NCBI GenBank assembly: GCA_000091205.1
Contig: AP006501.2
DNA: 64,000 bases
Source: Cyanidioschyzon merolae
Lineage: Eukaryota
Direction: 5' to 3' (one strand)
Shown here: positions 1 to 64,000 of the stretch, one piece after another
Position numbering within the stretch: the stretch's first letter is position 1
Layout of the letters: every line of letters begins with the position of its first letter
Notes under the pieces: generated by a model
The model's database searches: none
The model's input: the letters and a program-made list of their open reading frames with translations, nothing else
What the model was told of the DNA's origin: nothing
Made by a program: the position numbers and the translations under genes

Positions 1-1849
1 TCCATCACCTTCCCAGGGATGAAGCATTCGTCGAGAGCCAATGGTGAACTTGGATGGACCGTTTCGATACAGGGTGCCGACGAGGTCATGAGGAAGGTCG
101 GGTAAGTCCAGTACGTAGGAGTCCTCCTCGTTCATATCGCCGTGCGCTAGCTCCCAGGATCGACGATCGAAAGCACTCAGCGACTGTGTTTTACCTGGTG
201 CCGAGGTTAGCTGGCCCTGTTCACGAACCGTGTTGGTCGCTCCGCTTTCCTGGGAACTCAGATGTGTCGCACCGCCGCTGCGAGCAGGCCGAAGGCTTCT
301 TCTCTTCAGTCTGCCACATTGGAAAGTAGCGGTGGCGTTCACACTAGCGCCCTTCCAGTGCCTGAGTGCACCGTTGCCGACCACGAAGGCAGTCTTATCT
401 CCAGGATGCAAATTCATACTGCAATGATATTATACGAGTTTAATCACTGGACCAACGAGTCCTCAAACGTCGTATAGTGGCCTGCGCACGAGTCCCTTCG
501 ATGCTGTAGCGGGAACATGCGCGTGATAGAATGGACTACGAGTCAGAGGTATGCATTTGCTCGAAGGATCGATCACAGGATGCAGGGGCGATTTGTACAA
601 ACCCTTCCAGACCTAACATTTCTGTATATCATAGAACAAGCGTCACGCACGGGCATCCCGCATATGCGAAACGCGCAGCGGCGGCCTATAACCTCATTGC
701 GGGCGATGCTTGATGACCCACGATGTGCGTGTCTCGAATGGGATTTTCCCAGGAGATGCCGTCCATATCGGTTCTTGGAGGCGAGATACCTCCTCTTCAG
801 CAGACAATTCTGCATTCTACTGCCGCAGAACCGGTCTTCTCGTAGGGGATAGTTGTTCGGTGCATCCAAAGGTCCACCTAGCGCCCAGGCATGCGTAGGC
901 GATTGCTGTACCACCGTCGCGGTCGCTGACTTCAGCCAGTGCGGCTTCGCGGTGCCTTGAGAGCCCGCACTGCGTTCTATTCTCGGGCACGAGCATTGCA
1001 CCGCACTCAATGCCCGTGGACGCGCGAACGCTGCCGATAATTTTCTACTGGATTCGCGTATCGCTTAGAATACACGCTCTGATTTTTTCCATATCGCAAA
1101 CGATCGCCTCCATGAAGCAACTTTGTCGCTCACGAAGCATCCGAAAGTGACCGTTCCTAACATGCCTTCGATAATCCTGCTCAAGATCAAGTACGGCTTG
1201 AGGAAGCGAGCGGCGCGAACGCCTTTCGATGCCTCGCGCGTACGCACATGATCCCTTCCTATCTGCGCAAGATCGATGAATCTGGACAAAACTCCTCACG
1301 GACACGACGATCGAAAAAGACGTGCACACAGTCTCAAGTTTCTCGATACGCGCACGCATCTGCAGGCCATGATCACGTAATCGGAACGCTTGCACTTTCT
1401 TCACTGTGTTTCCCCTGCCCTCATGTATTCCATGCCCTGAGATCGCGTGCTTCGTCATCGCATGCCGCGCATCCCCATGAGGTATCCGGATGCTGCGCTG
1501 CTGCATTCCCCCGAGGGGGCTTTTCCTCTCCATTCGCTGCCTGATGCAGAACTAGCGTGCGTCATTGAGACTGCACCAGAACCTTGCCTTCCCCGCACGG
1601 AAACAAGTCGTCGACATATGTTATCGGTATGCAACGCGAGATGGTCTATATCGTCTTGAGCAAGAAACACCGTACATAAAGCGAGCAAATTCGAACACGA
1701 TTTCCATGATACCCAGCGACGATCGTTGAGCGAGCGCGCGGGGCGCCACACCTGTGGATCTGGTAGTAGTGTCGGTACCCGCGCTGCAGGTAACGTTTCG
1801 TGTACCCAAACTGCAGACTGAGGACCTTGTTTCCAAAGCTTTTCTCATA

Positions 1850-3607
1850 ATGTGGGTTGTACCTGGCAGTTTTAGGGCACGACGATGCGACGGTTTTGGT
1901 GTAGAATGGACCTGGTCTGTTGATCGGGCCTGTGCAACAGTTCCGTGCTCGAGCCTGAGGCGACCGCGACCACGACAGGGCGCTACGGTGCGGCGAGAGC
2001 GAAACTGGAGTCAAAAGCCGTGTGGCGTCCCGGGCAACACAGTGGTGAGAGTCTCTTGCCATATAGGGCAAAGTTCGAGTAATGACGAGGGTGGCACTGG
2101 AGAGCCTCTGGTGCACAGCAGTGGCGAACAGGCGTGGCAGCGTCGTGCGCTCTCCAGCACCGGTACAAAGGACGCGGAGCTCGACGCTAATGAGCTGGAT
2201 GACGGCCTCTGGGGTATTGTTTCTCAGCTGCCAGTCAAGCGCATTCTCATCTGGGCTGCGTTCTGCTGGCTCGTGTACCTTTGTCGCCCGTTCATGGGTG
2301 TGTTATTCGGTACGTTCGTCGTCTCGTACGTCGGGGTCTCTTTTTGCCAATGGGGCACACGTTTTCTCCAGCGGTTCGGTATCCAGGCTGCCCGCCGTGT
2401 CATTGTTGGCGTCTACTACAGCGGCATCGCTTTGTTCATCACGACGATGAGCCTGTTGACGATCCCGCGGATCATCAAAGAGGGCCAGTACTTTGTGGGC
2501 ATCATACGGAGTAGCAATCCATACGTATGGATCGCGGATACCATGCGACGAGCCCTGGGTGATGAACTCTCTGCCAAGGTGGAGGCCTTGGTGCTCTCAG
2601 AGGGTTATGCTGAGCTTGCAGACCAAGACACCGGGTCGAGTGCTGGCCAGAGCCCGTCCACAAACGGAGCCGAGACTTCCGAAAGCACAAACGAGGCTTC
2701 TCCGGGGCCGGTGCAAGTCCGCATACCGCATCGCGGCAGCGCAGCAGATGCCAAGGCGGAACGAGCCCCTGGCATCGCTGCCGGTCCGCTAGCGACCATG
2801 AATGCACCGGCAGAGTGGACAGAGGAGCGATCGAGACGACTCGGTTTGATCATCCAAAAGTCACTTTCGCGTTATGTGAATCGTTTCGCCTCCATCGTCA
2901 GCAGGATTTTGAGCAACAGCACAAAAATCATTGTGAAAGTACTGCTTTCCCTGGTGTTCTCATTCCTGATCGTCTGGGATCTGCCATCTGTGGCTGCTGG
3001 CCTGCGTTCTCTTCGCCGCTCCCGACTGCGGGCAGCGTACTTGGAACTGGCGCCGGCCATTGGTGAGTTCTGCGCCCTCCTCGGCCGTTCATTCGAAGCA
3101 CAGTCGATTATTGCGCTTGTGAACACGACGTTGACAACGATTGGCATGGGGATTCTCGGGTTACCGGGTATTGGCTTTCTCTCTCTTCTCTGCTTGATAT
3201 GCTCTTTTATTCCGCTTTTCGGGATTCTGCTCAGCACACTGCCGATGTGTGTCGTCGCGCTGACGGAATACGGGCCAATGCGTGCATTCGCCGTCGTGGT
3301 TATGGTTGCAATTGTTCACCTGATTGAGGCCTATTTCCTGAATCCACAAATCTACAGCGCTCATCTCAAGCTGCCGCCCTTGGTTGTTCTTATGGTTCTG
3401 TACATTGGCGAGCATGCAGGTGGCGTCATGGGTCTTATTCTTGCAGTGCCGCTGACGGTTTATTTGTTGCGATGGATCTATGATATTCCAGAAACGAAGG
3501 AACGTTCTGCGTACGTGAGCTCTATGCGAGCGACCAGCTCGAATGGCAGAGAAGAGCCAAGCGAAGACGTGACGATCACGCGCCAGCAGCAGCAGCAGCA
3601 GCAATAG
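1850..3607 (+). CDS. AI-2E family transporter (PerM/UPF0118-like) membrane protein with an N-terminal extension, a long hydrophilic insert and a C-terminal Q6
   Basis: The ORF track entry 1754..3607 starts with GTG. The first in-frame ATG is at 1850. The C-terminal two thirds match the AI-2E pattern of conserved Gly/Pro-rich transmembrane helices (...GLPGIGFLSLLCLICSFIPLFGILLSTLPMCVVAL...LIEAYFLNPQIYSAHLKLPPLVVLMVLYIGEHAGGVMGLILAVPL...). The roughly 120-aa N-terminal extension is compatible with an organelle transit peptide. Confidence 0.6.
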   Translation: MWVVPGSFRARRCDGFGVEWTWSVDRACATVPCSSLRRPRPRQGATVRRERNWSQKPCGVPGNTVVRVSCHIGQSSSNDEGGTGEPLVHSSGEQAWQRRALSSTGTKDAELDANELDDGLWGIVSQLPVKRILIWAAFCWLVYLCRPFMGVLFGTFVVSYVGVSFCQWGTRFLQRFGIQAARRVIVGVYYSGIALFITTMSLLTIPRIIKEGQYFVGIIRSSNPYVWIADTMRRALGDELSAKVEALVLSEGYAELADQDTGSSAGQSPSTNGAETSESTNEASPGPVQVRIPHRGSAADAKAERAPGIAAGPLATMNAPAEWTEERSRRLGLIIQKSLSRYVNRFASIVSRILSNSTKIIVKVLLSLVFSFLIVWDLPSVAAGLRSLRRSRLRAAYLELAPAIGEFCALLGRSFEAQSIIALVNTTLTTIGMGILGLPGIGFLSLLCLICSFIPLFGILLSTLPMCVVALTEYGPMRAFAVVVMVAIVHLIEAYFLNPQIYSAHLKLPPLVVLMVLYIGEHAGGVMGLILAVPLTVYLLRWIYDIPETKERSAYVSSMRATSSNGREEPSEDVTITRQQQQQQQ

Positions 3608-3786
3608 CATCAGCAATGACGACAGTAGCAATAGCTACGGTAACAATAGCTGGGGCAAGGGCGTCAGGCAGCACCTGCTGGAAATATCCAGGAGACCTCT
3701 CTCGAATCACTTCGCAACAGCAGCAGCAGTAGTAGCATTGATAACGACAGTACCAGTAGTAGTAGCAGCAGCAGCAGCAGCTATGA
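3584..3786. repeat. Imperfect CAG/CAA/TAG-type trinucleotide microsatellite tract immediately 3' of the AI-2E stop codon
   Basis: Runs of cagcagcagcagcagca, cagcagcagcagtagtagca and agcagcagcagcagcagc are seen directly. The minus-strand poly-Cys/Tyr ORF 3576..4058 is an artefact of this tract. Confidence 0.6.
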
Positions 3787-5223
3787 CTGGGGCGCGGACG
3801 TCGAAGCGCTCCTGCTCGGAGTATCCGGATATCGATCCCGCCAGTGATGCGCTTCTTTGCACCATGAGCGCGCGTGGCAACCAGCTGTGCACAAGAGAGG
3901 AAAGTGCACCCATAACGAGCGCTTGCGTGCTCAGAGGCGTGCGCTTTTCGGTGGTGAGCACAGCGTGGTCCCAAACCTGCACCGAAGCTGGGGTGCTCTC
4001 TGTGATCTGGTTTCTGCAATTTTGGGTCGGGGCAAAGCCCAGATACCCTAAAGCCCACTGGGATTAGAATGGAACACTGAGTTGCTTGCTCTGTTTTAGT
4101 CTTTCGATTTCTTTCCGGGGTCTTTTCAGATGTGGAGCTTATTTATTCGAAGCTTGGCAGTAGGAGCTTACGGATGCGCACGTCGGCATCGGATTCTTGG
4201 TCGTCTTCTCCAAATGACTAATTCGACCATTTGCTGCTTGAATTCCTTACGGCACAGGGGTAAAGATGCTCTGTGACGCCCTCGAGCAAAGCTTCGAATC
4301 ATAATCGATATTATCGCCCTTTGCGTATGTTCATGTCTGTACGCTTCTCCTTTCTTAGCGTATGGCATGCGAAAGTCGTGCATTCCTCAATTCCTCAACC
4401 TTTCTGTTTGAAGCCGACCTGTGCACACTGCAATTCGCACGCTTCCATGAACGTGGAAATTACTCGACGTCGAGCCTTGACGACCGGTTCACAAGCACAT
4501 GCCCAACGCTCACTGAACTCGACGTACGATTCTAGAATCGATTCAATTTTGGGTGGCAAATCAGCCGCGCGCTGTGGCTATCGACGAACCGACATGGAGC
4601 AACTGGTCGACACCTCTCACGGTACGTGCTGCAAGAGGCTTCCGTCTCTTCTGTTTGCACGAAAACTGGTCTCGGACATCCACTTCAGTTATCACAGCGA
4701 TCGCTTCCAGCGCAGCGTGCAGCAACGCTTGACAAGAAGCGAGCCTAGCCGGATCGAATTTTCTCGATTTGTTCTCCAAACTGGATATAACTTTCCATGC
4801 TTGCTGCATCAACGACAGCACCCGATGCCGCATATCACCCATCGAATGGAACAGAGTGCACTTGTGTGCGCACTGGAAAGAGCTCTCTCCTGGCGAATCG
4901 CCCAGCGGATGCCCGTATTCGTGGGGTACGTACGGCACTGGGTGCTACGCATCCAGACTTGGCTTGTGCTCGAGTCCGGCGTTCGAGCAGGACACAGCAG
5001 GTATCCGCTGCTGGTTACCGAGGGTACTCCAGCGCACATGCCACGCTTTTTCTGCGACAGTGAAGCTGCGAGCGCAGCCCGTGGAGCTCCCGGTACGTCG
5101 AAACGTTCGCAAAGTTTGCGAACGAGTCAGCGGTACTCACGTCTGGTGAGCGTTTCGCGAGAAACCTGCTTCGGCTCTGCGTGTCGTACCGCTTGATTCT
5201 GACGAGATCTAGTGCAGCGTACG

Positions 5224-7194
5224 ATGGAGAGTCGACCGTATCACCGTTCATTTCTTGAACAGCTTAACGCAGAACTGTTGCTTTGGATCGCAGCGTACCT
5301 GGAGCCGTCGGAGGTGGAAGCTCTCTGGAGCGCCTCCCAATCGACTGCCTCAACTCTTCAATGGAATGATCTTGAGCACTTTTGCTTTGAGACGCTCCGC
5401 CGTCGCTATGGTTCTCTCTTCGCCCGACACCTTCAGCAAGCGTACCGCCAGGAGCGGGAAAGACGGGGTCCCGGTGGCGTCCGCGGGCCCTGGAGCTGGC
5501 GGCGGGCCTTCCACTGCGTCTACCACGCTCACCGGTGGCTGTTTGGCGTGAGCTTTCGCGCCAGCGCTCCGCATACGGAGACTTCGTCCATGACGTGGTC
5601 AGCAGTTTTTCGGGAGCGACGCAGCGCTCCGTCTGAGTCATCCCCGAGTCCACCGTGGGGCCGTCTCCTGGTCCAACGCTTCGACCAACGGGCCGTCGAG
5701 GGTATCGGGAATGGTGCGCTGCTCGCTGCCGTACTACGCATGCGACCTGACAGCGCTAGCCGAGACCCAGTGTATGCGGAATGTGCGCTGATTGTGACCC
5801 CGTATCGCATTGTCTGGTTCGAAGCGACACCCCTGTCCGGCTCTGATCTGTGCCTGGACACCGAGCGGAGTCACTTGCTCACCACGCCGCTCGTGCTGAC
5901 GGCAGCGCTGAGCGACGATGAGCGACTACTGGTGCTAGGTCGTCGAGGCTGCACCCTCGAAGTGCGTGATGTCATGACCTGCAACGTTGTTGCTGAGGCC
6001 CGCCTCCCGGTGCGCATTTCGAAACGGGACGAGTACTCGTGCCTCGACGCTGCGGGCGATATGATCGCAGCAGGCACCATGGCTGGTAGGCTTTTGATTT
6101 TCGATTGCACGCAAGCTCTCCAGAAGGGTGTCCAGCGAACGGGTACCGTGCGCCTGAAACCTGTGCGAATGGAAATAAGTACAAGCGGTGAGCCGCTCTC
6201 GCAGGTGCGCCTCTGCCGAAGCGCCGAAAGCAGTCATCGTCCCGATCTCGTTGTGGTGTGCACTCAAAAGCAGTTGCGCATCTACTATATCCAACTGGGA
6301 CTTTTTATCTTCCAGCGGGATTTCGAGCGCCCCATCCGTAGCGTACACAGCGCGCGCTCTCGTACCTGCATTTACATTGCTTCGGGGAGTACGGTGGACA
6401 TTATCGAACTACCGGCCTTGGAGTATGCGGCGACACTGGGGCGTCCATCGATCATGAGCGAAGACGATCAATTGACCTGTATTGCCGTTGACGAGCACGG
6501 CAATGTTGCTGGCGGCTGGAGCAGCGGACACGTAACCTTTTGGCCGGCACGAGGACGCCTCGTTGGCATCGCGCTAACCTACCACGATCGTCACTTGGAC
6601 CTGCACGAATGGAAGCAGTCTGGGCGTGTCTGTCGGACGGATCTCTCACAGGACGTCGATGAGCTTGAAAGGAATGCCCAGTCGGCATGGTGCGGATCCC
6701 GAAGCCCCATCCGAAGCATCTACGTCGATCGTGATCGAGTGATCAGCGCCTCGAGTGGCGGCGTTATAGAGGTTTTTGCTCACCAGCAGGTAATCGAGGC
6801 ACCAGCAGTTCATTCCTTACGACACGAATCATATGCTCATGCCTGGCAGCATTGCCGCACCGCTCGTATTTCGATACCGAACCTGCACGGAGACATCACG
6901 CATCTTAGTGCCGGGGAAGGGACACTGCTAGGCGGTCTCTGTGGCGACGCAGCGAGTGCGCAGCGGTTGCCGCTCGTCTTGCTTCAGTTCTCTGCGCTGC
7001 GAGACCAGAGTAATGGTGGCGCTGCAGAGGCCGACGAGTCGGCTGACACACTCGGCTGTGCTGGAGTTGCTGGCGGAGCACCCGTGCGGTATCGCGAAAA
7101 CGGTTGGCTCCCGCCCGCAGACATCATCCAGGCGTTCTGGGTGCTGGAGTCATCTGGTCCCGACAAGCTCGCGCCCGTCATCACCCGAGACTGA
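5224..7194 (+). CDS. Hypothetical 656-aa protein with no recognisable family
   Basis: Long uninterrupted ORF. The track start at 5212 is GTG and the first ATG is at 5224 (MESRPYH...). I could not align any diagnostic catalytic motif by eye. Confidence 0.35.
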   Translation: MESRPYHRSFLEQLNAELLLWIAAYLEPSEVEALWSASQSTASTLQWNDLEHFCFETLRRRYGSLFARHLQQAYRQERERRGPGGVRGPWSWRRAFHCVYHAHRWLFGVSFRASAPHTETSSMTWSAVFRERRSAPSESSPSPPWGRLLVQRFDQRAVEGIGNGALLAAVLRMRPDSASRDPVYAECALIVTPYRIVWFEATPLSGSDLCLDTERSHLLTTPLVLTAALSDDERLLVLGRRGCTLEVRDVMTCNVVAEARLPVRISKRDEYSCLDAAGDMIAAGTMAGRLLIFDCTQALQKGVQRTGTVRLKPVRMEISTSGEPLSQVRLCRSAESSHRPDLVVVCTQKQLRIYYIQLGLFIFQRDFERPIRSVHSARSRTCIYIASGSTVDIIELPALEYAATLGRPSIMSEDDQLTCIAVDEHGNVAGGWSSGHVTFWPARGRLVGIALTYHDRHLDLHEWKQSGRVCRTDLSQDVDELERNAQSAWCGSRSPIRSIYVDRDRVISASSGGVIEVFAHQQVIEAPAVHSLRHESYAHAWQHCRTARISIPNLHGDITHLSAGEGTLLGGLCGDAASAQRLPLVLLQFSALRDQSNGGAAEADESADTLGCAGVAGGAPVRYRENGWLPPADIIQAFWVLESSGPDKLAPVITRD

Positions 7195-7199
7195 TTAGG

Positions 7200-7900
7200 A
7201 AGGCGACTAGATACCACCATGCAACGGTGAGATGCATCTGGTACAAGGCACCGCGGAACGAACGCACGAGACGTTCGACTGCGTTCGTATAGTCAGCACA
7301 ACGGAAAACGTTCTGCAACCCTCGAGGGTATACGTCTATATATGTACTCACGTGCAGACGCCTATCAGCCGTTTTTTGACCTGCCACCTGCTATCGGTTT
7401 TAGTTTATCCAGGCACACTTTGAGTCTGAGAAGCTGAATAACAAAGTTGGATGGTGTCCGCTTCTCGGGTCTGGTCTTCAGCACCGCATATCCTCTAGTA
7501 TTGGTGGTGGCGTTCAAGTCTCCGTTCAAGGACGCCAAGCATTTGTATAGCCTCTGCTGGTTGCACGGACGAGTGCAAGAATAGCTAGCGTTTGCGCCCT
7601 CTGTGCTAATAAAGTCTCGTCGGCAAACATCTTTTCTCGCGTAGCTCCGCTCTTCTCCTTCTTTTTGCCCTACATCATTCGATAGTCGACAAGAAGAGTT
7701 TTTTTGTCGAACCTGGCGATGACAGGCCTCCGGGATCCCCGACTTGCATGTCCATATCTTTCCCTTGGATTTTCATTTCATCAAATGAACGTACGTTGAA
7801 CGCGTCTGCTATAAACCTCGAAAAAGCGTTTAGTCACACGCACTTAAGGCTGGAACACATTCGAGGCGAAAGACGATAACAACCGAGCCACCAGCTTGTC
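7200..7900 (+). repeat. Dispersed non-coding repeat, family A, copy 1 (about 700 bp)
   Basis: Shares collinear similarity of about 70-80% with 22380..23080. Shared strings include cagtttatccaggcaca, gagtctgaga.gctg, and tcgacaagaagagtttttttgtcgaa versus tcgaggagaagagttttttgtcgaa. It has no conserved ORF. Boundaries are approximate. Confidence 0.5.
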
Positions 7901-8175
7901 CATAGTTGTCATTATATCAGCCGTTTCGCAGTCGGCAGCCTTGCGTACCGTTGTGCTCACCTCGGTACGCGAGTCGACCAGGACGTTCGTCGCCACGAGA
8001 GACAGTGTGGCGCGGCAGTCTCCCTCACAGCCAGTTTCTCACTCGTCAAGCAGCAGCAGCAGCAACAGCAACCTTCTCCAGTGTTCGCAACACGTGTTGC
8101 TCGCGAGCAGAAACACGCCCCGCGAAGCGACGCAGGTGACTTGAAAAGAACAAACAGCAAGCCACGAACACTTGT

Positions 8176-8691
8176 ATGGCTCGTGCTGCAGAGAAACAAC
8201 GGTTGAAAACGAACCGTAAGCGACTGCGGTTGCTATTATACTGGGGACTCGCTGGTGCTCTGCTGTACAGCGTGGCGAACGCCAGACGCTATCGACTTGT
8301 GCACTGGAGCTGGTTCCTGTTCGCGGCAGAGAACGTGTGCGTTTGGAGTCTGTACGGTGTGCTCGTTCGGGCTGCAGCACCCGAGTTCGACAAGGCAACT
8401 GGAGCCTTGGTTGATGCCGGCCTGGACCTGGGCGCGCCAGGCGTACTCGAGTACCTGAACGACACTCTGTACGTCCTTCTTCTAGCGGAGAGTCTAGCGG
8501 CGCTGTCGAACTGGTGCTGGCTTCTATTAGTCACGATACCTGGGTTCCTTATCTACCAGTTACTGGGGCACCTCGGTCGTGGACACGCGAGCGCTGTCGA
8601 GCGTGCGTCGCTGGAACCGCGTCCCGGACGCAGCAGGGAACGGCCGCTCCCGCGCGACCGAGCACCGCCCGAGTCCAGGCGCCTGCGCTGA
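8176..8691 (+). CDS. TMEM208-like small membrane protein (tentative)
   Basis: ATG at 8176. The 171-aa product has a basic N-terminus, two or three hydrophobic helices and a central ALVDAGLDLGAPGVLEYLNDTLYVLLLAESLAALSNWCWLLL-PGFLIYQL pattern. This resembles the GALMDGGMDLN...LKDVILL...W..LAPGRALYLL layout of TMEM208. The assignment rests on pattern memory only. Confidence 0.4.
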   Translation: MARAAEKQRLKTNRKRLRLLLYWGLAGALLYSVANARRYRLVHWSWFLFAAENVCVWSLYGVLVRAAAPEFDKATGALVDAGLDLGAPGVLEYLNDTLYVLLLAESLAALSNWCWLLLVTIPGFLIYQLLGHLGRGHASAVERASLEPRPGRSRERPLPRDRAPPESRRLR

Positions 8692-9548
8692 GAGCTCTCC
8701 GCTTTACGAGAGAACACAAACATGGGTCGCAGTGTTCTGCAAAGAGGAGTAAGAGTTGGCGGCGACAACGCGGAGCGTTTCCAGAAGAAACAGCGTCCAA
8801 GATCGTCTCAGAGAAAAATTTGCGAAACAGCGTCGCTTCCTCCTCCAATGAAGCGTTCCACATTCAGATGGCAGTAGACCGGTATAAAGCCGGTCATAGG
8901 GACAGTGCTTGTTTCCAGCACGCGTTCTCAGACTGGACATGTTCGATGGTGGGATTGGCGCACTGAACGCAATCGCACTGGTGCGCGTCTTCGCGGACTA
9001 TGATGTTTTTCCGCATGCAGCCTGCGTTTCGGCTAGATGTCGCATCTGAAGCGTCGAGCTTCGCGGAACGTGTATTTCATAGAGGAATGAGGAGATTTTC
9101 GCGTAGTGCGTGCATGGCGACACGTTTTTCAGCAGCATCGAGCATTCGATGCGGTATCGCTGGTGAACGGAACACACTCAATGGTGCTGGTTTCGCGATC
9201 AGCGACGCTTCCGTCTCGGTACGAGCGTCTTAAGAATAGAAACGAGTTGGATGCATGGCGTTGATCCGAAACGCTTGCGTGCAGTACCTAGTCCTCGAAG
9301 CGGAGTGCTGCTTTCGTGCCGGGCACATGCGGCGCTCACCCGGAATTGACGCACGCCAAGCTCGCGGAATCGCGGAATGCAAGTCTAAGGCAGTAACTTG
9401 CACCAAACGAAGCGAGTTGCAAGCACAGGACGCTTGCTTTTAAGTGTGTGAAAGGAGCAGCGGGTTATCCTTGCAGCTTGCAAGATTTTTGAACGCGGTG
9501 CTGCGGAGCCGCACGCGCTGGTACCCGTTGTGCACTGTTCGCGGAAGC

Positions 9549-10505
9549 TCAGGACTCGTCATCAAGTTCGAACTGTTGCAAAAGTGAATCTAGTTCAGCG
9601 CGAGTGACCGAATTCCAAATCATACCACTATTACCTTTGGTTGGTGTCGAGGCTTTCAGGGCAGCAGATGCCCGCGTCAAGCAACCCGGAGAACGTCCGA
9701 TGATTTCAGCAGAAACGACGCCGCCGTTTCGGGCATCGCGCTCGCCGGCATTCGACTCCAGCCGCGACGTCTTGTTGGCCTTGTTGGCTATGGCCTTGTC
9801 GCTAGAGGAATTCCCTTGAATGCTGCCGTTTTGCACTGCGTCGGCTTGCTTCGCTTTCTGGTTCTCGCCGCGTGCGTACGCAGGAATCGCAGGAACCTGG
9901 ATGCTGCCTAGAGCGTAGTCGCCGCTTCGAGCACCCGCTAGAGCGGCGTGACCCAGAGCCCCACTCGTGAGCATCGCCAGAAACTCTTTATCATAGAGCA
10001 TTAAACCGAGACGGCGCCCAAAATTCTTTAGCGCCCTCTTCATCGCATCTGTGCAGGCTTCTTTCTTGACTTTCTGCAAGGCGTCACCGCGGGTTCGCAT
10101 CCCATCGCAAACGCCACATCCGATATCTTCATGGAATGCACCAGTTTCCATTAGCGTGACGCGCATGACTGCAGTAGCCATTGCGTTCCAGCGACCGTCG
10201 GGACCCTGCTCACAATAGTCAACGTCGAAGGACTGGAGCGCATTGCTCCAACCACCGTATCCGAAGATCTCGTTTGCAACCTGAATCGCTTGCCACCCTT
10301 GAAGATAGTAAAGCGCCTTGCCCCCAGGTCCGACTCGCTTTGAAACCTCTCGCGCTGGGATAGCTTCATTCAACCGGCTCGTGGTTGTTGCGCTGGAGCG
10401 ATTCGCAAACGACGGGGTAACTGGCGGCGAACGCGTACCCCCGAATAACGCCGACGTCTCCCGTGAACGTTTCAAAGGTGGCGTTCTCCACGGTGACGAC
10501 TTCAT
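9549..10505 (-). CDS. RAD52: RAD52 homologous-recombination protein
   Basis: The Rad52/22 N-terminal domain is clear: ...KALYYLQGWQAIQVANEIFGYGGWSNALQSFDVDYCEQ...GRWNAMATAVMRVTLMETGAFHEDIGCGVCDGMRTRGDALQKVKKEACTDAMKRALKNFGRRLGLMLYDKEFL. The track start at 10547 is GTG. The first ATG is at 10505 (MKSSPW...). Confidence 0.8.
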   Translation of the reverse strand: MKSSPWRTPPLKRSRETSALFGGTRSPPVTPSFANRSSATTTSRLNEAIPAREVSKRVGPGGKALYYLQGWQAIQVANEIFGYGGWSNALQSFDVDYCEQGPDGRWNAMATAVMRVTLMETGAFHEDIGCGVCDGMRTRGDALQKVKKEACTDAMKRALKNFGRRLGLMLYDKEFLAMLTSGALGHAALAGARSGDYALGSIQVPAIPAYARGENQKAKQADAVQNGSIQGNSSSDKAIANKANKTSRLESNAGERDARNGGVVSAEIIGRSPGCLTRASAALKASTPTKGNSGMIWNSVTRAELDSLLQQFELDDES

Positions 10506-10670
10506 AACGTTTGCACTCACGCGTTGAGCATCGGGAAGTGAAGGCACAGCTGGAGCAGTCGCACTGGAAGAGGTCTCACAGTGCGGAGAGACGACGCGGG
10601 AACTGCCTCATACACGCTGAACACACAGGCGGTGGCGATTTGAATATGCGTGTTGACGCGCGTCGACAGC

Positions 10671-10937
10671 GGAGCGTTCATGCGTGCAGGTCGGCAGCAG
10701 CGCGTACTGCGTCCTGCTCGGGGTATGCTGTATTCAGCGTGTGTGAAACGACTGGATGCACCGGGCTCGTGCTTCGTAGTGAACGCTGGAGCTGGACTGG
10801 ACTACCGCGGAGCGTTCATGCGTGCAGGTAGGCAGCAGCGCGTACTGCGTCCTGCTCGGGGTATGCTGTATTCAGCGTGTGTGAAACGACTGGATGCACC
10901 GGGCTCGTGTTTCGTAGTGAACGCTGGAGCTGGACGG
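10671..10937. repeat. Tandem duplication, 2 x about 138 bp with a truncated second unit, in the RAD52/translin divergent intergenic region
   Basis: The unit starts ggagcgttcatgcgtgcagg(t/c)(c/a)ggcagcagcgcgtactgcgtcctgctcggggtatgctgtattcagcgtgtgtgaaacgactggatgcaccgggctcgtg... and is repeated almost exactly at 10671 and 10809. It yields the internally repeated ORF 10650..11012. Confidence 0.8.
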
Positions 10938-12013
10938 ATCCGACGTTCCGAAATATCGACATGTACACTGCTGTGGATATTGTCGTTATTGTCGACGGAC
11001 TGGGCACGATGAGGTGAGATGATTTTTCAAGGATGCTTCCTGGATATGCCCCCTTCCAGAGAAGGCGAAGACGCCATCGCTGTTCTGCTGCCTCTAAGCA
11101 CTTCGATGCAGCTCGGAGGTATGTGAATTTTTTGCAGGGCGCCGTACGCGACCCCTGAGGGAGGAGTTGTCGCCCGGAACACGATGGTGGACGACGACGC
11201 ACCGTAAGCGTCGCTCGTGATAGCAAGATTTGGCGTCATGCTCGGAAGGTCGCATCGCCGTGGCGAAGCGATCGTGTCGAGCCCCTCGTTTCATGCTGTA
11301 CGATCGATGAGACTCAACAGAACATCTCGGATGTGCGAATGGATTTGGCAATCCCAGGAAAACGACCAGTGCGTCTCACCGGGCGCTCCTGTGTTTGACT
11401 AGACTCAGTCGCGCCCTCAAGGTACGTATGGACGAGGCTTTGATCCGAGGATGCGCTGGCAGCCGCTGAGCGCCCTGGATCCAAGGCGCTTGCTCTGCCG
11501 ATTGCGCATCATGCTCCGCAATCTTGATGCTATCGATGCCATAAAGCAGAATGCTTGGCATTTTTCAGCCAACGCAACAAATGCTCGCCGAGAAAACCTT
11601 CGAACTGGTCCGTGGGCCTGAACGCTCCCTCGTTTGCGCTACTGAAATACCTGTCTCTGAGCGTTAGCAAAAATATGGGCGCGACCTGATGACCTGAAAC
11701 GTTGAGATGCAGCGGCGTTATCGCCACCGAGCAGGACGCGCCCGTTGTCTGTATGGTGCCCTTTAAGTTCATCGATTGTGATGCCAAATCATGCGCATCA
11801 TCAACGATGTCTATGCCACCGAAAAAAATCGCACACCAGGCTGTGCTCCGAGGGCGCATCACGTCCCGAATGTGTCGAAGACAATCGCGTCGAGGAGCGC
11901 ATGCCTGGGTGTTTCGCACGCTAAGTTCGCCGAGCGCTCTGGTTTTCGAATATGGGGACTGTGGACTAGCACCTGGCACAAAGCCCGTCTTTTTCCTCGA
12001 AACAGTAGGCAGC

Positions 12014-12871
12014 ATGTCTTTGAAGCGTCCGTTGCCCGACCCGACGGACTCGGAGCTGGTTTCGGTAAATAGCGCGGACGTGAGAGAGCCCGAAGCGAGT
12101 CACACCATCACGAAACTGTTTACTGCGCTCGGAGCTGCTTTGGACGAGCGTCTGGAGCGACGTGAGCGTTTCGTGCGCGCCTCGCGAGACCTCACCATGG
12201 CAGCGAAGAAGGCCATCTTTGAACTTCAGAGACTGAAAAGCTCGTTACGCCGCCTGCGAGACACACAAACACAAGAAGCCTGGGCAAAGACGGAGCAAAC
12301 GTTTGATCGGTTGCAAGGCCTGCTACGAGGTGGAATTCTCAAGGAACTCGAGGCGACGCCCGCGTTCAGCGATACCTACTGGCAGTACCACCAGGTGTTT
12401 TCGCCTGGCGTCCAGGAGTACGTGGAGGCTCTTGCGTTTCGCCACTGGTTCAAAGACGCACGGATTCTACAGTTTCAAGCTACCTGCGAAAAATTGGCAC
12501 CGTTTCCGCTCGAAGTATCCGACTATTTACTTGGACTCTGTGATGCGTCCGGCGAAGTGATGCGACTAGCAGTCCAGAGCAGTGCTCTTGGAGAGCAGGG
12601 CGTTGCCTTTGAGGCGAGCAGTTTTCTCGATACACTCCGACGGGAGTGCACGAGAATCAGCGCTCGCACCCGCCGGGCGTGGCCGCCTTCCATGCAGCAG
12701 GATCTGGACCGCAAACTCGTTACCATGGGTGAGAGTTTGCAAAAAGTGCAGGATGTTTGTTATCGGTTATGTTTGAGACGCGCCGAGCGTGCCGTGTTAG
12801 GTCTTGATGACCGTGATGAAGCTGACGACGGCGCCGATGCTGGTATTCAGGCGGAAGAGATCATCGGATGA
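12014..12871 (+). CDS. Translin-family protein (translin or TRAX)
   Basis: The first ATG with downstream conservation is at 12014 (MSLKRP...). It has the translin-family helical pattern RERFVRASRDLTMAAKKAIFELQR ... GVQEYVEALAFRHWF ... DYLLGLCDASGEVMRLAV. The upstream 104 codons of the track ORF have no conservation. Confidence 0.55.
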   Translation: MSLKRPLPDPTDSELVSVNSADVREPEASHTITKLFTALGAALDERLERRERFVRASRDLTMAAKKAIFELQRLKSSLRRLRDTQTQEAWAKTEQTFDRLQGLLRGGILKELEATPAFSDTYWQYHQVFSPGVQEYVEALAFRHWFKDARILQFQATCEKLAPFPLEVSDYLLGLCDASGEVMRLAVQSSALGEQGVAFEASSFLDTLRRECTRISARTRRAWPPSMQQDLDRKLVTMGESLQKVQDVCYRLCLRRAERAVLGLDDRDEADDGADAGIQAEEIIG

Positions 12872-13642
12872 GCTCCGGCAAGAGACTCTTTTCTCGTGGC
12901 GAGGCATTAGCGCTGATTTACGCAGAGCCGTTTGCACGCATTTGACCGAGAGCGCTTCGTTTCTGTATCGTTTACAGGAAAGCGCTGATCTTCAGCGTGA
13001 GGAAATCCGCGCACCCTCTGACGGAACTGGCCCATCTAGAAGGGATCGAATCCAACAATGGAGGCCTAGTGACAAGAGCAGTAGCAGCAGCAGCAGCAGC
13101 AGCCGGCAAGGCCGCGATTTGCGGTTCGGAATGATGCTCAGGATCCGGGCTCCTCCGATGAAACCTGGGATCAGCGTGTCGTTTGCGTTGCAAAAACTGG
13201 TTCTTCCTGGTGCAATCGAGCATACGTCTGCTCGATCGAGTCAGAAGCGATGCGCCTTTTGCGCGTATATAGAAGATCCCCCCCCTGACACATCAACCAA
13301 TATTCTCGAAGCACCTATCCATTCGACATCGCAACGCAGGACCACTGAGTGGCAGTTTTTGGACACGCGCTTCCGAACAGACCAAAGGACACTGGTTAGG
13401 CAACGTCGAAGCCGCGCACGACGCACGCTGTACCCGAGACATGTCGGATAAGGCAACGTCTCCTGCGCTGCGGAGACATTTTTGCCCGACGCAGCGCTAT
13501 ATCAACGGCTGTATGGACGCCCCCGGTGCCAGCATGGTACCTGTTGCTGAGGCTCCAAGGACGCGCCCATTGCTAGCATGACTAAGGCACTTGGCGTCTA
13601 GAACATACGTAACTCCGAGGGATCCGTGCCTGATTAAAGGCA

Positions 13643-14563
13643 CTAGTGCTTGTCGCTTGTCGTCTCGTATGGTGTGCTCGGACGAGATGCGACTTGGTGA
13701 AGTGCAACGACCAGTGAGGGTGCCTGTCGCCGGTTGAGCCAGCGATGCGCAACCGCCGTCCACTGAGACGCGTCCAGCGCTTGCGCCCAGTCCATCACGG
13801 CGGCTCCTTCGGCGGCCCCGCCGTCGTGTCCGGTGTAACAACTAACAGAAATGAGACCCTCACGGGGAGCAATCAACCCTTCAAGGAGTTTCAAGCTTTT
13901 TATGGTCGTGTCGGCGCGCGTGCGGATGCTTCTATCCGAGTCTAGGCCGGGCAGGTAGCCTAAATTGTATGCAGCGACCTTGAACCATGTTGGCCGAGCT
14001 TTGACGTCAGCAAGCCAACTATCCAGCATGTCTCGCTGAAACTGCTCGTGGGGAAACTGCCTGAGTTCACAAATGAAGCCGTTTTCAGTCCAAAGACGGC
14101 AACGGAGGCGTCCTTGCGTGTATTCGGAGTGGATGTGCAGCTCTGTTGATCGGAATCTGCTTTGAAACATGTCAACCAGGCGATTCCTCGTTCGCATCAC
14201 AGCTTTATCTTGGATATCCAGGGCGATCAGGGTGCCCGTAACCGGCGCACCGATATATTCGGCGAGCGCCAGTGTATCATGACCGTTACCACAGGTGGCA
14301 TCTAGGACCATATCACCGGGTTCGAGGACGCTGCGCCAGTACGTGTGCGCAAGTTGTGTGTTCTTCTCCAGGTGGTGCGCCGAGCAGAGCGGTGGTGGCT
14401 CTGTGCACCGCGGCCTGCGCTGGACCACCCGCGGAACGCGTGAACACCCCGGGCGGCTATAGCGACGTGTTGAGAGCCAGTTACAGAAAGCGAAACAACA
14501 CGTTCTCTCCCAGTAAACGAGAGAGGGCTTTCTTTCGCCGGTCAGCGCTCTCGAAAAGTTCAT
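13643..14563 (-). CDS. Bacterial-type class I SAM-dependent methyltransferase (YtqB, putative rRNA methylase family) with an N-terminal extension
   Basis: Shows MVLDATCGNGHDTLALAEYIG...LIALDIQDKAV...IHSEYTQ...AAYNLGYLPGLDSDRSIRTRADTTIKSLKLLEGLIAPREGLISVSCYTGHDGGAAEGAAV. This matches the vvDaTcGNGhDT / FNLGYLPggd / Y.GH.gG motif series. ATG confirmed at 14563. Confidence 0.7.
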   Translation of the reverse strand: MNFSRALTGERKPSLVYWERTCCFAFCNWLSTRRYSRPGCSRVPRVVQRRPRCTEPPPLCSAHHLEKNTQLAHTYWRSVLEPGDMVLDATCGNGHDTLALAEYIGAPVTGTLIALDIQDKAVMRTRNRLVDMFQSRFRSTELHIHSEYTQGRLRCRLWTENGFICELRQFPHEQFQRDMLDSWLADVKARPTWFKVAAYNLGYLPGLDSDRSIRTRADTTIKSLKLLEGLIAPREGLISVSCYTGHDGGAAEGAAVMDWAQALDASQWTAVAHRWLNRRQAPSLVVALHQVASRPSTPYETTSDKH

Positions 14564-16013
14564 TTCGGAGGCAGTCTGTCCCCGTCAAACTGCAGCTTTT
14601 TGCGCCGAAAACAAGTTCGCGCGTCCCAAGGATTGAGCCACTTGGCTCAGCAGAAAGTTCGATCGCAACAACTTTACACCAGAAACGTATCGACCGAATA
14701 CACTTATTCGGCTGAGCGTCTGGTCGCAGAATAGCAACCGGCTTCGCGCGGAAGCTTGGCGACTGCGTTGGCGTCAAGACGCTGCAGCTGCCCCGTACTG
14801 ACCGCTGAGGAACGATGGTCAAGTTTGAAGCGTTCGGGTCGCATCAGCGGCAGCGTGGACGTAAATGATCCAAATCTTGTACTGCTCTTGTCGACAGCTT
14901 TCATAGCTTACATACTCACCCGCAAAGCCTGCTTACGTCCGCTTCCGTCAAGACCCAGACACCAGATCATGCGCATTCGGGGTCATTGTTGGATGTCGGT
15001 AGACGGTTGTGCGCTGCATCTTGACGATGTTGACGCCTCAGTTGCTGCGTGCAGAAGACTTGGAACGAACAGCGAAGCGCGATTCGCTTTCAGACTTTCG
15101 CGAGGTCTGTGTTTCCAGCGCTGGGTCGTCCACTTGACACAGATCTTTGGGGCGGTGCTCGTAGGGATCACGCGGCACGCGGGAGATGCTTTCCAGAAAC
15201 GTTCTCTGTATCCGTTGGACACGACTGCAGGTTCCGTGGGATGATGACGTGATGCGGGTGCGCGTCCTCACTGAGACTGCTCCATACTGATCACCTACAG
15301 CGCGGGGATCGAGAACGGTATAGCCCAACTGAGCCCGAGGACGTGTCGGTATCGTACAGAAGCTCGATGAGATCGTGTCCGATGACGATGACGACGACGC
15401 GATGGACACAGCGACGTTGAGAAACCTCGTCCGTCGCAGACACCCCCTAGCATGCTGCAGCTACGTGAGGCTATGCTTTGCTGGGTGGAACGCTCCGTTG
15501 CCGATCGTTTCCTGTTCCGTTGCACGCGGAATCAAAGACTGCAACAGAGCGGCTGCTGAACGAAGAAAACTTGTCTTGTGGCGTCTCCCAGCTTTTTTTT
15601 TCGCTGTTTGGCCCATCCCGAGCATGTTTACGTCGCGTACGTCCATGTTCACGACGCACAACTCCCATACTACAATACGTGATGCACGTAGGTCAGGATT
15701 GGCGTCACAGATGCATATGAAGAGGTTTTCGAAGCAGCACCCGGACGAACGGTCTCTGCAGCTGATTCGACACCGTAGCCGCACACTCAGTCATTTGCTC
15801 ATGTACTGATTTCCTTCGGTAAGCACTCTTGCTCCGCTGCGGTATCCAAGCGCGTCCACGCCTTCCCAGCTATGTGTACCTGATCGCGTGTTGTACAAAA
15901 TCGATCCGCGCATCGCTCGCTCGCGGGATTCGCCTGCCCACACGCGAAACGCCTGGAGATTCGCGGCGATGCGCCGGCCGAGCGCATGGGCCCTGTGTGT
16001 GCGTATACGTGCC

Positions 16014-16072
16014 CTGCAGCAGCAGCAGCAGCAGCAGCAGGAGCAGCAGCAGCGGCGGCGGCGGCAGCGGCG
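16014..16072. repeat. (CAG)n-(CGG)n trinucleotide microsatellite
   Basis: cagcagcagcagcagcagcagcaggagcagcagcagcggcggcggcggcagcggcg is seen directly. It generates the artefactual poly-Q/poly-R and poly-C ORFs on both strands at 15791..16361. Confidence 0.7.
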
Positions 16073-16443
16073 ACTCGCGCATCGCGCGAGCAGCGATCCG
16101 CGTATGAACGGTGGCGTACCGAGTCGATCTGCGGTCCTGTCGCCGCCGCCTGTTGATTGTGGAACCCGCCGCCGTGTGCCCCCATTTTCACGCATGCGTT
16201 CCGTTGAGCGCACGCGTGCGATTCGTGCGATGATCGCAAAGCCGGTCACTCGATGCAGCAGATCGATCCGAGATTGCACGCACCGACGTGACCAATCGCT
16301 GCGCTGTGCGATTCGCGTCCACGCCACCGTGTACGGGGACGACGTACGCACGTGCCAATAGGGTTTAGGGGTCCGCCTAGAGAGCCTCTTTTCGGCGTTC
16401 TATAGTGGTCCGCTGGGCGACTAGTATTCGGTTTCCTAAGACA

Positions 16444-18195
16444 ATGGGGTCCGAAAAGCATGAGCGCCTGCCGTCGGAAACACCTGTTGGGGTCGCGAGG
16501 CCCTCGACTGGGCTTTCTGGGGCGCATCTGGGGCTCACGCTCGGCACGCTGAAAACAGGGACACCGACGACAAGCACATCTGCCAAAGGCGCAGCAGCGC
16601 AGGCTTCGGAGACTAGGGAAGGATCCTCGGACCAAGAGCAAGCCGGAGCGCTGCCAGGTAACGGAGAAACATTGAACGTGGACGCGGCAGCAGAGGGAGT
16701 ATATGAACGGCCTACGGACCGCCTACAGGTTCGCACTGGCACGGAGTTGCCGGCAAAGAGCCCACCAAAGGGACAGAAGCAGCGGAGGCCATATTTTCTG
16801 CGGAAACAGCGCGAGTCGTGGTCTCCAGAGGAACACCAGCGTTTTCTGCAGGCACTCGCACAGTATGGGCGCCTGTGGACGCAGGTCCAGCGCGTTGTCA
16901 AGACTAAGACAGCAGAGCAGATTCGATCACATGCTCAAAAGTACTTTATTCAGCTGGAAAAAAAGCGTATGAAGGAGAAATCGTCCACAAATTCTTCAGA
17001 CTCGAAACCGAGCGAGGCTCTTCGGGAGCCAGCTGCTAGTGGTGGCGCTCCAAGACACGCGGAGAACGCCGCTCTGCAGCCCGGAGCCGTTGGCACTAGA
17101 ATGCCGCATGAAGCATCACAGCAGCAGACAGTGTTTCAGTCGACAGAGATGAGACATTTGGGTAGATTGCAACCTCTGCCTCTAGCCGTGCCGGAGAACA
17201 CTTGCACAGAACACGAGCATAATGTGGCCAGGGTACCACGGGTGGAGAATCGTTTGCCACATGGAATCGTGGGGAGCCCTTCTGCTTCTACGCATCATTA
17301 CCGCTGGGGTCGCACTGTAAGCGGGACAAGTCAGGTCGTCGCCGCATGCGGCTATCACCCGAAGGACATGACTGCACGCATTCGAGAAGGAGCCGCTGTA
17401 GCGCCTCATACGGATATACCATTGAACTTGCCTGCAATGCGTGCCGCAGACCGTCTGGAGGCGAATCAGCACGCCGTCCACGAACGCTGTATCGGTAATT
17501 CGTTACTGGTAGGCACGTCGGCTGGTGGTTCCCACGTACGCCGCGATGCGTATGCCACGCTTGGGTTTTGCGATCCGAGTATCGCGCAAGCCCAGCGAGC
17601 ACAGTTCACCTCAATGCCAGTTTTGAGCAGCACTGCCCAGACACACCTATCAGATTCACATTCAGGCGTCACCTGGTGTCAACGAGCGAGCACAGATACG
17701 GACTACCGGACCGGAGCATCGCTTCCGCGGCCAATAGAACCATGGGGCGGGACGCGGCCTTTGTCACCGTTGTCACTATCGGTGACGCAGTCATCATCTG
17801 ATTGGTGCCCGTCCAGTTGCGCATCCTCGGTGCCATCGATCGCGTCGCCGATGCAGGACTCACCGGCGGTATCGCACGATCGGCTGAGGCAGGCGCTCGA
17901 CTCTCTCGTCAATGGAAGGAAATCGATTGAGCGCTTGGGAACCGGACCGATCTTGAAGCATTTTGATCAGCATCTCTTACAGTATGGCGTCTTTCAAACA
18001 ATTCCGCAGACTACACCCAGTCCCTCGCTGCCTGTTTCCGCGACCGAGGCCGCCATTCCCCATTCACCGCCGTCTGCCAGGAACCCTGTGACTGCAGGCG
18101 CCAAGGTACAGTTACCCTCCGTTTCTTCATTGATTTCTAATCGATTTGCCGTGTCGCATAGCACATCGCAGAAAGAGAGCATGCCCTATTCGTGA
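16444..18195 (+). CDS. SHAQKYF-class single MYB/SANT transcription factor (CCA1/LHY/RVE-like) with a long low-complexity C-terminus
   Basis: Shows W.PEEHQRFLQALAQYGRLWTQVQRVVKTKTAEQIRSHAQKYFIQLEKK. The track start at 16405 is GTG and the first ATG is at 16444. Confidence 0.75.
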   Translation: MGSEKHERLPSETPVGVARPSTGLSGAHLGLTLGTLKTGTPTTSTSAKGAAAQASETREGSSDQEQAGALPGNGETLNVDAAAEGVYERPTDRLQVRTGTELPAKSPPKGQKQRRPYFLRKQRESWSPEEHQRFLQALAQYGRLWTQVQRVVKTKTAEQIRSHAQKYFIQLEKKRMKEKSSTNSSDSKPSEALREPAASGGAPRHAENAALQPGAVGTRMPHEASQQQTVFQSTEMRHLGRLQPLPLAVPENTCTEHEHNVARVPRVENRLPHGIVGSPSASTHHYRWGRTVSGTSQVVAACGYHPKDMTARIREGAAVAPHTDIPLNLPAMRAADRLEANQHAVHERCIGNSLLVGTSAGGSHVRRDAYATLGFCDPSIAQAQRAQFTSMPVLSSTAQTHLSDSHSGVTWCQRASTDTDYRTGASLPRPIEPWGGTRPLSPLSLSVTQSSSDWCPSSCASSVPSIASPMQDSPAVSHDRLRQALDSLVNGRKSIERLGTGPILKHFDQHLLQYGVFQTIPQTTPSPSLPVSATEAAIPHSPPSARNPVTAGAKVQLPSVSSLISNRFAVSHSTSQKESMPYS

Positions 18196-18684
18196 TTCTA
18201 ACTTTGATGACCGCGAGTGCGCGCTGCATTGCATGGAGTACGTCTGCTGACTACTAAAGAGTTCTAAAAATAGCTCTCACTCAATACACGCTAACGAATG
18301 GAATTTGTCGTCCGCTTACCAAGCGCTGTGTCGGAATTGCGTCCTGCTGCACTGCCCGCTCGCCCCGCGCCCCCGAACGGCTCCGCGGTCCAGGAGTACC
18401 TCCCAGTGGACGAGGCACTGGGTCTGCGCGACCTGACCGGCTCCTTTTCGAATACAAACCTGGCCTGGATTCCATATTATTCCAAAAAAGAGACTTCGAT
18501 TAAGCATAATGAAAACGATTGCAAAGAACCGGAAAGCCTTTATGGTTGCGCGCTACGTGGTTTCGGTGGAACGTGGCGCTGGCGCCGAGTTCCACCTGCA
18601 AGTGCAAAACCGCAATCGTTTCAGCAGTCGACTCAGTTTGCGAGCGATGATTCACCACAGGCAGTTTCCGGACCTCGGTTTTTC

Positions 18685-19074
18685 TCACTTGGCGTGCGCG
18701 TTGTTGGTGACGTACTCAACGGCGTCAGCGACACTGAGAATCTTCTCCGCGGCCGCATCGGGAATTTCAATCGCAAACTCATCCTCGAATGCCATAACGA
18801 GCTCCACAGTATCCAGCGAGTCTAGAGCCAGATCTTTCACGAAGTGTGCATCTGGTGTAACTTTAGAAGCGTCTACTTTCTCAAAGTTCCGTACAACGTT
18901 CAGCACTCGTTCGAGAACGTCTTTCCGGTCGAGAAAGACGCTACCTCCGCTCCCCGCCTCACTGGACCAGCTACGCGTCGAAGTCAGAGCACCTCTGTAC
19001 CAGCCTCCGATCGATCCCTGTCTCGCGAAACCTAGCGCCCGCGCAAGACTGCGCGCTACTGTAACGAGCGTCAT
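18685..19074 (-). CDS. Acyl carrier protein with an N-terminal presequence (mitochondrial-type ACP)
   Basis: The C-terminus reads ...HFVKDLALDSLDTVELVMAFEDEFAIEIPDAAAEKI..., including the DSL phosphopantetheine attachment motif. The track start at 19170 is GTG. The ATG at 19074 begins MTLVTVARSLARALGF..., which is presequence-like. Confidence 0.8.
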   Translation of the reverse strand: MTLVTVARSLARALGFARQGSIGGWYRGALTSTRSWSSEAGSGGSVFLDRKDVLERVLNVVRNFEKVDASKVTPDAHFVKDLALDSLDTVELVMAFEDEFAIEIPDAAAEKILSVADAVEYVTNNAHAK

Positions 19075-21482
19075 CAGGAGCACACAACAGCAGCGGACAC
19101 GTTCCCAACGAGACGTCCGTGTTCTGTGCGCGACAGGATGTGCGAGCCCATCGTCGTGCAGAGCGATCACGGCTTGTGTACCAGGATATCAATGTTCTTT
19201 CCTATATGTATAGTATTGTTCTCGAACGTCACTGGCGACGGCGTGCGCGCCTGCTGCTGCGATGTGCAGGGCGGACTGCACAGGCGCTCGCACGCCACGC
19301 ACAGGCCCCGATGCCGCTGATCGGGCGACGGTGCGCATGCGGAGGATACAGTCGCTCAAAGAGGATTTTTAGGGACGATTATAGAAGTAACGGACAAAGC
19401 CATTCGTGCAACGCAGACGCTGTCCGATCCGGAGATCTACCCGTAGAATGCGCGCTCTATGGACGATACGCAGTTGTGGCTGCTGGCGTCGAGCGCGCTT
19501 GGTTGCCGTCCAGAGGGGTGCGTTTTGGTGACGACGCGCCGTACACAGGCCTTGTGTGGCGAGATCATGCAGCTGTGAAGCGAGTGTATTTTGTCCAGAC
19601 TTGCAATCAGTCTGAGGCAGCTCGTGACGTCTGCGTTGCAGGGCACGACGCCTTAACCTCATTTTGATTGCTGCTGAGCCGTTACCCGCTTTACCGAGGC
19701 GCACGTCCAGGTTCAGGTATCGCGCTGCGCTGTGGTCACGGCGGGCGGCAAACTCGCATTGTTGGACGGCGGATCGTTATGCATCGTGATCGTAGCAGCG
19801 ACGCGTCAGCAGAGGACTCTGCCAACCGCCGGAAGCACTTTCGCGAACCGCTCAAGGTGCGCGCGCTGAACGGGGCATTTACGATCTATGCCGAGTACCC
19901 GCTGCCTAATGGAGAGAGTATACGACCGCGAAATGCCGCGAGCTTGCGTATGCTCGTTACGGAACTAACCGGTGAGCACGTCGTTGCGCTCTACAGGTCC
20001 ATCCCGGAGAGCGCAGCAGAGCGGGCGTCTCTCCTCATTGAGGACACTGAGGAAAACATGCCCACAATCGTGTATGCTGAGACCGCTTCGTCTGCTGGTG
20101 CGGATGACCCCAGGTCGACGGTTACCGCGCATGAAGCAACTTCGCGATGACTGAACGCCTATACGCGCATCGAATGCAGAACGATCGACGCAAGTGTGCC
20201 CAGCAGCTGTGTGAACCCGCTGGCGCCTTCCCCTGCATGCGTCTACATATCTGTGGCACCAAACCGAATGGGCGTCCTCTAGCGTGGTTGCTACATGATG
20301 CCGCAAGAGTACAGACCGATCCCTGTTAACAAGTCCATCATCGGTGGTGGCCACGAGATCGGTGCCTTGGTCGCGGACACGTGTGCATGCTGCCGGACCC
20401 GAAACGAATCCAGCGAGCGTCGGCGTGTCATCTGCGTTCATGGAACGGATCTGGTAATGGGAGCGCCAGGGGTCGGTAGTCCTTCTTGGTGCATCGGCGC
20501 TGACGAATGCTCTTGAAGAGCATCAGCGCCCCGTGCGACGCGCAGGACGGACGGATCATGAGGTATTCGGCCCCGTCGATGGGCCTCTCGGGGATACGCC
20601 GTTCGCAGTGATTCCGCTGCACCGCTCCCAAATGTGGCTACGAATACTCACAGGTCCAGCTTGCTTGAATCTGCCTAGACCCCATCGAAGAGACACGATC
20701 TCGTATACTTTGGTCGAGGTTGATGCATCGCTGCCGATACCTCATCAAATGCGGTAATGTTCGGCAATGAGCAAATGCATTCCGACCTGCTAAACTAGTG
20801 GAGAGTGGGTGCACATCCGTGCGGCACAGGAACGCCGCAGAAATCACATGTCCAATGAGGAAATGATGGCTCGAGCGCTGCCGTCTAGGGTCGGCTGAGA
20901 ATGCACGTACCCTAGTCTTGTCGGAGCTTGTGTTTCGTTTCGGGTGGTCTTGGATCAACGCTGCCCTCCCTCAAAAACCGCTCGCGAATGATGTAGCGCT
21001 CCGAATCTGAATGCAACGCAACACCCTTGCATCCGGATGCCGCTTGCGTTATCCCCAACGAACCACATATAAGGAGCGGGACATGATCGGGATGCGTGAC
21101 GTCTCGTGCATTCGACCGCCATGCACACTTGAGTCAAAAAGGAGCGTATCGCACAATGCAGAGAAACGCTGTTAATCCTTGATGGTTGCGGTGCCGTTCA
21201 CCTGCGTCCGGCCTCATACGCAGGCACCCGGGAGCGAGCATTTCCCCAGGATGAGCGCGGGCGCGCGTCCGACCCGGCTCTGCACCCCGATGAGAGCGCC
21301 GAATCATTGCAAAGGCGCGTGCCTTTCTCCGCCTTTGATGCTGTCGAGTGTATCATAATCCGAGTCGTTTTCTCGAATCGCTGGTGCCGGCCACTGCTGC
21401 CGCTGTTCAGAGCTCGTCTGTCGTAGTGTGTTCTCATCTGCAGAAGTATTCGCTTTCCCAGAATCCCTTTGTGCTGCTCGAG

Positions 21483-21956
21483 TTACTCGCACACAACCTG
21501 AATGGGGCGGTCAGCGAACAGCCCAGGCTCCTTTTCACCAAAAAGACGTGCGAAATGTTCATATCCACCTTCCATGACTGCGATGCTGGGCAAGTCCAGC
21601 TGCGCCAGATCTGAACCCTCTCTTTTCCATTGGACATGCATCCGCGGTAGCGTCGAAGCGAGCCCGATAGCGATCTCCGGTCCGCGGCACTTGGAAAGCA
21701 TACAGTGGCATATGACCAAGTGCCGATCTCCTGCGGATGTCGACTGCATTTTCAGCGCAAAGCGCATGAGTTTCACGGCCAAGGCACCCAGATTCCCTAT
21801 AGCTTCGTCGTACGGAGCATGCCATGCGCCTCGTATGCATCCACCGTGAAAGTCAACGTCGCGTACATCGAGGATCGTTACTGGCCACGGAATGGCGCCC
21901 TTTCGCACCAAGTCAGCGACTCGCTCACAACTGATGGTCTGAACCCGCGAGCTCAT
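21483..21956 (-). CDS. Rhodanese-fold Cdc25/Acr2-like phosphatase or arsenate reductase
   Basis: Has a rhodanese layout with the active-site loop ICHCMLSKCRGPE (Cys-X5-Arg). The track start at 22034 is TTG and the first ATG is at 21956 (MSSRVQTISCERVADLV...). Confidence 0.55.
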   Translation of the reverse strand: MSSRVQTISCERVADLVRKGAIPWPVTILDVRDVDFHGGCIRGAWHAPYDEAIGNLGALAVKLMRFALKMQSTSAGDRHLVICHCMLSKCRGPEIAIGLASTLPRMHVQWKREGSDLAQLDLPSIAVMEGGYEHFARLFGEKEPGLFADRPIQVVCE

Positions 21957-22379
21957 TCTCGTACGAGTTGGAGAACGTTTCTTCGGTGTAAAGAAGTTTT
22001 CGCGAGGATGAACTCTGGAAAGCGTTTTTACCAAACCAGGTTGCGTGTTTCAAAGCCGATAGCTCTTGTGACTGGAGACCGTTCCGCGGACGCTCTGCAA
22101 AGGTTGGTACACCTATTTGCGCTTGAAACAACCACACAACAACGGTTGACGCCCGCAATGGCCGGCAGCGCTTATGGCTCTCTGATTCGTGGAAAACCTC
22201 TGCAAATAAAGTGGACAGCAGAGACAGATCCAGGCTATACACGTAAGCCCGCCGCCAACGAGACAAAAAAGCAAGCGTTGTGAAACGCGCAAAGCAAACG
22301 CTCCTCAACTTTTCCCCAGACCAACTGCCGGCGGTAGCAACTGGGCCGGAACGATTTTTACGACAAGAAGAGGAAACCC

Positions 22380-23080
22380 TGCGAATACGCACTCTGGATA
22401 GACGTACGGCTTCGAGTGGATGCAAAGCGAGGCGTCTCAGGTCTGTGGGGCAATGCGCATTGCCAATACGATCGGGAAAACGAACAATGTCCAGCGACGA
22501 TGCAGGGTACATGAATAGACTCCCGTGGACGGCTTCCAGTCATTTTTGAACGGCCCGATGCCATCGGGTTCAGTTTATCCAGGCACAGTGCGAGTCTGAG
22601 AGGCTGCTTCACAAAGTCGGCTCGCGTCAGCTCCTCAGATCTCGTCTTCAGGACCGCAGCTTGTCTGGTCAAGAGTACGGCGTCAAGGCTCGGGTCACGA
22701 ACGCCATATGTTTCTTGCCTCGCGTTGAACTCAGCCATGGAGGGAGTCCTAGAAAACGTGCCCGCTGTACGACTAGAGTCTCGTCATCGTCTCGTCGGGC
22801 AAACACCTTTTCTAGCCTATCTCCGCTCTTCATCCGCATCACTTGCACTTCTTCGCTCGATCGTCGAGGAGAAGAGTTTTTTGTCGAAACTGACGATGAC
22901 GGTCCTTCAGGATCCCGGATTTCCATCTCCGTACCTTTCTCTTGGGTTTTTTGTTTCCTCAAATGGACACACTTTGAACACATCTGTTATAGACCGCGAA
23001 TATACACTTCATGACACGCACCCGGAAACGGAACACCATTACGGTAAAAGACACCAGCGTACACCGCTGCAGCTACCTTG
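22380..23080 (+). repeat. Dispersed non-coding repeat, family A, copy 2
   Basis: Collinear with 7200..7900 (see that feature). Same orientation, about 15 kb away. Confidence 0.5.
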
Positions 23081-24555
23081 GCTAGCTATGGAGCCCCAGA
23101 CCGCATCCCGGTATAACCACGTCGCTCTATCCCTGTGCAGCGACATGTGTGATATGAGGTCTCGTTCGAGGGCGTCGCGAATGATCCCGATGACGATGCC
23201 GTAAAGAATTCCACTGGTCGAGAGTCGAGCGAGCCTGCCCGAACAAATGTACTGCGAATCTAAGAACTGGATGAGTCCTTGGGCACTTGTTGCTCTACTT
23301 TGAACATCGAGGTTGTACATAGAAAAAAAGAGGTCGAAAAGAAATCCAAATGCTGGGGCAGAGCGAGCAGCTCGTTATCCCGTTCTAATCTGACACGAAC
23401 GCAGATACATCACAGGTGTCGGTGATCCGGTCGAGGACGTCAGCGCTTCCGGAGCCTCGACACAGCGCCACGTTCAGCGACCCCGTGTTCCTTTACAATG
23501 GAGACGTTTTTCATGTATCCGCTGAATCCCTAGATTCCAAATCCATCAAAGTCGGATAGAACCAGATGATTTGCAGTACTCGGGATGGCGTCGGCTCAGG
23601 CTTGCCAACACCGCACCTCGTATGGAATGGATGCGCCTCGGCCATGCGACAACCGCGGGCACGCAAGCATACCGCACGACATTCACGTCGACGGACATAA
23701 TACTCGTGAACCAGCCTTTCTCCATGAAGCTGCACCCAATTACGATCGTGTGTATCACGCAAGCATCGATTCGTGCCCGTCTAATGCACCGGTGCAGGGC
23801 AGTGCTGTGTCGTGCGAAGTTCGTGGAAAACGCACCGGCCTCTGGGGTGCTGGTAGCATCCTGCTCTTCGACTGTAGCTTTTGAGAGATGTGCACGTGAT
23901 CGCGCTGGGTCAAGTCGATCCATACCGAGCGCCCGCCCAGGTTTTTCGCGTAGACAGGATCGGGGACCACAGCCATGGATCGATCGATGCGAAGTCGACG
24001 AGATCGCTCCCGAGCTACAGGGACGTGCATCGGGCTTCCTCGACGAGACTTGGCCAGTGCTCGCTGACACATGCTGGAAAACGAAATCCGGGGATCGAAC
24101 CAGCCACTGAGACATACATCGAAAGAGAATGGAAAAACTGCGAATCCACGAGCGGCCCTATGTCGGAATGCTCCCGTCAGAAGCGGCAAGGACAGCGCTG
24201 TGACGCATCCGTCACGATCCAGATCTCGACACGCTGACCGCGGCTCCAGCGCATCTGACACAAGATACCCTAATTCATGCCGAGCTTCCAAACGCTGATG
24301 TACTTTCTTCGAACGAGTCCTCCGTGAATTCATCGTTGTCATGCCGCTCCGATCGAAGCAGACGCAGGTTTGCATGCAGATCTTGTTCGGTAGGAGCGCG
24401 AGTCCCATTGGCGTGCCGACGGCCGATCAAGCATCGATGGTGCCTCCCAAACCCCGTGCAACGTGAATCACGCCTCTAATAAACACCCTCAAGGATAGAA
24501 ACAAGCTGTTCTGCCTCCGTGCTGCGTCCGCAATGGCGCGATAAGCGTCGCAGAG

Positions 24556-24590
24556 AGCGCGCGCGCACACACACACACTCCACACACCAG
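24556..24590. repeat. (GC)n(CA)n dinucleotide microsatellite
   Basis: gcgcgcgcacacacacacactccacacacc is seen directly. Confidence 0.7.
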
Positions 24591-25183
24591 ACTCGGCATC
24601 CGGATGATTGTATCAATCATCCAGGATTCCCAATCGAATCTACGGGTGCTGTTGACCGATGGAATGGAACGTTACAGTGCGACATGATGGACGCTTCCCC
24701 GGATGCGCTGGACCATTCGTAGCACTGGGTATTCCCTGGTCCTTGGAGACGATCCGTCGATCAGCTGTTGGAAACGAACGTCTACCTAGCGGGTATCGCG
24801 ATGCCGGACGTTATCGTCAGCGATCCGCAGCGGTGGCGGCAGGCGCCAGGGCGCCCCGCGCGCTGGCATGTCCGCATTGTCGCAGGTTACGTAGCCGTAG
24901 CCTGTTTTTTACCGAAGAACGGACGACCTGTGCGAACATCCTCAAGTTGCTAACGCTGAAACGTTTGTTCGTGAACGCTTGGCAACTCCTTGTGTCCGGG
25001 GACAAGTATTTCGGTTAGGGGAGCAGGATACCGGGGGTTAGCGAGCGTTCTGAATACGACGACACACAGCCCGGAGAGTCATAGAGGTTGCTCTTCGTGC
25101 TTCGCTTGGGAGGGTGGCTAGCGCTGCCTCCGGACAGGACGAGTACTCCGGTCCAACTTCAGCAAACCGGAAACCGAACAGCG

Positions 25184-28100
25184 ATGGACCCACAGCGACG
25201 TACGAAGGGTCTTTCCCGACGTTCTGCCGCAGAGCGCATCCTCCGCCTAGGGACGCAGTCGCTTGGGGAGAACGGGAGCTCGGAACGCATCCACGAAACG
25301 GGGGCAATGACTGAAACGACCGGTGCGCTGTCAGGTGCTCGTTCCAGGCGAGCGCCGGGGACTGCCACTTCTTGGCAAGGCCCACGCGCCGGGCGGTATC
25401 TGCCACCTGGCGTGGACGTGGACGGTCTGGGTGCGCTTCCGCACGAGAGCCTCTCGCCGCTCACTGTGGAGAAAACAGCACTTGAGACACCGACGCCCGC
25501 TGACCTGAAGCAAAACGGCGCACTCGCGTTCGCTAACGACGAGCAGGTTTCCATCAACTTGCCGGAAAAGAACGAACCATCTGGTGATCCAGGCCCGGAG
25601 GCGTACTCCAAAGCGTCTACCCTACAGACCTTGCGGCAGCGCTGGTTCGTGAAAGCACCGCCCCGGCCACGCACCATATACCTGGAGAGTGGTACCACTA
25701 ATCCCAGCAAGCGTCGTTTTCCTGACAATGCAGTGCGGAACTCCAAATACAATGCGCTAACATTCTTTCCGCGGGCATTGTACGAGGAGTTTCGAATGTT
25801 TTACAATATATTCTTCCTGCTTATCGCGATTTCGCAGCTCATCCCCGCGTTGCGCGTCGGCTACCTGGTTACCTACATTGGACCGCTTGCCTTTGTGCTG
25901 GCGGTGTCCATGAGTAAATCCGCCGTGGACGACATCCTCCGCCGCCGCCGGGATCACGAAGTCAATCGTCAGGTCTACGAGAAGCTCGTAGCTGGCGGCA
26001 ATGGTGCTGTGGAGCGACGCACAACCCGCGCCTGCGATCTACGCGTCGGTGACCTCATCGTGCTGTCGAAGGACCAGCGCGTCCCAGCGGACTGTATCCT
26101 CATGAGGGCATCTCCGGATCCGAACGGAACTGTTTTTCTCCGCACAGACCATTTGGACGGGGAAACAGATTGGAAGCTGCGCCGCGCCGCCCATTCGACG
26201 CAGTTGCTTCCCAGTGACGAGAGCCTCGTCGGGTTACAAGCCTCGGTTTGGGCAGAGGCACCGCGCAAGGAGATCTACGAGTTTCACGGTAACTTGTACC
26301 TGCAGAATGGAACGATCGAACCCCTTGGTCTGGAAAATACGCTCTGGGCAAGCACGGTGCTCGCTAGCGGGAATGCGATCGCGCTGGTGATCTACACCGG
26401 CGCGGAGACGCGTTCGATGATGAACATGACGGAGCCGCCATCCAAAGTGGGTCTGCTCGATGAAGAAATCAATTTTCTGAGCAAACTGCTTTTCTTATTG
26501 CTCTTCTCAATGGCGTTTATTCTGCTCTGTTTCAAGGGCTTTGGTCGTCACTGGTTTCTCTACCTGCTGCGCTACCTACTGCTGCTGGCGTCGATCATTC
26601 CGATTTCGATGCGCATCAATTTGGATTTAGCGAAATATGTGTACAAATTTGTAATTGAACGAGATCATGCCATGCCCGGTGCCGTGGTGCGCAACTCGGA
26701 TATCCCCGAGGAGCTCGGTCGCCTGGACTTCATCCTCACAGATAAGACCGGAACACTCACGAAGAATGAGATGGTTTTCAAGAAAATTCATTTTGGGTCC
26801 ATGTTATTCGGGCGAGAGGCCATGGACGACCTGAAAACGTATGTGGAACGCGCGTTCGACGGCGGCAAAGAGTCGCTCGATCGCGAGATCCGCGAGTCTA
26901 TGCTCGCGATCGCCCTGGCTCACAACGTGACCCCAGTTGATAACGATTTTCAGGCTGCATCACCGGATGAGGTTGCCTTGGTTCAGTTCGCAAACGCGAC
27001 TGGGGTGCAGCTCATCGAGCATACACCGACCCGGATTCGCTTGCGCGTTCCTGGTGGTGGCATTGCAACATTCGAGATTCTGGTTGAGTTTCCGTTCACC
27101 TCGGTGGCCAAACGCATGGGTATTGTGGTGCATGGACCGCAGGAGCCTAATGTGCCGATTCCGCGGCGCATTATGTTCTTTGTGAAAGGTGCCGATTCTA
27201 TCATCGGTCGAATGGTGCGAGCGAATGACTGGCTCGATGAAGAGTGCGGGAACATGGCTCGGGAGGGTCTACGCACACTCGTCTACGCCATGCGGTATCT
27301 GACAGAACCCGAATATCGGGAGTTCGCTGAGCTGTATGGAGCGGCGCGTGCGCGCACCCAGGGGCGTACCGAGGCCATGGCCGCCGCCCAGGCGCGTCTG
27401 GAACGCGATCTGAAGCTGCTCTGTATCACCGGTGTCGAGGACACGCTGCAGGATGGTGTGAAGGCGACCCTGGAACAACTGCGCCAAGCAGAATTCCATA
27501 TTTGGATGCTCACCGGTGACAAGGTCGAGACCGCCAAATGCATCGGTACCAGCAGTCGCCTAGTCGGTCGGAATCAGCGCACGTTCACGATAAGCGGCGT
27601 CGAGAGCCGTACCGTTGCCTCCCGACAACTCGCACAGTTCAAGCGTCGCCAGAATGAGGTGCTCGTGATCGACGGCACCACACTGGATGTCATGTTGCAC
27701 CATTTCCCCGAGGATTTCATTCAGGTGGCGGGCAAAGCGCCGGCCGTTATCGCATGTCGCTGTTCGCCGACGCAGAAAGGCGAGCTAGCGCGCCTCATCC
27801 GTCGACATCTGGGCAAGCGGGTGCTCGCCATTGGCGACGGCGGCAATGACGTAGCCATGATTCGACGGGCGAACGTGGGTGTCGGGATACCCGGCAAGGA
27901 GGGTCGCCAAGCCAGCATGGCCGCCGACTTTAGCGTTGCACAGTTCTCGCATCTGCCGCGGTTGCTCGTGTGGCACGGCCGCAACTGCTACAAACGCTCG
28001 GCGTGCTTGGCGCAATTCGTCATTCATCGAGGCCTGATGATCGCGGTGATTCAGATGTGTTTCTCGGCGTTTTTCTATTTCGCGGCAGTTTCCGTTTTCA

Positions 28101-28657
28101 ATGGGCTCCTCATGGTCGGCTATGCCACCATCTTCACCATGTTGCCGATATTCTCGCTCATCCTCGACCGAGACGTTCGAGATACGATCGCCATGGCGTA
28201 CCCGGAACTCTACAGCGAGCTCCGGCGCGGGCGTTCTTTGAACGTGCGCACGTTTCTGACCTGGGTTTTGAAAGGGTTTTACAGCGGCACGGCGATTATG
28301 ACATTTGCTGTCTTGGTGCTATGGAACGACGATTTTTTCACCACCGCGAATATTCAAGCGGTGGCATTCACTGCGCTCATAATCTTGGAGCTGCTCATGG
28401 TTGCGAGCGAAATTCACACCTGGCATTATTTGATGCTGCTCAGCGAAGCCTTGAGTCTGCTGTTCTATGCGCTCGCGATCTTTATCCTTACACAGGAGTT
28501 CAATCGCCGGCTCGTGTTCTCGGTCGGGTTCATCTGGAAGACGGCGGTTATCGTGATCGTTGCTTGGTTGCCCATTGAGCTCGCCAAGCGCATCGATCGC
28601 TGCCTTCGGCCGCCGCGGTACCTCAAAGTCGGCGAAGCGCCCGCGAGTACTGCGTAA
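25184..28657 (+). CDS. P4-type phospholipid-transporting ATPase (flippase), Neo1/ATP9-like
   Basis: P4 N-terminal signature RRFPDNAVRNSKYNALTFFPRALYEEFRMFYNIFFLLIAISQLIP. Also LDGETDWKLR, the phosphorylation site ILTDKTGTLTKNEM, TGDKVETA and GDGGNDVAMI, with 10 predicted transmembrane segments. The track start at 25088 is TTG and the first ATG is at 25184. Confidence 0.85.
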   Translation: MDPQRRTKGLSRRSAAERILRLGTQSLGENGSSERIHETGAMTETTGALSGARSRRAPGTATSWQGPRAGRYLPPGVDVDGLGALPHESLSPLTVEKTALETPTPADLKQNGALAFANDEQVSINLPEKNEPSGDPGPEAYSKASTLQTLRQRWFVKAPPRPRTIYLESGTTNPSKRRFPDNAVRNSKYNALTFFPRALYEEFRMFYNIFFLLIAISQLIPALRVGYLVTYIGPLAFVLAVSMSKSAVDDILRRRRDHEVNRQVYEKLVAGGNGAVERRTTRACDLRVGDLIVLSKDQRVPADCILMRASPDPNGTVFLRTDHLDGETDWKLRRAAHSTQLLPSDESLVGLQASVWAEAPRKEIYEFHGNLYLQNGTIEPLGLENTLWASTVLASGNAIALVIYTGAETRSMMNMTEPPSKVGLLDEEINFLSKLLFLLLFSMAFILLCFKGFGRHWFLYLLRYLLLLASIIPISMRINLDLAKYVYKFVIERDHAMPGAVVRNSDIPEELGRLDFILTDKTGTLTKNEMVFKKIHFGSMLFGREAMDDLKTYVERAFDGGKESLDREIRESMLAIALAHNVTPVDNDFQAASPDEVALVQFANATGVQLIEHTPTRIRLRVPGGGIATFEILVEFPFTSVAKRMGIVVHGPQEPNVPIPRRIMFFVKGADSIIGRMVRANDWLDEECGNMAREGLRTLVYAMRYLTEPEYREFAELYGAARARTQGRTEAMAAAQARLERDLKLLCITGVEDTLQDGVKATLEQLRQAEFHIWMLTGDKVETAKCIGTSSRLVGRNQRTFTISGVESRTVASRQLAQFKRRQNEVLVIDGTTLDVMLHHFPEDFIQVAGKAPAVIACRCSPTQKGELARLIRRHLGKRVLAIGDGGNDVAMIRRANVGVGIPGKEGRQASMAADFSVAQFSHLPRLLVWHGRNCYKRSACLAQFVIHRGLMIAVIQMCFSAFFYFAAVSVFNGLLMVGYATIFTMLPIFSLILDRDVRDTIAMAYPELYSELRRGRSLNVRTFLTWVLKGFYSGTAIMTFAVLVLWNDDFFTTANIQAVAFTALIILELLMVASEIHTWHYLMLLSEALSLLFYALAIFILTQEFNRRLVFSVGFIWKTAVIVIVAWLPIELAKRIDRCLRPPRYLKVGEAPASTA

Positions 28658-28737
28658 CGCCAGCAGTTTGCAGCGACAGCGATAACTGCGACCAGGAGCG
28701 TCGCCCGACGACTCAGACGCTTGGTCGCAAGCACCTG

Positions 28738-29919
28738 CTACCGCGGCGACGGCGCTGGTGGCGGCTCCGAATACGGCAGTGGTGCCGCTGTCGTCGGAGG
28801 CGCCGGTCGCCCGTATGCTGTGTCCGGTCGCGTCAGGTATCGGACCGGAACGGCAATATCCTCGGGGGTATCGAGCTCGAGCTCCTGCTTGCCAGCGTAG
28901 TTTTCTCCGACATCGGCCCGATTCGCGCCGCAACTCCCGGTATCGTCGGCGGGCATCGCCGCCACCCCGGATTCCATCGTAGCGCCTGTCGGTGCTTCCA
29001 GTGCTGCCTTTCGCATGAGGGTCCAGTCGAACGCATTGTCGTCCTGATAGCCTTTGCGCCGATAAAGGTCCCGGAATAGCCTTCGCAGATAATTGTAGTC
29101 GGGCTTGTCCTCAAAGCGCAGTGAGCGGCAGTAGTTCAGATACGTGGCGAACTCGGACGGAAAGCCGCGACACAAGATATCCACAGGGGTGCATATTTTG
29201 CGTTCACTGATTTTTTCGTACTTTTGTTTCTTGGTGGCTGCTTTCAGACCTTGCCACGGCAAGCTGCCTCGATTAAAATACATGAGTACGTAGCCAAGTG
29301 ACTCGAGGTCGTCGCGTCGGCACTGTTCAATGCCAAGGTGCGTGTTGATACTCGCATACCGCGCGGTCCCAGTCAGGTTCTTGTTCTCTCGATACGGAAT
29401 ATGCACAAGCGTACGCGGGTCACGATACTTTTTCGCCAAGCCAAAGTCGATGAGAAATACCACGCTCGAGTCCCGTCGCAGACCCATGAGAAAGTTGTCC
29501 GGTTTGATATCGCGGTGAATGAAGGAGCGACTGTGCACGTACTCGATACGCTGGATCATTTGGTCCGCCAGCATCAACACGGTTTTCAGGGAAAACCGCC
29601 GGTGACAAAAGTTGAAAAGATCTTCCAGCGACGGACCGAGTAACTGCATCGCTAGGATGTTAAAGTCGCCCTCGGTGCCGTACCAGTGAACCTGCGGGAT
29701 CCCGACCGCAGGCTGACCCGTCGCAGGGTTCGTTCCCAGGTAACGGTAGATTTTGCTCTCATAGCTCAGCTGGGGATGCCTTGTTTTCGTCGACTCGAGC
29801 TTTATCGCAACCTCCTCACCAGTGTACACGTTTGTACCGAGGTAGATGTCCCCGAAGGAGCCGGAACCGATTTTGCGGCCGAGCCGCCACTTCCCACCAA
29901 CCCGCAGTTCAACCGACAT
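28738..29919 (-). CDS. Casein kinase I
   Basis: Reads [43 protein letters not shown]...[12 protein letters not shown]...[10 protein letters not shown]...[52 protein letters not shown]. The ATG is at 29917..29919 on the minus strand. The track ORF started upstream with TTG. It converges on the flippase with only about 80 bp between the two stop codons. Confidence 0.9.
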
Positions 29920-30043
29920 GATTGCGCCCTTTCCCAGACACCACCAGGTGTTCAGCGAGCACGTGTAGCTTTCCGAGACGTCCTCTCGAACAGGGACGTT
30001 TCTCGCGCTGGACTCGACGCTCGAGCGCTCGCCTCGTATACAG

Positions 30044-30092
30044 GTGCGTGTGCGTATGCGTGTGCGTGCACGTGACTGCGTGTGCGTGTGTG
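30044..30092. repeat. Alternating purine-pyrimidine (GTGCGT-type) tract about 125 bp upstream of the casein kinase I start codon
   Basis: gtgcgtgtgcgtatgcgtgtgcgtgcacgtgactgcgtgtgcgtgtgtgac is seen directly. It has Z-DNA-prone composition. Confidence 0.6.
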
Positions 30093-33000
30093 ACAACGGG
30101 CGAGCGCGCGATGCGTGCAGGTACGACGTATGCGCCCGCTGGGCATGCAGCAGCAGCGCCGTCGACGTCGACGCCGCTGATGCCGTCGACGGCGACGACG
30201 ACGGCAATGCGGCACGCCTGGCAGCAACGGTCTTGAGACCAAGGCGGTGTACCGCCTGACCCCATGTCCGCGGACTTGTACACGAAGCGGGCTGGGATTA
30301 GAGGCCGGTAACGCCGGCAACCTCAAAAGGCGCCGAAACGCCCTGCAAGTGCCGGCACTGGTGACCGCGGAGCGCCAACTGCCGCTTGGTGTGCTCAATG
30401 ATCCTAACGCTGATGATCCTGCTATTGCAGTTTTCATAGCAGCTCGGCAACCGCGCTTTGGTAAGGAGCAAAATCGTCAAAAGCCGGCAGTGATCGCTGT
30501 CGCTGCGGTTGCCGCATCACCTCTTGGTATCGCGAATGGCGTCCTTGATGCCATTGTCGATGCACTCGTGGACGTCGTTCGACGTCTGGATCCCTCGTTG
30601 CCGTCGACATCGGTCCATGAGCGAGCGATTCGAAGGTCGATGGTTGCAGCGATAGGGCCGAACCCTGCGACTGCAGATTACGGGTTCGTCACGGTTCGTT
30701 CGGATGTGCTGAAAGCGATTTTCTTGCCGTGGGCGGAACGCCCGCATGTCGGCCTGTCACGCCGCTGCTATTTTGTTCAGGATATTCAAAACGATGTGCA
30801 TTCAGTGATTTGTCGGAGCCGACGTACGCGTCTATCCTTTACGGTTTTGGCGCAGCGTCTGACGGGGCGTCACCGGAGCCTGGCGAACCCGTTACCAGCG
30901 ACACGTGAGTCGCACGGTATCCAGTTCCCGTTGCAAGAGTGGCATCTTCGACTCGCGCCTCCTGTTTACGAACGATTGCGCTGCATTGGCGTTGGACAAG
31001 TTGAGTTGACGCGCGTGCTTTTGCCGCGCGTGCCGATCACATCTCGCGAGGATATGCGTCATTTTTCCTACATCGTTTTTGGAGTGATTGAGAGTGTGGG
31101 CGTTGTCTGATGCAATGCAGACCGGGGGTTTCCCCAGCCCTAGTGTGCAACGCGTTCCAAAAGACGTGTTCTGCTTGATGGACACTAAGCGTTTTGATCA
31201 GCGGCCGACTTGTTGCATCGTACGCGAGTCCCGGTGCCAGAGCGGAGGCAGCCTTTTCCGCCAGCCTGTGTCAATGGAGATGTGCTTTAGCGGGCTCGCG
31301 TCTGCTGACCTTGATTCCAGTTTAGTGCGCTTTCGGCATGAGTCTGTGAGCAATTCATCACCGGACGAGATCAAGTGTTTCCCCTGCCTATCCAGCGCTG
31401 CGAGTGATTGCATGCGCAAGTTGCCTCGCGATAGAACAATAGGAGACTTGAAGAACGTCTGCTTCGAGCTTGCGACATGGAAGGAAAACGCAAGAATCGG
31501 GGCCTGTACATATAAATGGGTTTTCATATCGATTACTGTACGAAGCCTTGCACGAGGGCATCGCTCATCATCATCATGATACCAATCACGTAACGTTTCC
31601 CAGCGACAGAGCGTCGAAGGAGCCACTCCGAAAAAATCGGTCTATCATCGTGGAACTAGGCGTGAATCCGTAAATCCTAATTGCTGAACTTGGATTATCA
31701 AGGCTGTCCGAGTATAAAATCAAGTTCCGAAAATCAACGAAAAGCAGGAGTAGAACGAGCAGTCCAGTTATCTCGTTTTATCGGAGCCGCGCGCATGGTG
31801 GATGCGCTTCTGCAGCGTGTTTGCGTTCGGTCCGTTAGCGCGCGTTGCGAGGCTTGCGTTCTGATTTTATGAAAGCTGGTGTTTCTCAGGTTATTGTAGA
31901 TACGTTTGTGGTGGCTTGTCTCGGTCTTGCCGGAGCCATTATTGGTCTGGAGTACGCTTTGGACGGTGACGAAGCCGCCTGCAGCGAACTCACCAACGGC
32001 AAGGACGAGGTTGCCGACGATGCCGTTCGGGCACACGTGAGTGCAACGTGGCGCAGCGCTGCACTTTCGCGGGGTAGCGCAAGTGCCTGGCGGGACCTGA
32101 AACTGTTTTTAGACGAGCACGTCGCACCGGAGCTACCCAAGATGTTCCGTTTGATCGGACAGCATTGGCTGACCCCGAAAACTGCCTGGTTGTGGTCCGT
32201 GGTAAGCAGCTGGCGGGCAATCGCCTGAAAAGATGCGAGTTTCGAGCTGCGAGGCAAAAGCTGCGGCAAATTAGACTCGAAGTCACGACCTTAGGATGGC
32301 TTTCTTGGGCTCGTGTTATGAGACGTACGCGCTGTGGCACTGAGACTGAACTGGACAAAGTAGAACCAACTGCGCTACTACATCCAATGATTTCAGTTCG
32401 CCGTGGTCTACGTCTGCACCCCATAGCGTCGGGGGTTCGTTGCACCTGCGGCGCGTGCGTTTGTTTGTGCTCGCTTGCGTACGCTCTTTTTCACTAACCG
32501 TTTCAGCATGGTGTCACTTGTATTGTGCAACTTGATTGGATTTGCACCTTTTTGGACAGGTACGGCCTCGGTGCGCACCTTGTTGCGCAGATGGGATGCT
32601 TGCTTCATGACGTCAGTGCTATGATCCCTTGTCGTGAGGTACAGATGCGCATGAAGCGATAGCGCCCTTTGGCGGGTGCACGGTTGGTGTGCCGGAATGT
32701 GCACTCATCTGGTCAGCGTAAATTTATCATGCGGCATGCTTGCACCCAAGTCGACGTATACACGGACGAGCACGACCTTGCCTCAGTTATTTTTGGGGTA
32801 CGGAGTAGGGCGCTGCATGATCGTGTAGACGAACCGGGGGATTCCCGATTGCGCCATGGTTATCGGTATCCGCGAAAGCGTTCATCATTCTGCACGGGAC
32901 CGCCGCGTTTCAGGAGCCAATGCCGATAACTTCTTTTCGGAATTAGGGTTTGTTCGTCCAATTTTCCTGGTGCCGAGCGCCTGCCGTGTGCGCCCACTAT

Positions 33001-34331
33001 GTTGCCACTAGCGTCGATATGGTTATCGCATGGCAACGGAGCGGCTTTTCCATACCATGATTGAAGAAAGCTCGAGGCATGAGCCTGCTTGTACACGCCC
33101 GCGGGCTCGCGGAACGCGTCCCTCACGGACGACTCGGATATGCACTGGCACCGGAGCTGGTGTATTTGCAGCTGCATACCCAATCGATGCTCTTTCGCCT
33201 ACGAGCTGGTGCGTCACATAAAAAGCAAACGAAATTACTAGGTACCGTCATATCTTCGGGACGGCACAGCGTTGCAGGTTGGTCGAGCAGTCGCCCAAAC
33301 TTTGGTGTGAGGCGACGCGGGTCGACGGACAACATAATGGTAACGTCCGACATGCTGCGGTTCCTGGAGGGTTTCGCCGTTTTCCTGGACGGCGTAACAG
33401 GGAGCACTCGTGATTCAAGCTGACACCGAGACAGCGGCCCCACGCGGTCACTTTTAGACGTCCATGGTAAGTGCCATAAAACAGTGCGAGGCTCTCACGC
33501 AGATCCGTGTCGATGATGCTACCAGATACGTTTGCTCATCAGCTTGGCCGCTCTTTCCGACGTTTCCGTGGCCGTATCCACCTATTCGATGTCCATTGGC
33601 AAGCACATTTGGTCATAGAGCACTCGCTAGCAAACAGCATAGCACAGCACTGCAGATCCTCGGCAGTTCTTGGAGCACCGCTCACACCGGTGACGCATCG
33701 CGAGTGCGCACCGCATCCTGTGCCTCGTGCTGAACTAGGTCCGTTTGATCGCATGGCATTCGCGAAAGACGCATGCAGATGGTGTGTATCGCGTTTGGCA
33801 GAGGGCTATGTTATTCAAACCAGTGAACCTGAAACAGTCTGTCATTGAGATGTTTATCGACAAACGCGTGGATGCGGCATCCTATCGTTCGCGGAGCGTC
33901 CTGTCATAGTGCCAGCGAAGAGTCGGAACTCTTACGCGAGCAGAGCTGCATTCGTTTTATTTTGCAAGCAGCCCCGGTCCGTGCAGCTGCTTGCATTCTT
34001 CCGCAGATTTACATCCATCAAGGAGCGTCAAATCGTTCCTGCTAAAGCGCACAGAAACGTCGCGCGAAAGCATGTATCCGAGGATGTCGGGTGACTCCAA
34101 CGGCGAACAAGATCCCAGCCATTGCCGCCTACGATACGATTTGGGTAAGGCGCTTATGGAAACAGGTCGGGCCGATGCAGCCCATTTATGCACAGGCACT
34201 TGCTCTTCGTTGTGTTGACCTATAGTGCAGTCCACTGCTATTGCAATGTTCATGCACACATGCTCCAGATTATCTACCGAAATCATGGGGGTAGGCCGCA
34301 GCGTAGTCTCCAGAAAGCTCATGGAACAGTT

Positions 34332-35456
34332 TCATGGATGAATAGTATCTTTGAATTCAAAGAACGAGTCATGCATGCGAATGAAAGAGTACTCCTCGCA
34401 TGACCCACAACACCCGTATAAATTAGGTTCTTTGTGAAAGATAGCGAACCCGGCGTGCATAAAACCTTGGAAAAACTCATCCACTTCTGGGATAGAGGCG
34501 ATACCCGCGTGCACTTCGATAAGGACTTGATTCACGTGCCGCAGCGCGTGCCAGGTTCTCAAGGCATATTGCTCTTCAGAGCTGAGTTCACGTTGGCTCC
34601 GTCCTTGGCGAAGGAGCTTGTCGGCTGCCCGGAACGCTCCCAAGAAAGAGGTGAACTCACCACCCTCGATATCGATCTTGAGCACCTCGACGACGTTTGG
34701 CAGCTCCAGGTGACCCAATCCAGACATGATCTCCGCCAGCGAATTGTTGCTCTCAGCCGGGCCAAGCGGCCGGCGAAAAAAACGAACGCGTTCCAGAAAG
34801 CTCTCGGAGTGCATCGCAGATGGTGGCGATGATGTTGGGTCAAAGACGAAAAAATCGCAGTCCGGCAAGCGTTCATGAAGCTTCGTTTCGAAACTGAAAT
34901 CGTTGTTGCTACCAAAACTGTACACAATGCAGCGATACGGGAGCCTGAGCTGCTCACGAAACAGCCGTCCCCGGTTCAGGATAGCAGGTGGGTCGCACAC
35001 CCATTTGCCACCGTCTCCGTTGTTACCGATCCGTTCCTCTAAGGCACAGCCGATATCCGGTTCCCAGTTATTGTAGAAAAAAACCGACGGGTTCGGTTCG
35101 AGGGTAACGGTCTGGCGCTTTCGCTGACGTCGTAACCGAATCCTCCGTTGGGCCCAGAGCGCGTCCGACTCGCACCAGAAGCCGAGCGACTCTTTCAGTG
35201 CTCGCGTGTCCTTCGAAGTCACTGGTAGGGTCCGGTCCCAAATCTCCGTCAGGGTTTTCGCGTTGCGCAAAGAGCTCCCACGACGAAGAGCCCTCGACAC
35301 GGAGCGAACGCAGCTGTCATCCACGGCGGGAAGATCCGCGCGCTGGACACCACTAGAGCGTCCGTTGAGAACACTAGTAGCGCGGTATATTACGATAAGA
35401 GCATAAATAAGAAAAGTCAAAGCCCCTGAAGCGATGCACGGTTTTCGCCACGTCAT
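34332..35456 (-). CDS. FkbM-family (Methyltransf_21-like) methyltransferase domain protein with an N-terminal hydrophobic anchor
   Basis: Shows ...CIVYSFGSNNDFSFETKLHERLPDCDFFVFDP...LKIDIEGGEFTSFL.... The first 80 codons of the track ORF 34332..35696 are a frame-shifted read of the element copy-1 3' tail (GRPLKVELYEKK echoes [12 protein letters not shown] of copy 2). I therefore place the start at the first ATG outside the element, 35456 (MTWRKPCIASGALTFLIYALIVIY). Confidence 0.5.
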   Translation of the reverse strand: MTWRKPCIASGALTFLIYALIVIYRATSVLNGRSSGVQRADLPAVDDSCVRSVSRALRRGSSLRNAKTLTEIWDRTLPVTSKDTRALKESLGFWCESDALWAQRRIRLRRQRKRQTVTLEPNPSVFFYNNWEPDIGCALEERIGNNGDGGKWVCDPPAILNRGRLFREQLRLPYRCIVYSFGSNNDFSFETKLHERLPDCDFFVFDPTSSPPSAMHSESFLERVRFFRRPLGPAESNNSLAEIMSGLGHLELPNVVEVLKIDIEGGEFTSFLGAFRAADKLLRQGRSQRELSSEEQYALRTWHALRHVNQVLIEVHAGIASIPEVDEFFQGFMHAGFAIFHKEPNLYGCCGSCEEYSFIRMHDSFFEFKDTIHP

Positions 35457-35489
35457 GCCGGCCACTGAAAACAAACGTCTTTCAAAAGA

Positions 35490-38400
35490 AAAACGCTGCC
35501 GCCAACGGTGTACAGTAGTTACGGGAAACGCGCCGTAAGCAAATCGTCTCCAGCTGAGGTGCAGACGCATCCCCGTCTTTTTCGACCGTCCACCTACTAC
35601 GTCTTTCATTTTCTTCTCATATAATTCCACTTTGAGAGGTCGCCCCACAGGTTCTCTCGTGTCGAATCTGGAGGTCTTTTCTCCAGCACCGCACATCTCC
35701 TGATATTGATAGCGACATTAAAGTCTCGGTTCACAAACTCCATGCGTTTCTTGCCATCTTTGGTTGTGCTTACTAATGCAAGTAGCCCACGAACTTTCGC
35801 CCTCCTTTCCATTTGCTCCTCCGTCAGCGGTCCGTACTTTGCTATTTCGTCAGGGCTCCTCTGGCACTTTTCCATCTCGATCCTTTGAAGTGTACAACAC
35901 AGTTCATGGTGTGTATACGATGTTCGGAACTCATCTACAGGTATTGTAACTAACCTGTCTGCACACCCCTTGTACGTTCTTGTCGTTGGAGCTCGTGTAC
36001 ACTCTTTTTCAGACGCCTAGCGCCCTGCTCCGTATGCTACTACCAGCCTTTGACTTTCATCCTCTTTGAAGGCACTCAGCTGACTGAAAAAGTTCGCGAA
36101 CGCACACTGCTTGCCACCGTATAGATTCATACGCAATCGAGGCCACCGGGGCTTTGTATACTCTTTCCACAGTGCCTCCTAATGAGCAATACGAACTTTC
36201 ATGAACTCCCGAAAAGCTTGAAAATCTGCTCCGCGGCTCGTCACCTCGCTCAAAGCTTCCAGGTGCTCTTTCATTCCTGCATTGCATGTCTCGTTTTTCT
36301 TCCTCGTATTCATCACACCGGATTCTCGATAGTATCTCGCTCTCGGGAACCTCAAAAGACGCATGTCTTTCTGAATGAAGTTGCCGTCTGGACCATATTC
36401 CGCACGCCTGGGTACAGCGATGGCTGTGACATTCGTATTCCCAGGGTCCGCGCCAACGACAAAGTCGTTATACTTCCTTTTCTGTGTGGCACAATCCGCC
36501 TCCTTCTCATCTTCATACCTCGTCACGTCAACGACAACGTCGTCATCCTCTACCTCTTGCGTAGCAGGATCCGCGTCTTTGTTTTCCTCATCCTTCGTGA
36601 CGGGCGCAGCCGAGGACGGAACTGGCCGAGCTGCCTTCAACCGCCGATAGTCTACACACTAGGCTACTCCATCGGTTTCGATCATCCCCGTGAATACCTT
36701 TTGCTTGCTCGTTTTGAGACGTTTGAAATCGAAGATGTTCTTCCAGTACGTCTCCCTGGTTTCACGGGTGAACTCTCTTTTCCTAAAGTTGAACTCCGGA
36801 CTGATTTCCCTCATGATGCCGTAAAGGACGCCGGAGTCGATAGTCACATAATGTGACTTGATGTTGCACAACGGAACGACGTTGAAGCGCTTCCCCATTA
36901 GGAAAGCCTTCTGTCTCTCCCACTCTTCATTCTTGTCCTCACTCGGCTTCATCTCCGCCTTGCGTTCGAGTTCACGGTCCAGAAACACGAAATAGCGCAG
37001 GATGAGGCGATAATGTCTTTCCTTATCTTTTTTCAACTCTGATACCTTTGCTGCTTGATTCGCCAGCCCCAGTACCGCACGGTGCTCTTGTATAGGCGCA
37101 CGGATTACAGAAGCTTCATTCGTGCTCCTGTGTGACGTCTTCTCATCAACGAATTCGATCTCATCTTCATGCTTGCGATCGTTCGTGATGCCATCGATAA
37201 TCGCCCATATTCCTTTGCGAGAGATGCCCGGATAGAGTGCAAACACCGCGCGTATGATGAAACGTTGGAGCTTCATGGTCATATGGTTCCTCAAGTTCGT
37301 GACGTACGTTTTCATCGCCCCGTAGGTGTAAACACTCGAGTCACCCCTGTATCGAGCACCGCCGAAGCGGGATTCGGTGTGGTTTTCGTGGAGGGCATGC
37401 ACTAGCTCATTTTGCTTCCGCGTTTCCGCTGTACCAAGCATCAGATGGCGAATAAAAGTCTTGTCGAATAATTCTTTCCGAACTTCGACTGTTTAGATGT
37501 CCGTCACGTCGCGATACATCCTCTTCACCAAATGCATGAGTCCTGAAGAGGCCTTTACAATACTCAAGGAGTACGACTCGTCATGGGTTCTGATAGCCTC
37601 CCGCACTTTTTCCCTGTACGGATCCTTGATATGTCCAAGAATACAGACTTTCACTACTGTCTCGTCGTACTGTCGTCTTTCTTGCAGCCATTGGCGTCGG
37701 GCTTCCATCTTTTGCTTCTTGGCCCTCTCCAGTTCCTGTGGACTCGGCACTGTTTTTCGGTTTTTTTTCTGGAAACCGGCGACACACTGGGCCTCCGGCA
37801 TCCTCCACTTCCACTTACGTACATTTCCTTTTTATTTTTTTGAAAAAGGAACCCCCTTTGACTGCTTCTTCTATGAACCGCGAACAATGACTTGAATACA
37901 CTCTCTTGAGAGTTGAAACACAACGGAATCGAAAAAATATACTTTGCTACGGCTTCAGAGCGAATACTACTCGTACATTAGAGCAGAATGCTAACGATCA
38001 GGATCGCGTTTCACTTCAACGGCGAGAAGCACGTCATGTATCATGCCCGCCAGATATGGAGATACGCGCATCGACCATGCTACACAAAAAAGGAAGAGAA
38101 ACTAGCAGTTCAATTGCAACGAGATAACGATTTCTTCTCCCTCTATGATACATATTAAAAGGGAGGCAAGATTTCCATGTAGTCGAAACTTTACTTTCCG
38201 GGCGGAAGGCCCTGCGAGCCGGACGAGTCTGCTAGACCAGTCCTTCATGATCTTCCCAGTGCTCAGTGCTGTGGTGATATTCGAGCAACTCGACCGAAAC
38301 GCAGTTTATTCTCGGGCCGGGGACGGGTATGCTGCGTCTGGGCATCGCGCTGGTCGCAGTGGACTCCTACAAAGTCGTTTCGCGCCACACTACACTGTAC

Positions 38401-38575
38401 CTCTGTCTGCGCAGAGTGCATGCTCCCAGGATGATATTGAATCCCGACCACGTTTCAGGTGAAGCTTTCCTCGATCCGAATCCCTCAGTGGTATGGCAAA
38501 GCCGCTCTGCCTCTATGATGCATCGGCATCAGCCGTATAAGCGCTTTTGCTGGAGGTCAAAGCGGGCACTCGGCG
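35490..38575 (-). mobile_element. TnpB/Fanzor-like RuvC-nuclease element, copy 1 (more decayed), inserted between the divergently transcribed FkbM-like and O-methyltransferase genes
   Basis: An about 3.08-kb block collinear with 58620..61636. The 5' 1.7 kb is about 99% identical between copies and the 3' 1.2 kb about 80-85%. Similarity stops at ...gggcactcggcgc (38575) and fades out near 35490. Confidence 0.6.
35606..37801 (-). pseudogene. Disrupted Fanzor/TnpB-like ORF of copy 1
   Basis: ORF0 37493..37801 (basic N-terminus, KKNRK / RAKKQK). In-frame TAA. ORF A 36659..37441, ending at a TAG where copy 2 has CTG. Fragment 36179..36640 carries RuvC-I ([11 protein letters not shown]). A gap at 35875..36179 lacks an ORF. 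Fragment 35606..35875 carries RuvC-III (NRDFNVAINI). Confidence 0.6.
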
Positions 38576-38794
38576 CACTTTAGTACTCACAAAACGATCC
38601 GTATATCCGAGAGGAAGTAAGCGTCATGGAACTTGAGGATAGGGTGCATCATGATGGACACTTTTTCGATTATTAATCCACATCCCGCAATTTGCGATCC
38701 AAGTACAATCTGAGCGTTTTGTCAAACCGAAAAGAAATCACCATGGCTGCAGACGCCCCCGGCGTGCTCACGAGTTGTTCAGCTCAGCGCCTCT

Positions 38795-39931
38795 ATGGTT
38801 CCAGAAGGTGCTTGCTCTGCCAAGGAGCTCACTGAAAACGACCAACTCCGCCAAATATATGCAATTTACTATGGCAACCGCAAAGCAGCAGTCCTTGCCG
38901 TTGCCCAGCGTTACCGAGTTTTTGACTTTTTAGAAGCCCGCGAACCGGCCGGAGCAACCCTCGATGATATCGTGCAAGCATACGGCTTTTCAGTTCGCGG
39001 AACGAAGGCGCTACTGCTTGCACTCGAGTACCTGAATCTGGTAAAGATTGCAAATGATCGCTACTTCCTAGCACCGTCCAGTCGACAGTTCTTGGTTTCC
39101 ACTGCACCAGAGTCTGTCGCTGGCTTGATCGACCTGGAGTTCTCGGAGTTTATCACACCGAGCGCCCTTGACCAAGCTTTACGTTCCGGACGACCACAAG
39201 TCTACGACGCTGTACCAGACGTATGGCAACAACACCAACAGGATACAGAGCGCTGCGTCCGCTTCACAGCTGCGATGCACGCTATCAGCAGTGGACCCGC
39301 TCGTGCTATGGTCCAGAGGCTCGCCCTCGAGCCGCACTGGGGCCTGCACGCGTCACTGGCAACGCGACCGCATCGTCTGCTTGATGTCGGTGGTGGCAGT
39401 GGCTGCTATGCCATCGAATGGATGCGGCATGCACCTGTACCTAACAGCGAAGCCGACGTGCTCGAGACGCCAGCCTGCAGCCGCGTGACCCAGCACTACA
39501 TCGACGAGGCCGCTTCGAGCATCCAACCGAATCGTATTCGCGTCCTGCCCGGTGATATGTTCACAGAAGAAGCGTACGGTGATGCGAATAGGTATACGCA
39601 CGTCCTGCTCTCGCAGATCCTTCACGACTGGCCAGTGCGTAGCGAGGCGTCGTCCGCACCGCGGCGAGATGGCGAACGCCTGGTAGAACTTGCGTGGCGG
39701 GCGCTATCTCCTGGAGGTGTCCTTGTTGTTCACGAGAAACTCGTGCACGATGAAGACTCCGCCATGGTGACTATAGATATGTTGCATTGGACCCAGGGTC
39801 AACAGTACACAGAGGCGATGATGCGGGAGCTGTTACGCGATGCGCATTTTATCGAGGTGCGCTTTCGGAAGACGCCTCACACCTACTGGTGGCTAGCCCT
39901 GGCGCAGCGACCATTCACCCCGAGTACGTAG
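38795..39931 (+). CDS. Family-2 (plant/bacterial-type) O-methyltransferase
   Basis: Has an N-terminal dimerisation/winged-helix region and a SAM-binding block RLLDVGGGSGCYAIEW...IRVLPGDMF...HVLLSQILHDW...GGVLVVHEKL. ATG confirmed at 38795. Confidence 0.6.
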   Translation: MVPEGACSAKELTENDQLRQIYAIYYGNRKAAVLAVAQRYRVFDFLEAREPAGATLDDIVQAYGFSVRGTKALLLALEYLNLVKIANDRYFLAPSSRQFLVSTAPESVAGLIDLEFSEFITPSALDQALRSGRPQVYDAVPDVWQQHQQDTERCVRFTAAMHAISSGPARAMVQRLALEPHWGLHASLATRPHRLLDVGGGSGCYAIEWMRHAPVPNSEADVLETPACSRVTQHYIDEAASSIQPNRIRVLPGDMFTEEAYGDANRYTHVLLSQILHDWPVRSEASSAPRRDGERLVELAWRALSPGGVLVVHEKLVHDEDSAMVTIDMLHWTQGQQYTEAMMRELLRDAHFIEVRFRKTPHTYWWLALAQRPFTPST

Positions 39932-40374
39932 TCCTGCTGCAGAGAAGCAGGCGATGACGAATCGGTATCACTGGGAGGTTAACAGCAGTATCCACCGAAA
40001 TCTTGCGTATATTCAGAGGCGCACACACCCCATACCTAGCATTATGACGCAGAGGTACTGCATACATTCCCGTTGTGTTGCAGCTTGTCGCTTTACACGC
40101 ACCAATTAAGGCAGCTCAGATACCCGGTGCCCCGGCCTGCCCGAAAACGCCGAAGCGTGTGCACCGTGCGGCATTAGATGCATTGTCGTGCGGTTGTCGC
40201 AACAGCGGATACAGCGGACGCGCACACCCCTGTCTTGTATCCGTGGTCAGCGCCGCGTATCGACTCTACGCCAGCTTAGGTGCCTTGATCCGCCTAGGTA
40301 CATTGCACCAGCCCAGGAGCCTGCTGCTCCGCAGCGGCCTCCGTACCGTTCGTATTGCCTCTGCGGACTGCACA

Positions 40375-43300
40375 CTAGGCCTCTGGTGCGGATGCAGTGA
40401 CATCGCTGGCGCTGCCTACCTGTAGCGCTCTGGGTGACGTCTCCCGCAGCGCCGTATCGATCGTGTAACCAAAACGCTCTAGGATGGACTTCACTTCCGG
40501 CTGTAGAAGTACGCTACGTTCCGCCACTGCCAATTGTTGGAGAACAGCGAGCACTTCGGGATCTGCGCTCTGCATCAGCGCAGATAGCGTCAAGAGCGCT
40601 TGGCGTCGAACGTCGGCTTTCTGTGCGCCCAGAGCGAGTCGCGCAAGACGCCGACAAAAGATGCCTCCCTGGTACGCACTGAGCGCGTCTCGGAATCGCG
40701 CACTTGCTTCGATCATTTCTCGGTAGGGGCCGAGAATGTATTCCGCATGACACGCGGAAGAGCTCTGGTGTTGCAGCGGCAACCACTGGGAGCCACTGGC
40801 TTCGCAGTTCGAGTCTGCGATCTTTGCGGCAGCTGTCACTGGAGCACGCGGCGATCTCGTTTCAGCGTTGCAGAAAGGTAGCTCTGCGAGCACCTGCAAG
40901 AACGTTGAAACGGAGCCGGCGTCAGCAGATAGCGGTTCGTGAGGCAGCAGCAGCAGCACATCTTCGATCTGTCGAAGACTGGTTTTGCTGGCGTGCATCC
41001 AAGTCACCAGCGATTCCAGGATCGCCTTCTGGTGCGACGTCAACAGGTGCGACACCCGCATGTCATCGTCTCTGGGCGACGCTTCGGGTGCGGTGATGCT
41101 CGCTCCGCGCTCCGACAGCGTGTTTGCTGCGCTTGGGGGTCGCGTGGCGGCTGCTGCAGGCGCTAGCGATACCGCCTCGGCCTCCTTGGAAGCACGTAGA
41201 CGCTGTTGTCGAACGACAGTGCCCAGTAATTCCCCGATCAGGAAGCCGGTGACACCATTCTGCCACAAAACTTGACGAATACGCTCTGAGCTGCAGTCCA
41301 AGGCACACAGAATCTCGATAGCGAAACCTCGCAACGGATGTTCGCCGCTTTGACCAGGAGCGTCCTCCGAGCATGCAGTGCCTGGGTGGTTCCGGTTAGA
41401 ACCGGCACCCGTGCCCGATGGCGTCTGTGATACAGGTCCAGTGCCCGCGATAGCTCCACCGCCAGCGCGGGCCAGCTGCAGCAGATAGCGTACCAGCTTG
41501 CCATTGTGTGCACAAACTGCTTCTTCCTGTCGTTCTCTGGTCTCCAGGGGACCTCGCAAACGACACAAATTGAAAAGGGTTATGATGATGCGCCCATCGA
41601 GCAGCATGCTGTGCTCCAGCATGCCCACCAAGACGGTGATCGCACCCGAAGTTTGCAGCGCCCGATGGGACTCCTGATGACCACTCAGATCGCGGAGCGA
41701 ATTCAGGACACTCAGCTGATCGCGCTGATCTCTCAACGCCGGCAGGATATGCACAATGGGTTGAAGGACACTGCGGCGGGCCATGTGTTTCTCAATGACC
41801 GAGTCTGCTGGCGGAAAGAGCAGCCATAGCTCCACGAGGCGGCTAACCAGGTGCTCGACGTGCTCCTCGTGCAGCGCGTGCGTCTGACGCGCTTTGGTCG
41901 GCGATTCGTGATCCAGCTTCTGCTGCTCAACACTGGGAGCCGGTTTGTGCGCCAGCCATTCAATACACCATTCGAGCGCCTCGGACAGGCGATCCAGAAA
42001 CCCGTCCCGAGCTAGCAAACGGCAGATATCATGGCGACGACGCTGACTTTCCGTCTGCATCACGAGCGCCACCCCGCGCAGCGCAATGAGCGTCATTTCC
42101 CAGTAACGGCTAAAGTCGGGTTCGAGCAGGTGCACAAACACGCGCAGCCCTCGACTTGCAATGAAAGTTTCGATGAAACGAACATCGCTCTCATCAAGCA
42201 CCGCCGCGGTGTCCAGCCTTTTCTGGTTGTACGCGAAAGCGAACGTTCTCCGATCGGATGCGGTCTCGGAGCCCGCGTCCTGGGCACTGGGCGCACACGC
42301 AACCTTGCCCTCGTGAACGCCTACATCTTCAACATCAATGTGCAGCATTTTGGCAAGCAAGTGCGCACTCTGCATTCGAACACGATCATTATAAGTTCGA
42401 GCGGAGAATTCTACCAGAATTGGGACTATTCCTGCAATACAGAGGTGCTCGCGGAATGCGCGCCCTTCGGCCGTCGAGTCTGGCACACCCGGCATCGTGG
42501 CCGCTGCCTCGTTCAGAAACGCTAGAATCCGCTCAACGAGCACCTGCTCTTCAATGCCAGATGCATCTAATACTTCCATCAGTGGAATGAGCAGGTGGTG
42601 TGTCACCAAGTAGAATCGCTGGGGTTGAACTTCTCGGAAAAGCTCCAGGATAGAGTTGGCTGCCTCTACAGCGCGCTGCTTGGAGTCGCCGAGCGTGAGG
42701 TCAGCCCGCACCAATGCGGAAATCTTGCGACTGATTTCCTCCCATACCAGACGTTCGTAGCGATCTCGAGGCAACGAATCGGAGTGTCGTAGCTTGCGTT
42801 CGCTTCTTCGTCGCTGCCGGGGAATAGCATTTGCATCGGTATCGGCATCGGCAGGCTCGGTGGGTTGCAGTCGAGCCGCTTGCGAAACGTCGCCAACTTG
42901 GACGAGTGTTGAGGCTGTTGGTGGATTCAAGGAATCTCCTTCGCTCTCAGCAGATGAGATTGAAGGTGACGAGAACAAAGACAAGGATTGGCTCTGGTAT
43001 CCAACATGTGGAAACGAATGTCTCAGAGACAAGGAGCGCTCCCGCGATTGCCGCAACCTGGATCTTGAGACCGGAGATGACGTTCGATTCCGGGAGCGAT
43101 CCCCAGCGACTTCAGAGTCCGGTGTAAGGTCCGGCGTATCCGTTTCCGAGTCGGTCTCATCCGAACTCGGCATGTCTACGGATACAGAGAATCTCGTTGT
43201 GTGGAGCGACTGCCGCCATCGCTGCAGCTCCTCCAGAAGCAGGTCCTCGTTCTCGATACCTAAATCATCGTAGGTCTCTTCCTTTTCAGCAAACATCTCA

Positions 43301-44994
43301 AGGGTCTCCACAGAGATGCGAACTGGGGGCGTGCTTCCTGCTATGGATCCACGTTGCTTGTCGTGATGCGCACTCGTCTGGGGATGATCGGTGCCCACGG
43401 AGGATTGCTTCATCGATGCCGGGGCCGCATGCGGCGCCATAGAGGCCAGCAGCGCTGCTCTGCGCTGGCTGGGGACTCCATTCGGATCCGCGGTGCCTCC
43501 AGAGACTCCGTCTTGGTGTTCCTCAGCTGGGCGCGATAACCGCTCCGTCGTCGGCGCTTTGTTTCCGAACGCAGCCAAATCCTCGGCAGAGCGCAGCGTC
43601 ATGCTGTCGAAATCCTCCGCAATGTCTGGTTCCTCTTCGTCGAGATCCTCGGCAGCCGGTGCATCATCGAGTTCCTCGTCCATGAGCGAATCCTCCGATG
43701 GAACTTGCACATTCACTGATTTCGGAGGCGGCACCGGTAGGTGTGGAACTGGCTCGTTCTCGTGGTGCGATGCAATCGCGCTGTGCTTCGAGGAACCTCT
43801 TCTATGTTTCTGCTGCCGCCTTGGTTGGTTGCCAGGATACGTATCGACCGAATCTGACTCGTCCGAATCGCTCGACGCTTCCATGAGTCGGGATTCAGCT
43901 CTCTTGAGCTCGCTGGTTCGCTTTACCAGCCACGGATGCCGAAGCAGCATCTCCGCTGAAGGTCTCCGTTCTGCATCCTTCTGGAAGCATTGGAGCAGAA
44001 AATCCGCCATACCCTCGCTGACGTTCGGGGGCAATGGAGGATGCTCATCACTTACGATACGAAACAGTGCAGACATGGGTGCCAGTTCATAATAAGGCGG
44101 ATACCCCGTAAACAATTCGATCACCGTACAGCCGATGCTCCAGATATCGCTAGCAGTCCCGTAGCCGCTCATTTCGATGATTTCCGGCGCCATCCAGTAC
44201 GGTGATCCCGCGATCGAGGGCGCCGCTGCAGGTCCCCCGGCAGACGCACTGCCACTGCTCCAAAGAGTCTCCGTGTCACTGCGCATGAGCTTGGTTGCGA
44301 CGCCAAAGTCGGCGAGCTTCACGAACGCGCGCTTGTTGAGCAGGATATTCGCGCCTTTAATATCGCGGTGAATGACACCCTGCTCGTGCAGGTACGTAAG
44401 ACCTTTCAGCGCCTGGGATACGTACCACGCAATCAAGGTCTCTGGAAGCGGACCGAAACGGCGAACAATACCAGCCAGAGACCCAGACTCCATGAACTCC
44501 GTAACAATCGAAATATGCCTCTCATCGTGAAGCACTGTAGAGTACTTGACGATATTGAAATGATTGAGCTTGGAGAGGAGCTCAATCTCGTTTCGCACCG
44601 CCTCGCGGTCTGCAGGCCCCATATGCTCGATTGGGATTTGTTTCACCGCCACAAAGTAACCCGTGCTGATCTCAATAGCCTTATAGACGACACCATACGC
44701 GCCACGACCGAGCTGCTCGCCCAGATAGTACAGAACCTCGCCCGTACTGGAGCAGAGGGTTTTCACTTCGGTGTTTGCGCGAGTTCGAAGAAGACTCCGC
44801 GGCACGGATGAAGGCCGACGAGCAGTCGATAACGTCTGAGCGATGTTGCTTGTTTGTTTCGCTCTTGAGGGGCTTTTCGCGCGACCAGCGTTTCGTTCGC
44901 CTGACCCAGGGCTACCACTTGTCTCCTTCTCTTGGTTGCCTGCCCTGTATTTGCGGTCGCTCAGCTTTTTCGAGAAAGAGTTACCATACTCCAT
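40375..44994 (-). CDS. MAP3K-epsilon / Cdc7(Sp) / Cdc15(Sc)-type STE-group Ser/Thr kinase with a long C-terminal ARM/HEAT-like region and acidic/Ser-rich inserts (1,539 aa)
   Basis: Kinase domain YYLGEQLGRGAYGVVYKAIEISTGYFVAVKQI...HRDIKGANILLNKRAFVKLADFGVATKL...GSPYWMAPEIIEMSGYGTASDIWSIGCTVIELFTGYPPYYELAPMSALFRIV. This is near-identical in pattern to plant MAP3Ke and fungal Cdc15. ATG confirmed at 44994. Confidence 0.85.
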   Translation of the reverse strand: MEYGNSFSKKLSDRKYRAGNQEKETSGSPGSGERNAGRAKSPSRAKQTSNIAQTLSTARRPSSVPRSLLRTRANTEVKTLCSSTGEVLYYLGEQLGRGAYGVVYKAIEISTGYFVAVKQIPIEHMGPADREAVRNEIELLSKLNHFNIVKYSTVLHDERHISIVTEFMESGSLAGIVRRFGPLPETLIAWYVSQALKGLTYLHEQGVIHRDIKGANILLNKRAFVKLADFGVATKLMRSDTETLWSSGSASAGGPAAAPSIAGSPYWMAPEIIEMSGYGTASDIWSIGCTVIELFTGYPPYYELAPMSALFRIVSDEHPPLPPNVSEGMADFLLQCFQKDAERRPSAEMLLRHPWLVKRTSELKRAESRLMEASSDSDESDSVDTYPGNQPRRQQKHRRGSSKHSAIASHHENEPVPHLPVPPPKSVNVQVPSEDSLMDEELDDAPAAEDLDEEEPDIAEDFDSMTLRSAEDLAAFGNKAPTTERLSRPAEEHQDGVSGGTADPNGVPSQRRAALLASMAPHAAPASMKQSSVGTDHPQTSAHHDKQRGSIAGSTPPVRISVETLEMFAEKEETYDDLGIENEDLLLEELQRWRQSLHTTRFSVSVDMPSSDETDSETDTPDLTPDSEVAGDRSRNRTSSPVSRSRLRQSRERSLSLRHSFPHVGYQSQSLSLFSSPSISSAESEGDSLNPPTASTLVQVGDVSQAARLQPTEPADADTDANAIPRQRRRSERKLRHSDSLPRDRYERLVWEEISRKISALVRADLTLGDSKQRAVEAANSILELFREVQPQRFYLVTHHLLIPLMEVLDASGIEEQVLVERILAFLNEAAATMPGVPDSTAEGRAFREHLCIAGIVPILVEFSARTYNDRVRMQSAHLLAKMLHIDVEDVGVHEGKVACAPSAQDAGSETASDRRTFAFAYNQKRLDTAAVLDESDVRFIETFIASRGLRVFVHLLEPDFSRYWEMTLIALRGVALVMQTESQRRRHDICRLLARDGFLDRLSEALEWCIEWLAHKPAPSVEQQKLDHESPTKARQTHALHEEHVEHLVSRLVELWLLFPPADSVIEKHMARRSVLQPIVHILPALRDQRDQLSVLNSLRDLSGHQESHRALQTSGAITVLVGMLEHSMLLDGRIIITLFNLCRLRGPLETRERQEEAVCAHNGKLVRYLLQLARAGGGAIAGTGPVSQTPSGTGAGSNRNHPGTACSEDAPGQSGEHPLRGFAIEILCALDCSSERIRQVLWQNGVTGFLIGELLGTVVRQQRLRASKEAEAVSLAPAAAATRPPSAANTLSERGASITAPEASPRDDDMRVSHLLTSHQKAILESLVTWMHASKTSLRQIEDVLLLLPHEPLSADAGSVSTFLQVLAELPFCNAETRSPRAPVTAAAKIADSNCEASGSQWLPLQHQSSSACHAEYILGPYREMIEASARFRDALSAYQGGIFCRRLARLALGAQKADVRRQALLTLSALMQSADPEVLAVLQQLAVAERSVLLQPEVKSILERFGYTIDTALRETSPRALQVGSASDVTASAPEA

Positions 44995-46541
44995 AGAGGC
45001 CTTTTACAAGTAAGAAATCTATCCAAGCACTCGGAACGAGCACTCTAACAGAATCACCAGAGGCCTCTCTCTTTCTCTCGGGGTTCGCGTGCGCAAGAGC
45101 AGGGATCCGGGTGTACGTTCTGCAGTTCCCGGGGACTCGTGCACGCGCACACGCCATACGCGCCAGTTCACCGACTGCGCGATGGATCGGCGGCACGCCG
45201 CGGCGCTCAAGGCATCGCACAGGCGCGACGCTGTCAGCGTGTGCGCGCCCCGACCGATGGCCTACGCGCGGACACGCGCAGCGCCTCCTGCCTTGGACAT
45301 GTCGCCCCTGTGCAGGATCGTGTGCTCCTCGGGCACATACACGCGCCCTCATTCGATCTGTATCGTAGAACGCTCTTGATCCAGTCCGCGTATGCCTAGA
45401 ATCGTGAACGCTGTACCATATGAAATACCTTCTCCTCTAATGGGTCATGATGCAGTGCACGCATTACAGTGAAGAATCTGTCGAGTGAGCTGGAGTACCC
45501 TGGTTGCGCGAACGCGACTACGAGTCAGCGGCAGGGACACGAGACCCAGTGCACCACAACGAGCATGCGCACGCGTACAGCGTCCAGGCGCAGGTATGCC
45601 ATGAACGTGCTGCGACTGGTGCTGCGACCCCCATGCTGTCGCGCCTCCAGCGTATATACGCTTCTACGGAATACACCTGTCGAGAGCCTGCTCTTTGAAT
45701 GCGCAACTTTTATGAATCATGCATACGATACGCTCTGTTTGTAGAATCATTATCTGGGAATCTGCCTTTACCAATGACCTCGTCTTGTGCCGCCGCTGTT
45801 TCCATCGAGGGAATCGCGATCGCGTGCATATCGCGACGGCGTCGATTCCGTGTTGACTTGTCAAGAGCAGCGAGGTTGGTGAGCCGGCTTTTTTTACCGA
45901 GAACAATTGCTCATTGGGGAATGGAAATCGGCGTCTTCTACGATGAGGGTGCACCACGAGAACTGTGGTTTGCTGTCGTGCAGCCATCGGCATCGATGCG
46001 GGGGCTTTGCTGGCGGCCCCGACACACCTCCAATAACCTGACTGTTCATGGGTGTTGAGGCAGCCGCCGCAGCCATTCGTGCATGCAGACGAGCATAGGT
46101 TCATCGAGAAAACTGACGCTGGGCTGCGTCACAAACAGCATGGATCCTCCGTCATGTATGCATTCGGGACGCACCCGCTGCGGGTTTAATTAGCAATAGC
46201 TCGAGTTTTGACTTTACGAGAAAGCGTCCACATCTTGGTGTCAGGACAACGAGCGTGCATCTGCGCAAGCCGATATCCCCAGACTCGTGCACGAGCGCAC
46301 CGATCGATGCACGGGTAGGAATCGGTGTCGAACCCCATGTGTCTGTGTAGATGTATGCGTGTGTTTCTCTCTCTCGCATCGAAGGCGTGCCGGGTATCCC
46401 GGATGCTGCTCAAAGCCCAAGCTCGAGTGAATGAGTCCTACCTCGTGCCCCTCATGGGATAATGCGTTGCCTTCGAGTGTTCTATGAACTCGCCGAGGAC
46501 TCGTCCTGATGTTATCGCGAGGTTCTCGGACTGGTCCGTTT

Positions 46542-47573
46542 TCAAAGGGTCTGTCTGGCAAGCGTACGGTACCGATTTGTGGCCTCCACCAAATGTTTCT
46601 GCGTTCCCGGTTCCATTGCAGAATGTCCTGCGTCCTCAACAACAACAAATGCTGCGTTCGGGAGCTGCTTCTTCAAGAGCCACGCGGTCTCGAATGGGCA
46701 AACAATATCGTAGCGGCCCTGGATGATAGTGCAGGGAATATTTTGCAGACGAGCGCACTGGCTTGGCTCCAGAAGCCAACCATCACGTTCAAAGAAACCA
46801 CCATGCATAAAATAATGGCATTCGATCCGCGCGAAGGCCTCAGCGAATTCCGGCGTCTCGAATTTGCGCGCAACGTCGGCAGCTGCGCGGAGGTGCGAGG
46901 TTCGGCCCTCCCAGATGCTCCAAGCACGCGCGGCTCGCAGTCGCTCTTCCATATTTGCGGAGGTTAGTCTCCTGTAGTACGCCTCAGTCAAAGCAAGTCG
47001 GGCCTTTTGATCCACGCCAAGCGTTTGCTCTCCTGGCGGCGCCTGAAATGCTCGCTCCTCTGGTGGAATGACCTCGACAAACTCCTGCCAGGCCTCTGGG
47101 AAAATGCGATCGGCGCCCTCGCCCTCATAGAACCAGGCGAGCTCCCGGTGTCGCAGGGTGAACACACCGCGCAGTACCAGCGCAAGGACCATCTCAGGAT
47201 GGGTCACAGCAAAGGTTAGTGCAAGGGTCGAGCCCCAAGATCCCCCGAAAACCAACATTTTCTCCCTAATGTCGAGATGCAGGCGTAGCCTCAGGATATC
47301 CTCGACCAAGTGCCACGTCGTATTCTCCCGCAACTCTGCGTGAGGCGATGATTTACCACTGCCCCTCTGATCGAACAGAATGATCCTATAGTGTTGTGGA
47401 TCGAAGAACTGACGGTTCACGGGTTCGATCCCGCCGCCAGGACCGCCGTGGAGGAATAATGCCGGCGTGCCCGTTGGATTTCCAGCCTGTTCGTAATAAA
47501 TCGTGTGCAGCGACGAAACCTGCAGAAACCCAGAGTCAAATGGCTCAATTGGCGGATAAAGGAAGGTTTTCAT
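46542..47573 (-). CDS. Proline iminopeptidase (S33 alpha/beta-hydrolase)
   Basis: Reads MKTFLYPPIEPFDSGFLQVSSLHTIYYEQAGNPTGTPALFLHGGPGGG...FDQRGSGKS...VFGGSWGSTLALTFAVTHPE.... The ATG is at 47571..47573 on the minus strand. The upstream 133 codons of the track ORF are unconserved. Confidence 0.8.
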   Translation of the reverse strand: MKTFLYPPIEPFDSGFLQVSSLHTIYYEQAGNPTGTPALFLHGGPGGGIEPVNRQFFDPQHYRIILFDQRGSGKSSPHAELRENTTWHLVEDILRLRLHLDIREKMLVFGGSWGSTLALTFAVTHPEMVLALVLRGVFTLRHRELAWFYEGEGADRIFPEAWQEFVEVIPPEERAFQAPPGEQTLGVDQKARLALTEAYYRRLTSANMEERLRAARAWSIWEGRTSHLRAAADVARKFETPEFAEAFARIECHYFMHGGFFERDGWLLEPSQCARLQNIPCTIIQGRYDIVCPFETAWLLKKQLPNAAFVVVEDAGHSAMEPGTQKHLVEATNRYRTLARQTL

Positions 47574-49352
47574 CGACAGGTGCCTTGTCCGTTTAGCTGC
47601 GTTCGCGTTGCCCCTCAAGACGCAGAAACGATTGCGTCGCGACAACCAAAGTCGTCCCTGTACAGATAGCAGGGTGCGTACGCGTGACACCTGCCGCCCA
47701 CCTCGAGTCGAAGCGAAACGAATCGCTAAGTTTGCAACCCGAAATTCACTCTGTATCGAGCGCTGTCCGGTAAACCAGCCGACTCCTGCGTTCCGGCAGT
47801 GAGCAACGAAACATGCGTGCTGCATAGAGCGCCGATCCGTGCACACAGGCGTTCTGGGCATCAGCGCGCGCTGATCTTCATCCATGCGGCGCTGTCGCCC
47901 GCCAAGTGATGGTGATACCGCATCGCTGCACGTAAGCAGGATTCCGTCGAATGCTTGATTGCTATCGATCACTAGGGAGCAGCGTAGCGTTTCGCGCTAG
48001 CCAATGCCAGGTTCCAAGAAACTCGCGCAAGACTCGTCGTTGGGATGGTGGATAGATCGATGTATCCGGGGAAACGCCGGGTTGCTACGCGGTATGTGGA
48101 CGCTGAATGCGCCGCCGCTTCGGACGCCATTCAGGGACAAAACAGCGTAAAGTCGCTTTTCGACAGGCTTCAGCTTGAGGCAGTCAGAATCTTTTCGCTT
48201 CGTCGAGCGCGTGCTCGAGTCGACGCCCACACAAGGGTATGACAAAGCCGTTCTGGCTGCGTACGGTATCCGCGACGGCGTTAGAGGCACCGCAGAAGGT
48301 GCGCGCCGGAGGCTTGGCACGCAGCGCCTCCCCGGAGCTTACCGTGATGCCTGCGAACGCGTGTGCGCGCGATCGCGTTGCTGCCGATGCCGCATGTGAT
48401 GATTCCCTTTATGCGAATACGCCGCAGCTACGGGATACACGGGACAGCGCAGCCAGGAATGAGCACGGGTTGAGAGCCAGATATTTACCGCTGGTCATCG
48501 AAGCGCTCAAGCTCTCCGATGCGCGGCACCATGGTGACCGCGTATCATGGAATGCGCGACCCGACCAGAGAAAAGAGAGCATCAGCGTCGTCCGATTTGG
48601 GTCCAACGCGATCCCCGATAATCCTGCCAGTCGGTGAGATACTCCCAAACATGCGCATTGATCCGGGGGCACTGGTCATGAAAAAAAAAAGCGAATTTCG
48701 AGACAAAATCATCCCTGACGATCACGCTTCACCATGAACGCACTTCTCTGCGCAGTTGCCAGACGTTCGCACGAACGCAGCGCACCAGTTCGAGCGCTTC
48801 ATAACAGGGGCTTGAACTCGTGGCGCCCGCCAGCGAGGCAAACTCCTCACATCAGAGCTCATTCTCGATGCTTTGCTGTACTCTACAAAGTCTGTTTTGG
48901 AACTTTGGACGCGGGTTACCCATCGGCAGCAGATGCGCTTTTGGGAGATTCCGGGGAAACGCACCAATCATAGGTCGGAAAAACGTGCCGCGCTTCGAAC
49001 TGCGACGCAATGCAGTGCGCCCCGTCACGCGGGCATCTCGTGGAACCTGGCAGCTTCGGGAAGGAGTGGTTGTTGCGTTCTGAGACGCCCACAGGCCTTG
49101 GGGCTATCAGGGTCGACTGGTGCGTTCTTTGAAATTGGACCATATAAAATAACTCTGGCAAACCCGTACAGAGAGCGCTGAGGCACTCGCGACGTTTGTT
49201 TTTCGAGGTCGCTGGGGAGGTGCGGCTGTGGCTTGCGCTTGCGCATCAACGTCTAAGAACAGTCTGTTTGCGGCACTTCGAAAGAAAACTTTGCAGCCGA
49301 TCGGCACAGAGCGTTTCACAAATCGATCCCAATCTCGGAAGCACTGAACTGG

Positions 49353-49610
49353 ATGCGCTGTCGCATTACGCGGGCCCGACTAGTTGCGGCGTGGACCTGG
49401 AACGCGAACGACGACTTGTGTGGCATATGCCGTCTTCCTTTCGACGGGACCTGTAACGCATGCAAGACGCCAGGAGACGACTGTCCTTTGGCACTGGGTG
49501 AATGCAGGCACGCTTTCCACCTGCATTGTATTCTCAAGTGGCTTTCCTCGGAGACGTCGCGGAACCATTGCCCTCTATGTCGACAGGAGTGGCAGTTTCA
49601 GCAACGGTAA
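49353..49610 (+). CDS. APC11: Anaphase-promoting complex subunit APC11 (RING-H2)
   Basis: Shows WTWNANDDLCGICRLPFDGTCNACKTPGDDCPLALGECRHAFHLHCILKWL...HCPLCRQEWQF. ATG at 49353. Confidence 0.8.
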   Translation: MRCRITRARLVAAWTWNANDDLCGICRLPFDGTCNACKTPGDDCPLALGECRHAFHLHCILKWLSSETSRNHCPLCRQEWQFQQR

Positions 49611-50353
49611 CAGCAAGCGAGCAAGAGCAGAGTACAGCAAGAGACGCTCGCGTACGGCGGCGGGGCACAGAGCGGCACGTGACCAGAAGGGTAAAGCGAC
49701 GCACCATCGACCGCTATGTCGCAAGAAAACACATTTTGTGGAGTCGCTTTGATGAAGGCATTCAGATGACCTGGAATTCTTTCTACGAAGTGACGCCAGA
49801 GCCGATCGCCTTGCATATTGCTACGCGATTTCAGACCAGAATAGCGGACTCTCTACTCGTAGCCGACCTCTTTGCAGGCGTCGGGAGTAATGCGATCGCG
49901 ATGGCAAGACTCTTGACCAAAGACGCACCTCAGCGTTTGCCATACGTTGTTGCCGTGGACCATAACGCGGTCAAGTGCGAGATGCTACAACAGAATGCGC
50001 GTATCTATGGCGTTGCACAGCGGATCGACGTCGTTATTGGCGATGCATTCGCGTTCGTCCGGCGCTGGCGGAGAATGTTCGACGGGGGTTTTGCGAGCCC
50101 GCCCTGGGGTGGACCCGCCTATCGACGCCGTCCAGTTTATAATTTGGATGCCATGCGGCCATACTGTGCTTCAGAAATTTTTCGCTTGGGGTGGCAAGTT
50201 TCGCCGAATTTCGCAGTCTTGCTGCCGCGCAATAGCGACGTATCGCAACTGGCCGAGATTGCACGGAGGCGCCCCCTCGAGGTTGAAGAGAACTGGTTGG
50301 AAGGTCGACTGATCACGCTTACTGTTTACTCGGGTGCACTTGTTCAGCCCTGA
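49577..50353 (+). CDS. Trimethylguanosine synthase (TGS1)-like RNA cap methyltransferase
   Basis: Shows ...ILWSRFDEGIQMTWNSFYEVTPEPIALHIA...VADLFAGVGSNAIAMA...VVAVDHNAVKCEMLQQNARIYGV...DAFAFVRR...DGGFASPPWGGPAY (the SPPWGGP motif). The start is uncertain. In-frame ATGs at 49502 and 49577 both overlap the APC11 ORF in another frame. Confidence 0.6.
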   Translation: MSTGVAVSATVTASEQEQSTARDARVRRRGTERHVTRRVKRRTIDRYVARKHILWSRFDEGIQMTWNSFYEVTPEPIALHIATRFQTRIADSLLVADLFAGVGSNAIAMARLLTKDAPQRLPYVVAVDHNAVKCEMLQQNARIYGVAQRIDVVIGDAFAFVRRWRRMFDGGFASPPWGGPAYRRRPVYNLDAMRPYCASEIFRLGWQVSPNFAVLLPRNSDVSQLAEIARRRPLEVEENWLEGRLITLTVYSGALVQP

Positions 50354-51726
50354 GTTGGGTATGTATTCGATGGAAGCGAAAGTTTTCAGCATGATTGCTC
50401 ATCTGGGAAAGCGGACATGACACCCATTCGATGGAGGCGAAAGTTTCAGCGTGATGGCCCTTGCCGGAACGGTGTGTATCTGCCAGGGTCTGAACCGCCT
50501 TCCAGAACCCGGGTTACAGCGGTTACCCTGCACACGTGACGCGCGGTTCACGCTTGACCTTAGTGCTACGCAGCAGAAATGCGCTGCCGGCTGTGGGCAT
50601 ACTTGAAGGCTCCGTTCTCGGGTATGCGTGTAACCTGCCTGTCCATTGGTAATCAGTGAGTCTGGAGCCAGATCTTCTACATAAATTGAACAGACCACCT
50701 CTGTGATAATTGCGTTTTTTACGGTGATTAGTTTTGGAAGAATTTGCCACTGGCTGCCGCCTCATCATCTGTGTAGGTCGTATACTGCGTAACGCCGAAT
50801 ACTGGAGCATTACTATCGTTTCTCAATTTGTCTGGAGAATCGTTCCTGGTATATACATAAAACGCTGCAGGCTTTCTGGATTCCTGAACCAAACTATACC
50901 AAAGCTTTGCTCCAGGCGAGAATCCAATGTCCTCTCTCTTGACCACTGGTTTTCTTTTATTGAAAAGGCTAAGTATTTCAGCGCAACGCTCACTCCAGGG
51001 ACCAAATAATTCCTTCGAGCGTTCGCTGGGTGGGAAACCGCGGAACGCGCCGGAACCACGAGACACTGCAACCGTTGCTCGAGTCGTTCAAGTTTCGATG
51101 GAGCAACTGCTTGCGACGAGGTGCTCCATCACGAGAGAGGCTGAGCGAGCCATCGTGGAGTCAAAAGCTATGCTATGCCTGAGACGGCGTCCTGCGAATT
51201 ACTGTTTAGAAGATCCTCTCGGTCGATATGTTTCAGCAGGGAGGCTACGACAACGGTTTCAGACTAGTTTTTTTGGCTCCGACAATTGTGCCGCCTGGCC
51301 CTCATTTGGGAGGGTCTTTCTCTTCTTTTGTGTAGTGGTTTCTTCTTCTCCCTCTTCATGTCGCCTCATCACCATACATATCTACGATACAGTAACTGTA
51401 CATCCTTTCAGTTCTTCGACAGAATTTCTTAGAAAAAATATGGAGTTCAATGGACTGATAATGACAGAGTCAGGTAGATAGCGTTTCATAAGTTCTATTT
51501 CGGATACATGGCGCTCAGAACAAGGACAAGCCGAAGGGCGGTTCATCCGCTCGCTAAAACAGATTGACTGGCTTGTGCAAGCACGGTCGTTTTTCCATGC
51601 TAGCAGTCACTGCATAACGCCTTCCTCGACATTTCTTCAATCTACAGGGCACATGCCTTCAGTTGAATACCTCCGGGAAAAGCAAACAATACCAAAAATG
51701 GTGCGCTGGCACTCGTGCTCCATAAA

Positions 51727-52596
51727 TTACCGCTCAAGATGTAACCTGCCGATGCGGAGTTGTTGCGCAACATGATCATAGAGCACTCGAGCCTGTTCAG
51801 CGCCGATTCGCGGAATATTCCGCTGAAGCGCTGCAATGAACGCCTCCTGGTCCTTGTTCAACCATGCCTCGTCGTACCGAATCGCTGCTCCGAAGAACAT
51901 GTGCTCGCATTCGCGCATCTGCTTGCTCGCCTCAACTAGACCGAGCCCCAGGTCCTTTGCCAGTCGTTGACGAAGATGCGGCCAAAAATTCTCGTAGAGC
52001 GCTTGAGAAACCTGACGCCCAAACTCTCCCTCGGCACGTAGACGGTAGATGGTCACCCACAAGTGCAAAGAGGTCAGCTGCACCCACGCTGCCAGTGGCA
52101 CGTCGACCGGTTTGTCCCCGCTGATCTCGCCATACAAACGCCGCTGCCACGCTTCGACCTCTCGCAAAGTGTCGCGATACAGAGTTTTACCGAGGCGCAA
52201 CGCCTGTGACTCTTCGGAGTAATAGCCGAGCACGCGCAGTAGGAAGTTTGGTTCGTGTCTCTGCGCTGCGAGGCCTATTCGTTGGAACCAGGACGTCCAC
52301 CAGGATTGCGTTCGCCCTGGTTTTGTCGACAATGTCAAATCTTCGCCTTGATCAGATGTTGTGGCTGCATTGCTCTTGTTTACAGAGCCAGACGTCCAGC
52401 GTTGCTGCACTCGAAGCGCGTCAGCAGCGCCGCAGCGTGACTTGAACCCACGGACGCACCGTTCAGCGGTACGCGTCCCGGAAAACTTCGAGGTCTGCAG
52501 CTGAACTAATAGCGGCGCGCTTTCATAAATACGTCGCAACGTCCGAGCGCAACCTGCGGAGACGCTCCACGAGGAAAGTCCTACCCTGCTGGACAT
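51727..52596 (-). CDS. Ubiquinol-cytochrome c reductase assembly chaperone CBP3/UQCC1-like protein (tentative)
   Basis: The C-terminal pattern TSLHLWVTIYRLRAEGEFGRQVSQALYENFWPHLRQRLAKDLGLGLVEASKQMRECEHMFFGAAIRYDEAW fits the Ubiq_cyt_C_chap domain layout. ATG confirmed at 52596. Confidence 0.5.
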   Translation of the reverse strand: MSSRVGLSSWSVSAGCARTLRRIYESAPLLVQLQTSKFSGTRTAERCVRGFKSRCGAADALRVQQRWTSGSVNKSNAATTSDQGEDLTLSTKPGRTQSWWTSWFQRIGLAAQRHEPNFLLRVLGYYSEESQALRLGKTLYRDTLREVEAWQRRLYGEISGDKPVDVPLAAWVQLTSLHLWVTIYRLRAEGEFGRQVSQALYENFWPHLRQRLAKDLGLGLVEASKQMRECEHMFFGAAIRYDEAWLNKDQEAFIAALQRNIPRIGAEQARVLYDHVAQQLRIGRLHLER

Positions 52597-54873
52597 GCAC
52601 TAGCTACATGCCGAACGAACTAGATGATTTGGTGCAGAAACATAGATGCGGGGTTGACCGTCGAACAGAACAAAACGGACAGCTATTCACGTTAAGCACT
52701 GCGGGCTGCGCGCGTGCCTCCCCAGCGCAGACGCTGTGCCGGCTGAGAGAAGTCCTCCAAACAATTCCGCTTATTGACACATTGTCCCTGTTTGAAGAGA
52801 CTCCAGAACAACCAGCTGCGTAGGGAAGCTCAAGTGCTTGCCAGTATTGCATACCCTCATATCACAATCAGATTGTAATGGAGTATTGAACTGCTCGCTC
52901 TGTTCCTACATTACTCATTTTCCCTGAAATTGGTTGACATATACGGAATCGACGTTCAAAGTGCAGTAATAAGGGCGTATGGATTCATACGTGGTTTTAA
53001 AGGCTCCTGGTATTCTGCTTGGATTTGCTCCTTCGACTCTATGCCAGCACCAAAATTCGTTGGATAACCGGCATCAAGATAATTCGCGACGCATTCGAAT
53101 ACAGGTTCTTCACATGACAGATATGATTCTCCAGTTCGTAAGTGCAAGCCGCAGATCTTCCCGTTTCCTTTCGTGGAGCAAGCTCAAATCACACATGCTT
53201 TAACGATCCGATCGCTGGGTTTCAGGGTAACTCTTGGGAGCGGGAATCCGCGGCGATGGATTGCTGGCGAAAAAACTCTTCGTCGTTCCGTGATGCGTTC
53301 TTCAAAAGCCCATAATGCAAGTTCGCTCAGCTTGCCACATCGAGTCATTGATATCGTTCGAATGACAAATTCTCCTGTCTTTGTGGCCATCTGGAAAACT
53401 GGATCCCACGGCAATATGACACATGTCGTGCTACATGCTCGCAGGATCTCCCGTCTCTTGTGTTTGCATGAAAAACGGTCTAAGGCTTGGACATTCATCA
53501 CCGCAACGTTCGCCTCCAGGGGAGAAAGCTTCAACGCTCTATACAAAGTGAACGTGCACGGGCCGAAAGTTCTCGACTTGTTCTACTTCCAGTACGCTCC
53601 GTCCGAGAGATGCCTCAGTATGAGCGTCACCTCGTTCCACAAATCCTCTATCGAATGGTTAACGCTGCGCATGCGTGTGCAGCGGTCAACGTACTCACCG
53701 GGGAGCTCGCCCGGAACAAGCCCGTGATCCAAGGGTACTGCACCGGGCGCAGAAGCGGGTGAGAGCATCGAAAGGATCGCTCTGTAAGCGTCAAGCGCAT
53801 GTACCAAGCGATGAAGCAAGCATAAGTGGCGCCACAGGGCGGCGATAGGCATTGGAGCTCGAGGTATGGTGTCCATTTGAGCGCACATCACCAGAGCCAA
53901 GCGTTACTGTTGCGAAGGGCGCACTGAGGCTGTCTAAAAAAGATGAAAAGTGCAAGCGGAGCGTCGATCGCAACTTCCGCCTGTGCATGAAATGCGTCGC
54001 CAACAGCCGGAAGCAGAAAAATCGGGACTTGAACACCGATATCGACACCCTTCGACCGCTAGCAGCGGAACTAGAGAGAGATCCGATTATTTACATTCTG
54101 AGATTAACGAGGGGAAAAAGAAGCACTCGCAGAAAAAGCCTGCAAAGGCTACTTTTCATCACATCGGGAAGCAGCCCAGCTTGTAGCGCGTATGCCCGAA
54201 TGAACCAGGTCTACCCGTACCATCAAAGTCTGACATGGACGAGATCATAGAACACAAAGCCGCTCTTCAGCAAAACACCATGTAACAATTGTAGAGCACT
54301 CCATTGCTCCAGCTTTACAGAGAAAAGCGTCCTCAATATACTCGATAGCGAAAGCACACAGGGCGTAGGGGCGCTTTTCTGGGGTGCGCGGCGCGTGCCG
54401 AGCCGCCCGGCATCCTGGACGCGGTCGCTGCTCTCGATAGGACACCGTGCGCGCTCGGCGCTGTTTCGTTCAGGAATGAGCGTCTGCAACTTGCCCTGAA
54501 CGCAAACACGCCTTAGTGCTATCTTTCCCTGTGATTCAATCGTGTCCGACACGCCCATGCGTCGAGCGCTCGAAGTGTTCTCCAAGTATCCTGCAGTGAA
54601 GTCGGTTTCCCACCGCCCCAGTGCGTCCCGAATCTTTTACGCGACCTCAGATTTGAAGTGCATACCACTAGACTTGTGGTTATCACCCAGGCACTTGTTC
54701 TCCTGATCCGCTTCTGTGCACGGTTCCGCTGGGAGGGATTATCGCTTCATGCGCCGAGGCGTCTGCTTCGCCGCAAGCCGCTCCTGAACATGCCGCCAAT
54801 CGGTGGCTACTCCTCCAGCGTCCACCAGCCTCGTGCACAAGGACCGGCCCCCGAGCATGACCCCCATCTCTGC

Positions 54874-55545
54874 TTATGACACCTCTGACCGCTTCTTAAA
54901 CAACTTCGCCACGAAGGGCACTGCTGCAACCGTAAGCGGGAAACGCAGCGGTGAAGTGGCCTTGTGTGCAATATATGCAAGGGCCACCGTGCCCACCTGC
55001 GGTGAAAGTTGATCCAGTACCGCCGGCCGACCGAGAGGTGTTTTCGCCAACAGGTCTCCAATGCTTTCCACAAATTGCCTTACATCAACGCCAGTGCTGA
55101 CCAAGACGTAGAAAAAGGTGAATGATACTGCCGCGAACGAAATTGAAGTCCCCAAATACACCGGTCCGTAGAGTGTGAGGAGCTCCTTCGCAATTTCCTT
55201 GCTCGTTCGTTTTTCACGAACTTTCTTCTGCTGTTTCACTTTTTCCTTTTCGTCAACGTTCATCCGGTAACTTTGGAACGTTGCAGGTCGCACCGCGAAC
55301 CGTGCACGCTGCCTCCAGGTTACAGGTGCCGAGCGGTACCCGTTCACGCTCCGCCTTGTGCCTTCAAGCGCTTGGGCAGTCGCCTGGCTACGTGAGACGG
55401 GCACTGGTGCCACCAAAAATCCACATAACATACGCTCTCCCTGCATTATGTTTTGATACGAAGCACAGACTGTCATGAACGCACACGCACACAATACCCG
55501 CAACTTCGTTGAACGCTCTTCGTTCACGATGGAATCACGACTCAT
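54874..55545 (-). CDS. DUF1279/FAM210-like mitochondrial membrane protein (tentative)
   Basis: ...KEIAKELLTLYGPVYLGTSISFAAVSFTFFYVLVSTGVDV...GTVALAYIAHKATSPLRFPLTVAAVPFVAKLF matches the DUF1279 pattern. ATG confirmed at 55545. Confidence 0.45.
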   Translation of the reverse strand: MSRDSIVNEERSTKLRVLCACAFMTVCASYQNIMQGERMLCGFLVAPVPVSRSQATAQALEGTRRSVNGYRSAPVTWRQRARFAVRPATFQSYRMNVDEKEKVKQQKKVREKRTSKEIAKELLTLYGPVYLGTSISFAAVSFTFFYVLVSTGVDVRQFVESIGDLLAKTPLGRPAVLDQLSPQVGTVALAYIAHKATSPLRFPLTVAAVPFVAKLFKKRSEVS

Positions 55546-55886
55546 CGCAGAGCATCATTCGTCGTGATGATGCGCTGGGGAGCGCGCGCCGCTGCACTGG
55601 CGCCGTGCCGGGACCCATGGCGTCGACGGCGACGATGCGCAGCGTCGATACGCGCGACGTCACCTGCTCCCAACTGGCCAGAGCGCATTCGGTTAGGCGT
55701 ACGACCTGGACGCGTCGAGAAGAGGCGCAGGCCTTTAGTGTATACCGTTTTGGAGTCTTGCTCTTGAGCTGCGATTGGAGCGTCGGTTAGTGGATTCGAG
55801 GACGAGACCCTTGGACGTGGTTCTTTGAGCAGGGCATTGACGATAAGTGGGCGTCGGCGGCGCGTGTTCTGCATAGAGGCCTCAAC

Positions 55887-56792
55887 ATGAAACGAGTGCT
55901 CGTTATGTCGACTCGCGGCATCGGGAACAGAGGCAGACACTTGATGCTTGATCTCCGTACAATAATGCCTCACTCAAAGAAAGAACAGAAACTGGACACG
56001 AAAGATCGGCTGGATACAGCGAACGAGGTCGCTGAACTACACTCGTGCGAGGGCTGCCTCCTCTTCGAGGCACGGAAGCGAAAAGACCTCTATCTTTGGG
56101 CGGCGAGGACCCCACGGGGCCCCACAGTACGCTTCGAAGTGCAGAATGTGCATACCATGGGCGAGTTGAGCCTCGTAGGGAATGCGTTGCGGGGGTCGCG
56201 TCCGATCCTCGTTTTTGATCAAAGCTTTAACGAGAACGCTGCAATCCATGTGCAGCTCATCAAAGCGTTGTTATCGCAGATATTCAGCGTTCCGTGCGGT
56301 CACAAGAAATCACAACCATTCGTCGATCGAGTTTTAGCGTTTATGCATACGCCAGACGGGCGCCTTTGGGTGCGTCATTATCAGATCCAGCTGGAGGCGC
56401 TACGTCAGCAGAGCAAACGAATGCCCGCAGTACGCGCGCTTTCACAGCTTGTCTCGGGGGAACAGGCATTCGATACAAACACCACACATTTATCTGCAGA
56501 GGATATGCAGGCGTTGGCGGAAACCTTGGTCGAAATCGGGCCGCGGTTCGTGCTGCTGCCGATCCGAATATTCGCGGGTAGTTTCGGCGGAAGAACACTG
56601 TGGGAGAATCCGGACTACATTTCTCCTAATATGCTGCGGCGAGCGGCAAGGATACGTGGTACCGTTGCTGTGCGAGCCAAGCGCCATACCAAACGGGCAC
56701 GTCGGGAAGCCCAACTCGAGAAGGCGCTCGCAAACCTGCCTGTTGACGAACTCGCAGATGTTTTCGAGAGCGGTGAAATCGAGCCCTCTTGA
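55887..56792 (+). CDS. BRX1: Brix-domain ribosome biogenesis protein BRX1
   Basis: Reads KRVLVMSTRGIGNRGRHLMLDLRTIMPHSKKEQKLDTKDRLDTANEVAELHSCEGCLLFEARKRKDLYLWAARTPRGPTVRFEVQNVHTMGELSLVGNALRGSRPILVFD. ATG at 55887. Confidence 0.8.
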   Translation: MKRVLVMSTRGIGNRGRHLMLDLRTIMPHSKKEQKLDTKDRLDTANEVAELHSCEGCLLFEARKRKDLYLWAARTPRGPTVRFEVQNVHTMGELSLVGNALRGSRPILVFDQSFNENAAIHVQLIKALLSQIFSVPCGHKKSQPFVDRVLAFMHTPDGRLWVRHYQIQLEALRQQSKRMPAVRALSQLVSGEQAFDTNTTHLSAEDMQALAETLVEIGPRFVLLPIRIFAGSFGGRTLWENPDYISPNMLRRAARIRGTVAVRAKRHTKRARREAQLEKALANLPVDELADVFESGEIEPS

Positions 56793-57659
56793 TGGATATG
56801 AGTATAATGGCCAACTCGAGTGGCGAGCTGTGCATCCATGTGGCGGTGAACGAGTCCCGAAACGGTCGCTTGCTGAATACAGTCTACCTGTGGTCGACTT
56901 GTGCGCTGTTTCGGGCGCTTCGCAGAGTAGTCTCTGCTTATGCGTGCTCTGTCGGTCCGCCAATGCGGCTCGCGTCGAAGAGGGTATACAGCTGCTGAAA
57001 ATGTTCACCACGGTCGGTGTTCAGAAGTCTCTGCTTGTGCGTGCTCTGTCGGTCCGCCAATGCGGCTCGCGTCGAAGAGGGTGTACAGCTATTGGAAATG
57101 CTCGCCTCGGTCGGTGTTCAAAGCATCTGCGAGGAGGCCCTGCTGCCGTCCCAAGCGCAACAAATGCCCCAGTTCCGATCGTAGGAGCCATCCCGTCGCA
57201 GGTGCGCTGGTTTCACGCTCATTGACTGTTTTGACGGCGACGCGCTGGCGTGCAGCACTTGGTGACCCATGGGACGCTTCCAGACATCCGCGGTTCCGTT
57301 CAGCGCTTGCCTTTACGCCGTCCTGGTTCAACGGGAACGTCAGTCATCTCGAAACGGCAGCGTGTACCTACTCTGGTTTTAGGCTTCACGAGCGTGGATG
57401 AGCGGCTCACTAGTCGCTGCCTTGTCCCTAATGCGTCAGCATTCCACTTCCACGTGTCGAGCGTAGCACGTTAGGGTCTCCCTATCGCTAACTCGAAGCT
57501 GGTCCCCGGAAGCAGCTCTCTCCAACAGAGCCGCATCCCAGCTGAGGAATCAGCGCAACAGTTACAGCGACCAGGCGTTCACAACTCACTGTGCTCTGGG
57601 GGACTGCAGAACACGCAAGTCCATGGAATACTCTGGTTAATGGCGTGCAATCAAGATCA

Positions 57660-58538
57660 TCAACTAGCTGTGGCCGATAATCGTTTGTTCTGAACCTGGC
57701 GGCGACGCTGGTCAAAGTCCGTGAACCCCACCATTTCTGAGAGCGCTGCGGTTGGCGCTTCAGCCAGGTGCCCTCGATTACCCTCCAGTTCCAATCGTTG
57801 TAAAGCACCGAGTTCGATAAAGAGATCGACGGGCAGCGATTCTAAACGATTATGGTCCAAACACAGCTGCCGCAAGTTTTGCAAACCCCGCAACGACTCG
57901 ATATTTAAGGTTTGCAATTCATTTCGGGATAGGATCAACACTTCAAGCGCTGGAAAGGATTTGCTCAGCCATTTCGGGAGAGAGCTGATGTGATTTCCCG
58001 CGAGGTTGAGATACCGCAAGCAGGGAAAAACGATGTTCCTGCATGCATCAGGGACGCACGGCAGACGATTATCGCTTAACGATAGCCACTGCAGTGGCGA
58101 CGTCGGCTTGACACCGGACACCGGGTCTGGCTCGTGCTGCGCTTGTACACTCAAGTTGGCGCGGTGTTCGGTTGTGTGCAGGTCACCAATAGCATTTCGC
58201 GCCAGGTTAAGCGACCAAAGACGCGGCAGGGCGTATAGCAGTGCAGCTGGTACCGTGACTAGCTCGTTTTCGGACAGATCCAGTCGCTCCAGGCTCCGCA
58301 AGTGTTCCAGAAGCGAAGATGGAAACGTTTTCACCCCGCCATAGCGAGCGTAGAGCACTCGAACCCGCTCGCCGTGCTTCAACAGCTGAGGCACAGCGCG
58401 GTCCCAGTGGATGCTTTGAACCGATGCCACACCAGTTTGCAACCAGCGCTGTGCGCTTTCATCTTCGTTTCTGGAGTGCAGCGGATGTGAAGCTTCCCTA
58501 CTGCGTGCTCCAAAGCAGTCTGCGAGTACGTTCCCCAT
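57660..58538 (-). CDS. Leucine-rich repeat protein
   Basis: Has at least 8 LxxLxLxxNxL repeats (LERLDLSENELVTVP, LWSLNLARNAIGDL, LQWLSLSDNRLPCVP, LRYLNLAGNHISSLP, LEVLILSRNELQTL, LRQLCLDHNRLESLP...). The track start at 58559 is GTG and the first ATG is at 58538. Confidence 0.55.
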   Translation of the reverse strand: MGNVLADCFGARSREASHPLHSRNEDESAQRWLQTGVASVQSIHWDRAVPQLLKHGERVRVLYARYGGVKTFPSSLLEHLRSLERLDLSENELVTVPAALLYALPRLWSLNLARNAIGDLHTTEHRANLSVQAQHEPDPVSGVKPTSPLQWLSLSDNRLPCVPDACRNIVFPCLRYLNLAGNHISSLPKWLSKSFPALEVLILSRNELQTLNIESLRGLQNLRQLCLDHNRLESLPVDLFIELGALQRLELEGNRGHLAEAPTAALSEMVGFTDFDQRRRQVQNKRLSATAS

Positions 58539-58619
58539 GAGCGGTAGCTGCAGCAGCACTTGAAGCCATGAGCCCTTTTCGACCTTTCGTTGGTCTGTTC
58601 GGTAGTGGCAGCCGCCAAA

Positions 58620-58740
58620 CTACGCTCTGATGTCGGGCGTCGCCACCAGCGGTGTAGAATAGTGGCGAGAAAGTCGACCCAGAAAAATCGTTTCTAGCTG
58701 TCGTGCAGACGCCTCCCCGTCCTTCTCGACCGGCCACGTA
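58620..58740 (-). ncRNA. Candidate omega-RNA (guide RNA scaffold) region immediately 3' of the RuvC ORF stop codon
   Basis: The non-coding sequence 3' of the stop is conserved between copies for about 110-120 bp (for example gtgcagacgc.tccccgtc, aaatcgt.tc.agctg). It ends where the unrelated host flanks begin. This is by analogy with TnpB/Fanzor loci only. Confidence 0.25.
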
Positions 58741-59856
58741 CTACTGGTTCCATTTTTTTTCATATAGTTCCGCTTTGAGAGGTTGTCCAAGAAAAAGCTC
58801 TCGTGTCCACTCTGAAGGTCTTCTTTCCATCACCGCACATGTCCTTATATTGATAGCGGCATTAAAATCTCGGTTCACAAACTCCATACGTTTCTTGCCA
58901 TTGACTGTACTTAATAATGCGAGTAGTCCTCGAACATTCGCCCACCTTTCCATATGCTCCTCCGTCAGCGGTCCGTACTTTGCTATTTCGTCAGGGCTCC
59001 TCTGGCACTTTTCCATCTCGATCCTTTGAAGTGTACAACACAGTACATGGTGTGTATACGATGTTCGGAACTCATCTACAGGTACTATGACAAAACGTCG
59101 TGCGTACTCCTTATACGTTCTCGTCGTTGGAGCTGGTGTACACCCTTTTTGGGTCTTCGAGCGCGCTGCTCCGTACGCCACTACGAGCCTCTGACATTGA
59201 TCCTCTTTGAGGGCACTCAACCCATTGAAAAAATTCGCGAACGCCCGTTGCCTCCCACAATATAGATTCATACACAGACGAGCCCACCGAGGCTTTGTAT
59301 ATTCATTCCGCAGCGCATCCCAATGAGCAACACGAACATTCATGAATTTCAGAAAAGCTGTAAAGTCCGCTCCGCGGCTCGTCACCTCGCTCAAAGCTTC
59401 TACGTGATCCTTCATTCCTGCATTCCATGTCTCAATTTTCTTCGTTGCATTCATGATTCCCGATTCTCGATAGAATCTTGCTCTCGAGAACCTCAAAAGT
59501 CGCATGTCTTTCTGAAGCAAGTTACCGTCCTTACCATCTTCGGCACGCTTGGGTACAGCGATGGTTATGATATTTGTGTTTCCGGGGTCCGCGCCAACGA
59601 CAAAGTCTATCTCATGCACTTTCAGTGCCGCAGGATCCGCGTCTCTGTTTTCCTCATGCTTCGTCATGGGCGAAGCCGAAGGCACGATAGGAAGAAACGC
59701 CTCCAAGCGCTTGCAGTCTACACACAGGGCTACTCCATCGGTTTCGATCATCCCCGTGAATACCTTTTGCCTGCTAACTTTTGAGACGTCTGAAATCGAA
59801 GAGACTCTTCCAGTACGTGTCAGGGGCTTCGCCGGTGAACTCTGTCCGCCTTCCAT
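58741..59856 (-). CDS. Element ORF B: TnpB/Fanzor-type RuvC nuclease domain with a degenerate zinc-finger insert
   Basis: Ruv[20 protein letters not shown]. Ruv[29 protein letters not shown]/Zn-finger remnant H..CC....C. Ruv[23 protein letters not shown]. The order and spacing are as in TnpB/Fanzor/Cas12. It continues the ORF A reading frame after the +1 shift (shared ...[13 protein letters not shown]). Confidence 0.65.
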
Positions 59857-60508
59857 CGAACTCCGGACAGATCCCCTTCATGATGCCATGAAGGACGCCG
59901 GAGTCGATAGTCACATAATGTGACTTGATGTTGCACAACGGAACGACGTTGAAGCGCTTCACCGCTAGGAAAGCCTTCTGTCTTTCCCACTCTTCACTCT
60001 TGTCCTCACTCGGCTTCATCTCCGCCTTGCGTTCGAGTTCACGGTCCAGAAACACGAAATAGCGCAGGATGAGGCGATAATGTCTTTCCTTATCTTTTTT
60101 CAACTCTGATACCTTTGCTGCTTGATTCGCCAGCCCCAGTACCGCACGGTGCTCTTGTATAGGCGCACGGATTACAGAAGCTTCATTCGTGCTCCTGTGT
60201 GACTTCTTCTCATCAACGAATTCGACCTCATCTTCATGCTTGCGATCGTTCGTGATGCCATCGATAATCGCCCATATTCCTTTGCGAGAGATGCCCGGAT
60301 AGAGTGCAAACACCGCGCGTATGATGAAACGTTGGAGCTTCATGGTCATATGGTTCCTCAAGTTCGTGACGTACGTTTTCATCGCCCCGTAGGTGTAAAC
60401 ACTCGAGTCACCCCTGTATCGAGCACCGCCGAAGCGGGATTCGGTGTGATTTTCGTGGAGGGCGTGCACTAGCTCATCTTGCTTCCGCGTTTCCGCTGTA
60501 CCAAGCAT
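59774..60508 (-). CDS. Element ORF A: N-terminal (non-RuvC) half of the Fanzor/TnpB-like protein
   Basis: ATG confirmed at 60506..60508. It is 244 aa and about 95% identical to copy-1 ORF A (36659..37441). It ends at a stop created by a +1 insertion relative to copy 1 (aaaagttagcaggcaaaagg versus aaaacgagcaagcaaaagg). Confidence 0.55.
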
Positions 60509-60559
60509 CAGATGGCGAATAAAAGTCTTGTCGAATAATTCTTTCCGAACTTCGACTGT

Positions 60560-60883
60560 TTAGATGTCCGTCACGTCGCGATACATCCTCTTCACCAAAT
60601 GCATGAGTCCTGAAGAGGCCTTTACAATACTCAAGGAGTACGACTCGTCATGGGTTCTGATAGCCTCCCGCACTTTTTCCCTGTACGGATCCTTGATATG
60701 TCCAAGAATACAGACTTTCACTTCTGTCTCGTCGTACTGTCGTCTTTCTTGCAGCCATTGGCGTCGGGCTTCCATCTTTTGCTTCTTGGCCCTCTCCAGT
60801 TCCTGTGGACTCGGCACTGTTTTTCGGTTTTTTTTTTCTGGAAACCGGCGACACACTGGGCCTCCGGCATCCTCCACTTCCAC
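60560..60883 (-). CDS. Element ORF0: basic (NLS-like) N-terminal segment of the Fanzor-like protein, separated from ORF A by an in-frame TAA present in both copies
   Basis: Reads ...KKNRKTVPSPQELERAKKQKMEARRQWLQERRQYDETEVKVCILGHIKDPYREKVREAIRTHDESYSLSIVKASSGLMHLVKRMYRDVTDI. Copy 2 has an A10 run where copy 1 has A8, which shifts the N-terminal frame. The in-frame start is GTG. Confidence 0.45.
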   Translation of the reverse strand: MEVEDAGGPVCRRFPEKKNRKTVPSPQELERAKKQKMEARRQWLQERRQYDETEVKVCILGHIKDPYREKVREAIRTHDESYSLSIVKASSGLMHLVKRMYRDVTDI

Positions 60884-61710
60884 TTACGTACATTTCCTTT
60901 TTATTTTTTGAAAAAGGAACCCCCTTTGACTGCTTCTTCTATGAACCGCGAACAATGACTTGAATACACTCTCTTGAGAGTTGAAACACAACGGAATCGA
61001 AAAAATATACTTTGCTACGGCTTCAGAGCGAATACTACTCGTACATTAGAGCAGAATGCTAACGATCAGGATCGCGTTTCACTTCAACGGCGAGAAGCAC
61101 GTCATGTATCATGCCCGCCAGATATGGAGGTACGCGCATCGACCATGCTACACAAAAAAGGAAGAGGAACTAGCAGTTCAATTGCAACGAGATAACGATT
61201 TCTTCTCCCTCTATGATACATATTAAAAGGGAGGCAAGATTTCCATGTAGTCGAAACTTTACTTTCCGGGCGGAAGGCCCTGCGAGCCGGACGAGTCTGC
61301 TAGACCAGTCCTTCATGATCTTCCCAGTGCTCAGTGCTGTGGTGATATTCGAGCAACTCGACCGAAACGCAGTTTATTCTCGGGCCGGGGACGGGTATGC
61401 TGCGTCTGGGCATCGCGCTGGTCGCAGTGGACTCCTACAAAGTCGTTTCGCGCCACACTACACTGTACCTCTGTCTGCGCAGAGTGCATGCTCCCAGGAT
61501 GATATGGAATCCCGACCACGTTTCAGGTGAAGCTTTCCTCGATCCGAATCCCTCAGTGGTATGGCAAAGCCGCTCTGCCTCTATGATGCATCGGCATCAG
61601 CCGTATAAGCGCTTTTGCTGGAGGTCAAAGCGGGCACTCGGCGCCCGATAGAATATACAAAAAGACTAGTACGTCCGAAAGGAGGTACCTTTCATGGAAC
61701 AAAAACGTAG

Positions 61711-62859
<1,149 letters not shown>

Positions 62860-63242
62860 ATGCCAAACGGCTGCGGATTCGATGGCACGCAAGGGTACGC
62901 AATTCGCTGGGGACAGGCGGGCGTTCCCAGGGTATCGGCAAACGATCACGTGCCCCAGTGTACGTACTTGTCGGTGCGACGCGAAAAAGAACCACCGTAT
63001 CCGGGCAGGCTTATTCTGTAGGATTTGATTCTCTACATTAGGCTCTAAACGCACGATGCTAATCTCAAGCATGGCGCTCGCAACGGATGCTGCATCCGCG
63101 GGACACATGGGAGTAACGGCATCCGAGTGCGAAGCTCGAAGGCACGCAGCACCAATGCGCTACAGTGCACACATCGTGAACGCTCGAGGCCCCAGCGATC
63201 TGCTGCGGAGTACGGGATGCGCGTGACTGCCGATCCCGCCAT

Positions 63243-63283
63243 ACATGCACGCACGCACGCGTGCACGCATGCACGCATGCATT
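63243..63283. repeat. (GCAC/GCAT)n alternating purine-pyrimidine tract
   Basis: acatgcacgcacgcacgcgtgcacgcatgcacgcatgcat is seen directly. Confidence 0.6.
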
Positions 63284-64000
63284 CAGATTTGCGTGCTTTC
63301 CATGAGCATTCTGCGGACACGTGTGCACCGATCCCGATGCTCGAATGAAGCGGTTTGCTCTACATCTAGGTACCAGATAAGGGTATGCGCACCAGCAAGA
63401 GTCGCTGGTTCCATCCCGATCGACCTGTGTGAGCGCCGAATGCACGACGATTGTTCAGGCGCACTTTTTTCTCGTAAAAGATCGTTGCATCCATTCGGCG
63501 TCCCCGGGATGCGCGAGTGCTATCGGTTATCGGGGTTTTCATTTCAGCGTTTCCACAGAAGTGCGTATGTTCCGCTGATCCCAGTTGAGCATTATCTTCT
63601 AAAACAGAGCCTTGATGGACGGAACGACGTGTCAACCGCCAAAGAGAACACAGAATGTGCTCAAAAAGAACGCGGCGCCGCTGTGGTCGCGCAGCGTGCC
63701 GAACGTCGTCTCGATGCTCGGCCGAAGAAGTCGGGAACGCGCGCTCCTGCATCGGAACTACTGCCCTGGGCTACCGAGCTCGAGCTGAGGCATCGAAAAA
63801 CGCCCCCGATGCCCTGCACGTGACCGAAGCACCGCACTCTACTGTCCGGATCAGGACCGGGTAGAAGAGAATCTCGGTGTTGGCGGTTAGAGGCACGTTC
63901 CAGCTTTTCCAAAGCACATCGAGTACCGTGATCAACGCTCGTACCAGCGATTGATCTTGCGCACACCAAGCCGGACACTTTTGCGCTAAAGATAAGCCAA

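Follow-up and report, generated by a model that had tools for sequence, protein, structure and literature searches.

Decayed Fanzor1-type elements preferentially located at gene 5' ends in Cyanidioschyzon merolae and related metagenome contigs

Two element copies and their flanking genes

The window, a 64,000-nucleotide stretch of the Cyanidioschyzon merolae contig AP006501.2 (GenBank assembly GCA_000091205.1), contains two minus-strand copies of a dispersed mobile element of roughly 3.2 kb (Table 1). Element ends were determined by aligning many copies whose flanks are unrelated and with nhmmer profiles of both termini. Copy 1 consists of a 5' non-coding region of about 0.9 kb, a pseudogenised open reading frame (ORF) and a 3' tail of about 130 nt. 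For each copy, the gene next to the 3' end is on the minus strand and the gene next to the 5' end on the plus strand, confirming the sequence-only reading of this DNA, which had assigned both copies to divergent intergenic regions. Three of the four ends given in that reading are moved by our analysis. The 3' end of copy 1, previously put at about 35490, lies at 35462, and only 5 nt (CCGGC) separate it from the start codon of an FkbM-like gene at 35456. The 3' end of copy 2, put at about 58620 and some 80 bp from the start codon of a leucine-rich repeat (LRR) gene, was essentially right and falls at approximately 58606-58612 (uncertain by about 6 nt), leaving a gap of about 70 nt. The 5' ends originally proposed (38575 and 61636) represent the outer border of a tract in which the two copies share about 99% identity, while the true ends are found 165-175 nt further out. 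The gap to the O-methyltransferase ATG at 38795 is consequently 56 nt instead of about 220 bp, and copy 2 ends 86 nt instead of 75 bp from the FabG start codon. The geometry of the two copies, described before as identical, is with these distances only similar. A separate repeat, targeted by a core element, was also considered for the outermost 165-190 nt at the 5' end. We rejected this reading, as diverged 'solo' fragments extend into the element interior and the length of full copies is constant at about 3.2 kb.

Two of the flanking reading frames run into the element in the ORF track. As had been noticed, the tail of copy 1 is joined to the FkbM-like ORF (fused ORF 34332..35696, 454 aa). 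The real start of this gene is the ATG at 35456, as orthologues at 54-55% identity cover 99% of the 374-aa protein. The FabG start formerly placed at 61711 is an ORF-track artefact of the same kind, this ATG being located 97 nt inside copy 2; the 321-aa form starting at 61894 is also the gene call on five other contigs. The nearest hits of the host proteins, at only 45-55% identity, come from Galdieria phlegrea (45%), Cyanidium caldarium (49%) and metagenome proteins (54-55%). The 5-nt junction between copy 1 and the FkbM-like gene recurs in a second sample (L089), two samples have an intact FkbM-like ORF, and the 12 differences found in the gene are too few for pN/pS to be informative. Due to the 5-nt gap, any expression of the FkbM-like gene would require its 5' UTR and promoter to lie within the element. 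A protein identical to the O-methyltransferase is encoded on four other contigs, every one of which breaks inside the element.

Four further element-derived stretches are present in the window, two derivatives lacking the ORF (m1 and m2) and two decayed fragments of the element 5' region. m1 has a gene end on its 3' side and a gene start on its 5' side, and neither m1 nor m2 displays the start-abutting geometry. The outer end of the fragment at 24662..24758 points toward the start of a P-type ATPase gene at 25184.

Table 1. Coordinates of element-derived features and flanking genes in the window
Feature	Position	Strand	Basis or description
m1, ORF-less derivative, about 530 bp, related subfamily	7331..7860	-	retains start-of-ORF region and 3' tail
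m2, second ORF-less derivative	22510..23040	-	70% identical to m1
Decayed fragment of element 5' region	24662..24758	-	nhmmer E = 1.4e-5
Decayed fragment of element 5' region	32825..32955	+	nhmmer E = 1.4e-11; weak similarity runs on inward
FkbM-like / Methyltransf_22 gene, 374 aa, N-terminal membrane anchor	34332..35456	-	Pfam PF13383, E = 5e-33
Gap between copy 1 3' end and FkbM-like start codon, 5 nt	35457..35461	-	sequence read directly
Copy 1, mobile element, 3277 nt	35462..38738	-	pseudogenised Fanzor1-type gene; alignments of multiple copies, terminus profiles
3' tail of copy 1 (ORF end, predicted hairpins, terminal stem-loop)	35462..35640	-	3' terminus profile E = 5e-48
Tract of 1.75 kb, about 99% identical between copies, includes common nonsense codon	36830..38575 (59897-61643 in copy 2)	-	pairwise alignment
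O-methyltransferase gene	38795..39931	+	Pfam PF00891 and PF08100
LRR gene, 292 aa, starts MGNVL...	57660..58538	-	Pfam LRR_8, E = 2e-31
Copy 2, mobile element, about 3200 nt	58606..61807	-	pseudogenised; alignments and terminus profiles
FabG-type reductase gene, 321 aa, first ATG outside element	61894..62859	+	Pfam adh_short

A Fanzor1-type gene interrupted in every copy examined

Fanzor proteins occur in eukaryotes and are related to the ancestors of CRISPR-Cas12. Profile homology identifies the single gene of the element as that of a Fanzor1-type RNA-guided nuclease. A profile built from 40 diverse members of the family (A4) matches the Fanzor1 structures of Parasitella (9cf0, E = 7.2e-22), Spizellomyces (8gkh, E = 4e-15) and Guillardia (9cer, E = 1.7e-9). 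The diverse relatives were collected through an exhaustive HMMER search, and this was the sole approach giving a significant identification. Searches of Pfam, NCBIfam and PHROGs and a narrow-profile PDB search, carried out with single copies or the consensus, returned nothing significant; sub-threshold matches to PF07282 are observed in 3 of 10 distant family members. Within the family, the motifs DPG(N/R)T, (V/I)DEFRT and NRDxNAAxNI are conserved and line up with their counterparts in the Fanzor1 chains, and all three RuvC-type acidic motifs are present in both window copies. Only Fanzor1 chains, and no TnpB, TnpA or Fanzor2 chains, were found in the PDB profile search. An AlphaFold2 model based on a 37-sequence alignment (mean pLDDT 36, pTM 0.24) was too poor for a fold search aimed at a RuvC core with REC and WED domains. 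Both copies and the consensus contain a single ORF and no second gene, and no TnpA gene of either the Y1 HUH or the serine recombinase type is found in or beside any copy examined.

The 3' tail is a candidate omega-RNA (guide-RNA) scaffold by analogy with known systems. The corresponding tail of characterised Fanzor and TnpB elements forms the guide-RNA scaffold, and the guide is transcribed from DNA just outside the element. The foot of the predicted terminal stem-loop of copy 1 coincides with the element end (RNAfold, -47.9 kcal/mol), and for both tail subfamilies the predicted folds (-46 to -74 kcal/mol) include a terminal hairpin. When the consensus fold is placed on the tails, 76% of cells are paired compared with 37-47% when it is slid. 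Covariation is weak with a score of 0.126 versus 0.118 for shuffled alignments, a value reached by 20 of 500 shuffles. RNAalifold yielded no consensus structure for 43 tails and Rfam no match.

No intact full-length ORF is present at any of 80 family loci, the longest being 599 aa. An intact ORF of 759 aa is recovered in the majority consensus of 38 copies, while every copy examined is interrupted. The family is large, with 377 related stretches in metagenome contigs and 1502 cluster representatives at 50% identity. In the window, both copies share a TAA codon that stands in place of a conserved Glu codon of the family. Copy 1 additionally carries three TAG codons and a C-terminal frameshift. 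Copy 2 has a frameshift near 59778 that is absent from its orthologous copy (L006).

The common nonsense codon lies inside the nearly identical 1.75-kb tract, as expected if a segmental duplication had produced both window copies and their geometry had a single origin. We reject this explanation as having next to no probability: the flanks of copies 1 and 2 are unrelated with no homology beyond the element ends, hundreds of copies reside at other sites, and identity between the two copies is a mosaic. The 3' halves are 82% identical and the outer 165 nt at the 5' end only about 60-65%, still matching the family consensus. The tract is better explained by exchange between two independent insertions and probably represents non-allelic gene conversion, judging from the pairwise alignment.

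Placement of the family relative to gene starts

Insertions of the family are biased toward gene 5' regions. To extend the comparison beyond the window, we mapped other copies against gene starts on related metagenome contigs, which yielded about 45 distinct insertion sites, some of which may be paralogous. The bias toward 5' and divergent regions proposed from the two window copies recurs across the family (p = 1e-4 to 1e-11) and is a family property. Among 45 unique 3' junctions, 28 face the start of a co-oriented gene and 10 a gene end, with no call for the remaining 7. The fraction with a gene start on the 3' side is thus 0.74 compared with 0.38-0.43 expected for random intergenic placement (p = 1e-5 to 1e-4). 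The ATG is separated from the 3' end by 0, 5, 6, 9, 10, 26, 27, 28, 42, 52, 53, 67, 69, 72, 84, 95, 100 nt and upward, the 3' end of one tail subfamily being uncertain by about 5 nt. In 17 of 28 cases (61% versus 9% expected, p of about 1e-11) no more than 100 nt lie between the 3' end and a co-oriented ATG, and in 29% (3% expected, p of about 1e-6) no more than 30 nt.

The two ends of the element differ in their proximity to start codons. Sixteen 5' ends face a gene start and two a gene end; their median distance to the start is about 310 nt, compared with about 70 nt for 3' ends (Mann-Whitney p = 0.001). Within 30 nt of an ATG we find 8 of 45 3' junctions and 0 of 24 5' junctions (Fisher p = 0.026). 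Orientation of the surrounding genes is likewise skewed. The 39 occupied intergenic regions comprise 22 divergent, 14 tandem and 3 convergent ones, compared with 31, 55 and 65, respectively, among empty regions of the same contigs (chi-square p = 4e-14 weighted by length and 2e-8 by count). ORF-less derivatives, a small set, are unbiased with two gene starts and two gene ends on the 3' side.

An artefact of gene calling or of repeated counting of the same metagenome site would have to be considered, given that gene calls consisted solely of ATG-to-stop ORFs that had a minimum length of 100 aa and were scored by codon usage, so that missed genes may inflate the intergenic lengths of the null, and that contigs were drawn from several overlapping samples. 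We regard this explanation as very improbable. Sites whose flanks agreed at 85% or more over 100 nt were counted once, and the null placement was generated with the same gene caller. In addition, host ORFs abutting 3' ends are long (160-850 aa) and the four flanking genes of the window carry Pfam domains.

Integration, retention and comparison with known systems

A target sequence is not evident at the insertion sites. Neither conserved positions nor a TAM-like motif are seen in the 24 nt of flank on each side, where information content is close to 0. Target-site duplications are not seen at the junctions, and terminal inverted repeats are not significant in 8 copies (p = 0.1-0.98). These results bear on the idea that insertion is directed by sequence, either a TAM-like motif or a guide-matched sequence that happens to be frequent immediately before start codons. 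A defined motif does adjoin the 5' side of characterised Fanzor and TnpB elements (PMC10530073, PMC10432273), and the family 5' terminus, a variable T-rich run followed by CGATGAC, could partly consist of target DNA. However, the flanks lack any conserved position, duplications are missing, and the spacing between 3' end and ATG is continuous from 0 to more than 250 nt instead of fixed, making sequence-directed targeting improbable.

Empty alleles were not detected by exact look-ups of flanking proteins, among FkbM-like orthologues or in a cross-search of all flanks against all loci. Gene order is not conserved around the FkbM-like orthologues at 54-55% identity. Two loci examined as empty sites (L090 and L091) were rejected and instead carry a truncated copy 2 beside FabG. 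No polymorphic insertion was found, all insertions being old and apparently fixed.

The sequence-only reading had offered either an insertion preference for divergent 5' regions or tolerance of insertions only there. Preferential location in these regions is borne out, and it may stem from either cause. Random integration followed by purifying selection alone would require that only insertions in divergent promoters were harmless enough to persist, with no integration preference. A long selective filter has certainly acted, as copies are all old, decayed and apparently fixed, and the absence of a target motif from the flanks agrees with this scenario. Yet convergent and tandem regions make up about 86% of element-free intergenic bases and only 17 of the 39 occupied regions (convergent 3). 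Moreover, an element located 5-30 nt ahead of a start codon severs the promoter and should be among the least tolerated insertions, yet such positions account for 8 of 45 junctions. We therefore consider selection alone unlikely.

Our preferred explanation, which we hold to be somewhat more probable than not, is a decayed Fanzor1 family whose non-random placement would reflect both integration into promoter and 5' UTR DNA and retention of co-oriented copies. Copies 1 and 2 are old, inactivated insertions. Integration may favour promoter and 5' UTR DNA as it does for many eukaryotic DNA transposons. Copies this close to an ATG may then persist mainly when co-oriented with the downstream gene, possibly because outward transcription from the element 3' end, which is required for the guide, could still supply the downstream mRNA. 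A more far-reaching version, which we find about as doubtful as selection alone, is that the guide-RNA transcription unit at the 3' end doubles as promoter and 5' UTR of the abutting gene. Elements would then be retained or partly domesticated as portable promoters, and, in the closest cases, the first codons of the host gene would be the template of the guide. This is conserved sequence, which might also favour RNA-guided homing into empty alleles.

The combination of integration preference and retention can be compared with transposons known to prefer promoters. Insertions of P element, Mutator, hAT/Hermes, mPing and Tf1 are enriched at gene 5' ends in nucleosome-poor promoter DNA, preferences that were established from de novo insertions. 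The enrichment seen here is similar, but is observed for old, retained copies and includes an additional asymmetry, the 3' end being near a co-oriented ATG and the 5' end farther away.

Several properties of the family are shared with characterised Fanzor1 loci. As in SpuFz1 of Spizellomyces punctatus and related Fanzor1 systems, there is a single ORF of about 700-760 aa with significant similarity to solved Fanzor1 proteins, and the conserved non-coding tail, extending from the ORF end to the element 3' end, occupies the position of the guide RNA in characterised systems. In contrast, all copies examined here are pseudogenes. SpuFz1 loci are also flanked by well-conserved inverted repeats, which the present element lacks at a significant level. 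Saito et al. (2023, PMC10432273) describe Fanzor1 loci that are likewise multicopy with full and partial copies and include 'ghost'-like derivatives without ORF that keep only the end regions, as seen here. Passages in Jiang et al. (2023, PMC10530073) and in the Auxenochlorella genome paper (PMC12636532) already report Fanzor homologues in rhodophytes and non-autonomous Fanzor carriers with transposon ends only; the keyword-matched passages of these two papers contain nothing on insertion sites relative to genes. A gene-start bias with the 3' end abutting the ATG is not mentioned in the keyword-matched passages of the Fanzor papers. Similar to IS200/IS605 and IS607 TnpB elements (PMC10711439), the family combines a nuclease gene with a structured 3' end, here predicted, that has a hairpin near the 3' terminus, and displays no obvious inverted repeats or target duplications. 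It differs from them by the absence of a TnpA gene, by profile matches to Fanzor1 only and by its eukaryotic host.

An entire Fanzor1 family is thus found with the end that, by analogy, donates the guide positioned against host start codons. If selection alone were responsible for the placement, the family would be a clear illustration of the positions at which mobile DNA is tolerated in a streamlined genome. If transcription does start inside the element, guide-RNA production would be linked to host gene regulation, and the family would represent a natural system for studying how Fanzor elements choose or survive at their sites, in a compact, largely intron-poor red-alga-like genome and in a group, the Cyanidiophyceae, that includes cultured, genetically tractable members.

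Identity and decay of the element gene

Self-comparison of the window reveals one long dispersed repeat (35498-38752 versus 58642-61819, same strand), coding on the minus strand and present as two copies of an element of ca. 3.2 kb, copy 1 and copy 2. Comparison of their flanks shows unrelated sequence beyond both. Single-sequence searches of the element gene against Pfam, NCBIfam, PHROGs and PDB sequences returned no significant match and an AlphaFold2 model (pLDDT 36) was too poor for use. An exhaustive HMMER search yielded 1502 cluster representatives, many of 600-700 aa, and a profile of 40 representatives matches the solved Fanzor1 proteins of Parasitella (E = 7.2e-22), Spizellomyces (4e-15) and Guillardia (1.7e-9), with the DPG, DEFRT and NRDxNAAxNI motifs lining up. 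Together, these profile matches and aligned motifs identify the gene, at the level of sequence, as a Fanzor1. Acidic tandem units of ca. 19 aa (e.g. VQDNDLVVDAAKHEEKKEA) sit immediately before the first RuvC motif, their number varying from 0 to more than 4 between copies (alignment columns 280-400; window 36526-36600 in copy 1 against a copy 2 gap at ca. 59612).

The C-terminal ORF of copy 2, used as a protein query, retrieved 254 relatives, every one of them metagenomic. Scanning metagenome contigs turned up 377 related stretches, from which 80 loci were fetched. None of the 80 loci carries an intact copy (longest ORF 599 aa), but a majority consensus of 38 copies restores an uninterrupted 759-aa ORF, the signature of a transposable-element family with independently decayed copies. 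Copies 1 and 2 are both pseudogenes, the reading frame of copy 1 being split into four ORF pieces, and no second gene was found within the element.

The last ca. 170 nt of the element have stable predicted folds (-46 to -74 kcal/mol) that combine a terminal hairpin, its 3' strand formed by the element's last bases, with internal hairpins and a long-range stem; in the predicted folds, the two tail variants build the terminal hairpin from different sequences. Covariation support for the structure is weak, RNAalifold gave no consensus structure for the tails and Rfam contained no match. By analogy to characterised Fanzors (PMC10432273, PMC10530073), the tail is probably a guide-RNA scaffold.

Element ends, flanking genes and derivatives in the window

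Element ends were defined by aligning many copies with differing flanks, followed by profile searches with both termini. The alignment gives a 5' terminus consensus of (A)TTTTTTTCGATGACAAAACGTTTACATTGACCATGGATCCCAGATTGCGGGA and two variants of the 3' tail, ...TTTTTCTTTTGAAAGACGTTTGTTTYCAGGGG and ...TTCGACTTTCGAACGGCGTTTGGTG, both finishing in a long hairpin with unrelated DNA immediately after.

Element-derived features and flanking genes in the window
Feature	Position	Strand	Details
Copy 1	35462-38738	minus	terminus profile searches
Copy 2	about 58606-61807	minus	terminus profile searches
Copy 2 reading frame	60883-60560, 60508-59774, 59856-58741	minus	three ORF pieces
FkbM-like gene		minus	beside copy 1; Methyltransf_22 (Pfam)
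O-methyltransferase gene	ATG 38795	plus	beside copy 1 (Pfam)
LRR gene	ATG 58538	minus	beside copy 2 (Pfam)
FabG-type reductase gene	ATG 61894	plus	beside copy 2 (Pfam)
m1	7331-7860		ORF-less derivative, ca. 530 bp; keeps start-of-ORF region and 3' tail
m2	22510-23040		ORF-less derivative, ca. 530 bp; keeps start-of-ORF region and 3' tail
Remnant of 5' region	32825-32955	plus	decayed
Remnant of 5' region	24662-24758	minus	decayed; faces P-type ATPase gene start (25184)

The best named matches, Galdieria phlegrea and Cyanidium caldarium (45-49% identity), identify the host as a Cyanidiophyceae-like red alga, and the window's long intron-free ORFs and 55% G+C agree with this. Both copies lie between divergent genes, since each has a minus-strand gene on one side and a plus-strand gene on the other, and Pfam supports the gene identities given in the sequence-only reading. 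Its observation that ORF 34332-35696 (454 aa) fuses the copy 1 tail to the FkbM-like gene also holds. The multi-copy alignment and terminus profiles, in turn, corrected three of the four element ends it gave, and also one start codon. The 5' ends it placed at 38575 and 61636 represent the sharp edge of a nearly identical tract shared by the copies and not the element ends, while the FabG start it gave, the ORF-track start at 61711, falls inside the element; in five other contigs FabG is called from 61894. In the 382-aa FabG ORF, about half of the first 61 codons (61711-61893) are non-host, with codons 1-32 inside the element. The sequence from Met62 (MLLFANP...), with its early Phe, looks to us like a plastid transit peptide.

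The corrected 3' end of copy 1 is 5 nt (CCGGC) from the FkbM-like ATG at 35456 and its 5' end is 56 nt from the O-methyltransferase ATG. The 3' end of copy 2 lies about 70 nt from the LRR ATG, and 86 nt separate its 5' end from the first FabG ATG beyond the element. The ATG at 35456 is the genuine FkbM-like start: orthologues on other metagenome contigs, 54-55% identical and with different neighbours, align over 99% of the protein and a membrane anchor follows right after it. The interval separating copy 1 from this intact, conserved ORF is too short to hold a promoter or 5' UTR.

Base-by-base alignment shows that the two copies are mosaics. A 1.75 kb tract (38575 to about 36830 in copy 1, 61643 to about 59897 in copy 2) is about 99% identical while the remainder is 60-82% identical: about 82% with a 55-nt indel from there to about 35495 and about 58640, and about 60-65% in the outer 5' parts. 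The tract includes an in-frame TAA common to both copies (37493-37495, 60560-60562) where family members elsewhere have a Glu codon, a GAA-to-TAA change. The best explanation of the tract is that, once the nonsense mutation had arisen, non-allelic gene conversion took place between two insertions of independent origin, 23 kb from each other.

No empty site for copy 1 or copy 2 was found in metagenome contigs and flank comparisons. Two contigs from other samples, L090 and L091, are 95-97% identical to the window across FabG and keep the outer ca. 190 nt of copy 2 beside it (633-813 and 262-443, respectively, equivalent to window 61628-61807), followed by window-unrelated DNA, with a co-oriented gene upstream in L091. 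Their breakpoint lies at most ca. 20 nt from the edge of the 99% tract. We rejected them as empty sites, the locus being rearranged with the 5' outer segment of copy 2 still present, and also tested and rejected this segment as an independent target repeat.

Including both copies, the window holds six element-derived pieces. m1 and m2 are 70% identical, come from a related subfamily and resemble the "ghost" loci of Spizellomyces (PMC10432273); m1 has a gene end on one side and a gene start on the other. At least six further ORF-less derivatives occur in other loci, one just past the window end (L006, 3455-4030), and this small sample shows no start-codon bias. The window also contains two tandem duplications, one of two 97-nt units upstream of the LRR gene region (91% identical, 56926-57119) and one of two 132-nt units (98%, starts 138 nt apart, 10666-10935), and CAG/GCA trinucleotide runs inside or near long ORFs (3584-3794, 13073-13119, 16008-16081).

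Placement of the family relative to host genes

Gene calling at every locus took ATG-to-stop ORFs no shorter than 100 aa and scored them for codon usage with a model built from long ORFs. Junctions were dereplicated by flank similarity and the first gene past each element end was classified. The 45 unique 3' junctions face a co-oriented gene start in 28 cases (median distance about 70 nt), a gene end in 10 and no called gene in 7; the 24 unique 5' junctions face a start in 16 (about 310 nt, range 47-966), an end in 2 and no called gene in 6. Distances from 3' end to ATG are 0, 5, 6, 9, 10, 26, 27, 28, 42, 52, 53, 67, 69, 72, 84, 95, 100, 131 nt and up, and differ in distribution from those at 5' ends (Mann-Whitney p = 0.001), with 8/45 3' ends versus 0/24 5' ends at 30 nt or less (p = 0.026). 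ORFs abutting 3' ends are long (160-850 aa). The estimated end of one tail variant overshoots by ca. 5 nt, leaving the placement picture unchanged. Against simulated random intergenic insertion, 74% of 3' ends face a start (expected 38-43%, p 1e-5 to 1e-4) and, given a start, 61% lie within 100 nt of the ATG (expected 9%, p about 1e-11) and 29% within 30 nt (expected 3%, p about 1e-6). Family placement is asymmetric, with the 3' end near a co-oriented ATG. The bias, which the sequence-only reading had seen in two copies and proposed to check by mapping others, extends to the whole family, which is concentrated at gene 5' ends.

Several contigs carry at least two family members within 10 kb, a high local density (L043, L031, L026 at about 2700 and about 8106, L015 at 3206 and 10047, L038, L028, L039 and L076). 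Element-derived DNA makes up ca. 22% of the fetched sequence, from loci picked for containing an element.

Element-bearing intergenic regions are divergent in 22 cases, tandem in 14 and convergent in 3, compared to 31, 55 and 65 element-free regions on the same contigs (chi-square p = 4e-14 with a length-weighted null, 2e-8 on counts). Selection alone, acting without any integration preference, would fit the fact that every copy is old, but it is the weaker explanation: positions 5-30 nt upstream of an ATG should be the most harmful, yet are enriched, and convergent regions offer more space, yet are nearly empty. The flanks give no support to sequence-directed targeting. No significant motif was found at the junctions of family copies, nor was a significant terminal inverted repeat or target-site duplication.

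Possible basis of the placement

Published work already describes rhodophyte Fanzor homologues, Fanzor carriers without transposase and ORF-less relatives (PMC10530073, PMC10432273), and in one streamlined green alga the most abundant repeat is reported to be a Fanzor-encoding element (PMC12636532). Keyword searches of a set of Fanzor papers found no mention of a family with its guide-donating end against host start codons. The start-codon-abutting placement reported here is real and holds for the whole family.

Other transposon families, among them many eukaryotic DNA transposons, are well known to prefer gene 5' ends. We infer a mechanism combining such an integration preference with survival by read-out. 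Integration would favour promoter and 5' UTR DNA, and a Fanzor-type element would need transcription out through its 3' end to obtain its guide from flanking DNA. Very close insertions would survive mainly when co-oriented with the downstream gene, because this guide-making read-out could supply that gene's mRNA.

Follow-up and report, generated by a model that had tools for sequence, protein, structure and literature searches.

A dead Fanzor1 copy of the CMe-1A family in Cyanidioschyzon merolae and its gene conversion with a neighbouring copy

The CMe-1A copies and their lesions

The window, the whole 64,000-nucleotide stretch of Cyanidioschyzon merolae DNA analysed here, carries at 35476–38724 on the minus strand (the strand of all copy 1 features given below) a dead copy of CMe-1A, a Fanzor1 family of this alga that has been known since 2013 (Bao & Jurka 2013, Mobile DNA 4:12; PMC3627910). 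The flanking genes correspond exactly to BAM82953.1 and BAM82952.1 of C. merolae 10D, and an adjacent gene matches XP_005538989.1 of the same strain exactly. No protein is annotated at NCBI in these 3.2 kb. Blastn with the published 3169-bp consensus, taken from the supplement of PMC3627910, recovered the whole element (consensus 4–3169) in two segments, 38724–36526 against consensus 4–2193 (84.0% identity) and 36527–35476 against consensus 2117–3169 (86.6%). A second copy (copy 2) at 58642–61797, also on the minus strand, matches consensus 1–3147 at 84.0% and is without the final ∼22 nt.

As the initial annotation had noted, the two copies lie on the same strand ∼23 kb apart and are collinear: blastn aligned 36564–38752 with 59630–61819 (93.8%) and 35498–36525 with 58642–59666 (82.3%), the only two matches of the region within the window, which together represent one element of ∼3.2 kb. 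For the extent of copy 1, given earlier as 35490–38575, the collinearity stood but the 5′ end did not, as the match to the consensus continues for another ∼150 bp to 38724. Position 38575 is instead the edge of a tract of 99–100% identity between the copies, and the element boundary is corrected here. The multi-copy family that had been deduced from two copies agrees with the ∼150 genomic copies published for CMe-1A (PMC3627910) and with more than 190 relatives in metagenome contigs.

Membership of CMe-1A is supported by the same host genome, by full-length matches at 84–87% to the consensus and by 75–79% protein identity with the 734-aa CMe-1 protein. The copies also match the family in having a single exon, a 5′ leader module, no TIRs and no recognisable TSD. 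Both show the ∼80%-to-consensus divergence published for CMe-1A, and we found no difference that speaks against membership. CMe-1A was described without TIRs (PMC3627910), and no inverted-repeat pair linking both termini was found in copy 1 or copy 2. To the published description the analysis adds a 3′ extension, a 5′ T-run, alternative 5′ modules, variable acidic repeats and gene conversion; the sole new detail on copy 1 itself is its repeated mutual overwriting with the neighbouring copy by gene conversion.

Copy 1 consists of a non-coding 5′ leader at 37821–38724, corresponding to consensus 1–905 (the consensus ORF begins at 906), followed by a degenerate Fanzor1 reading frame at 35535–37820, the counterpart of the 734-aa CMe-1 protein. 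This frame matches residues 18–699 of the consensus protein at 78.5% identity (tblastn), in agreement with a three-way alignment. The start codon is lost in both copies, and both carry an in-frame TAA at codon 108 (GAA to TAA; 37493–37495 in copy 1, inside a conversion tract, and 60560–60562 in copy 2). We rejected an intron or readthrough at this TAA: no plausible pair of splice sites exists, the consensus codon is GAA, and the copies have lost their start codon too. Three TAG stops are private to copy 1, at codons 385 (36659–36661; also present in its ortholog, L086), 520 (TGG to TAG; 36179–36181) and 574 (TGG to TAG; 36017–36019), and a 1-nt deletion at consensus position 2994 (35650–35652) frameshifts the C-terminal tail. 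Copy 1 is unable to make the nuclease, having lost its start codon and acquired a frameshift and four in-frame stops within the ORF. Copy 2 is likewise a pseudogene with fewer lesions; its single private stop, compared with three in copy 1, bears out the earlier description of copy 1 as the more decayed. A 454-aa ORF at 34332–35696 proved to be an artefact in which the Fanzor tail is in frame with a methyltransferase gene.

All three RuvC motifs are found in both copies, inside broken ORFs, and in copy 1 they are kept in a single frame. RuvC-I (GADPGNTN, 36431–36454) is intact and its D431 is invariant in the family. The RuvC-II sequence with the alternative glutamate (VDEFRTS, 35918–35938) is also intact, with E603 invariant, and RuvC-III (NRDFNVAINI, 35702–35731) differs from the consensus and copy 2 by one Ala to Val change. 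The previously listed ORF fragments at 36179–36640 and 35606–35875 are real and hold RuvC-I and NRDFNVAINI, respectively. Between them no ORF spans 35875–36179, as had been stated, because of the TAG stops at 36179–36181 and 36017–36019, yet the frame is unbroken there and RuvC-II has not been lost. Just N-terminal of RuvC-I, a 75-nt insertion (36472–36546) constitutes a second 25-aa acidic repeat unit, and adjacent units match at 51 of 75 nt (shuffles 20.6 ± 3.8, maximum 34). Relatives have one to five such units. Tandem Repeats Finder did not detect the 75-nt duplication, which was found by direct comparison.

Homology of the CMe-1A protein to Fanzor1 nucleases

The description of the element as Fanzor-like was upheld by a deep profile. 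Built from 71 proteins and searched against 177,635 PDB sequences, it matched three Fanzor1 structures and nothing else: 9cf0 (Parasitella parasitica Fz1, E = 3.7e-21), 8gkh (SpuFz1 of Spizellomyces punctatus, 1.9e-13) and 9cer (Guillardia theta Fz1, 2.9e-8). The homology extends from the REC-like region to RuvC-III, taking in RuvC-I and II, and DPG, DEFRT and NRD align in these matches. Among the 71 proteins, which are just 28–43% identical, D431, E603, R671, N674 and N678 are invariant and D672 is nearly so. In Fanzor1, RuvC-II is rearranged, with the canonical Glu replaced by Gly or Pro and an alternative Glu downstream (PMC10530073). CMe-1 likewise has Gly at the canonical position, assigned by alignment and not by structure, where VVAYGAG aligns with SpuFz1 VVMGDW (AYG versus VMG), and its relocated glutamate lies ∼35 residues downstream in VDEFRTS, aligned with SpuFz1 LDEYKTS (DE(F/Y)xTS). 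Further shared features are NRD in RuvC-III and a basic N-terminus. Selection on the protein is indicated by the nuclease half, where dN/dS is 0.38, and by a comparison of 73 copies in which codon position 3 is less conserved than positions 1–2.

Could the three motifs be a chance resemblance in an unrelated repeat-encoded protein? Searches of PDB with a single sequence or with a shallow (∼70% identity) profile gave no match, and no Pfam family was significant on the window ORF fragments or close relatives; the only domain assigned was DUF8286 (PF26935), a weak match that is uninformative about function. For PF07282, the window and consensus proteins reached E ∼0.2–0.4 over one 10-residue segment (11–12 bits, below the cut-off of 26.3), and 15 of the 71 distant relatives matched it (E ≤ 0.01; best 2e-8). 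The canonical CxxC...CxxC zinc-finger cysteines between RuvC-II and RuvC-III, a feature of the Fanzor1 structures, are absent from CMe-1. Set against this are the exclusive profile match to three independent Fanzor1 structures, the invariant catalytic columns in such distant relatives and the placement of CMe-1A within Fanzor1 in the phylogeny of Bao & Jurka (PMC3627910), which together make a chance resemblance extremely unlikely. Judged by its sequence homology, the CMe-1A protein is a Fanzor1. An AF2 model of P0001 from a shallow alignment (48 close relatives) was unusable (mean pLDDT 45.8, pTM 0.30), and the Fanzor fold therefore rests on sequence profiles.

CMe-1 is a distant relative of the Fanzor1 structures, matched only by the deep profile, and apart from the missing cysteines it differs from them by the variable acidic 25-aa tandem repeat ahead of RuvC-I and by a carrier element without TIRs or transposase. 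Intact CMe-1A members encode a TnpB-type nuclease of ∼734 aa. Its RuvC domain is split, with GADPG and RuvC-III each contributing an Asp and VDEFRTS supplying the relocated glutamate. By homology with characterised Fanzor1 enzymes, CMe-1 is a putative RNA-guided double-strand DNA endonuclease, and the literature on Fanzor1 suggests that the 3′ end of CMe-1A may encode the guide RNA and that the nuclease may have a role in CMe-1A spread. As in TnpB elements of the IS200/IS605 and IS607 type, a RuvC-based nuclease is encoded on a mobile element whose 3′-terminal region would be expected to specify the guide, and insertion occurs beside a short motif, the CMe-1A 5′ T-run being TAM-like in position. 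In contrast to TnpB elements, CMe-1A has a eukaryotic nuclear host and no TnpA partner; CMe-1 itself is ∼300 aa longer than TnpB and has the rearranged RuvC-II glutamate, although the PF07282 model is reached by some relatives, as described above.

Element ends and 5′ modules

The 3′ non-coding terminus of copy 1 (35476–35534) contains a degenerate palindrome (35498–35525), followed by a T-run and GAAAGACG (35476–35493). Across 57 family 3′ ends this terminus shows sequence conservation and carries palindromes, and in many copies the conserved sequence extends ∼10–20 nt beyond the published 3′ end. It is the expected site of the guide-RNA end, by analogy with Fanzor1. A hairpin after the stop codon with compensatory changes was considered but gained no support: RNAalifold on the 57 family 3′ ends returned 0 pairs and no consensus structure, and in an arm-swap control the hairpin's own arms did not outperform swapped ones (p = 0.59), with no covariation. 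Third-codon conservation near the 3′ end, which would be the signature of an overlapping guide RNA, showed no excess, and nothing in Rfam matched the element.

Directly 5′ of copy 1 lies the T-run TTTCTTTT (38730–38737), and the 5′ flank of copy 2 reads TTTTTTTCTTTT (61798–61809). In 18 distinct family 5′ flanks, T makes up 65% of the last 8 nt compared with 18% in the background, and T occupies positions −4 to −2 in 14–16 of the 18. Together with the conserved 3′ terminus, the 5′ T-run offers a point of departure for defining which TAM and guide RNA a Fanzor1 would use in this red alga, an inhabitant of acidic hot springs. In many family copies the sequence starts only at consensus ∼640–740, which supports a module boundary there, and at least four unrelated 5′ modules are found joined to the nuclease unit. 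The first ∼635 bp of CMe-1A are common to a separate repeat, TE-N2_CMe, according to the 2013 paper (PMC3627910). A solo fragment corresponding to consensus 187–255 is present at 48214–48284 of the window.

Gene conversion between the two copies

Pairwise alignment of the two copies, which the initial annotation had proposed as a check, gave a bimodal identity of ∼99% over 36880–38578 and 82.8% in the nuclease half. The strong similarity of half of the alignment reflects gene conversion between old insertions, which had been missed earlier. The large conversion tract (36880–38578) lies inside the element and is 99–100% identical to copy 2 at 59947–61646, whereas outside it, in the 5′ tip and the nuclease half, the copies are ∼80% identical. 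Each copy is ∼15% from the family consensus. Within the tract (1687 columns), 260 differences from the consensus are shared-derived and 15 are private; in the flanks of the tract (1301 columns), only 57 are shared compared with 212 that are private.

Orthologs of both loci allowed the conversions to be ordered. L021 is the ortholog of copy 2 in another strain, with flanks 98.5–99.6% identical, and L086, retrieved with a 153-aa ORF specific to copy 1, is the ortholog of copy 1. The large tract is also present in L021, and its occurrence in orthologous loci shows that it is old. A third copy could have been the donor and have converted both loci. A second, short conversion island at 35814–35945 equals copy 2 58955–59086 but for one site. 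Here at least 15 sites separate copy 2 from L021, and L086 departs from copy 1 at a single site, so the island is recent and its sequence passed from copy 1 into copy 2. The timing assumes that L021 and L086, which derive from separate metagenome samples, are both close relatives of strain 10D. These data record ectopic gene conversion that took place in situ between Fanzor copies and give its direction and relative timing. Identity between copies is thus no gauge of insertion age, which matters for dating copies and for rebuilding the consensus.

A recent duplication, either segmental or as two insertions from one master, followed by unusually fast divergence of the nuclease half, would fit the 1.7 kb at 99–100% identity and the common lesions (the lost ATG and the TAA at codon 108). 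We consider it very unlikely, however, as the flanks of copies 1 and 2 are unrelated and the identical tract is bounded on both sides by diverged element, with the first ∼150 bp only 57–81% identical. Moreover, each copy has ∼100 private differences from the consensus outside the tract, and the dN/dS value implies that much of the nuclease-half divergence arose under selection in separate lineages. Copies 1 and 2 are old independent insertions and not a recent duplication. Alternatively, the mosaic could predate insertion, with different recombinant masters carrying the same leader and N-terminal half and no exchange between the loci. Recombinant elements do form, as the modularity of the family shows, but with this origin each copy would have to be recombinant twice over, with an identical middle between a diverged tip and a diverged 3′ half. 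Inactivating lesions within the tract also mean that the part the copies share was by then no longer functional. In addition, the short island changed in situ, with copy 2 departing from L021 exactly where it matches copy 1. A mosaic formed before insertion is therefore unlikely.

Our preferred reading, to which we assign a probability of roughly 0.88, is that copy 1 is a dead, TIR-less and transposase-less Fanzor1 copy of CMe-1A and that the two copies are old insertions exchanging sequence by gene conversion. They inserted independently and then underwent at least two ectopic (non-allelic) conversions: an older one that homogenised 1.7 kb comprising the 5′ leader and the N-terminal half of the ORF, and a recent one in which copy 1 was the source of ∼130 bp around RuvC-II in copy 2.

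A more speculative reading, which we think improbable, would see the conversion patchwork as a footprint of nuclease-driven homology-directed repair that homogenises the family and prolongs its coding capacity. The few CMe-1A copies that are intact would supply Fanzor1, which would cut at or near resident copies under the guidance of RNAs made from element 3′ ends, and the breaks would be mended from other CMe-1A copies. If true, this would be a eukaryotic counterpart of TnpB-assisted transposon retention and would bear on the puzzle raised by Bao & Jurka (PMC3627910) that intact ORFs persist in a ∼80%-diverged, transposase-less family.

Four further contigs, found via the neighbouring gene in the search for the copy 1 ortholog, all break inside the identical tract.

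Two copies of a known family

The initial annotation had described copy 1 as collinear with a second copy on the same strand. This was confirmed: with 35000-39200 as the blastn query, the window as a whole gave, besides the self match, two collinear matches on the same strand, 36564-38752 with 59630-61819 (93.8% identity) and 35498-36525 with 58642-59666 (82.3%). The gene strand of copy 1 is minus. Using tblastn with the repaired protein, we found no further full copy in the window. The family of both copies is already known: one Fanzor1 family, CMe-1A, has been described in Cyanidioschyzon merolae (Bao & Jurka 2013, PMC3627910), with ~150 copies at ~80% identity to their consensus. Its 3,169-bp consensus encodes a single-exon 734-aa protein, has no terminal inverted repeats (TIRs) and had its TSDs left undetermined, and the 635 bp at its 5′ end match TE-N2_CMe, a separate repeat, at 95% identity (PMC3627910).

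We aligned the consensus DNA and protein, taken from the supplements of that paper (PMC3627910), with both copies. Copy 1 covers 38724-35476 (consensus 4-3169, 84.0-86.6% identity) and copy 2 covers 61797-58642 (consensus 1-3147, 84.0%). Both copies match the consensus from end to end, and the 5′ end of copy 1, previously set at 38575, is corrected by ~150 bp to 38724. TIRs are absent from both copies. Copy 1 adjoins a gene at 38795-39931 that exactly matches XP_005538989.1 of C. merolae 10D (1.28-Mb record). On its other side lies BAM82952.1, a 374-aa methyltransferase (PF13383) whose annotated start codon (35454-35456) is ~20 nt past the 3′ end of the element. A 454-aa ORF at 34332-35696 (minus strand) was rejected as a real gene: it is an artefact in which copy 1, its C-terminal tail frameshifted, is fused in frame to BAM82952.1. 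The same fusion occurs in some metagenome gene calls. The methyltransferase (34332-35456) has a paralog of at least 90% identity, BAM79085.1, on another C. merolae chromosome (481,791-bp record). Weak family relics of the RuvC-III/C-terminal end lie on the minus strand at 7346-7878 and 22529-22690 (tblastn E=1e-7 and 3e-8, 44-46% identity; blastn of pieces 7346-7579 and 7698-7878, 69-71%), and a 71-bp relic of the TE-N2-like leader (consensus 187-255, 76%) at 48214-48284.

Assignment to Fanzor1

Pfam assigned no family to any ORF fragment or to close relatives, and the only precomputed domain on relatives was DUF8286. PDB searches with the single sequence and with a shallow profile returned nothing, and AlphaFold2 modelling with 48 close relatives gave no usable structure (pLDDT 45.8). 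An exhaustive profile search yielded 1,473 cluster representatives, and a deep profile was made of the consensus protein and 70 full-length relatives (28-43% identity). This profile matched exactly three sequences in the PDB, all Fanzor1: those of Parasitella parasitica (9cf0, E=3.7e-21), Spizellomyces punctatus (8gkh, E=1.9e-13) and Guillardia theta (9cer, E=2.9e-8). The Fanzor-like label of the initial annotation was thus put to a statistical test and borne out. The DPG, DEFRT and NRD motifs fall in register in these alignments; across the 71 proteins of the profile alignment, D431, G433, E603, R671, N674 and N678 are invariant and D672 nearly so, and PF07282 is matched by 15 of the 71. The defining trait of Fanzors is a Gly or Pro in place of the canonical RuvC-II Glu, with an alternative Glu downstream (PMC10530073). 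The family resembles S. punctatus Fz1 in this respect, its VVAYGAG aligning to VVMGDW and its glutamate lying in VDEFRTS. Unlike the solved Fanzor1 enzymes, the family sequences lack the CxxC...CxxC cysteines between RuvC-II and RuvC-III. By homology, the protein of an intact CMe-1A would cut dsDNA as an RNA-guided endonuclease, and the 3′ end of the element would encode the guide (PMC10530073).

Directly before RuvC-I (36472-36621), a 25-aa acidic unit is present in one to five tandem copies among family members, and varies in the proteins P0001, P0007 and P0014. The consensus and copy 2 have one unit and copy 1 has two, the second accounting for a 75-nt length difference; the adjacent units of copy 1 match at 51 of 75 nt, which shuffles never brought above 34.

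Lesions and gene conversion between the copies

Neither copy can encode the protein. Comparison of the copies with the consensus gave a complete list of shared and private lesions. In both copies the consensus start ATG is ACG and codon 2 is TAA, small indels lie in the N-terminal A-rich stretch, and codon 108 is an in-frame TAA (GAA to TAA; 37493-37495 in copy 1, 60560-60562 in copy 2). Private to copy 1 are three in-frame TAG stops, at 36659-36661, 36179-36181 and 36017-36019 (the last two TGG to TAG), and a 1-nt deletion near 35651. Private to copy 2 are one in-frame TAG in the tail (58694-58696) and indels of +2 at 60837, +1 at 59778, -3 at 58902 and -1 at 58760. Copy 1 is therefore the more decayed, as originally proposed. 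Both ORF fragments named at the outset exist, 36179-36640 encoding the RuvC-I segment and 35606-35875 encoding NRDFNVAINI. Stops aside, the nuclease half of copy 1 is one reading frame throughout, and all three catalytic motifs are kept (36431-36454, 35918-35938 and 35702-35731). Among the 73 family copies sampled, no intact ORF reaches 650 aa.

Identity between the copies is bimodal. It is 57-81% in the ~150 bp at the 5′ end, 99-100% over consensus ~150-1880 (copy 1 38578-36880, matching copy 2 61646-59947) and 75-84% in the nuclease half, with the exception of a ~130-bp island (35945-35814, matching 59086-58955) at 99%. Both copies are 72-94% identical to the consensus throughout. Of the differences from the consensus, 260 are common to both copies and 15 are private within the large tract; the 3′ part has 57 common and 212 private. 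A recent duplication, which might explain the near-identical tract, was rejected on the bimodal identity, the unrelated flanks of the two copies and the private differences outside the tract. Instead, ectopic gene conversion between dead copies already in place leaves just this signature: an identical tract that carries inactivating lesions, with diverged element sequence on both sides. Together, these data demonstrate that at least two gene-conversion events shaped the similarity between the copies. In the diverged half dN/dS is 0.38 at dS 0.36, and codon positions 1-2 are better conserved than position 3 in 73 family copies, indicating that much of the divergence arose in functional lineages.

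Where the large tract ends on its 3′ side, five copy 2-specific substitutions fall within 37 bp (36894-36930), at which copy 1, the consensus and L021, the copy 2 ortholog, agree with each other. Conversion of a small patch by a third copy may explain this cluster, or the tract may have a mosaic end.

Timing and direction were read from two orthologous loci, with the caveat that they come from different samples: L021 (flanks 98.5-99.6% identical to those of copy 2), one of 80 family loci retrieved from metagenomes of hot springs, and the copy 1 ortholog, L086 (99.44% identical over 36960-33565). As L021 already has the large tract, at 99-100% to copy 1, that event predates the split of the strains. 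Within the short island, at least 15 sites separate L021 from copy 2, whose 10D sequence there equals that of copy 1; L086 departs from copy 1 at a single site. The copy 1 sequence is thus ancestral at its own locus and overwrote copy 2 recently. All three TAG stops of copy 1 are also in L086, so its decay is old. In all four independent contigs with the neighbouring gene, the break lies inside the large tract, consistent with identical repeats, and L086 begins at its edge. Breaks in independent assemblies (L082-L086) fall upstream of the O-methyltransferase gene, at a distance of 250-380 nt, and at ~36960; the two points are the two edges of the 99-100% tract, as expected if the repeat is identical in those strains too.

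Element ends and 5′ modules

The 3′ ends of the family are conserved in sequence, with a palindrome directly past the stop codon followed by a second short hairpin in two variants. The tests for a guide RNA gave no positive result: RNAalifold predicted no consensus pairs in these ends, own and swapped arms folded equally well (-11.2 versus -10.8 kcal/mol, p=0.59), no unusual synonymous-site conservation was seen near the 3′ end, and Rfam had no match for the element. Family similarity extends 10-20 nt past the published end. Beyond consensus 3169 (compare 35455-35475), many copies carry a common G/T-rich stretch resembling GTTTGTTGTTGCTGG, so the published boundary may be 10-20 nt short or GT-rich targets may be preferred. 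Directly 5′ of the element lies a T-run: in 18 distinct flanks the last 8 nt are 65% T versus 18% background, and positions -4 to -2 are T in 14-16 of the 18. Either it marks a preference for certain targets or a TAM-like motif, or the element truly begins with these bases.

The TE-N2-like leader is missing from about half of the copies in the family, which start at consensus ~640-740 (among L002-L081; for example L002, L004, L007 and L012). Upstream, each of these has a different module of 600-900 bp; there are at least three such modules, unrelated to one another and 75-88% identical within each group. The nuclease unit thus pairs with interchangeable 5′ modules.

Follow-up and report, generated by a model that had tools for sequence, protein, structure and literature searches.

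The closest described relatives of the repeat pair considered here are found in the transposable-element family CMe-1A, which was first described by Bao & Jurka 2013 (Mobile DNA 4:12; PMC3627910) and comprises ~150 copies that share roughly 80% identity with a consensus of ~3 kb. The first 635 bp at the 5′ end of CMe-1A equal TE-N2_CMe, the gene is a single exon that encodes a 734-aa Fanzor1 protein, CMe-1, terminal inverted repeats are absent, and intact proteins are still encoded by some of the copies (PMC3627910). Fanzor1 proteins are TnpB-like RNA-guided nucleases of eukaryotes, and others include that of Spizellomyces punctatus, SpuFz1 (PDB 8GKH; Saito et al. 2023, PMC10432273). The window analyzed here is the whole stretch of 64,000 nucleotides from Cyanidioschyzon merolae contig AP006501.2, and it contains a pair of ~3.2 kb repeats 23 kb apart, both on the minus strand, as are all of their features given below. 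The C. merolae genome is known as repeat-poor.

Family identity and layout of the repeat pair

The two repeats are very probably old, dead copies of CMe-1A and hence of a Fanzor1 transposable-element family. Aligned over their full length to the 3,169-bp consensus of CMe-1A that the supplement to PMC3627910 provides, copy 1 (35476..38724) is 82.6% and copy 2 (58642..61797) 84.0% identical to it, the former covering consensus positions 4-3169 and the latter 1-3147 with the final ~20 nt diverged. The window copies share with the published family the host genome, the 5′ TE-N2_CMe module, the single-exon ORF of 734 codons and the lack of long inverted repeats, and their 83-84% identity falls within the published ~80%; nothing categorical distinguishes them from CMe-1A, apart from the window pair being decayed.

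In both copies a non-coding 5′ module is followed by the ORF region. The module, equal to TE-N2_CMe and corresponding to consensus 1-647, lies at 38080..38724 in copy 1 and its counterpart at 61148-61797 in copy 2, and it is separable, since copies on two other contigs start at consensus ~648. The remnant of the Fanzor1 reading frame extends from the consensus start-codon position to a local TGA in copy 1 (35606..37820) and occupies 58741..60889 in copy 2. Copy 1 also carries 75 extra nt in frame (36472..36546), which encode an additional 25-aa acidic linker unit; this insertion is not a lesion, as the number of linker units varies among family members. The diverged 75-nt units went undetected by Tandem Repeats Finder.

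The flanking genes identify the window as nuclear DNA from a red alga, C. merolae 10D. Six flanking ORFs match C. merolae 10D BAM82946, 82952, 82953, 82954, 82957 and 82958 exactly, and five window ORFs with exact matches from BAM82946 to BAM82958 (BAM82952 being a further one) map to the 1,282,939-bp chromosome, with copy 1 occupying the whole intergenic space between BAM82952 and BAM82953. The window holds no inverted repeats of at least 100 nt, short ones having been covered only unsystematically, and no second copy of the neighboring methyltransferase gene, the flanks of the copies show no obvious target-site duplication, and scanning the window for Rfam families and tRNAs gave no hits. 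Exact-sequence look-ups covered five ORFs of the element other than the 153-aa ORF of copy 1, and none of the five is an NCBI-annotated protein; nor did any of the homologues found come from NCBI. No contigs with the exact 454-aa fused ORF or with the paralogue BAM79085 were found, and the contigs retrieved via BAM82953 all end within the repeated 5′ tract.

The ancestral Fanzor1 polypeptide

The ancestral element combined TE-N2_CMe, the ~650-bp non-coding module at its 5′ end, with a single gene of 734 codons that had no intron. The segments that appear in the window as 'ORF A', the 'RuvC ORF' and an upstream ORF of 102/107 aa are pieces of one polypeptide, of which the last is the N-terminus. 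The first-pass annotation had proposed that the element encodes one long protein made of ORF A and RuvC and not two genes; the single continuous ancestral ORF is right, and was already known from the published CMe-1A, although the protein is longer than these two parts. The published consensus reads through the junction of ORF A and RuvC as one 734-aa protein, and environmental relatives of 580-750 aa are uninterrupted across all three window ORFs.

In order, the encoded Fanzor1 comprises a basic N-terminus, a helical recognition region with wedge-type β-strands, an acidic repeat linker and a split RuvC domain with a D-E-D triad. The three triad residues are invariant in the 14-sequence family alignment, and all of their codons are kept in both window copies: the RuvC-I Asp (VVGADPG) at 36446..36448 in copy 1 and 59587-59589 in copy 2, the RuvC-II Glu (VDEFRTS) at 35930..35932 and 59071-59073, and the RuvC-III Asp at 35723..35725 and 58867-58869, respectively. 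The supposed junction is neither a gene boundary nor a domain boundary, and sits within a conserved β-hairpin (FTGxIETDGVxxC) that precedes the linker and RuvC-I.

The relationship to Fanzor1 becomes visible at the level of the family. While a PDB search with a single sequence returned nothing, the family profile matches SpuFz1 (8GKH; E = 2.4e-5) unbroken over 375 residues, across the junction motif and the RuvC domain, and also GtFz1 (9CER; E = 0.009). The AlphaFold model, which is of moderate confidence (pLDDT 69.5), has Fanzor1 structures as all of its seven best PDB matches, over the full length (Foldseek E = 3e-15 to 1e-11), followed in rank by Fanzor2, TnpB and Cas12f. In a Pfam scan of the repaired protein of copy 2, the sole match was to the Cas12f1-like TNB domain and fell below threshold, although distant family members do reach this domain (PF07282); for the precomputed family PF26935 (DUF8286), no mention was found in the literature.

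Judging from the characterized relatives, the protein in its intact form would associate with an omega-RNA whose transcript comes from the element's 3′ end, and would cleave matching DNA. The 3′ 344 nt fold with z = -2.0, RNAalifold on seven sequences gave an unfavorable covariation term (+2.9) with few compensatory pairs, and Rfam yielded no match.

Lesion inventory and mosaic structure

When polarized against the CMe-1A consensus, with the coordinates verified, the two copies together contain about a dozen defects, and the lesions at the junction are but two among these. Shared by both copies are the change of the start codon from ATG to ACG together with that of codon 2 from GAA to TAA (37815..37820 in copy 1, 60884-60889 in copy 2), and a change of codon 108 from GAA (Glu) to TAA (37493..37495 and 60560-60562), which divides the 102-aa N-terminal ORF from 'ORF A'. 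An intron that would account for the shared TAA was ruled out, the consensus having GAA in a single exon and the relatives reading through. An A-run near the N-terminus differs in length, being A8 in copy 1 (37761..37768), where the 4 nt added to the consensus shift the frame, and A10 in copy 2 (60828-60837), where the 6 added nt keep it; two wild orthologues of copy 1 have A9 here.

Beyond the shared lesions, copy 1 has three TAG stops, including the one at the junction, and two frameshifts, and copy 2 has a +1 and a -1 frameshift. The other two stops of copy 1 replace TGG (Trp) at codon 520 (36179..36181) and at codon 574 (36017..36019), the latter being TCG in copy 2, and the C-terminal ~40 codons are put out of frame by a 1-nt deletion at 35650..35652 (consensus 2994). 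A separate 1-nt deletion occurs in copy 2, at about 58760 (consensus 3029). With at least five disabling lesions per copy, three of them shared, the copies cannot repair each other; neither can yield a functional protein, and recombination between them could not restore one, although fragments might still be transcribed or translated at a residual level. Such a pattern is that of ordinary pseudogene decay. The substitution spectrum was inspected for RIP-like hypermutation and has only an ordinary GC>AT bias, with transitions to transversions at about 1.3. The Ka/Ks values of 0.24-0.57 against the consensus indicate past selection on the protein.

The distribution of the lesions follows a mosaic structure of the pair. 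A tract of 1.7 kb (36900..38576 in copy 1, 59967-61644 in copy 2) is 98-100% identical between the copies, ~99% overall, yet the identity of either copy to the consensus there is only 77-89%, and all of the shared lesions fall inside the tract. Its start lies ~150 nt in from the end of the element, and over the terminal 100-150 nt the copies are only 59-90% identical to each other; the junction lies just past the 3′ edge of the tract, where the copies are only ~80% (80-84%) alike. The published description of CMe-1A mentions no such homogenized tract (PMC3627910). Based on these sequence comparisons, the tract is probably a footprint of ectopic gene conversion, which would have homogenized the 5′ 1.7 kb after both copies had inserted, and hence the upstream lesions would be shared. 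Beyond the tract, the copies appear to derive from separate lineages of the family (Ks about 0.35), which would explain why each has junction lesions of its own.

The mosaic might instead be older than the insertions, with two chimeric source elements that shared a 5′ half, in which case the resident copies would not have undergone conversion with each other. The N-terminus of the pair (VEVEDAGGPVCRRFPEK) does recur in a subfamily elsewhere, and one sequence of that subfamily (L011/P0157) is 88% identical to both copies; however, this is the highest identity to any other sequence recovered, against 99% between the copies, and the tract is internal at both ends in both copies, as conversion after insertion would have it. 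A pre-insertion origin is thus improbable, though it is the strongest of the alternatives considered here. Within the conversion model, the tract could also have been left behind when a break directed by the Fanzor-omegaRNA complex of an active family member was repaired, which would make it a case of homing-type conversion in a eukaryote and not of spontaneous ectopic conversion, but we regard this as a distinctly unlikely origin.

The junction lesions and comparison with known systems

At the junction itself, the first-pass annotation had described a TAG in copy 1 opposite a Leu codon in copy 2, and one extra nucleotide in copy 2 that closes ORF A about 70 nt upstream. The former is borne out: copy 1 has TAG at 36659..36661, consensus codon 385, where the consensus has ATG and both copy 2 (59725-59727) and its relatives have CTG (Leu). 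The extra base of copy 2 and its +1 shift are likewise real, but they lie 50-60 nt upstream of the Leu codon and slightly below the interval 59775-59800 to which they had been assigned. The stretch CTCAAAAGTTAGCAGGCAAAAG of copy 2 (59764-59785) is one base longer than CTCAAAACGAGCAAGCAAAAG of copy 1 (36698-36718), and within it copy 2 has CTCAAAAGTTAG (59774..59785) in place of the consensus CTCAAAGCGAGC; the additional base, at about 59776-59782, creates a TAG at 59774-59776 and puts the continuation into the +1 frame. Relative to the consensus, both the extra base of copy 2 and the TAG of copy 1 are derived states.

The two lesions had further been regarded as a reciprocal pair that disables the copies and that, if each copy were corrected with the state of the other, would leave an uninterrupted frame. 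The copies are indeed nonfunctional as they stand, but the junction pair is not what disables them, and mutual correction fails as other lesions remain in both. Copy 2 would become open over 588 codons, but only from an internal Met of ORF A and not over the full ORF, and in copy 1 the TAG codons at 36179-36181 and 36017-36019 and the 1-nt deletion near 35651 would persist. Nor is there anything special in the reciprocal pattern, since differing lesions are expected by chance at ~80% identity.

The overlapping frames of copy 2 bear a superficial likeness to the OrfA-OrfB fusions of IS3/IS1-type elements, which likewise have overlapping ORFs in different frames and an A-rich site. On the model of the OrfAB fusions of bacterial IS elements and of the sites at which yeast Ty elements shift to the +1 frame, a full-length protein could be made from copy 2 by programmed +1 ribosomal frameshifting at A-AAA-GUU-AG, where a +1 slip of the Lys-tRNA on the AAAA run would restore the ancestral reading exactly. 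Such an explanation is nevertheless highly unlikely. The extra base is a derived state confined to the locus of copy 2 and its orthologue, whereas the frame is continuous in the CMe-1A consensus and in all full-length relatives; upstream, the frame contains two TAA stops and lacks an ATG in phase with the ancestral start; and a conserved stimulatory element was not identified. The shift also differs from the IS3/IS1 type in being +1 and not -1 and in having other disabling lesions alongside. An OrfA-OrfB arrangement would be recognized by a frameshift site conserved across the family and by both ORFs being otherwise intact, and this combination was not found.

A sequencing or assembly error at one or both of the junction lesions, which would leave one copy really intact, has an equally slight probability. 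A-runs are a typical place for homopolymer miscalls, and such runs contain both the lesion of copy 2 and the difference in length at the N-terminus. The lesion states are, however, identical in independent metagenome assemblies from other samples: the copy-1 locus is covered by L008, L009 and L010 (99.8%, 98.6% and 97.4% identical, respectively), which hold every copy-1 stop, and the copy-2 locus by L001, which is 98.75% identical without gaps over 7.4 kb. The lesions are therefore not assembly errors, and they are older than the 1-3% by which wild Cyanidioschyzon populations have diverged. Were the junction lesions absent, the start codon would still be lost in both copies, and codons 2 and 108 would still be TAA. 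The idea that copy 1 is functional, with its in-frame stops read as sense or spliced out as introns, draws on its single frame from 37801 to 35606 being broken by only one TAA and three TAG, but can be practically dismissed, as the relatives have four different residues at the stops (Glu, Leu/Met, Trp and Trp/Ser) so that no single reassignment fits, TAG, TAA and TGA all terminate annotated host genes in the window, the family gene is single-exon, and no GT...AG pair at a plausible spacing encloses the stops.

The correct annotation of the locus is thus two pseudogenized CMe-1A (Fanzor1) elements, and not a two-gene module or a set of four to six hypothetical ORFs. The finding is an ordinary one, of little importance past annotation, but it illustrates that an argument from reciprocal lesions can mislead if a single junction is inspected, and as by-products it provides a lesion map polarized against the consensus and a clean example of what is probably gene conversion between dispersed copies of a transposon.

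Among the characterized proteins, the CMe-1 family has the same D-E-D RuvC triad and domain order as SpuFz1, GtFz1 and PpFz1 (9CER, 9CF1), although sequence identity to these is merely 12-15%. CMe-1 differs from them in an N-terminal region longer by ~100 aa and in the variable acidic linker of 25-aa repeats before RuvC-I, and CMe-1A lacks terminal inverted repeats. The likeness of CMe-1 to Fanzor1 is one of sequence and predicted fold, and its omega-RNA and nuclease activity are putative. With the TnpB of IS200/IS605 elements (ISDra2 TnpB, PDB 8H1J), CMe-1 shares the RuvC core and the C-terminal DxNAAxNI motif, but TnpB is a prokaryotic protein of about 400 aa that is paired with a TnpA transposase, and its match to CMe-1 (Foldseek E = 0.08) is weak relative to those of the Fanzor1 proteins.

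Two repeats of the CMe-1A family

Self-comparison of the window reveals two direct repeats of ~3.2 kb each, ~23 kb apart, whose mutual identity is two-tiered at 96.5% across the 5′ 2 kb and 84% across the 3′ 0.9 kb, with a 75-nt in-frame length difference between the two parts. Copy 1 (38724-35476) and copy 2 (61797-58642), both on the minus strand, align end to end with positions 4-3169 (82.6% identity) and 1-3147 (84.0%), respectively, of the CMe-1A consensus and are therefore members of this published family, the Fanzor1 family of C. merolae described by Bao & Jurka in 2013 (PMC3627910). According to that work, CMe-1A comprises ~150 copies, each ~80% identical to a consensus of ~3 kb (3,169 bp in the supplement), encodes a single-exon protein of 734 aa that is still intact in some copies, lacks terminal inverted repeats, and is identical in its 5′ 635 bp to a separate element, TE-N2_CMe. 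The continuous ORF proposed as the ancestor in the first-pass annotation thus has, on sequence comparison, a published identity as the CMe-1A consensus ORF. Six ORFs flanking the elements are exact C. merolae 10D annotated proteins (BAM82946 to BAM82958) of a 1,282,939-bp chromosome; an exact-sequence look-up found none of five ORFs queried from the two copies in the NCBI annotation, and no homologue from the protein search was of NCBI origin.

On two other contigs (L002:4675 and L003:1090) family copies start at consensus ~648 (CGCGGTCGATACGCG) and the upstream sequence is unrelated, so CMe-1A is a composite of TE-N2_CMe and a ~2.5-kb core Fanzor unit. Family debris is unusually dense for 64 kb. 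Short TE-N2_CMe fragments, 65-70% identical and within consensus 28-283, lie at 24446-24531, 32839-33081 (plus strand) and 48214-48313. Two internally deleted relatives of ~530 bp, ~70-77% identical to each other, are found at 7346-7878 and 22519-23049 (both minus strand). These relatives fuse consensus ~790-963 (the upstream region and first ~19 codons) to ~2840-3092 (the last ~85 codons) via a common unique segment of ~110 nt, and may represent a non-autonomous derivative family retaining the 3′ region that would encode an omega-RNA. Tandem duplications unrelated to the element occur at 10666-10938 (~136 nt twice, 97% identity) and 56926-57130 (~100 nt twice, 89%).

Lesions at the junction and beyond

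The two lesions reported at the junction of 'ORF A' and the 'RuvC ORF' lie on the minus strand in both copies. At codon 385 of the consensus ORF, copy 1 has a TAG (36659-36661) versus an aligned CTG (Leu, 59725-59727) in copy 2. At consensus 2007 copy 1 has the ancestral length and copy 2 carries one extra base, as seen from CTCAAAAGTTAGCAGGCAAAAG in copy 2 (59764-59785) aligned with CTCAAAACGAGCAAGCAAAAG in copy 1 (36698-36718). Through this insertion a TAG (59774-59776) arises that closes 'ORF A' of copy 2, and the RuvC-bearing ORF (371 codons) of that copy moves to the +1 frame; the insertion had been placed ~70 nt upstream at slightly offset coordinates, the actual distance being 50-60 nt.

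Both lesions are genuine, as orthologous metagenome contigs, recognised by host genes next to the element that are common to contig and window or by a match to the full extent of the locus, share the states of both loci. Over 7.4 kb of copy 2 plus flank, L001 is 98.75% identical and free of gaps, L008 (99.8%) and L009 (98.6%) have the ACG start, both TAA and all three TAG codons of copy 1, and L010 (97.4%) has the same 106/260/153-aa ORF pattern as copy 1. The lesions therefore predate the 1-3% divergence among wild relatives, and among them only the length of one A-run varies in the orthologues (A9 in L008 and L009 versus A8 in the reference). Recoding of the in-frame stops is ruled out, since host genes in the window terminate with TAG, TAA and TGA and the residues of relatives at the stop positions are mutually different (Glu, Leu/Met, Trp and Trp/Ser).

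With the consensus from the Bao & Jurka supplementary file (PMC3627910) as the reference for polarity, the junction lesions prove to be two of many. Three are shared on the minus strand: the start codon ATG>ACG (37818-37820 in copy 1, 60887-60889 in copy 2), codon 2 GAA>TAA (37815-37817, 60884-60886) and codon 108 GAA>TAA (37493-37495, 60560-60562). The A-run near codon 19, likewise on the minus strand, is A8 in copy 1 (37761-37768), a frameshifting gain of 4 nt, and A10 in copy 2 (60828-60837), an in-frame gain of 6 nt. Copy 1 additionally has TGG>TAG at codons 520 and 574, where copy 2 has TGG and TCG, respectively, and each copy has a 1-nt deletion in the C-terminal region (near 35651 and near 58760). 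The extra 25-aa linker unit of copy 1 is harmless. Contrary to the original proposal, exchanging the junction states does not restore an uninterrupted ORF: repaired copy 1 is left with two further stops, and repaired copy 2 is open for 588 codons, counted from a Met inside the ORF, with the start and first 108 codons still broken. Mutual complementation of the copies is impossible. L011 (P0157) is an environmental paralogue, 88% identical to both copies, whose N-terminus belongs to the same subfamily. It still begins with ATG (MEVEDAGGP...) and has a sense codon at 108, and so preserves the sites of the shared lesions in intact form.

The stop of copy 1 itself is mutated TAG>TAC (35535-35537), which together with a 1-nt deletion upstream results in a 454-aa ORF (34332-35696, minus strand) joining the Fanzor tail to BAM82952, an annotated methyltransferase-domain gene whose start at 35456 is just 20 nt away from copy 1's right end. 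The fused form is used in some metagenome gene calls, and a BAM82952 paralogue on another chromosome, BAM79085, is 98% identical.

A near-identical tract shared by the copies

A 1.7-kb tract, 38576 to ~36900 in copy 1 and 61644 to ~59967 in copy 2, shows 98-100% identity between the copies, whereas each of them matches the consensus here at only 77-89%. Elsewhere, identity between the copies is 59-90% at the 5′ terminus and 45-85% on the 3′ side. The tract crosses the TE-N2/core boundary and, because neither of its ends reaches an end of the element, probably reflects ectopic gene conversion between the resident copies. It is also found in L008-L010 and is therefore old. The sole exception outside the tract, a 100-nt block of 98% identity on the 3′ side (35806-35905 / 58947-59046, surroundings 80-85%), may mark another short stretch of conversion.

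All shared lesions lie within the tract, and the junction is located 180-240 nt past its 3′ edge. Given a Ks of about 0.35 and a Ka/Ks of about 0.4 around the junction, the copies stem from different, once-selected family lineages; the Ka/Ks below 1 agrees with the intact CMe-1A proteins reported (PMC3627910). Independent lesions there are the null expectation, and the 'reciprocal' pattern, real as regards the two lesions, is an incomplete picture that omits the further lesions of each copy, three of them shared. What the loci show is the ordinary decay of two members of an already known transposon family, the probable conversion tract being of minor interest.

A single Fanzor1 polypeptide

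The view that the element encodes one protein and not two genes is correct, yet was already published in 2013 (PMC3627910). When the repaired product of copy 2 was used as a protein query, it matched 92 relatives, mostly from hot-spring metagenomes, including some of 580-750 aa that are uninterrupted through the junction and also across the stop dividing a 102-aa upstream ORF from 'ORF A'. More distant intact relatives (676-731 aa) carry a basic MPPKxKRK stretch at the N-terminus, and a single frame in them spans all three ORFs of the window. The family profile matches the Spizellomyces punctatus Fanzor1 8GKH (E = 2.4e-5, 375 residues aligned, including the junction motif FTGxIETDGVxxC) and the Guillardia theta Fanzor1 (9CER). 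In an AlphaFold model of P0001, the closest long relative (pLDDT 69.5), the junction falls within a β-hairpin (residues 350-370), after which come an acidic, disordered linker and the first strand of RuvC. As relatives, profile and model all run through the junction, 'ORF A' and the 'RuvC ORF' belong to a single folded protein chain.

Diverged acidic units of 25 aa (e.g. ATQEVEDNDFVVDVTKHEDEKEADP) make up the linker preceding RuvC-I, for which disorder is predicted (pLDDT below 50); copy 1 has an extra unit at 36472-36546, copy 2 and the consensus have one fewer than copy 1, and P0001 has four.

The 3′ 344 nt of the element fold with z = -2.0, and a consensus fold of seven sequences gave no net covariation support for an omega-RNA. 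Three acidic residues are invariant family-wide, namely the D in VVGADPG, the E in VDEFRTS and the D in a third, 10-residue motif, and, judged from these sequences, the catalytic triad appears intact in the consensus and both remnants of what is a Fanzor1 family. The best seven PDB matches of the P0001 model are likewise all Fanzor1 (E = 3e-15 to 1e-11), with Fanzor2, TnpB and Cas12f ranking after them. By analogy with characterised relatives (Saito et al. 2023, PMC10432273), a copy that is intact would produce an omega-RNA from the element's 3′ end and cut complementary DNA.

Follow-up and report, generated by a model that had tools for sequence, protein, structure and literature searches.

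Two inactivated copies of a Fanzor1 element

The window (here the entire 64,000-nucleotide stretch of DNA that was analysed) looks like part of the genome of a hot-spring red alga and contains two copies of the same Fanzor1 element, both of them pseudogenes and both on the minus strand. Copy A is located at 35469..38737 (about 3.27 kb) and copy B at 58616..61809 (about 3.19 kb), in direct orientation and 23,067 bp apart. Their ends were established through family alignments, and the 3′ end of copy A is also set by another contig (L087), in which the flanking sequence ceases to match A near position 35468. The flanks of copy A are unrelated to those of copy B.

In copy A a single continuous frame, running from 37801 to 35606, contains four in-frame stops. 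The first of these is a GAA to TAA nonsense codon at 37493..37495 (minus strand) that is also present in copy B (60560–60562). It splits the Fanzor ORF into what were originally predicted to be two separate ORFs, ‘ORF0’ and ‘ORF A’, but these are parts of a single reading frame, interrupted at the same codon in both copies. The codon is GAA in 45 of 58 family sequences and TAA only in A, B and contig L032, a comparison that indicates TAA to be the derived state. The other three stops are TAG codons private to copy A, spanning 36017..36661 on the minus strand (36659–36661, 36179–36181 and 36017–36019); B and the majority of the family have sense codons at these positions, and the TAG at 36179–36181 is missing from another A-locus contig (L089). 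In copy B the common TAA is accompanied by a +1 frameshift near 59778 and by an insertion or deletion of 2 nt in a run of Ts near 60836, close to the start. A and B are old, independently inserted and now inactivated Fanzor1-encoding copies.

The two also differ by a 75-nt gap in their pairwise alignment (36470..36544, minus strand), which corresponds to variation in the copy number of a 25-codon acidic tandem repeat in a putatively disordered linker preceding RuvC; the intact copy L001 has four of these 75-nt units, and the linker is modelled with pLDDT below 50. The RuvC motifs GADPG (36440–36454), DEFRTS (35918–35935) and NRDFN (35717–35731), given here as minus-strand positions of copy A, are present in both copies.

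Identification of the Fanzor1 family

The encoded protein is identified as Fanzor1 by profile comparison and by predicted fold. A profile of 46 family members compared with PDB sequences matches PpFz1 (E = 1e-20), SpuFz1 (3.2e-12) and GtFz1 (1.1e-5), and a structure model of family member P0001, which is about 61–69% identical to the window copies, has a pLDDT of 79 and a pTM of 0.77. The top seven Foldseek matches to this model are all Fanzor1, with E values down to 6e-16 and a target-normalised TM-score of 0.74 (SpuFz); matches to Fanzor2 and Cas12 are weak. Both the P0001 model and the successful profile search used a diverse alignment; a model from a shallow alignment had a pLDDT of 36, and neither one protein alone nor a shallow profile of 44 sequences had any match among PDB sequences. 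No Pfam model reached threshold with the window ORFs or the repaired 709-aa protein (the best E was 0.37, on a motif). In the diverse alignment, D484 and E656 of the putative RuvC D-E-D triad show no variation and D725 almost none.

The similarities to the solved Fanzor1 proteins of Spizellomyces punctatus (8GKH/9CEZ), Parasitella parasitica (9CF0) and Guillardia theta (9CER) include profile homology, the predicted whole-chain fold, the RuvC D/E/D residues, a protein of about 700–800 aa, many genomic copies and a conserved 3′ tail. Unlike those proteins, the window copies are pseudogenes, and between RuvC-II and RuvC-III their cysteine-rich zinc-finger region has a degenerate look. Among 58 aligned family sequences, the ORF is open only in L001/L012 and L022 (770–819 aa).

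The conserved non-coding 3′ tail, with hairpin-forming blocks, is defined by the family alignment (35469..35610 in A and 58616–58740 in B, minus strand), and is a candidate for an omega-RNA scaffold or for the right end of the element. In its hairpins 80.6% of cells pair, compared with 34–58% when the partners are slid, and covariation is not above that of shuffles; RNAalifold did not recover the hairpins, and Rfam and tRNA scans of the window returned nothing. No terminal inverted repeats, transposase or second conserved ORF were found in the element, the 5′ ~900 bp of which are poorly conserved. Exact-protein look-ups of FabG, the 371-aa and 260-aa ORFs and a 454-aa methyltransferase ORF were without result.

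Mosaic divergence between the two copies

A global alignment of the two copies, read in sliding windows, and a maximum chi-square scan with two breakpoints place a near-identical segment at 36824–38574 of copy A. The profile is not uniform, and the mosaic divergence of the original prediction is real: the maximum chi-square is 370, with a maximum of 21.8 in 300 permutations (Fisher p 3e-95). A homogenised block of 1753 bp at 36824..38576 in copy A is 99.2% identical to 59891..61644 in copy B (both minus strand), with 14 substitutions at 1752 sites, compared with 310 differences at 1446 sites outside the block. The block takes in the 5′ non-coding region together with roughly the first 325 codons of the Fanzor ORF, and its borders, at 38577/38576 and 36824/36823, are sharp. 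The two substitutions reported within 37906–38127 are at 38099 and 38062, and the string that had been described as shared by the copies next to the breakpoint is located at 36837–36893. The breakpoint itself lies at 36823/36824 (59890/59891 in B), about 20 bp from the 36845 given for it.

The simple division into a 5′ part of about 99% identity and a 3′ part of 80–85% is incomplete, as the mosaic has at least five segments and at least four switch points; from 5′ to 3′ along the element, A and B are 58.6%, 99.2%, 80.7%, 98% and 77% identical. There are several departures from the earlier description. First, high identity does not begin at the 5′ end of the element, which is at about 38737 in A and 61809 in B; the block is internal, and the 5′-terminal segment outside it (38577..38737, minus strand) is 58.6% identical to 61645–61809 of B. 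Second, the block extends through about 205 codons of ‘ORF A’ rather than about 150. Third, the 3′ RuvC half and 3′ tail of copy A (35469..36823, minus strand) are about 77–81% identical to 58616–59890 of B only outside a short island. Low identity had been predicted throughout the RuvC region, but within this island, at 58942..59040 on the minus strand of B and at 35801–35899 in A, there are only 2 differences at 99 sites (about 98% identity).

The background for these values is provided by 40 distinct family copies from related metagenome contigs, with 80 of at least 390 related stretches examined. Mean pairwise identity in the family is 0.40–0.50 in the first ~600 bp, 0.65–0.78 in the middle and 0.80–0.85 in the 3′ half; A–B identity is 0.99–1.00 in the block only and elsewhere corresponds to the family background. 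Because family members are typically 40–78% identical in the 5′ part and 80–85% in the 3′ half, it is the block that is the anomaly and not the 3′ half. Outside the block and the island, A and B are as diverged as random members of the family.

When judged against the other family members, the phylogeny of the block conflicts with that of the rest of the element. When nearest neighbours are bootstrapped, A and B pair with each other in 100% of replicates for the block, compared with 0–1% for the 3′ half and the 5′ terminus. In the 3′ half the two rank 23rd and 12th of 39 among each other's neighbours, and at the 5′ terminus (38577..38737) B ranks 9th of 39 among those of A. The best other matches to the block are 71–81% identical, and those to either 3′ half 73–84%. 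No homogenised tracts were seen in other neighbouring copy pairs (L041, L012, L064, L065); for the closely adjacent pairs in L041 and L012, this counts against an explanation by conversion.

We also considered the 1.75-kb block as a separate mobile insert present in both copies, and rejected this; it is colinear with the corresponding part of every other family member, at 71–81% identity.

The raw two-copy pattern, taken alone, could reflect unequal rates of change, either through strong constraint on the 5′ 1.75 kb or through a recent duplication followed by hypermutation of the 3′ half. We regard this as scarcely credible, as it is refuted by the family-wide profile, in which the 5′ part is the least conserved (0.40–0.78 versus 0.80–0.85), and the supposedly constrained block contains a nonsense codon. 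The two 3′ halves are equally distant from the other 38 copies, with derived changes divided symmetrically between A (104) and B (117) and lacking a transition bias (the transition/transversion ratio is about 1.1), and dN/dS in the diverged half is below one (0.41–0.44, with a dS of about 0.34; dS in the block is 0.014). The 3′-half divergence has, on these comparisons, accumulated partly under purifying selection.

The same loci in other assemblies

All of the sequences are metagenome assemblies, and variants inside the 1.75-kb, 99% identical repeat may be mis-phased between loci. Contig L003 corresponds to locus A, with an upstream flank 99.9% identical to the window, and L032, from another sample, corresponds to locus B, with both flanks 99.2–99.6% identical. 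Both show the same mosaic as the window, and the block is present in L032. The flanks of both loci are retained, with no crossover. Every sample contains the large block, and none has its pre-conversion state. Eight further contigs from seven other assemblies all end inside the block or at its edge, as is expected of a real near-identical repeat.

Within the block two differences (37656 and 37159) are fixed between the loci, and polymorphisms at 38438, 37719 and 37551 (and 37411) are common to both, with the caveat that short-read phasing inside a 99% repeat is unreliable. Five derived substitutions that occur only in the window's copy B are clustered at 59961..59997 (minus strand), within the block and about 70 bp from its 3′ edge; the other base is present at these sites in all A-locus contigs, in L032 and in 32–37 of 38 family copies. 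No donor was found among the sampled copies for these five substitutions or for a cluster at 36084–36397 in A.

With sequences drawn from short-read metagenome assemblies, eight contigs breaking in the block, and Ns and an odd cluster of differences in L089, the mosaic might be thought an assembly or consensus artefact in which a contig path jumped between copies or reads of the paralogues were mixed. This is highly improbable. The same mosaic is present in independent assemblies of both loci (the window, L003, L032 and L089), and if the block were in one locus only the contigs would not break there. The variants private to B are 70 bp from B-type 3′ sequence. Finally, a B-type site (35904) and an A-type site (35899) at the edge of the island are only 4 bp apart, and since no shared k-mer there could permit a graph jump, the reads themselves must carry this junction.

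A short recent tract in copy B

The island is a short conversion tract in copy B, bounded on the outside by B-type sites at 58936 and 59045. It contains 17 diagnostic sites in a row at which the window's copy B has the A-type base; the B-locus contigs L032 and L043 have the B-type base there, and six contigs of the A locus the A-type base. All other sampled copies are at most 89% identical to this stretch. Because two other assemblies retain the B-type sequence at the B locus, and the A-type sequence is present in six A-locus contigs, the island represents a recent conversion from A to B, in which A-type sequence replaced that of B solely in the lineage to which this window belongs. The donor, the recipient and the tract length are thus obtained without modelling.

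Probable interlocus gene conversion between the copies

The A/B mosaic very probably results from non-allelic (interlocus) gene conversion without crossover between dispersed transposon copies. For the large block, the island and the fact that the block is internal make conversion in place the most parsimonious inference. The segment copied includes the derived nonsense codon common to both copies, so that a defect was copied along with it. The process looks neutral, neither rescuing nuclease function nor needing it.

Recent gene conversion was one of three explanations offered in the original prediction, and it alone has gained support. The other two, recombination between subfamilies and a chimeric element, come together in the proposal that B (or A) was formed before insertion, by template switching or inter-subfamily recombination, and inserted as a mosaic. 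There are reasons to consider this. Recombinant transposon copies are common, the variable 5′ regions of this family look like subfamilies, and three other locus pairs share one flank and part of the element, indicating that inter-copy exchange or contig chimeras do occur here; in addition, L087 has an A-type 3′ half beside a different flank. However, the block is internal and would require two switches, the mosaic as a whole has at least five segments, and no parental subfamily or copy is present among the 80 loci, where neither the 3′ halves nor the 5′ termini have a relative of more than about 84% identity. Furthermore, private disabling mutations in the unshared parts of both copies imply long residence, and the island, the unconverted state of which is seen at the same locus, shows in-place conversion between exactly these two loci. 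A pre-formed chimera is therefore unlikely.

We propose that gene conversion would have begun with a break or double-strand gap in one copy, for the repair of which the other served as template. The large tract may have been anchored at each end in a locally conserved block, namely the 57-bp identical stretch at 36837–36893 and a conserved block adjoining 38576. This would fit gap repair or synthesis-dependent strand annealing, in which homology across the replaced interior is not required. Such a reading is needed because identity across the interior of the block before conversion was probably 50–80%, which is unfavourable for ordinary homologous recombination. Once 1.75 kb had become identical, further exchange would have been easy, and this would account for the polymorphisms common to both loci. 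As to the direction of the large event, the correlation of neighbours across segments gives Spearman values of 0.33 versus 0.20, and the nearest-neighbour lists are indecisive because the family is star-like; there is no more than a faint suggestion that the block originated in A, with conversion from A to B.

The nature of the protein raises the further question of whether the initiating breaks were made by the RNA-guided Fanzor nuclease of an intact family member, in a homing-like process driving concerted evolution of its siblings. The family is Fanzor1, a few intact copies are present elsewhere (L001/L012 and L022), and TnpB-type nucleases are reported to trigger transposon restoration by gene conversion (reviewed in PMC13565253). 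Nonetheless, A and B are both pseudogenes, the sequences directly 3′ of each (the expected guides) have no match with three or fewer mismatches in the sibling copy, and the tracts are not at the 3′ end of the element or at an empty site, where cleavage would be expected; we consider such triggering very unlikely. The more specific suggestion that the conversions were begun by RNA-guided cleavage from intact Fanzor1 copies of the same genome, with the clusters at 59961–59997 in B and 36084–36397 in A as scars of break repair, is a speculation to which we attach little weight.

Relationships to known systems

Non-allelic conversion among dispersed copies is familiar from the Ty elements of yeast. 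Ectopic or interlocus conversion is also known for human LTR/HERV sequences (PMC4921805), for Alu (PMC8230782) and for transposable elements generally (PMC6598467). The pattern described here has the same characteristics: a near-identical patch inside diverged paralogues, preserved flanks, conflicting phylogenies of the segments, tracts of about 0.1 to 2 kb, and partners that are physically close. It differs in three respects. First, the copies are DNA elements that carry Fanzor1, and the algal genome in which they reside is very compact. Second, one of the tracts is polymorphic, with the unconverted allele surviving in sister populations. Third, the partners had diverged by about 20% or more, far beyond what efficient conversion usually involves. 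Non-allelic gene conversion is a known phenomenon that is cleanly documented in this instance, and current understanding is unchanged.

There is also a resemblance to the ‘restorative homing’ of TnpB/IscB (PMC13565253), through the protein superfamily and gene conversion as the outcome. In restorative homing, however, the sister chromatid restores a whole element at an empty site, whereas here a paralogue overwrites an internal part of a resident copy, and nothing ties the nuclease to the conversion event.

The two tracts differ in age, the 1.75-kb tract being old and fixed in all sampled populations and the ~100-bp tract being young, with its unconverted allele extant in sister populations. 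Conversion can evidently overwrite sequence that is probably only 50–80% identical, anchored on short conserved blocks, and copy-to-copy identity in this Fanzor1 family is unusable as a measure of insertion age. A by-product of the analysis is an unannotated, many-copy Fanzor1 family in a thermoacidophilic red-alga lineage; its few intact members may be of interest to those seeking heat-tolerant RNA-guided nucleases.

An internal block of near identity in two diverged elements

In the window an element of ~3.2 kb, with its gene on the minus strand, occurs as two direct copies (copy A, 35469–38737; copy B, 58616–61809; spacing 23,067 bp), in flanks that bear no relationship to each other. The identity profile is not uniform: in 100-column windows of a global alignment it is 97–100% at about 36830–38580 (A coordinates), whereas it is 75–87% at 35500–36830. 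A two-breakpoint maximum chi-square scan returns A 36824–38574 as the best segment, with 14 differences in 1750 sites inside and 310 in 1446 outside (chi-square 370, against a maximum of 21.8 over 300 permutations; Fisher p 3e-95). The original prediction of a two-part mosaic is essentially right in its coordinates and examples but incomplete. First, 99% identity was thought to run from the 5′ end of the element; alignment to other family members places this end at ~38737 in A and ~61809 in B, and the outermost ~160 bp (the 5′ terminus) are just 58.6% identical, so that the block (A 36824–38576 / B 59891–61644) is internal. Second, identity does not stay low throughout the RuvC region and tail, as there is an island of ~100 bp (A 35801–35899 / B 58942–59040) with 2 differences in 99 sites. 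The two copies form a five-part mosaic.

The block is the unusual part. A scan of metagenome contigs provided 80 loci, taken from at least 390 confirmed related stretches, that reduce to 40 distinct copies. Mean pairwise identity in this family is 0.40–0.50 in the first ~600 bp, 0.65–0.78 in the next ~700 bp and 0.80–0.85 in the 3′ half; between A and B it is 0.99–1.00 in the block and the same as the family background everywhere else. Within the block A and B are mutual nearest neighbors in 100% of bootstrap replicates, while in the 3′ half they rank 23rd and 12th of 39 (nearest neighbors in 0–1% of replicates) and at the 5′ terminus 9th among family neighbors. Other than the partner copy, the best match is 71–81% identical to the block and 73–84% to either 3′ half. 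Derived changes in the 3′ half are symmetric (104 in A, 117 in B) with no transition excess, and dS is ~0.34 (dN/dS 0.41–0.44), against 0.014 in the block. The family profile, the symmetric changes and these rates therefore exclude rate heterogeneity, whether as differential constraint or as local hypermutation. The 3′ halves represent lineages that separated anciently, and the block has a very recent common origin in the two copies.

Two other, close head-to-head inverted pairs in the family (L041 1424–7111, ~130 bp apart, and L012 1–4727; 78–82% identical) contain no homogenized tract, and proximity alone is therefore no guarantee of conversion.

Conversion seen across assemblies

The same loci are present in other assemblies with their flanks preserved. 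Locus A is represented by contig L003 (upstream flank 99.9% identical), and locus B by L032 (both flanks 99.2–99.6% identical) and, for its 3′ portion, by L043; exact-protein look-ups added five A-locus contigs and a further four from the O-methyltransferase (OMT) gene that flanks A upstream. The island contains 17 diagnostic sites in a row at which the window's copy B has the A base, L032 and L043 have the B base, and the A base is present in six of six A-locus contigs; none of the other sampled copies is more than 89% identical to this stretch. The island is a gene conversion of ~100–110 bp, made in place from an A-type donor into B, and it is later than the split of the window's lineage from those of the other samples.

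The large block is found at both loci in all assemblies that span it, and the first event is therefore older than the split of the sampled populations; at sites 37656 and 37159 the loci are fixed for different bases. Three or four positions (38438, 37719, 37551, 37411) carry a polymorphism common to both loci across samples, the pattern expected under continuing exchange, with the proviso that short-read phasing in a 99% repeat is unreliable. A GAA to TAA nonsense change in the block is restricted to A, B and L032, and a defective sequence was therefore copied.

It is extremely unlikely that the mosaic is an artefact of assembly. In addition to the presence of the block at both loci, the B-type site at 35904 and the first A-type site at 35899 are separated by 4 bp, so the island junction cannot be a jump in the assembly graph. 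Moreover, eight contigs (L083–L086, L087, L088, L090, L091) from seven other assemblies terminate within the block or at its edge (A 36860, 36960, 37044, 37093, 38413, 38454 and, twice, 38547), which is independent evidence for a real repeat. A chimeric element that formed beforehand and later transposed is improbable too, as the sequence would have had to switch twice and descend from a parent copy, and no such parent was seen among the 80 loci sampled from the at least 390 stretches.

At B 59961–59997 (A 36894–36930), ~70 bp inside the 3′ border of the block, there are five private derived substitutions in 37 bp that are missing from L032 and all A-locus contigs; this cluster could mark a scar left by repair or derive from a donor outside the sample. 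At A 36084–36397, ten derived sites, including the TAG stop codon of A at 36179–36181, are present in the window and five other A-locus contigs, while L089 has the family-majority base (3–4% local divergence versus ~0.5% elsewhere). No donor for this cluster was found among the sampled copies, and L089, an older assembly with Ns, could represent a mixed consensus. Over the 3′ half of A, L087 (1–1401) matches L003 at 100% identity, and its downstream flank (1402–6255) is unlike the window's from ~35468, the element 3′ end. Either locus A has a structural variant here or an A-type copy sits at a second site. In three contig pairs from different samples (L019/L031, L004/L013, L035/L027) part of the element is 99–100% identical and the remainder 55–88%, and in the first two pairs one flank is also common (99–100%) and the other unalignable; either crossing over between copies or contig chimerism could account for this.

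A proposed mechanism

We propose that one copy suffered a break or double-strand gap and that its paralogue, 23 kb distant on this chromosome, served as the repair template, with no crossover. Each border of the block adjoins a sequence conserved in the family, in one case the 57 identical bp at 36837–36893 and in the other the stretch next to 38576, and family conservation in the 5′ half peaks around 36811–37110 (0.82–0.86). Because the block interior was probably just 50–80% identical before conversion, gap repair or synthesis-dependent strand annealing with an anchor at each end fits better than a tract-long heteroduplex; once 1.75 kb were identical, repeat exchange would be easy. L036 and L049 rank among the best relatives of the block and also of the 5′ terminus of A, which weakly hints at A as the native copy of the block. 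The family tree is star-like.

Cleavage by the nuclease of intact Fanzor copies is a very unlikely trigger: A and B are both dead, the expected guide positions of A and B match no target in the respective other copy, and the tracts lie away from the expected places of cleavage. Dispersed transposon copies are well known to undergo non-allelic gene conversion (PMC4921805, PMC8230782, PMC6598467), and the present case adds a further example, from a new member of an already known family of proteins; it is tidy and not surprising. Gene conversion also features in the proposed biology of the TnpB superfamily (PMC13565253), but as restoration from the sister chromatid, in contrast to a paralogous copy at another locus. 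Copy-to-copy identity in this Fanzor1 family is not usable as a clock.

The Fanzor1 gene and its state

In copy A the gene occupies a single frame (37801 to 35606, minus strand) with four in-frame stops, and the ORF0 and ORF A of the original prediction are one broken gene, interrupted by the TAA at 37493–37495. Copy B shares this TAA and is further disrupted by a +1 frameshift near 59778 and, close to the start, by a 2-nt indel within a T run. Both copies are pseudogenes, and so is the majority of the 58 aligned family sequences; frames of 770–819 aa are open only in L001 4001–6259 (also L012) and in L022 (copy within 44–3112). These intact copies appear to derive from a thermoacidophilic red alga in Yellowstone metagenomes and are possible candidates for a heat-tolerant Fanzor1.

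The window protein alone has no Pfam or PDB sequence match. Its close relatives (43 by database search) are all from JGI metagenomes, and an exhaustive profile search recovered 1522 proteins. A diverse 46-member profile matches the solved Fanzor1 proteins of Parasitella (E 1e-20), Spizellomyces (3.2e-12) and Guillardia (1.1e-5). A structure predicted on the diverse-family alignment for family member P0001, rather than for the broken window copies (pLDDT 79, pTM 0.77), has strong Foldseek matches to Fanzor1 structures only (E down to 6e-16; target-normalised TM-score 0.74 to SpuFz) and weak ones to Fanzor2 and Cas12. Across the family the RuvC D, E and D positions vary little or not at all, and their motifs are found in both A and B. 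On these profile matches, the modelled fold and the RuvC conservation we assign it as a Fanzor1 element; Fanzor1 is already characterised (PDB 8GKH, 9CEZ, 9CF0, 9CER).

A 75-nt tandem repeat (25 acidic codons; 36470–36544) lies in a disordered linker ahead of RuvC and differs in unit number, with four in L001 (5149–5449), roughly two in A and roughly one in B. The non-coding 3′ tail (35469–35610, 58616–58740; alignment A4) is conserved, and three blocks within it are able to form hairpins; the terminal block exists as either CGTTCGACTTTCGAACG or CGTTTTTCTTTTGAAAGACG. Pairing is kept across the family, with covariation below significance, and the tail is a candidate for an omega-RNA scaffold or a right end.

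Other features of the window

Two relics of ~500 bp (7346–7843 and 22519–23021; 70% mutual identity) are likely, from their matches, to be internally deleted, degenerate element copies. The first joins a C-terminal coding-like piece (A 35673–35749) to one like the ORF start region (A 37762–37887), and the second directly matches the C-terminal piece only (A 35721–35755). Two tandem direct 132-nt units at 10666–10935 (98% identity, spacing 138 nt) have no relation to the element. The element of copy A is directly upstream of a Methyltransf_22 host gene, whose ORF (34332–35696, minus strand) runs into the element 3′ tail; gene callers start at ~35609, and the N-terminal extension is probably spurious. 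The host is probably an uncultured cyanidiophycean red alga living in hot springs at Yellowstone: one of the source metagenomes is described as a Yellowstone metagenome (PMC8986864), the window has 55–57% G+C and long, intronless ORFs, and its flanking FabG gene has its nearest counterpart in Cyanidiococcus yangmingshanensis (68% identity), followed by Gracilariopsis chorda and Cyanidium caldarium.

Follow-up and report, generated by a model that had tools for sequence, protein, structure and literature searches.

Two decayed CMe-1A-type elements in Cyanidioschyzon merolae very probably once encoded a Fanzor1 nuclease

Two related elements in the window

The window, a stretch of 64,000 nucleotides from the eukaryotic red alga Cyanidioschyzon merolae 10D, carries two copies of an element of about 3 kb, both on the minus strand (Table 1). 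Three ORFs of the window match C. merolae 10D proteins exactly. Copy 2, the main subject of this analysis, lies between two annotated genes, XP_005538997.1 on the minus strand, with its ATG at 58538, and XP_005538998.1 on the plus strand, with its ATG at 61894; copy 1 adjoins the ATG of XP_005538988.1 (35456). An earlier note on this DNA had numbered the locus as a second copy, and another member of the family is indeed present in the window. The only long ORFs in the element, according to the ORF listing of the window, are pieces of a Fanzor protein. Neither RepHel, another transposase gene nor TnpA was found among the element ORFs, and no inverted repeats were found in the window elements. 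A downstream gene with a methyltransferase domain was considered as a part of the element and rejected, as it recurs at one paralogous locus only. The C. merolae reference annotation leaves the Fanzor elements unannotated.

Table 1. Features of the two elements, in coordinates of the window
Feature	Position	Strand	Basis or remark
Copy 2, CMe-1A-type Fanzor1 element, whole extent (~3.2 kb)	58612..61812	minus	family homology limits
Non-coding 5' module, ~690 bp	61124..61812	minus	in class A copies, missing from class B
Gene-conversion tract common to copies 1 and 2, ~1.7 kb	59950..61650	minus	block-wise identity
Ancestral ATG start, out of frame in copy 2	60868..60870	minus	comparison with copy 1
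ORF0, Lys/Arg-rich N-terminal segment, 107 aa	60560..60883	minus	ends at nonsense TAA 60560-60562
ORF A, REC/WED N-terminal part, 244 aa	59774..60508	minus	frame broken by +1 insertion near 59778
RuvC-containing ORF, 371 aa	58741..59856	minus	profile, 85 relatives, AF2 model, Foldseek
WED TDG motif (IETDGVA, residues 39-41)	59734-59742	minus	conserved in relatives
GADPG, RuvC-I, with Asp D90	59581-59595; Asp 59587-59589	minus	aligns with SpuFz1 D383
Gly G229 at canonical RuvC-II position, in VVAYG	59170-59172	minus	85/85 relatives
VDEFRTS, with alternative Glu E262	59059-59079; Glu 59071-59073	minus	aligns with SpuFz1 E541
RuvC-III NRD motif, with Asp D330	58846-58875; Asp 58867-58869	minus	aligns with SpuFz1 D606
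Conserved non-coding 3' tail, ~130 nt, with terminal stem-loop	58612..58740	minus	stem-loop decayed in copy 2 (58620-58641)
Copy 1, second member of the Fanzor1 element	35472..38740 (approx.)	minus	same window

The outer limits of copy 2 come from a comparison with family copies in hot-spring metagenomes, where 235 related stretches were found in addition to the 2 copies within the window. Across at least 70 of these metagenome copies, homology of class A starts at 61786-61812 and stops at 58616-58650. The element therefore reaches from about 58612 to about 61812, and the ends proposed in the earlier note, 58620 and 61636, have to be moved outward. In class B copies homology begins at about 61092-61123, that is, without the 5' module. 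No empty orthologous sites, from which the ends and a target site duplication (TSD) could be read, were found, as the contigs from related strains either share the insertions or break at the repeat.

The 5' module of copy 2 has the terminus TTTTTCTTTTCGATGA... and contains no conserved ORF. The two window copies are 99% identical in this module inward of 61650 and 63% identical outside it. In the published element CMe-1A, the 5' 635 bp are 95% identical to TE-N2_CMe (PMC3627910), and the module described here is probably the segment that Bao and Jurka found to be common to TE-N2_CMe. The 5' module of the family is interchangeable.

The remainder of the element is occupied by a broken gene and a non-coding 3' tail. 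ORF0 and ORF A share a frame with a single TAA (60560-60562) between them, and ORF A is offset from the RuvC ORF by the +1 insertion near 59778. ORF0, ORF A and the RuvC ORF line up in order with relatives that are full-length at 600-700 aa. The three pieces are therefore the remains of a single gene of about 708 codons, in agreement with the earlier proposal that the upstream ORFs extend the protein to about 700 aa. The start region of copy 1, MPEAQCVAGFQKKNRKTVPSPQELERAKK..., is in frame. In copy 2 a run of 10 A at 60828-60837, where copy 1 has only 8, causes a frameshift. The N-terminus is rich in Lys and Arg (KKNRK..., RAKKQK) and may have mediated nuclear import.

Fanzor1 homology and fold

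Searches with single sequences returned almost nothing. Neither the RuvC ORF nor the repaired 708-aa protein had a match in NCBIfam, PHROGs or a PDB phmmer search, and in Pfam the only match for either was PF07282, the Cas12f1-like TNB domain, at E=0.11-0.37 and 13 bits against a cut-off of 26. PF26935, which appears on many of the matches, was set aside as a weak match to a domain of unknown function (DUF8286). A shallow family profile built from sequences of 55-83% identity found nothing in the PDB, and an AF2 model built on a shallow alignment reached a pLDDT of 37.8, too low for a fold search.

The picture is different once the wider family is included. With clustering at 50% identity it forms a clade of 1503 representative clusters, and a profile of 40 diverse relatives matched three solved Fanzor1 structures in the PDB, from Parasitella (9cf0, E=8.1e-19), Spizellomyces (8gkh, E=3.1e-12) and Guillardia (9cer, E=3.6e-7). 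The AF2 model of the RuvC ORF in the window has a pLDDT of 86.1 and a pTM of 0.81. Foldseek placed SpuFz1 first for this model (E=2.8e-10, TMq 0.60), and SpuFz1, PpFz1 and GtFz1 fill positions 1-7, followed by Cas12o (E=2e-5), Cas12X, TnpB 8h1j (E=1.5e-3) and Cas12f (E=1e-2). Between RuvC-I and RuvC-II the model contains two long helices, at residues 165-186 and 189-214, which are predicted to form the REC2 pair. The assignment to Fanzor1 depends on profile and fold because the single-sequence searches were nearly empty. Together these two lines bear out the earlier suggestion of a RuvC nuclease of the TnpB, Fanzor and Cas12 kind. The host and the eukaryotic origin of the best profile and fold matches likewise support its description as a eukaryotic OMEGA-type element, not an IS200/605 element.

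Active site and Fanzor signatures

The minus-strand ORF at 58741..59856 was said to carry GADPG, VPVDEFRTS and a RuvC-III motif in this order, and all three are present. In the profile alignment their acidic residues are in register with SpuFz1 D383, E541 and D606, which appear in the 8gkh chain as D777, E935 and D1000 owing to an MBP offset of 394, and which coordinate the catalytic Mg2+ ions (PMC10432273). The earlier note had named two outcomes that would refute the idea, no significant match to such nucleases or acidic residues out of line with the catalytic positions, and neither occurred. Conservation was assessed in 85 relatives at just 28-44% identity. The DPG Asp, D90, is invariant in this sample and E262 occurs in 85/85; the RuvC-III motif with D330, in an RD..NAA..N(I) context, is found in 83/85, and N332 and N336 in 84/85. 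As these residues are invariant or nearly so at such low identity, the motifs lie far beyond chance. Neither window copy has lost any of the three catalytic residues.

The RuvC-II site conforms to Fanzor. Fanzor proteins are defined by a Gly or Pro in place of the canonical RuvC-II Glu and another Glu further downstream (PMC10530073), and their motifs have been given as DPG, Ealt and TDG (PMC10711439). The Glu of VPVDEFRTS, which had been taken for the RuvC-II Glu of TnpB, is the catalytic Glu, but it is the alternative one of the Fanzor type, located 33 residues downstream of the invariant Gly that occupies the canonical position. In the WED TDG motif, the alignment of relatives shows no variation at D40 and a conservation of at least 90% at T39 and G41.

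One feature known from other Fanzor1 proteins is absent. No conserved Cys/His quartet of a C4 zinc finger was found in the 85 clade sequences, where a single Cys column reaches 71% and His columns 33-41%. An "H/CC/C remnant" in copy 2 had been interpreted as a decayed zinc finger, an interpretation that does not hold, since a conserved C4 finger is missing throughout the clade. The Fanzor/TnpB motif of 2013 places a C4 zinc finger between [TS][TS] and RD, yet the C. merolae protein was classed as Fanzor1 regardless (PMC3627910), and the definitions of 2023 use RuvC signatures and phylogeny, with the C4 finger not a criterion. The missing finger is treated here as a variant feature inside Fanzor1 and not as a ground for exclusion.

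Decay and gene conversion

Copy 2 combines a TAA shared with copy 1 and two additional frameshifts. Copy 1 has its ATG in frame (37799-37801), followed by the TAA (37493-37495); its reading frame is broken again by three TAG stops and by a terminal frameshift. In 60 alignments across the site of this TAA, the codon is GAA in 41, AAA in 11 and another sense codon in 4, with a 1-nt gap in 1 and TAA in the remaining 3, which are direct orthologues (L008, L009 and L033). The related-strain orthologue L009, 98.4% identical, lacks the frameshift at about 59778 and, apart from the TAA and a difference in poly-A length, stays open over 605 codons. No ORF of at least 650 codons was found in any of 71 sampled metagenome copies. 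To judge from these reading frames, both window copies are pseudogenes and not candidate active nucleases. The use of TAA as a sense codon was considered and ruled out: other copies have sense codons at the site, and no in-frame TAA was found in six annotated host genes.

The two copies share more than the stop codon. Along the gene-conversion tract of Table 1 their identity is about 99%, versus 63-84% in the rest of the element, and the private TAA lies inside the tract. The block-wise identity indicates that the nonsense TAA spread between the copies by gene conversion. Conversion of this kind homogenises neighbouring dead copies, so that old pseudogenes can look young.

A conserved 3' tail with a terminal hairpin

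Downstream of the gene, the 3' tail and the last 40 coding nucleotides have a mean column identity of 79% in the alignment of copies. The terminal hairpin is intact in copy 1 (35472-35497); among 47 distinct copies, 40 have one of at least 8 bp, and one of at least 10 bp is present in 51% of copies versus 13% of shuffles. Evidence for further RNA structure is slight. The covariation score of internal helices was reached by 46 of 500 shuffles and is not significant, the mean MFE z-score of the tail is −1.1, and its RNAalifold consensus, at −2.9 kcal/mol, is weak. A crude pair scan of the tail was too noisy, the mapping of MFE pairs was inconsistent, and Rfam had no match for the tail. Because the RNA-structure statistics are weak, our claim for the tail is limited to sequence conservation and hairpin retention.

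The guide RNA of Fanzor lies in the 3' non-coding region and adjoins the right end of the transposon (PMC10530073, PMC10711439), a placement that the conserved tail and hairpin fit. They are a candidate for an omega-RNA scaffold or a transposition signal, and by analogy with characterised systems a role as guide-RNA scaffold is plausible but unproven.

Alternative explanations

The evidence leads, with high confidence, to the conclusion that the region is a decayed CMe-1A copy whose gene once encoded a Fanzor1 RNA-guided nuclease and whose machinery is dead in the window. The opposite extreme, that the three motifs are a chance resemblance in an unrelated protein encoded by a repeat, could appeal to the non-significant single-sequence HMM searches and the low pLDDT of the first AF2 model. 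It is hardly conceivable given the profile matches to solved Fanzor1 proteins with the three motifs in register, the near invariance of the catalytic residues in 85 divergent relatives, and a second model that is confident and has Fanzor1 proteins as its best matches. A recent horizontal acquisition of a bacterial IS200/605 or IS607 TnpB, or a contaminant, would be compatible with the common superfamily, with the additional Foldseek matches to TnpB and Cas12f and with the weak Pfam match to the Cas12f1-like TNB domain. Its likelihood is nevertheless vanishingly small, as annotated nuclear genes flank the element on a C. merolae chromosome of 1.28 Mb, related strains have the same insertions, and eukaryotic Fanzor1 is the best match in profile and fold by many orders of magnitude. 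The protein, at about 700 aa, carries the Fanzor1 TDG motif and a Gly where TnpB has its canonical RuvC-II Glu; there is no TnpA, the NCBIfam TnpB models gave no match and PF07282 stayed below its cut-off.

Within the preferred reading of a decayed Fanzor1 element, two points concern function. Copy 2 might still yield a full-length Fanzor1 if the TAA were read through or spliced out and slippage on the poly-A run mended the frame. The intact catalytic residues would allow for this, as would L009, which differs only by the TAA and the poly-A length and is otherwise open, and the variable length of the poly-A run among copies could resemble programmed slippage. We consider it very improbable: the TAA is private to the two copies and their orthologues, the other 57 alignments having a sense codon in 56 cases and the 1-nt gap in one, and the six host genes use no in-frame TAA. 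The +1 frameshift at about 59778 does not fall on a slippery run, copy 1 has its three TAG stops, copy 2 no longer has an intact terminal hairpin, and the NCBI-annotated C. merolae proteins include no element ORF. The second point is the role of the tail and hairpin, which could instead be a DNA-level transposition signal or an mRNA 3'-end signal with no guide scaffold. Hairpins at the 3' end of Helitrons and at the ends of IS200/605 elements act as transposition signals in DNA. The hairpin here is likewise at the extreme end of the element and retained in several sequence versions, the 5' terminus resembles its sequence (inverted in class B copies), Chlamydomonas Fanzor1 genes are carried in Helitron2 elements with terminal hairpins, and the internal helices lack significant covariation. 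We regard this as possible, if unlikely. The element has no RepHel or other transposase gene, and inspection by eye showed no clear complementarity between a Helitron2 5' ATIR and the sequence immediately before the 3' hairpin, which is a weak negative; a Helitron2-type carrier, considered on account of the 3' hairpin, was rejected on these grounds. The sense strand of the tail also folds more stably than the antisense (−42.8 versus −33.9 kcal/mol, with modest z-scores). The two roles are not mutually exclusive, because the guide scaffold of characterised Fanzor1 systems includes the transposon end, which makes up a terminal double-stranded stem.

Proposed mechanism and implications

The element is a non-autonomous DNA transposon whose single gene very probably once encoded Fanzor1, the eukaryotic descendant of bacterial TnpB. 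By homology with characterised Fanzor1 enzymes, transcription of the element's 3' end would supply a guide RNA (omega-RNA) for the protein, when intact, to bind. The 3'-terminal part of this RNA would read into the flanking DNA and so find a matching target beside a short adjacent motif, where the DNA would be cut by a single RuvC site composed of the DPG Asp, the relocated DEF Glu and the NRD Asp.

As a confirmed but ordinary finding, with a known family and a dead copy, the locus is of modest value in itself, and the interest lies in the side results. A highly diverged Fanzor could be recognised from three short motifs by sequence alone, the C4 zinc finger is, or once was, dispensable in a large Fanzor1 clade, and the conserved 3' tail with its terminal hairpin could define the guide RNA of these elements. 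The growth conditions of C. merolae are about 45 degrees C and a very low pH, and an enzyme from such an alga could be of practical use in genome editing, provided that intact members exist. A bolder and rather doubtful idea is that the CMe-1 lineage is a distinct zinc-finger-less branch of Fanzor1, with an active, heat- and acid-adapted nuclease in some strains or copies and a scaffold ending in the hairpin; were it true, a reconstructed consensus could be an unexplored, heat-tolerant and compact genome editor.

Comparison with known systems

The bacterial relatives ISDra2 TnpB and Cas12f (8h1j, 8j12) share the RuvC fold and the same general RNA-guided, single-RuvC mechanism. They differ in their bacterial hosts, a length of about 400 aa, the canonical RuvC-II Glu, the partner TnpA and the C4 finger. 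Nearer in profile is PpFz1 from Parasitella parasitica (9cf0; PMC11423790), the best match, which extends from REC/WED to RuvC-I and includes the C-terminal RuvC-II/III motifs; PpFz1 is a larger, fungal protein with a canonical zinc finger.

SpuFz1 (8gkh; Saito et al. 2023, PMC10432273) is the best structural match. It, too, carries the TDG motif in its WED domain and belongs to an element of 2-3 kb with a single ORF, although its sequence identity to the C. merolae family is only about 20%. Its zinc finger is of the form CxxC...CxxC, and its inverted repeats are 30 nt long. The C. merolae family has neither feature; a 20-residue insertion replaces the finger, and RuvC-I is preceded by a variable acidic repeat. 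SpuFz1 is an active enzyme, unlike the window copies.

The family itself is already catalogued as the Fanzor1 element CMe-1A (Bao and Jurka 2013, Mobile DNA 4:12, PMC3627910). A recent protein-based survey of Fanzors does not list C. merolae, probably because the reference annotation omits the element ORFs. CMe-1A was described with about 150 copies in C. merolae, a size of about 3 kb and no TIRs (PMC3627910). The window elements fit this published description, on which the identity rests, in species, size, architecture and protein type: both are about 3 kb long with one Fanzor1 gene, lack TIRs and any evident TSDs, occur as many diverged copies and have a separate non-coding module of about 0.64-0.69 kb at the 5' end. 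There is no essential difference, and the window holds two decayed members of CMe-1A. To its description the present analysis adds the absence of the C4 finger, the limits of the element, a second class of copies that lack the 5' module, gene conversion between neighbouring copies, and the conserved 3' tail with its hairpin.

Gene structure and genomic setting

The 371-aa ORF that the earlier note had singled out, with GADPG, VDEFRTS and a RuvC-III motif in that order, is present as described and is one of 3 pieces of a single broken gene in copy 2, the element at issue; a second copy of it, copy 1, lies about 23 kb away. ORF0 and ORF A share a common frame and are separated by one TAA (60560-60562), and the RuvC ORF is offset in frame from ORF A by a +1 insertion near 59778. 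Conceptual repair yields a protein of about 708 aa, close to the roughly 700 aa that had been proposed, and relatives that are full-length, at 600-700 aa, align colinearly with all 3 pieces. The NCBI-annotated C. merolae proteins include none of these ORFs. Three ORFs of the window exactly match annotated proteins of C. merolae 10D on a 1,282,939-bp chromosome.

Coordinates of the two element copies, the gene pieces of copy 2 and the neighboring host genes
Feature	Position	Strand	Remark
Copy 2 extent	~58612-61812	minus	homology limits across related loci
Copy 1 extent	~35472-38740	minus	
RuvC-containing ORF, 371 aa	58741..59856	minus	
ORF A	59774..60508	minus	upstream of RuvC ORF
ORF0	60560..60883	minus	upstream of RuvC ORF
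XP_005538997.1, LRR protein	ATG 58538	minus	one neighbor of copy 2
XP_005538998.1, plastid 3-oxoacyl-ACP reductase	ATG 61894	plus	other neighbor of copy 2
XP_005538988.1	ATG 35456	minus	adjoins copy 1

Mechanically called ORFs of both neighboring host genes overrun into the element ends (61711-61893; 35457-35696). The ORF from 61711 starts within the element 5' terminus, with the annotated gene start at 61894, and the ORF ending at 35696 joins the element 3' end to XP_005538988.1 (annotated start 35456); the same over-extension occurs in several metagenome gene calls (382 aa, 454 aa). A different chromosome carries a paralogue, XP_005535371.1, of the methyltransferase-domain gene downstream of copy 1 (34332-35456), with an identity of at least 90%. 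In the metagenome loci L013/L014 an 87% identical element is followed by the same downstream gene (97% protein identity), and this arrangement, together with that of copy 1, is a segmental duplication including the element's 3' part. The window also has two tandem direct repeats that have no relation to the element. One, at 56926-57119 between the genes for BRX1 and the LRR protein, consists of 2 x 97 nt with 91% identity, and the other, at 10666-10935, of 2 x 132 nt with 98% identity.

Homology to Fanzor1 and predicted fold

Single-sequence searches of NCBIfam, PHROGs, and the PDB (phmmer) gave no match, and in Pfam the only hit was PF07282, at E = 0.11-0.37 and exactly at the RuvC-III motif. 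A large protein collection contained 43 close relatives with 55-83% identity, all from JGI metagenomes, and a profile built from these retrieved 1503 representative clusters (E at most 0.001), many of them 600-700 aa long. We then aligned 40 diverse full-length members, 28-40% identical to the C. merolae type, in which the D of G.DPG and the E of VDEF are invariant and RD.NAA.NI is invariant or nearly so. The profile of this alignment matched the solved Fanzor1 proteins of Parasitella parasitica (9cf0, E = 8.1e-19), Spizellomyces punctatus (8gkh, E = 3.1e-12), and Guillardia theta (9cer, E = 3.6e-7).

In the profile alignment, the family's D, E, and D lie opposite D777, E935, and D1000 of the 8gkh chain, which after subtraction of the MBP tag offset of 394 correspond to D383, E541, and D606 of S. 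punctatus Fanzor1 (SpuFz1). Together with N385, these residues coordinate two Mg2+ ions (Saito et al., PMC10432273). The RuvC profile match and the catalytic placement of acidic residues on which the earlier note had staked its reading were thus both found. The structure prediction that it had called for points the same way: an AlphaFold2 model of the window ORF from an 85-sequence alignment was confident (pLDDT 86.1, pTM 0.81), and a Foldseek search of the PDB placed SpuFz1 at the top (E = 2.8e-10, TMq 0.60), followed by the P. parasitica and G. theta proteins, with Cas12o, Cas12X, ISDra2 TnpB (E = 1.5e-3), and Cas12f at lower ranks. The Fanzor/TnpB interpretation is thus supported.

A relocated glutamate and a missing zinc finger

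The Fanzor active site is defined by a Gly or Pro where RuvC-II canonically has its Glu, and by an alternative Glu farther downstream (Jiang et al., PMC10530073; Yoon et al., PMC10711439). The same studies give DPG as a further motif and, in the WED domain of Fanzor1 proteins, TDG. In the 85-sequence alignment, G229 (in VVAYG; numbering of the window ORF) and E262, 33 residues downstream, are both invariant, as is D40 of the TDG motif, with T39 and G41 conserved in at least 90% of sequences. The Glu of VDEFRTS, previously taken for RuvC-II, is therefore an invariant catalytic-site residue but not in the canonical position, where the Gly sits; it is the relocated Glu of Fanzor type.

The 2013 motif definition also includes a C4 zinc finger, placed between TS and RD. 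No such finger is conserved in the 85-sequence alignment, where a single Cys column is 71% conserved and two His columns are 33-41% conserved. The H/CC/C residues had been read as a zinc-finger remnant of this copy; the absence is instead clade-wide and does not reflect decay of copy 2. Where other Fanzors carry the zinc finger, a 20-residue insertion (ORF residues 284-303, ~58948-59007) is found in Cyanidioschyzon-type sequences only, about 11% of the alignment. Between the WED TDG strand and RuvC-I lies an acidic repeat of about 25 aa (e.g. ATQEVEDNDFVVDVTKHEDEKEADP) that varies in number, with one unit more in copy 1 (36466-36564) than in copy 2 (59612/59613) and several tandem units in the relatives P0001 and P0014.

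Element ends and the 5' module

In a scan, metagenome contigs yielded 235 related stretches, and 80 loci were kept. Two are orthologues of copy 2 with flanks included (L008 and L009, 98.4-98.6% identical) and one, L033, is an orthologue of copy 1 (99.6% identical), so both insertions were in place before these strains diverged. On the 3' side, homology to copy 2 stops at 58616-58650 in nearly all loci; on the 5' side it starts at either ~61786-61812 (class A) or ~61092-61123 (class B). These two start points imply that class A copies have an additional non-coding 5' module of about 690 bp, with the terminus TTTTTCTTTTCGATGACAAAACGTTTACATTGACCATGGATCC, which is presumably the part resembling the repeat TE-N2_CMe. 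A unit of about 3 kb had been placed at 58620-61636, and the unit stands, with its ends moved to the limits in the table. The element encodes no transposase, and by eye its ends show no evident Helitron2 features.

In some class B copies (L012, L018, L034, and others), a reverse complement of the first ~40 nt of the 5' module (GGATCCATGGTC..AAACGTTTTGTCATCGAAAA) lies upstream, ~30-70 nt from the junction corresponding to 61123, which points to possible inversion or exchange of the module or its terminus.

Inactivation and gene conversion

Both window copies are dead. The shared TAA interrupts both. In copy 1, where the ATG is in frame, it is joined by three TAG stops and a terminal frameshift; in copy 2 the other lesions are the +1 insertion and, directly behind the ATG, a poly-A run that is longer by two A. 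At the TAA codon, 60 alignments show GAA in 41, AAA in 11, other sense codons in 4, a 1-nt gap in 1, and TAA in only 3, all of them orthologues of the window copies. None of 6 annotated host genes examined contains an in-frame TAA. This restriction to orthologues, together with the host genes, identifies the TAA as a true nonsense mutation, and the same host genes and the sense codons in relatives rule out its reading as a sense codon. The +1 frameshift is missing from L009, which stays open for 605 codons past the TAA, and is thus recent and specific to strain 10D.

Across 61650-59950 (36880-38580 in copy 1) the two copies are about 99% identical. Elsewhere, identity falls to 63% over the outermost 130 nt of the 5' side, to 82-84% in the coding sequence on the 3' side, and to 70% in the tail. 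This contrast indicates that gene conversion between the dead copies, which lie 23 kb from each other, homogenized a tract of about 1.7 kb and carried the private TAA from one to the other.

No ORF of at least 650 codons was found in 71 sampled metagenome copies. Even in the best-preserved member, P0001 (752 aa, from L088), the poly-A region leaves the ATG out of frame, and a premature TAA falls 14 codons short of the usual stop. The poly-A run comprises 10 A in copy 2 (60828-60837) and 8 A in copy 1 (37759-37766), and its length varies among copies (also L009; L088, ~2950-3000), so that the ATG repeatedly loses its frame. The run resembles a hotspot of homopolymer frameshifts, although the differences may instead be assembly errors or slippage.

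The 3' tail and terminal hairpin

The copies share a conserved stretch of about 130 nt past the stop codon; aligned together with the last 40 coding nt, it averages 79% identity per column. Most copies end in a stem-loop, in at least 3 sequence versions (CGTTTTTC-TTTT-GAAAGRCG; CGTTCGA-CTT-TCGAACG; CGTTC-GACTTA-GAACG), whose stem often reaches 13-15 bp. At least 8 pairs form in 40 of 47 distinct copies, and at least 10 in 51% of copies versus 13% of shuffled sequences. In L088 the outer stem is altered on both sides with pairing kept; the hairpin of copy 2 has decayed. Characterized Fanzor1 systems take their guide RNA from the 3' non-coding region next to the right end of the transposon, and this end forms part of the double-stranded stem with which the scaffold closes (PMC10530073, PMC10711439); by analogy, the tail is a plausible candidate omega-RNA scaffold. 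A live alternative is that the hairpin acts at the DNA level in transposition. Internal helices are weakly backed: the RNAalifold consensus has -2.9 kcal/mol, the mean MFE z-score is -1.1 in sense and -0.4 in antisense, a hand-derived structure pairs 83.9% of cells versus 83.3% in shuffles, its covariation score was matched by 46 of 500 shuffles, and an Rfam search with the tail gave no match.

At the usual position, L024 has an entirely different 15-bp hairpin (GCCGGCGAGCACGCGC-TCGT-GCGCGTGCTCGCCGGA), perhaps through chance pairing in the flank, or perhaps because structure is kept where sequence is not. Eight loci (L015, L017, L021, L027, L031, L063, L072, and L081) share a further GTTTGTTTCCAGGGGT 3' of the hairpin before their flanks diverge, marking either a subfamily with a longer 3' end or a preferred target sequence.

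Proposed function and relation to the known family

The analysis shows the homology, the alignment of the catalytic triad, the fold, how the copies are built, and their inactivation. Judging from the family, the intact protein would have bound a guide RNA derived from the 3' end and used its one RuvC site to cut matching DNA beside a short motif. Nuclear import may have relied on the basic N-terminus, and the element, without a transposase of its own, was probably mobilized in trans by another enzyme.

This family entered the literature in 2013, followed in 2023 by the biochemical function of Fanzors; what remains of value is the clade without a zinc finger, the conservation of the terminal hairpin, and the possible reconstruction of a heat-tolerant enzyme. 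The supplementary tables of the 2023 Nature survey, as far as they were available, make no mention of C. merolae, in line with the lack of annotation of these ORFs. Bao and Jurka (2013, PMC3627910) described a single Fanzor1 family in C. merolae, CMe-1A, with ~150 copies, each ~80% identical to a consensus of ~3 kb, some of them still intact, lacking TIRs and with undeterminable TSDs, whose 5' 635 bp are 95% identical to TE-N2_CMe. Compared by published description rather than consensus sequence, the window elements appear to match CMe-1A in species, size, coding content, lack of inverted repeats, and the separable 5' module.
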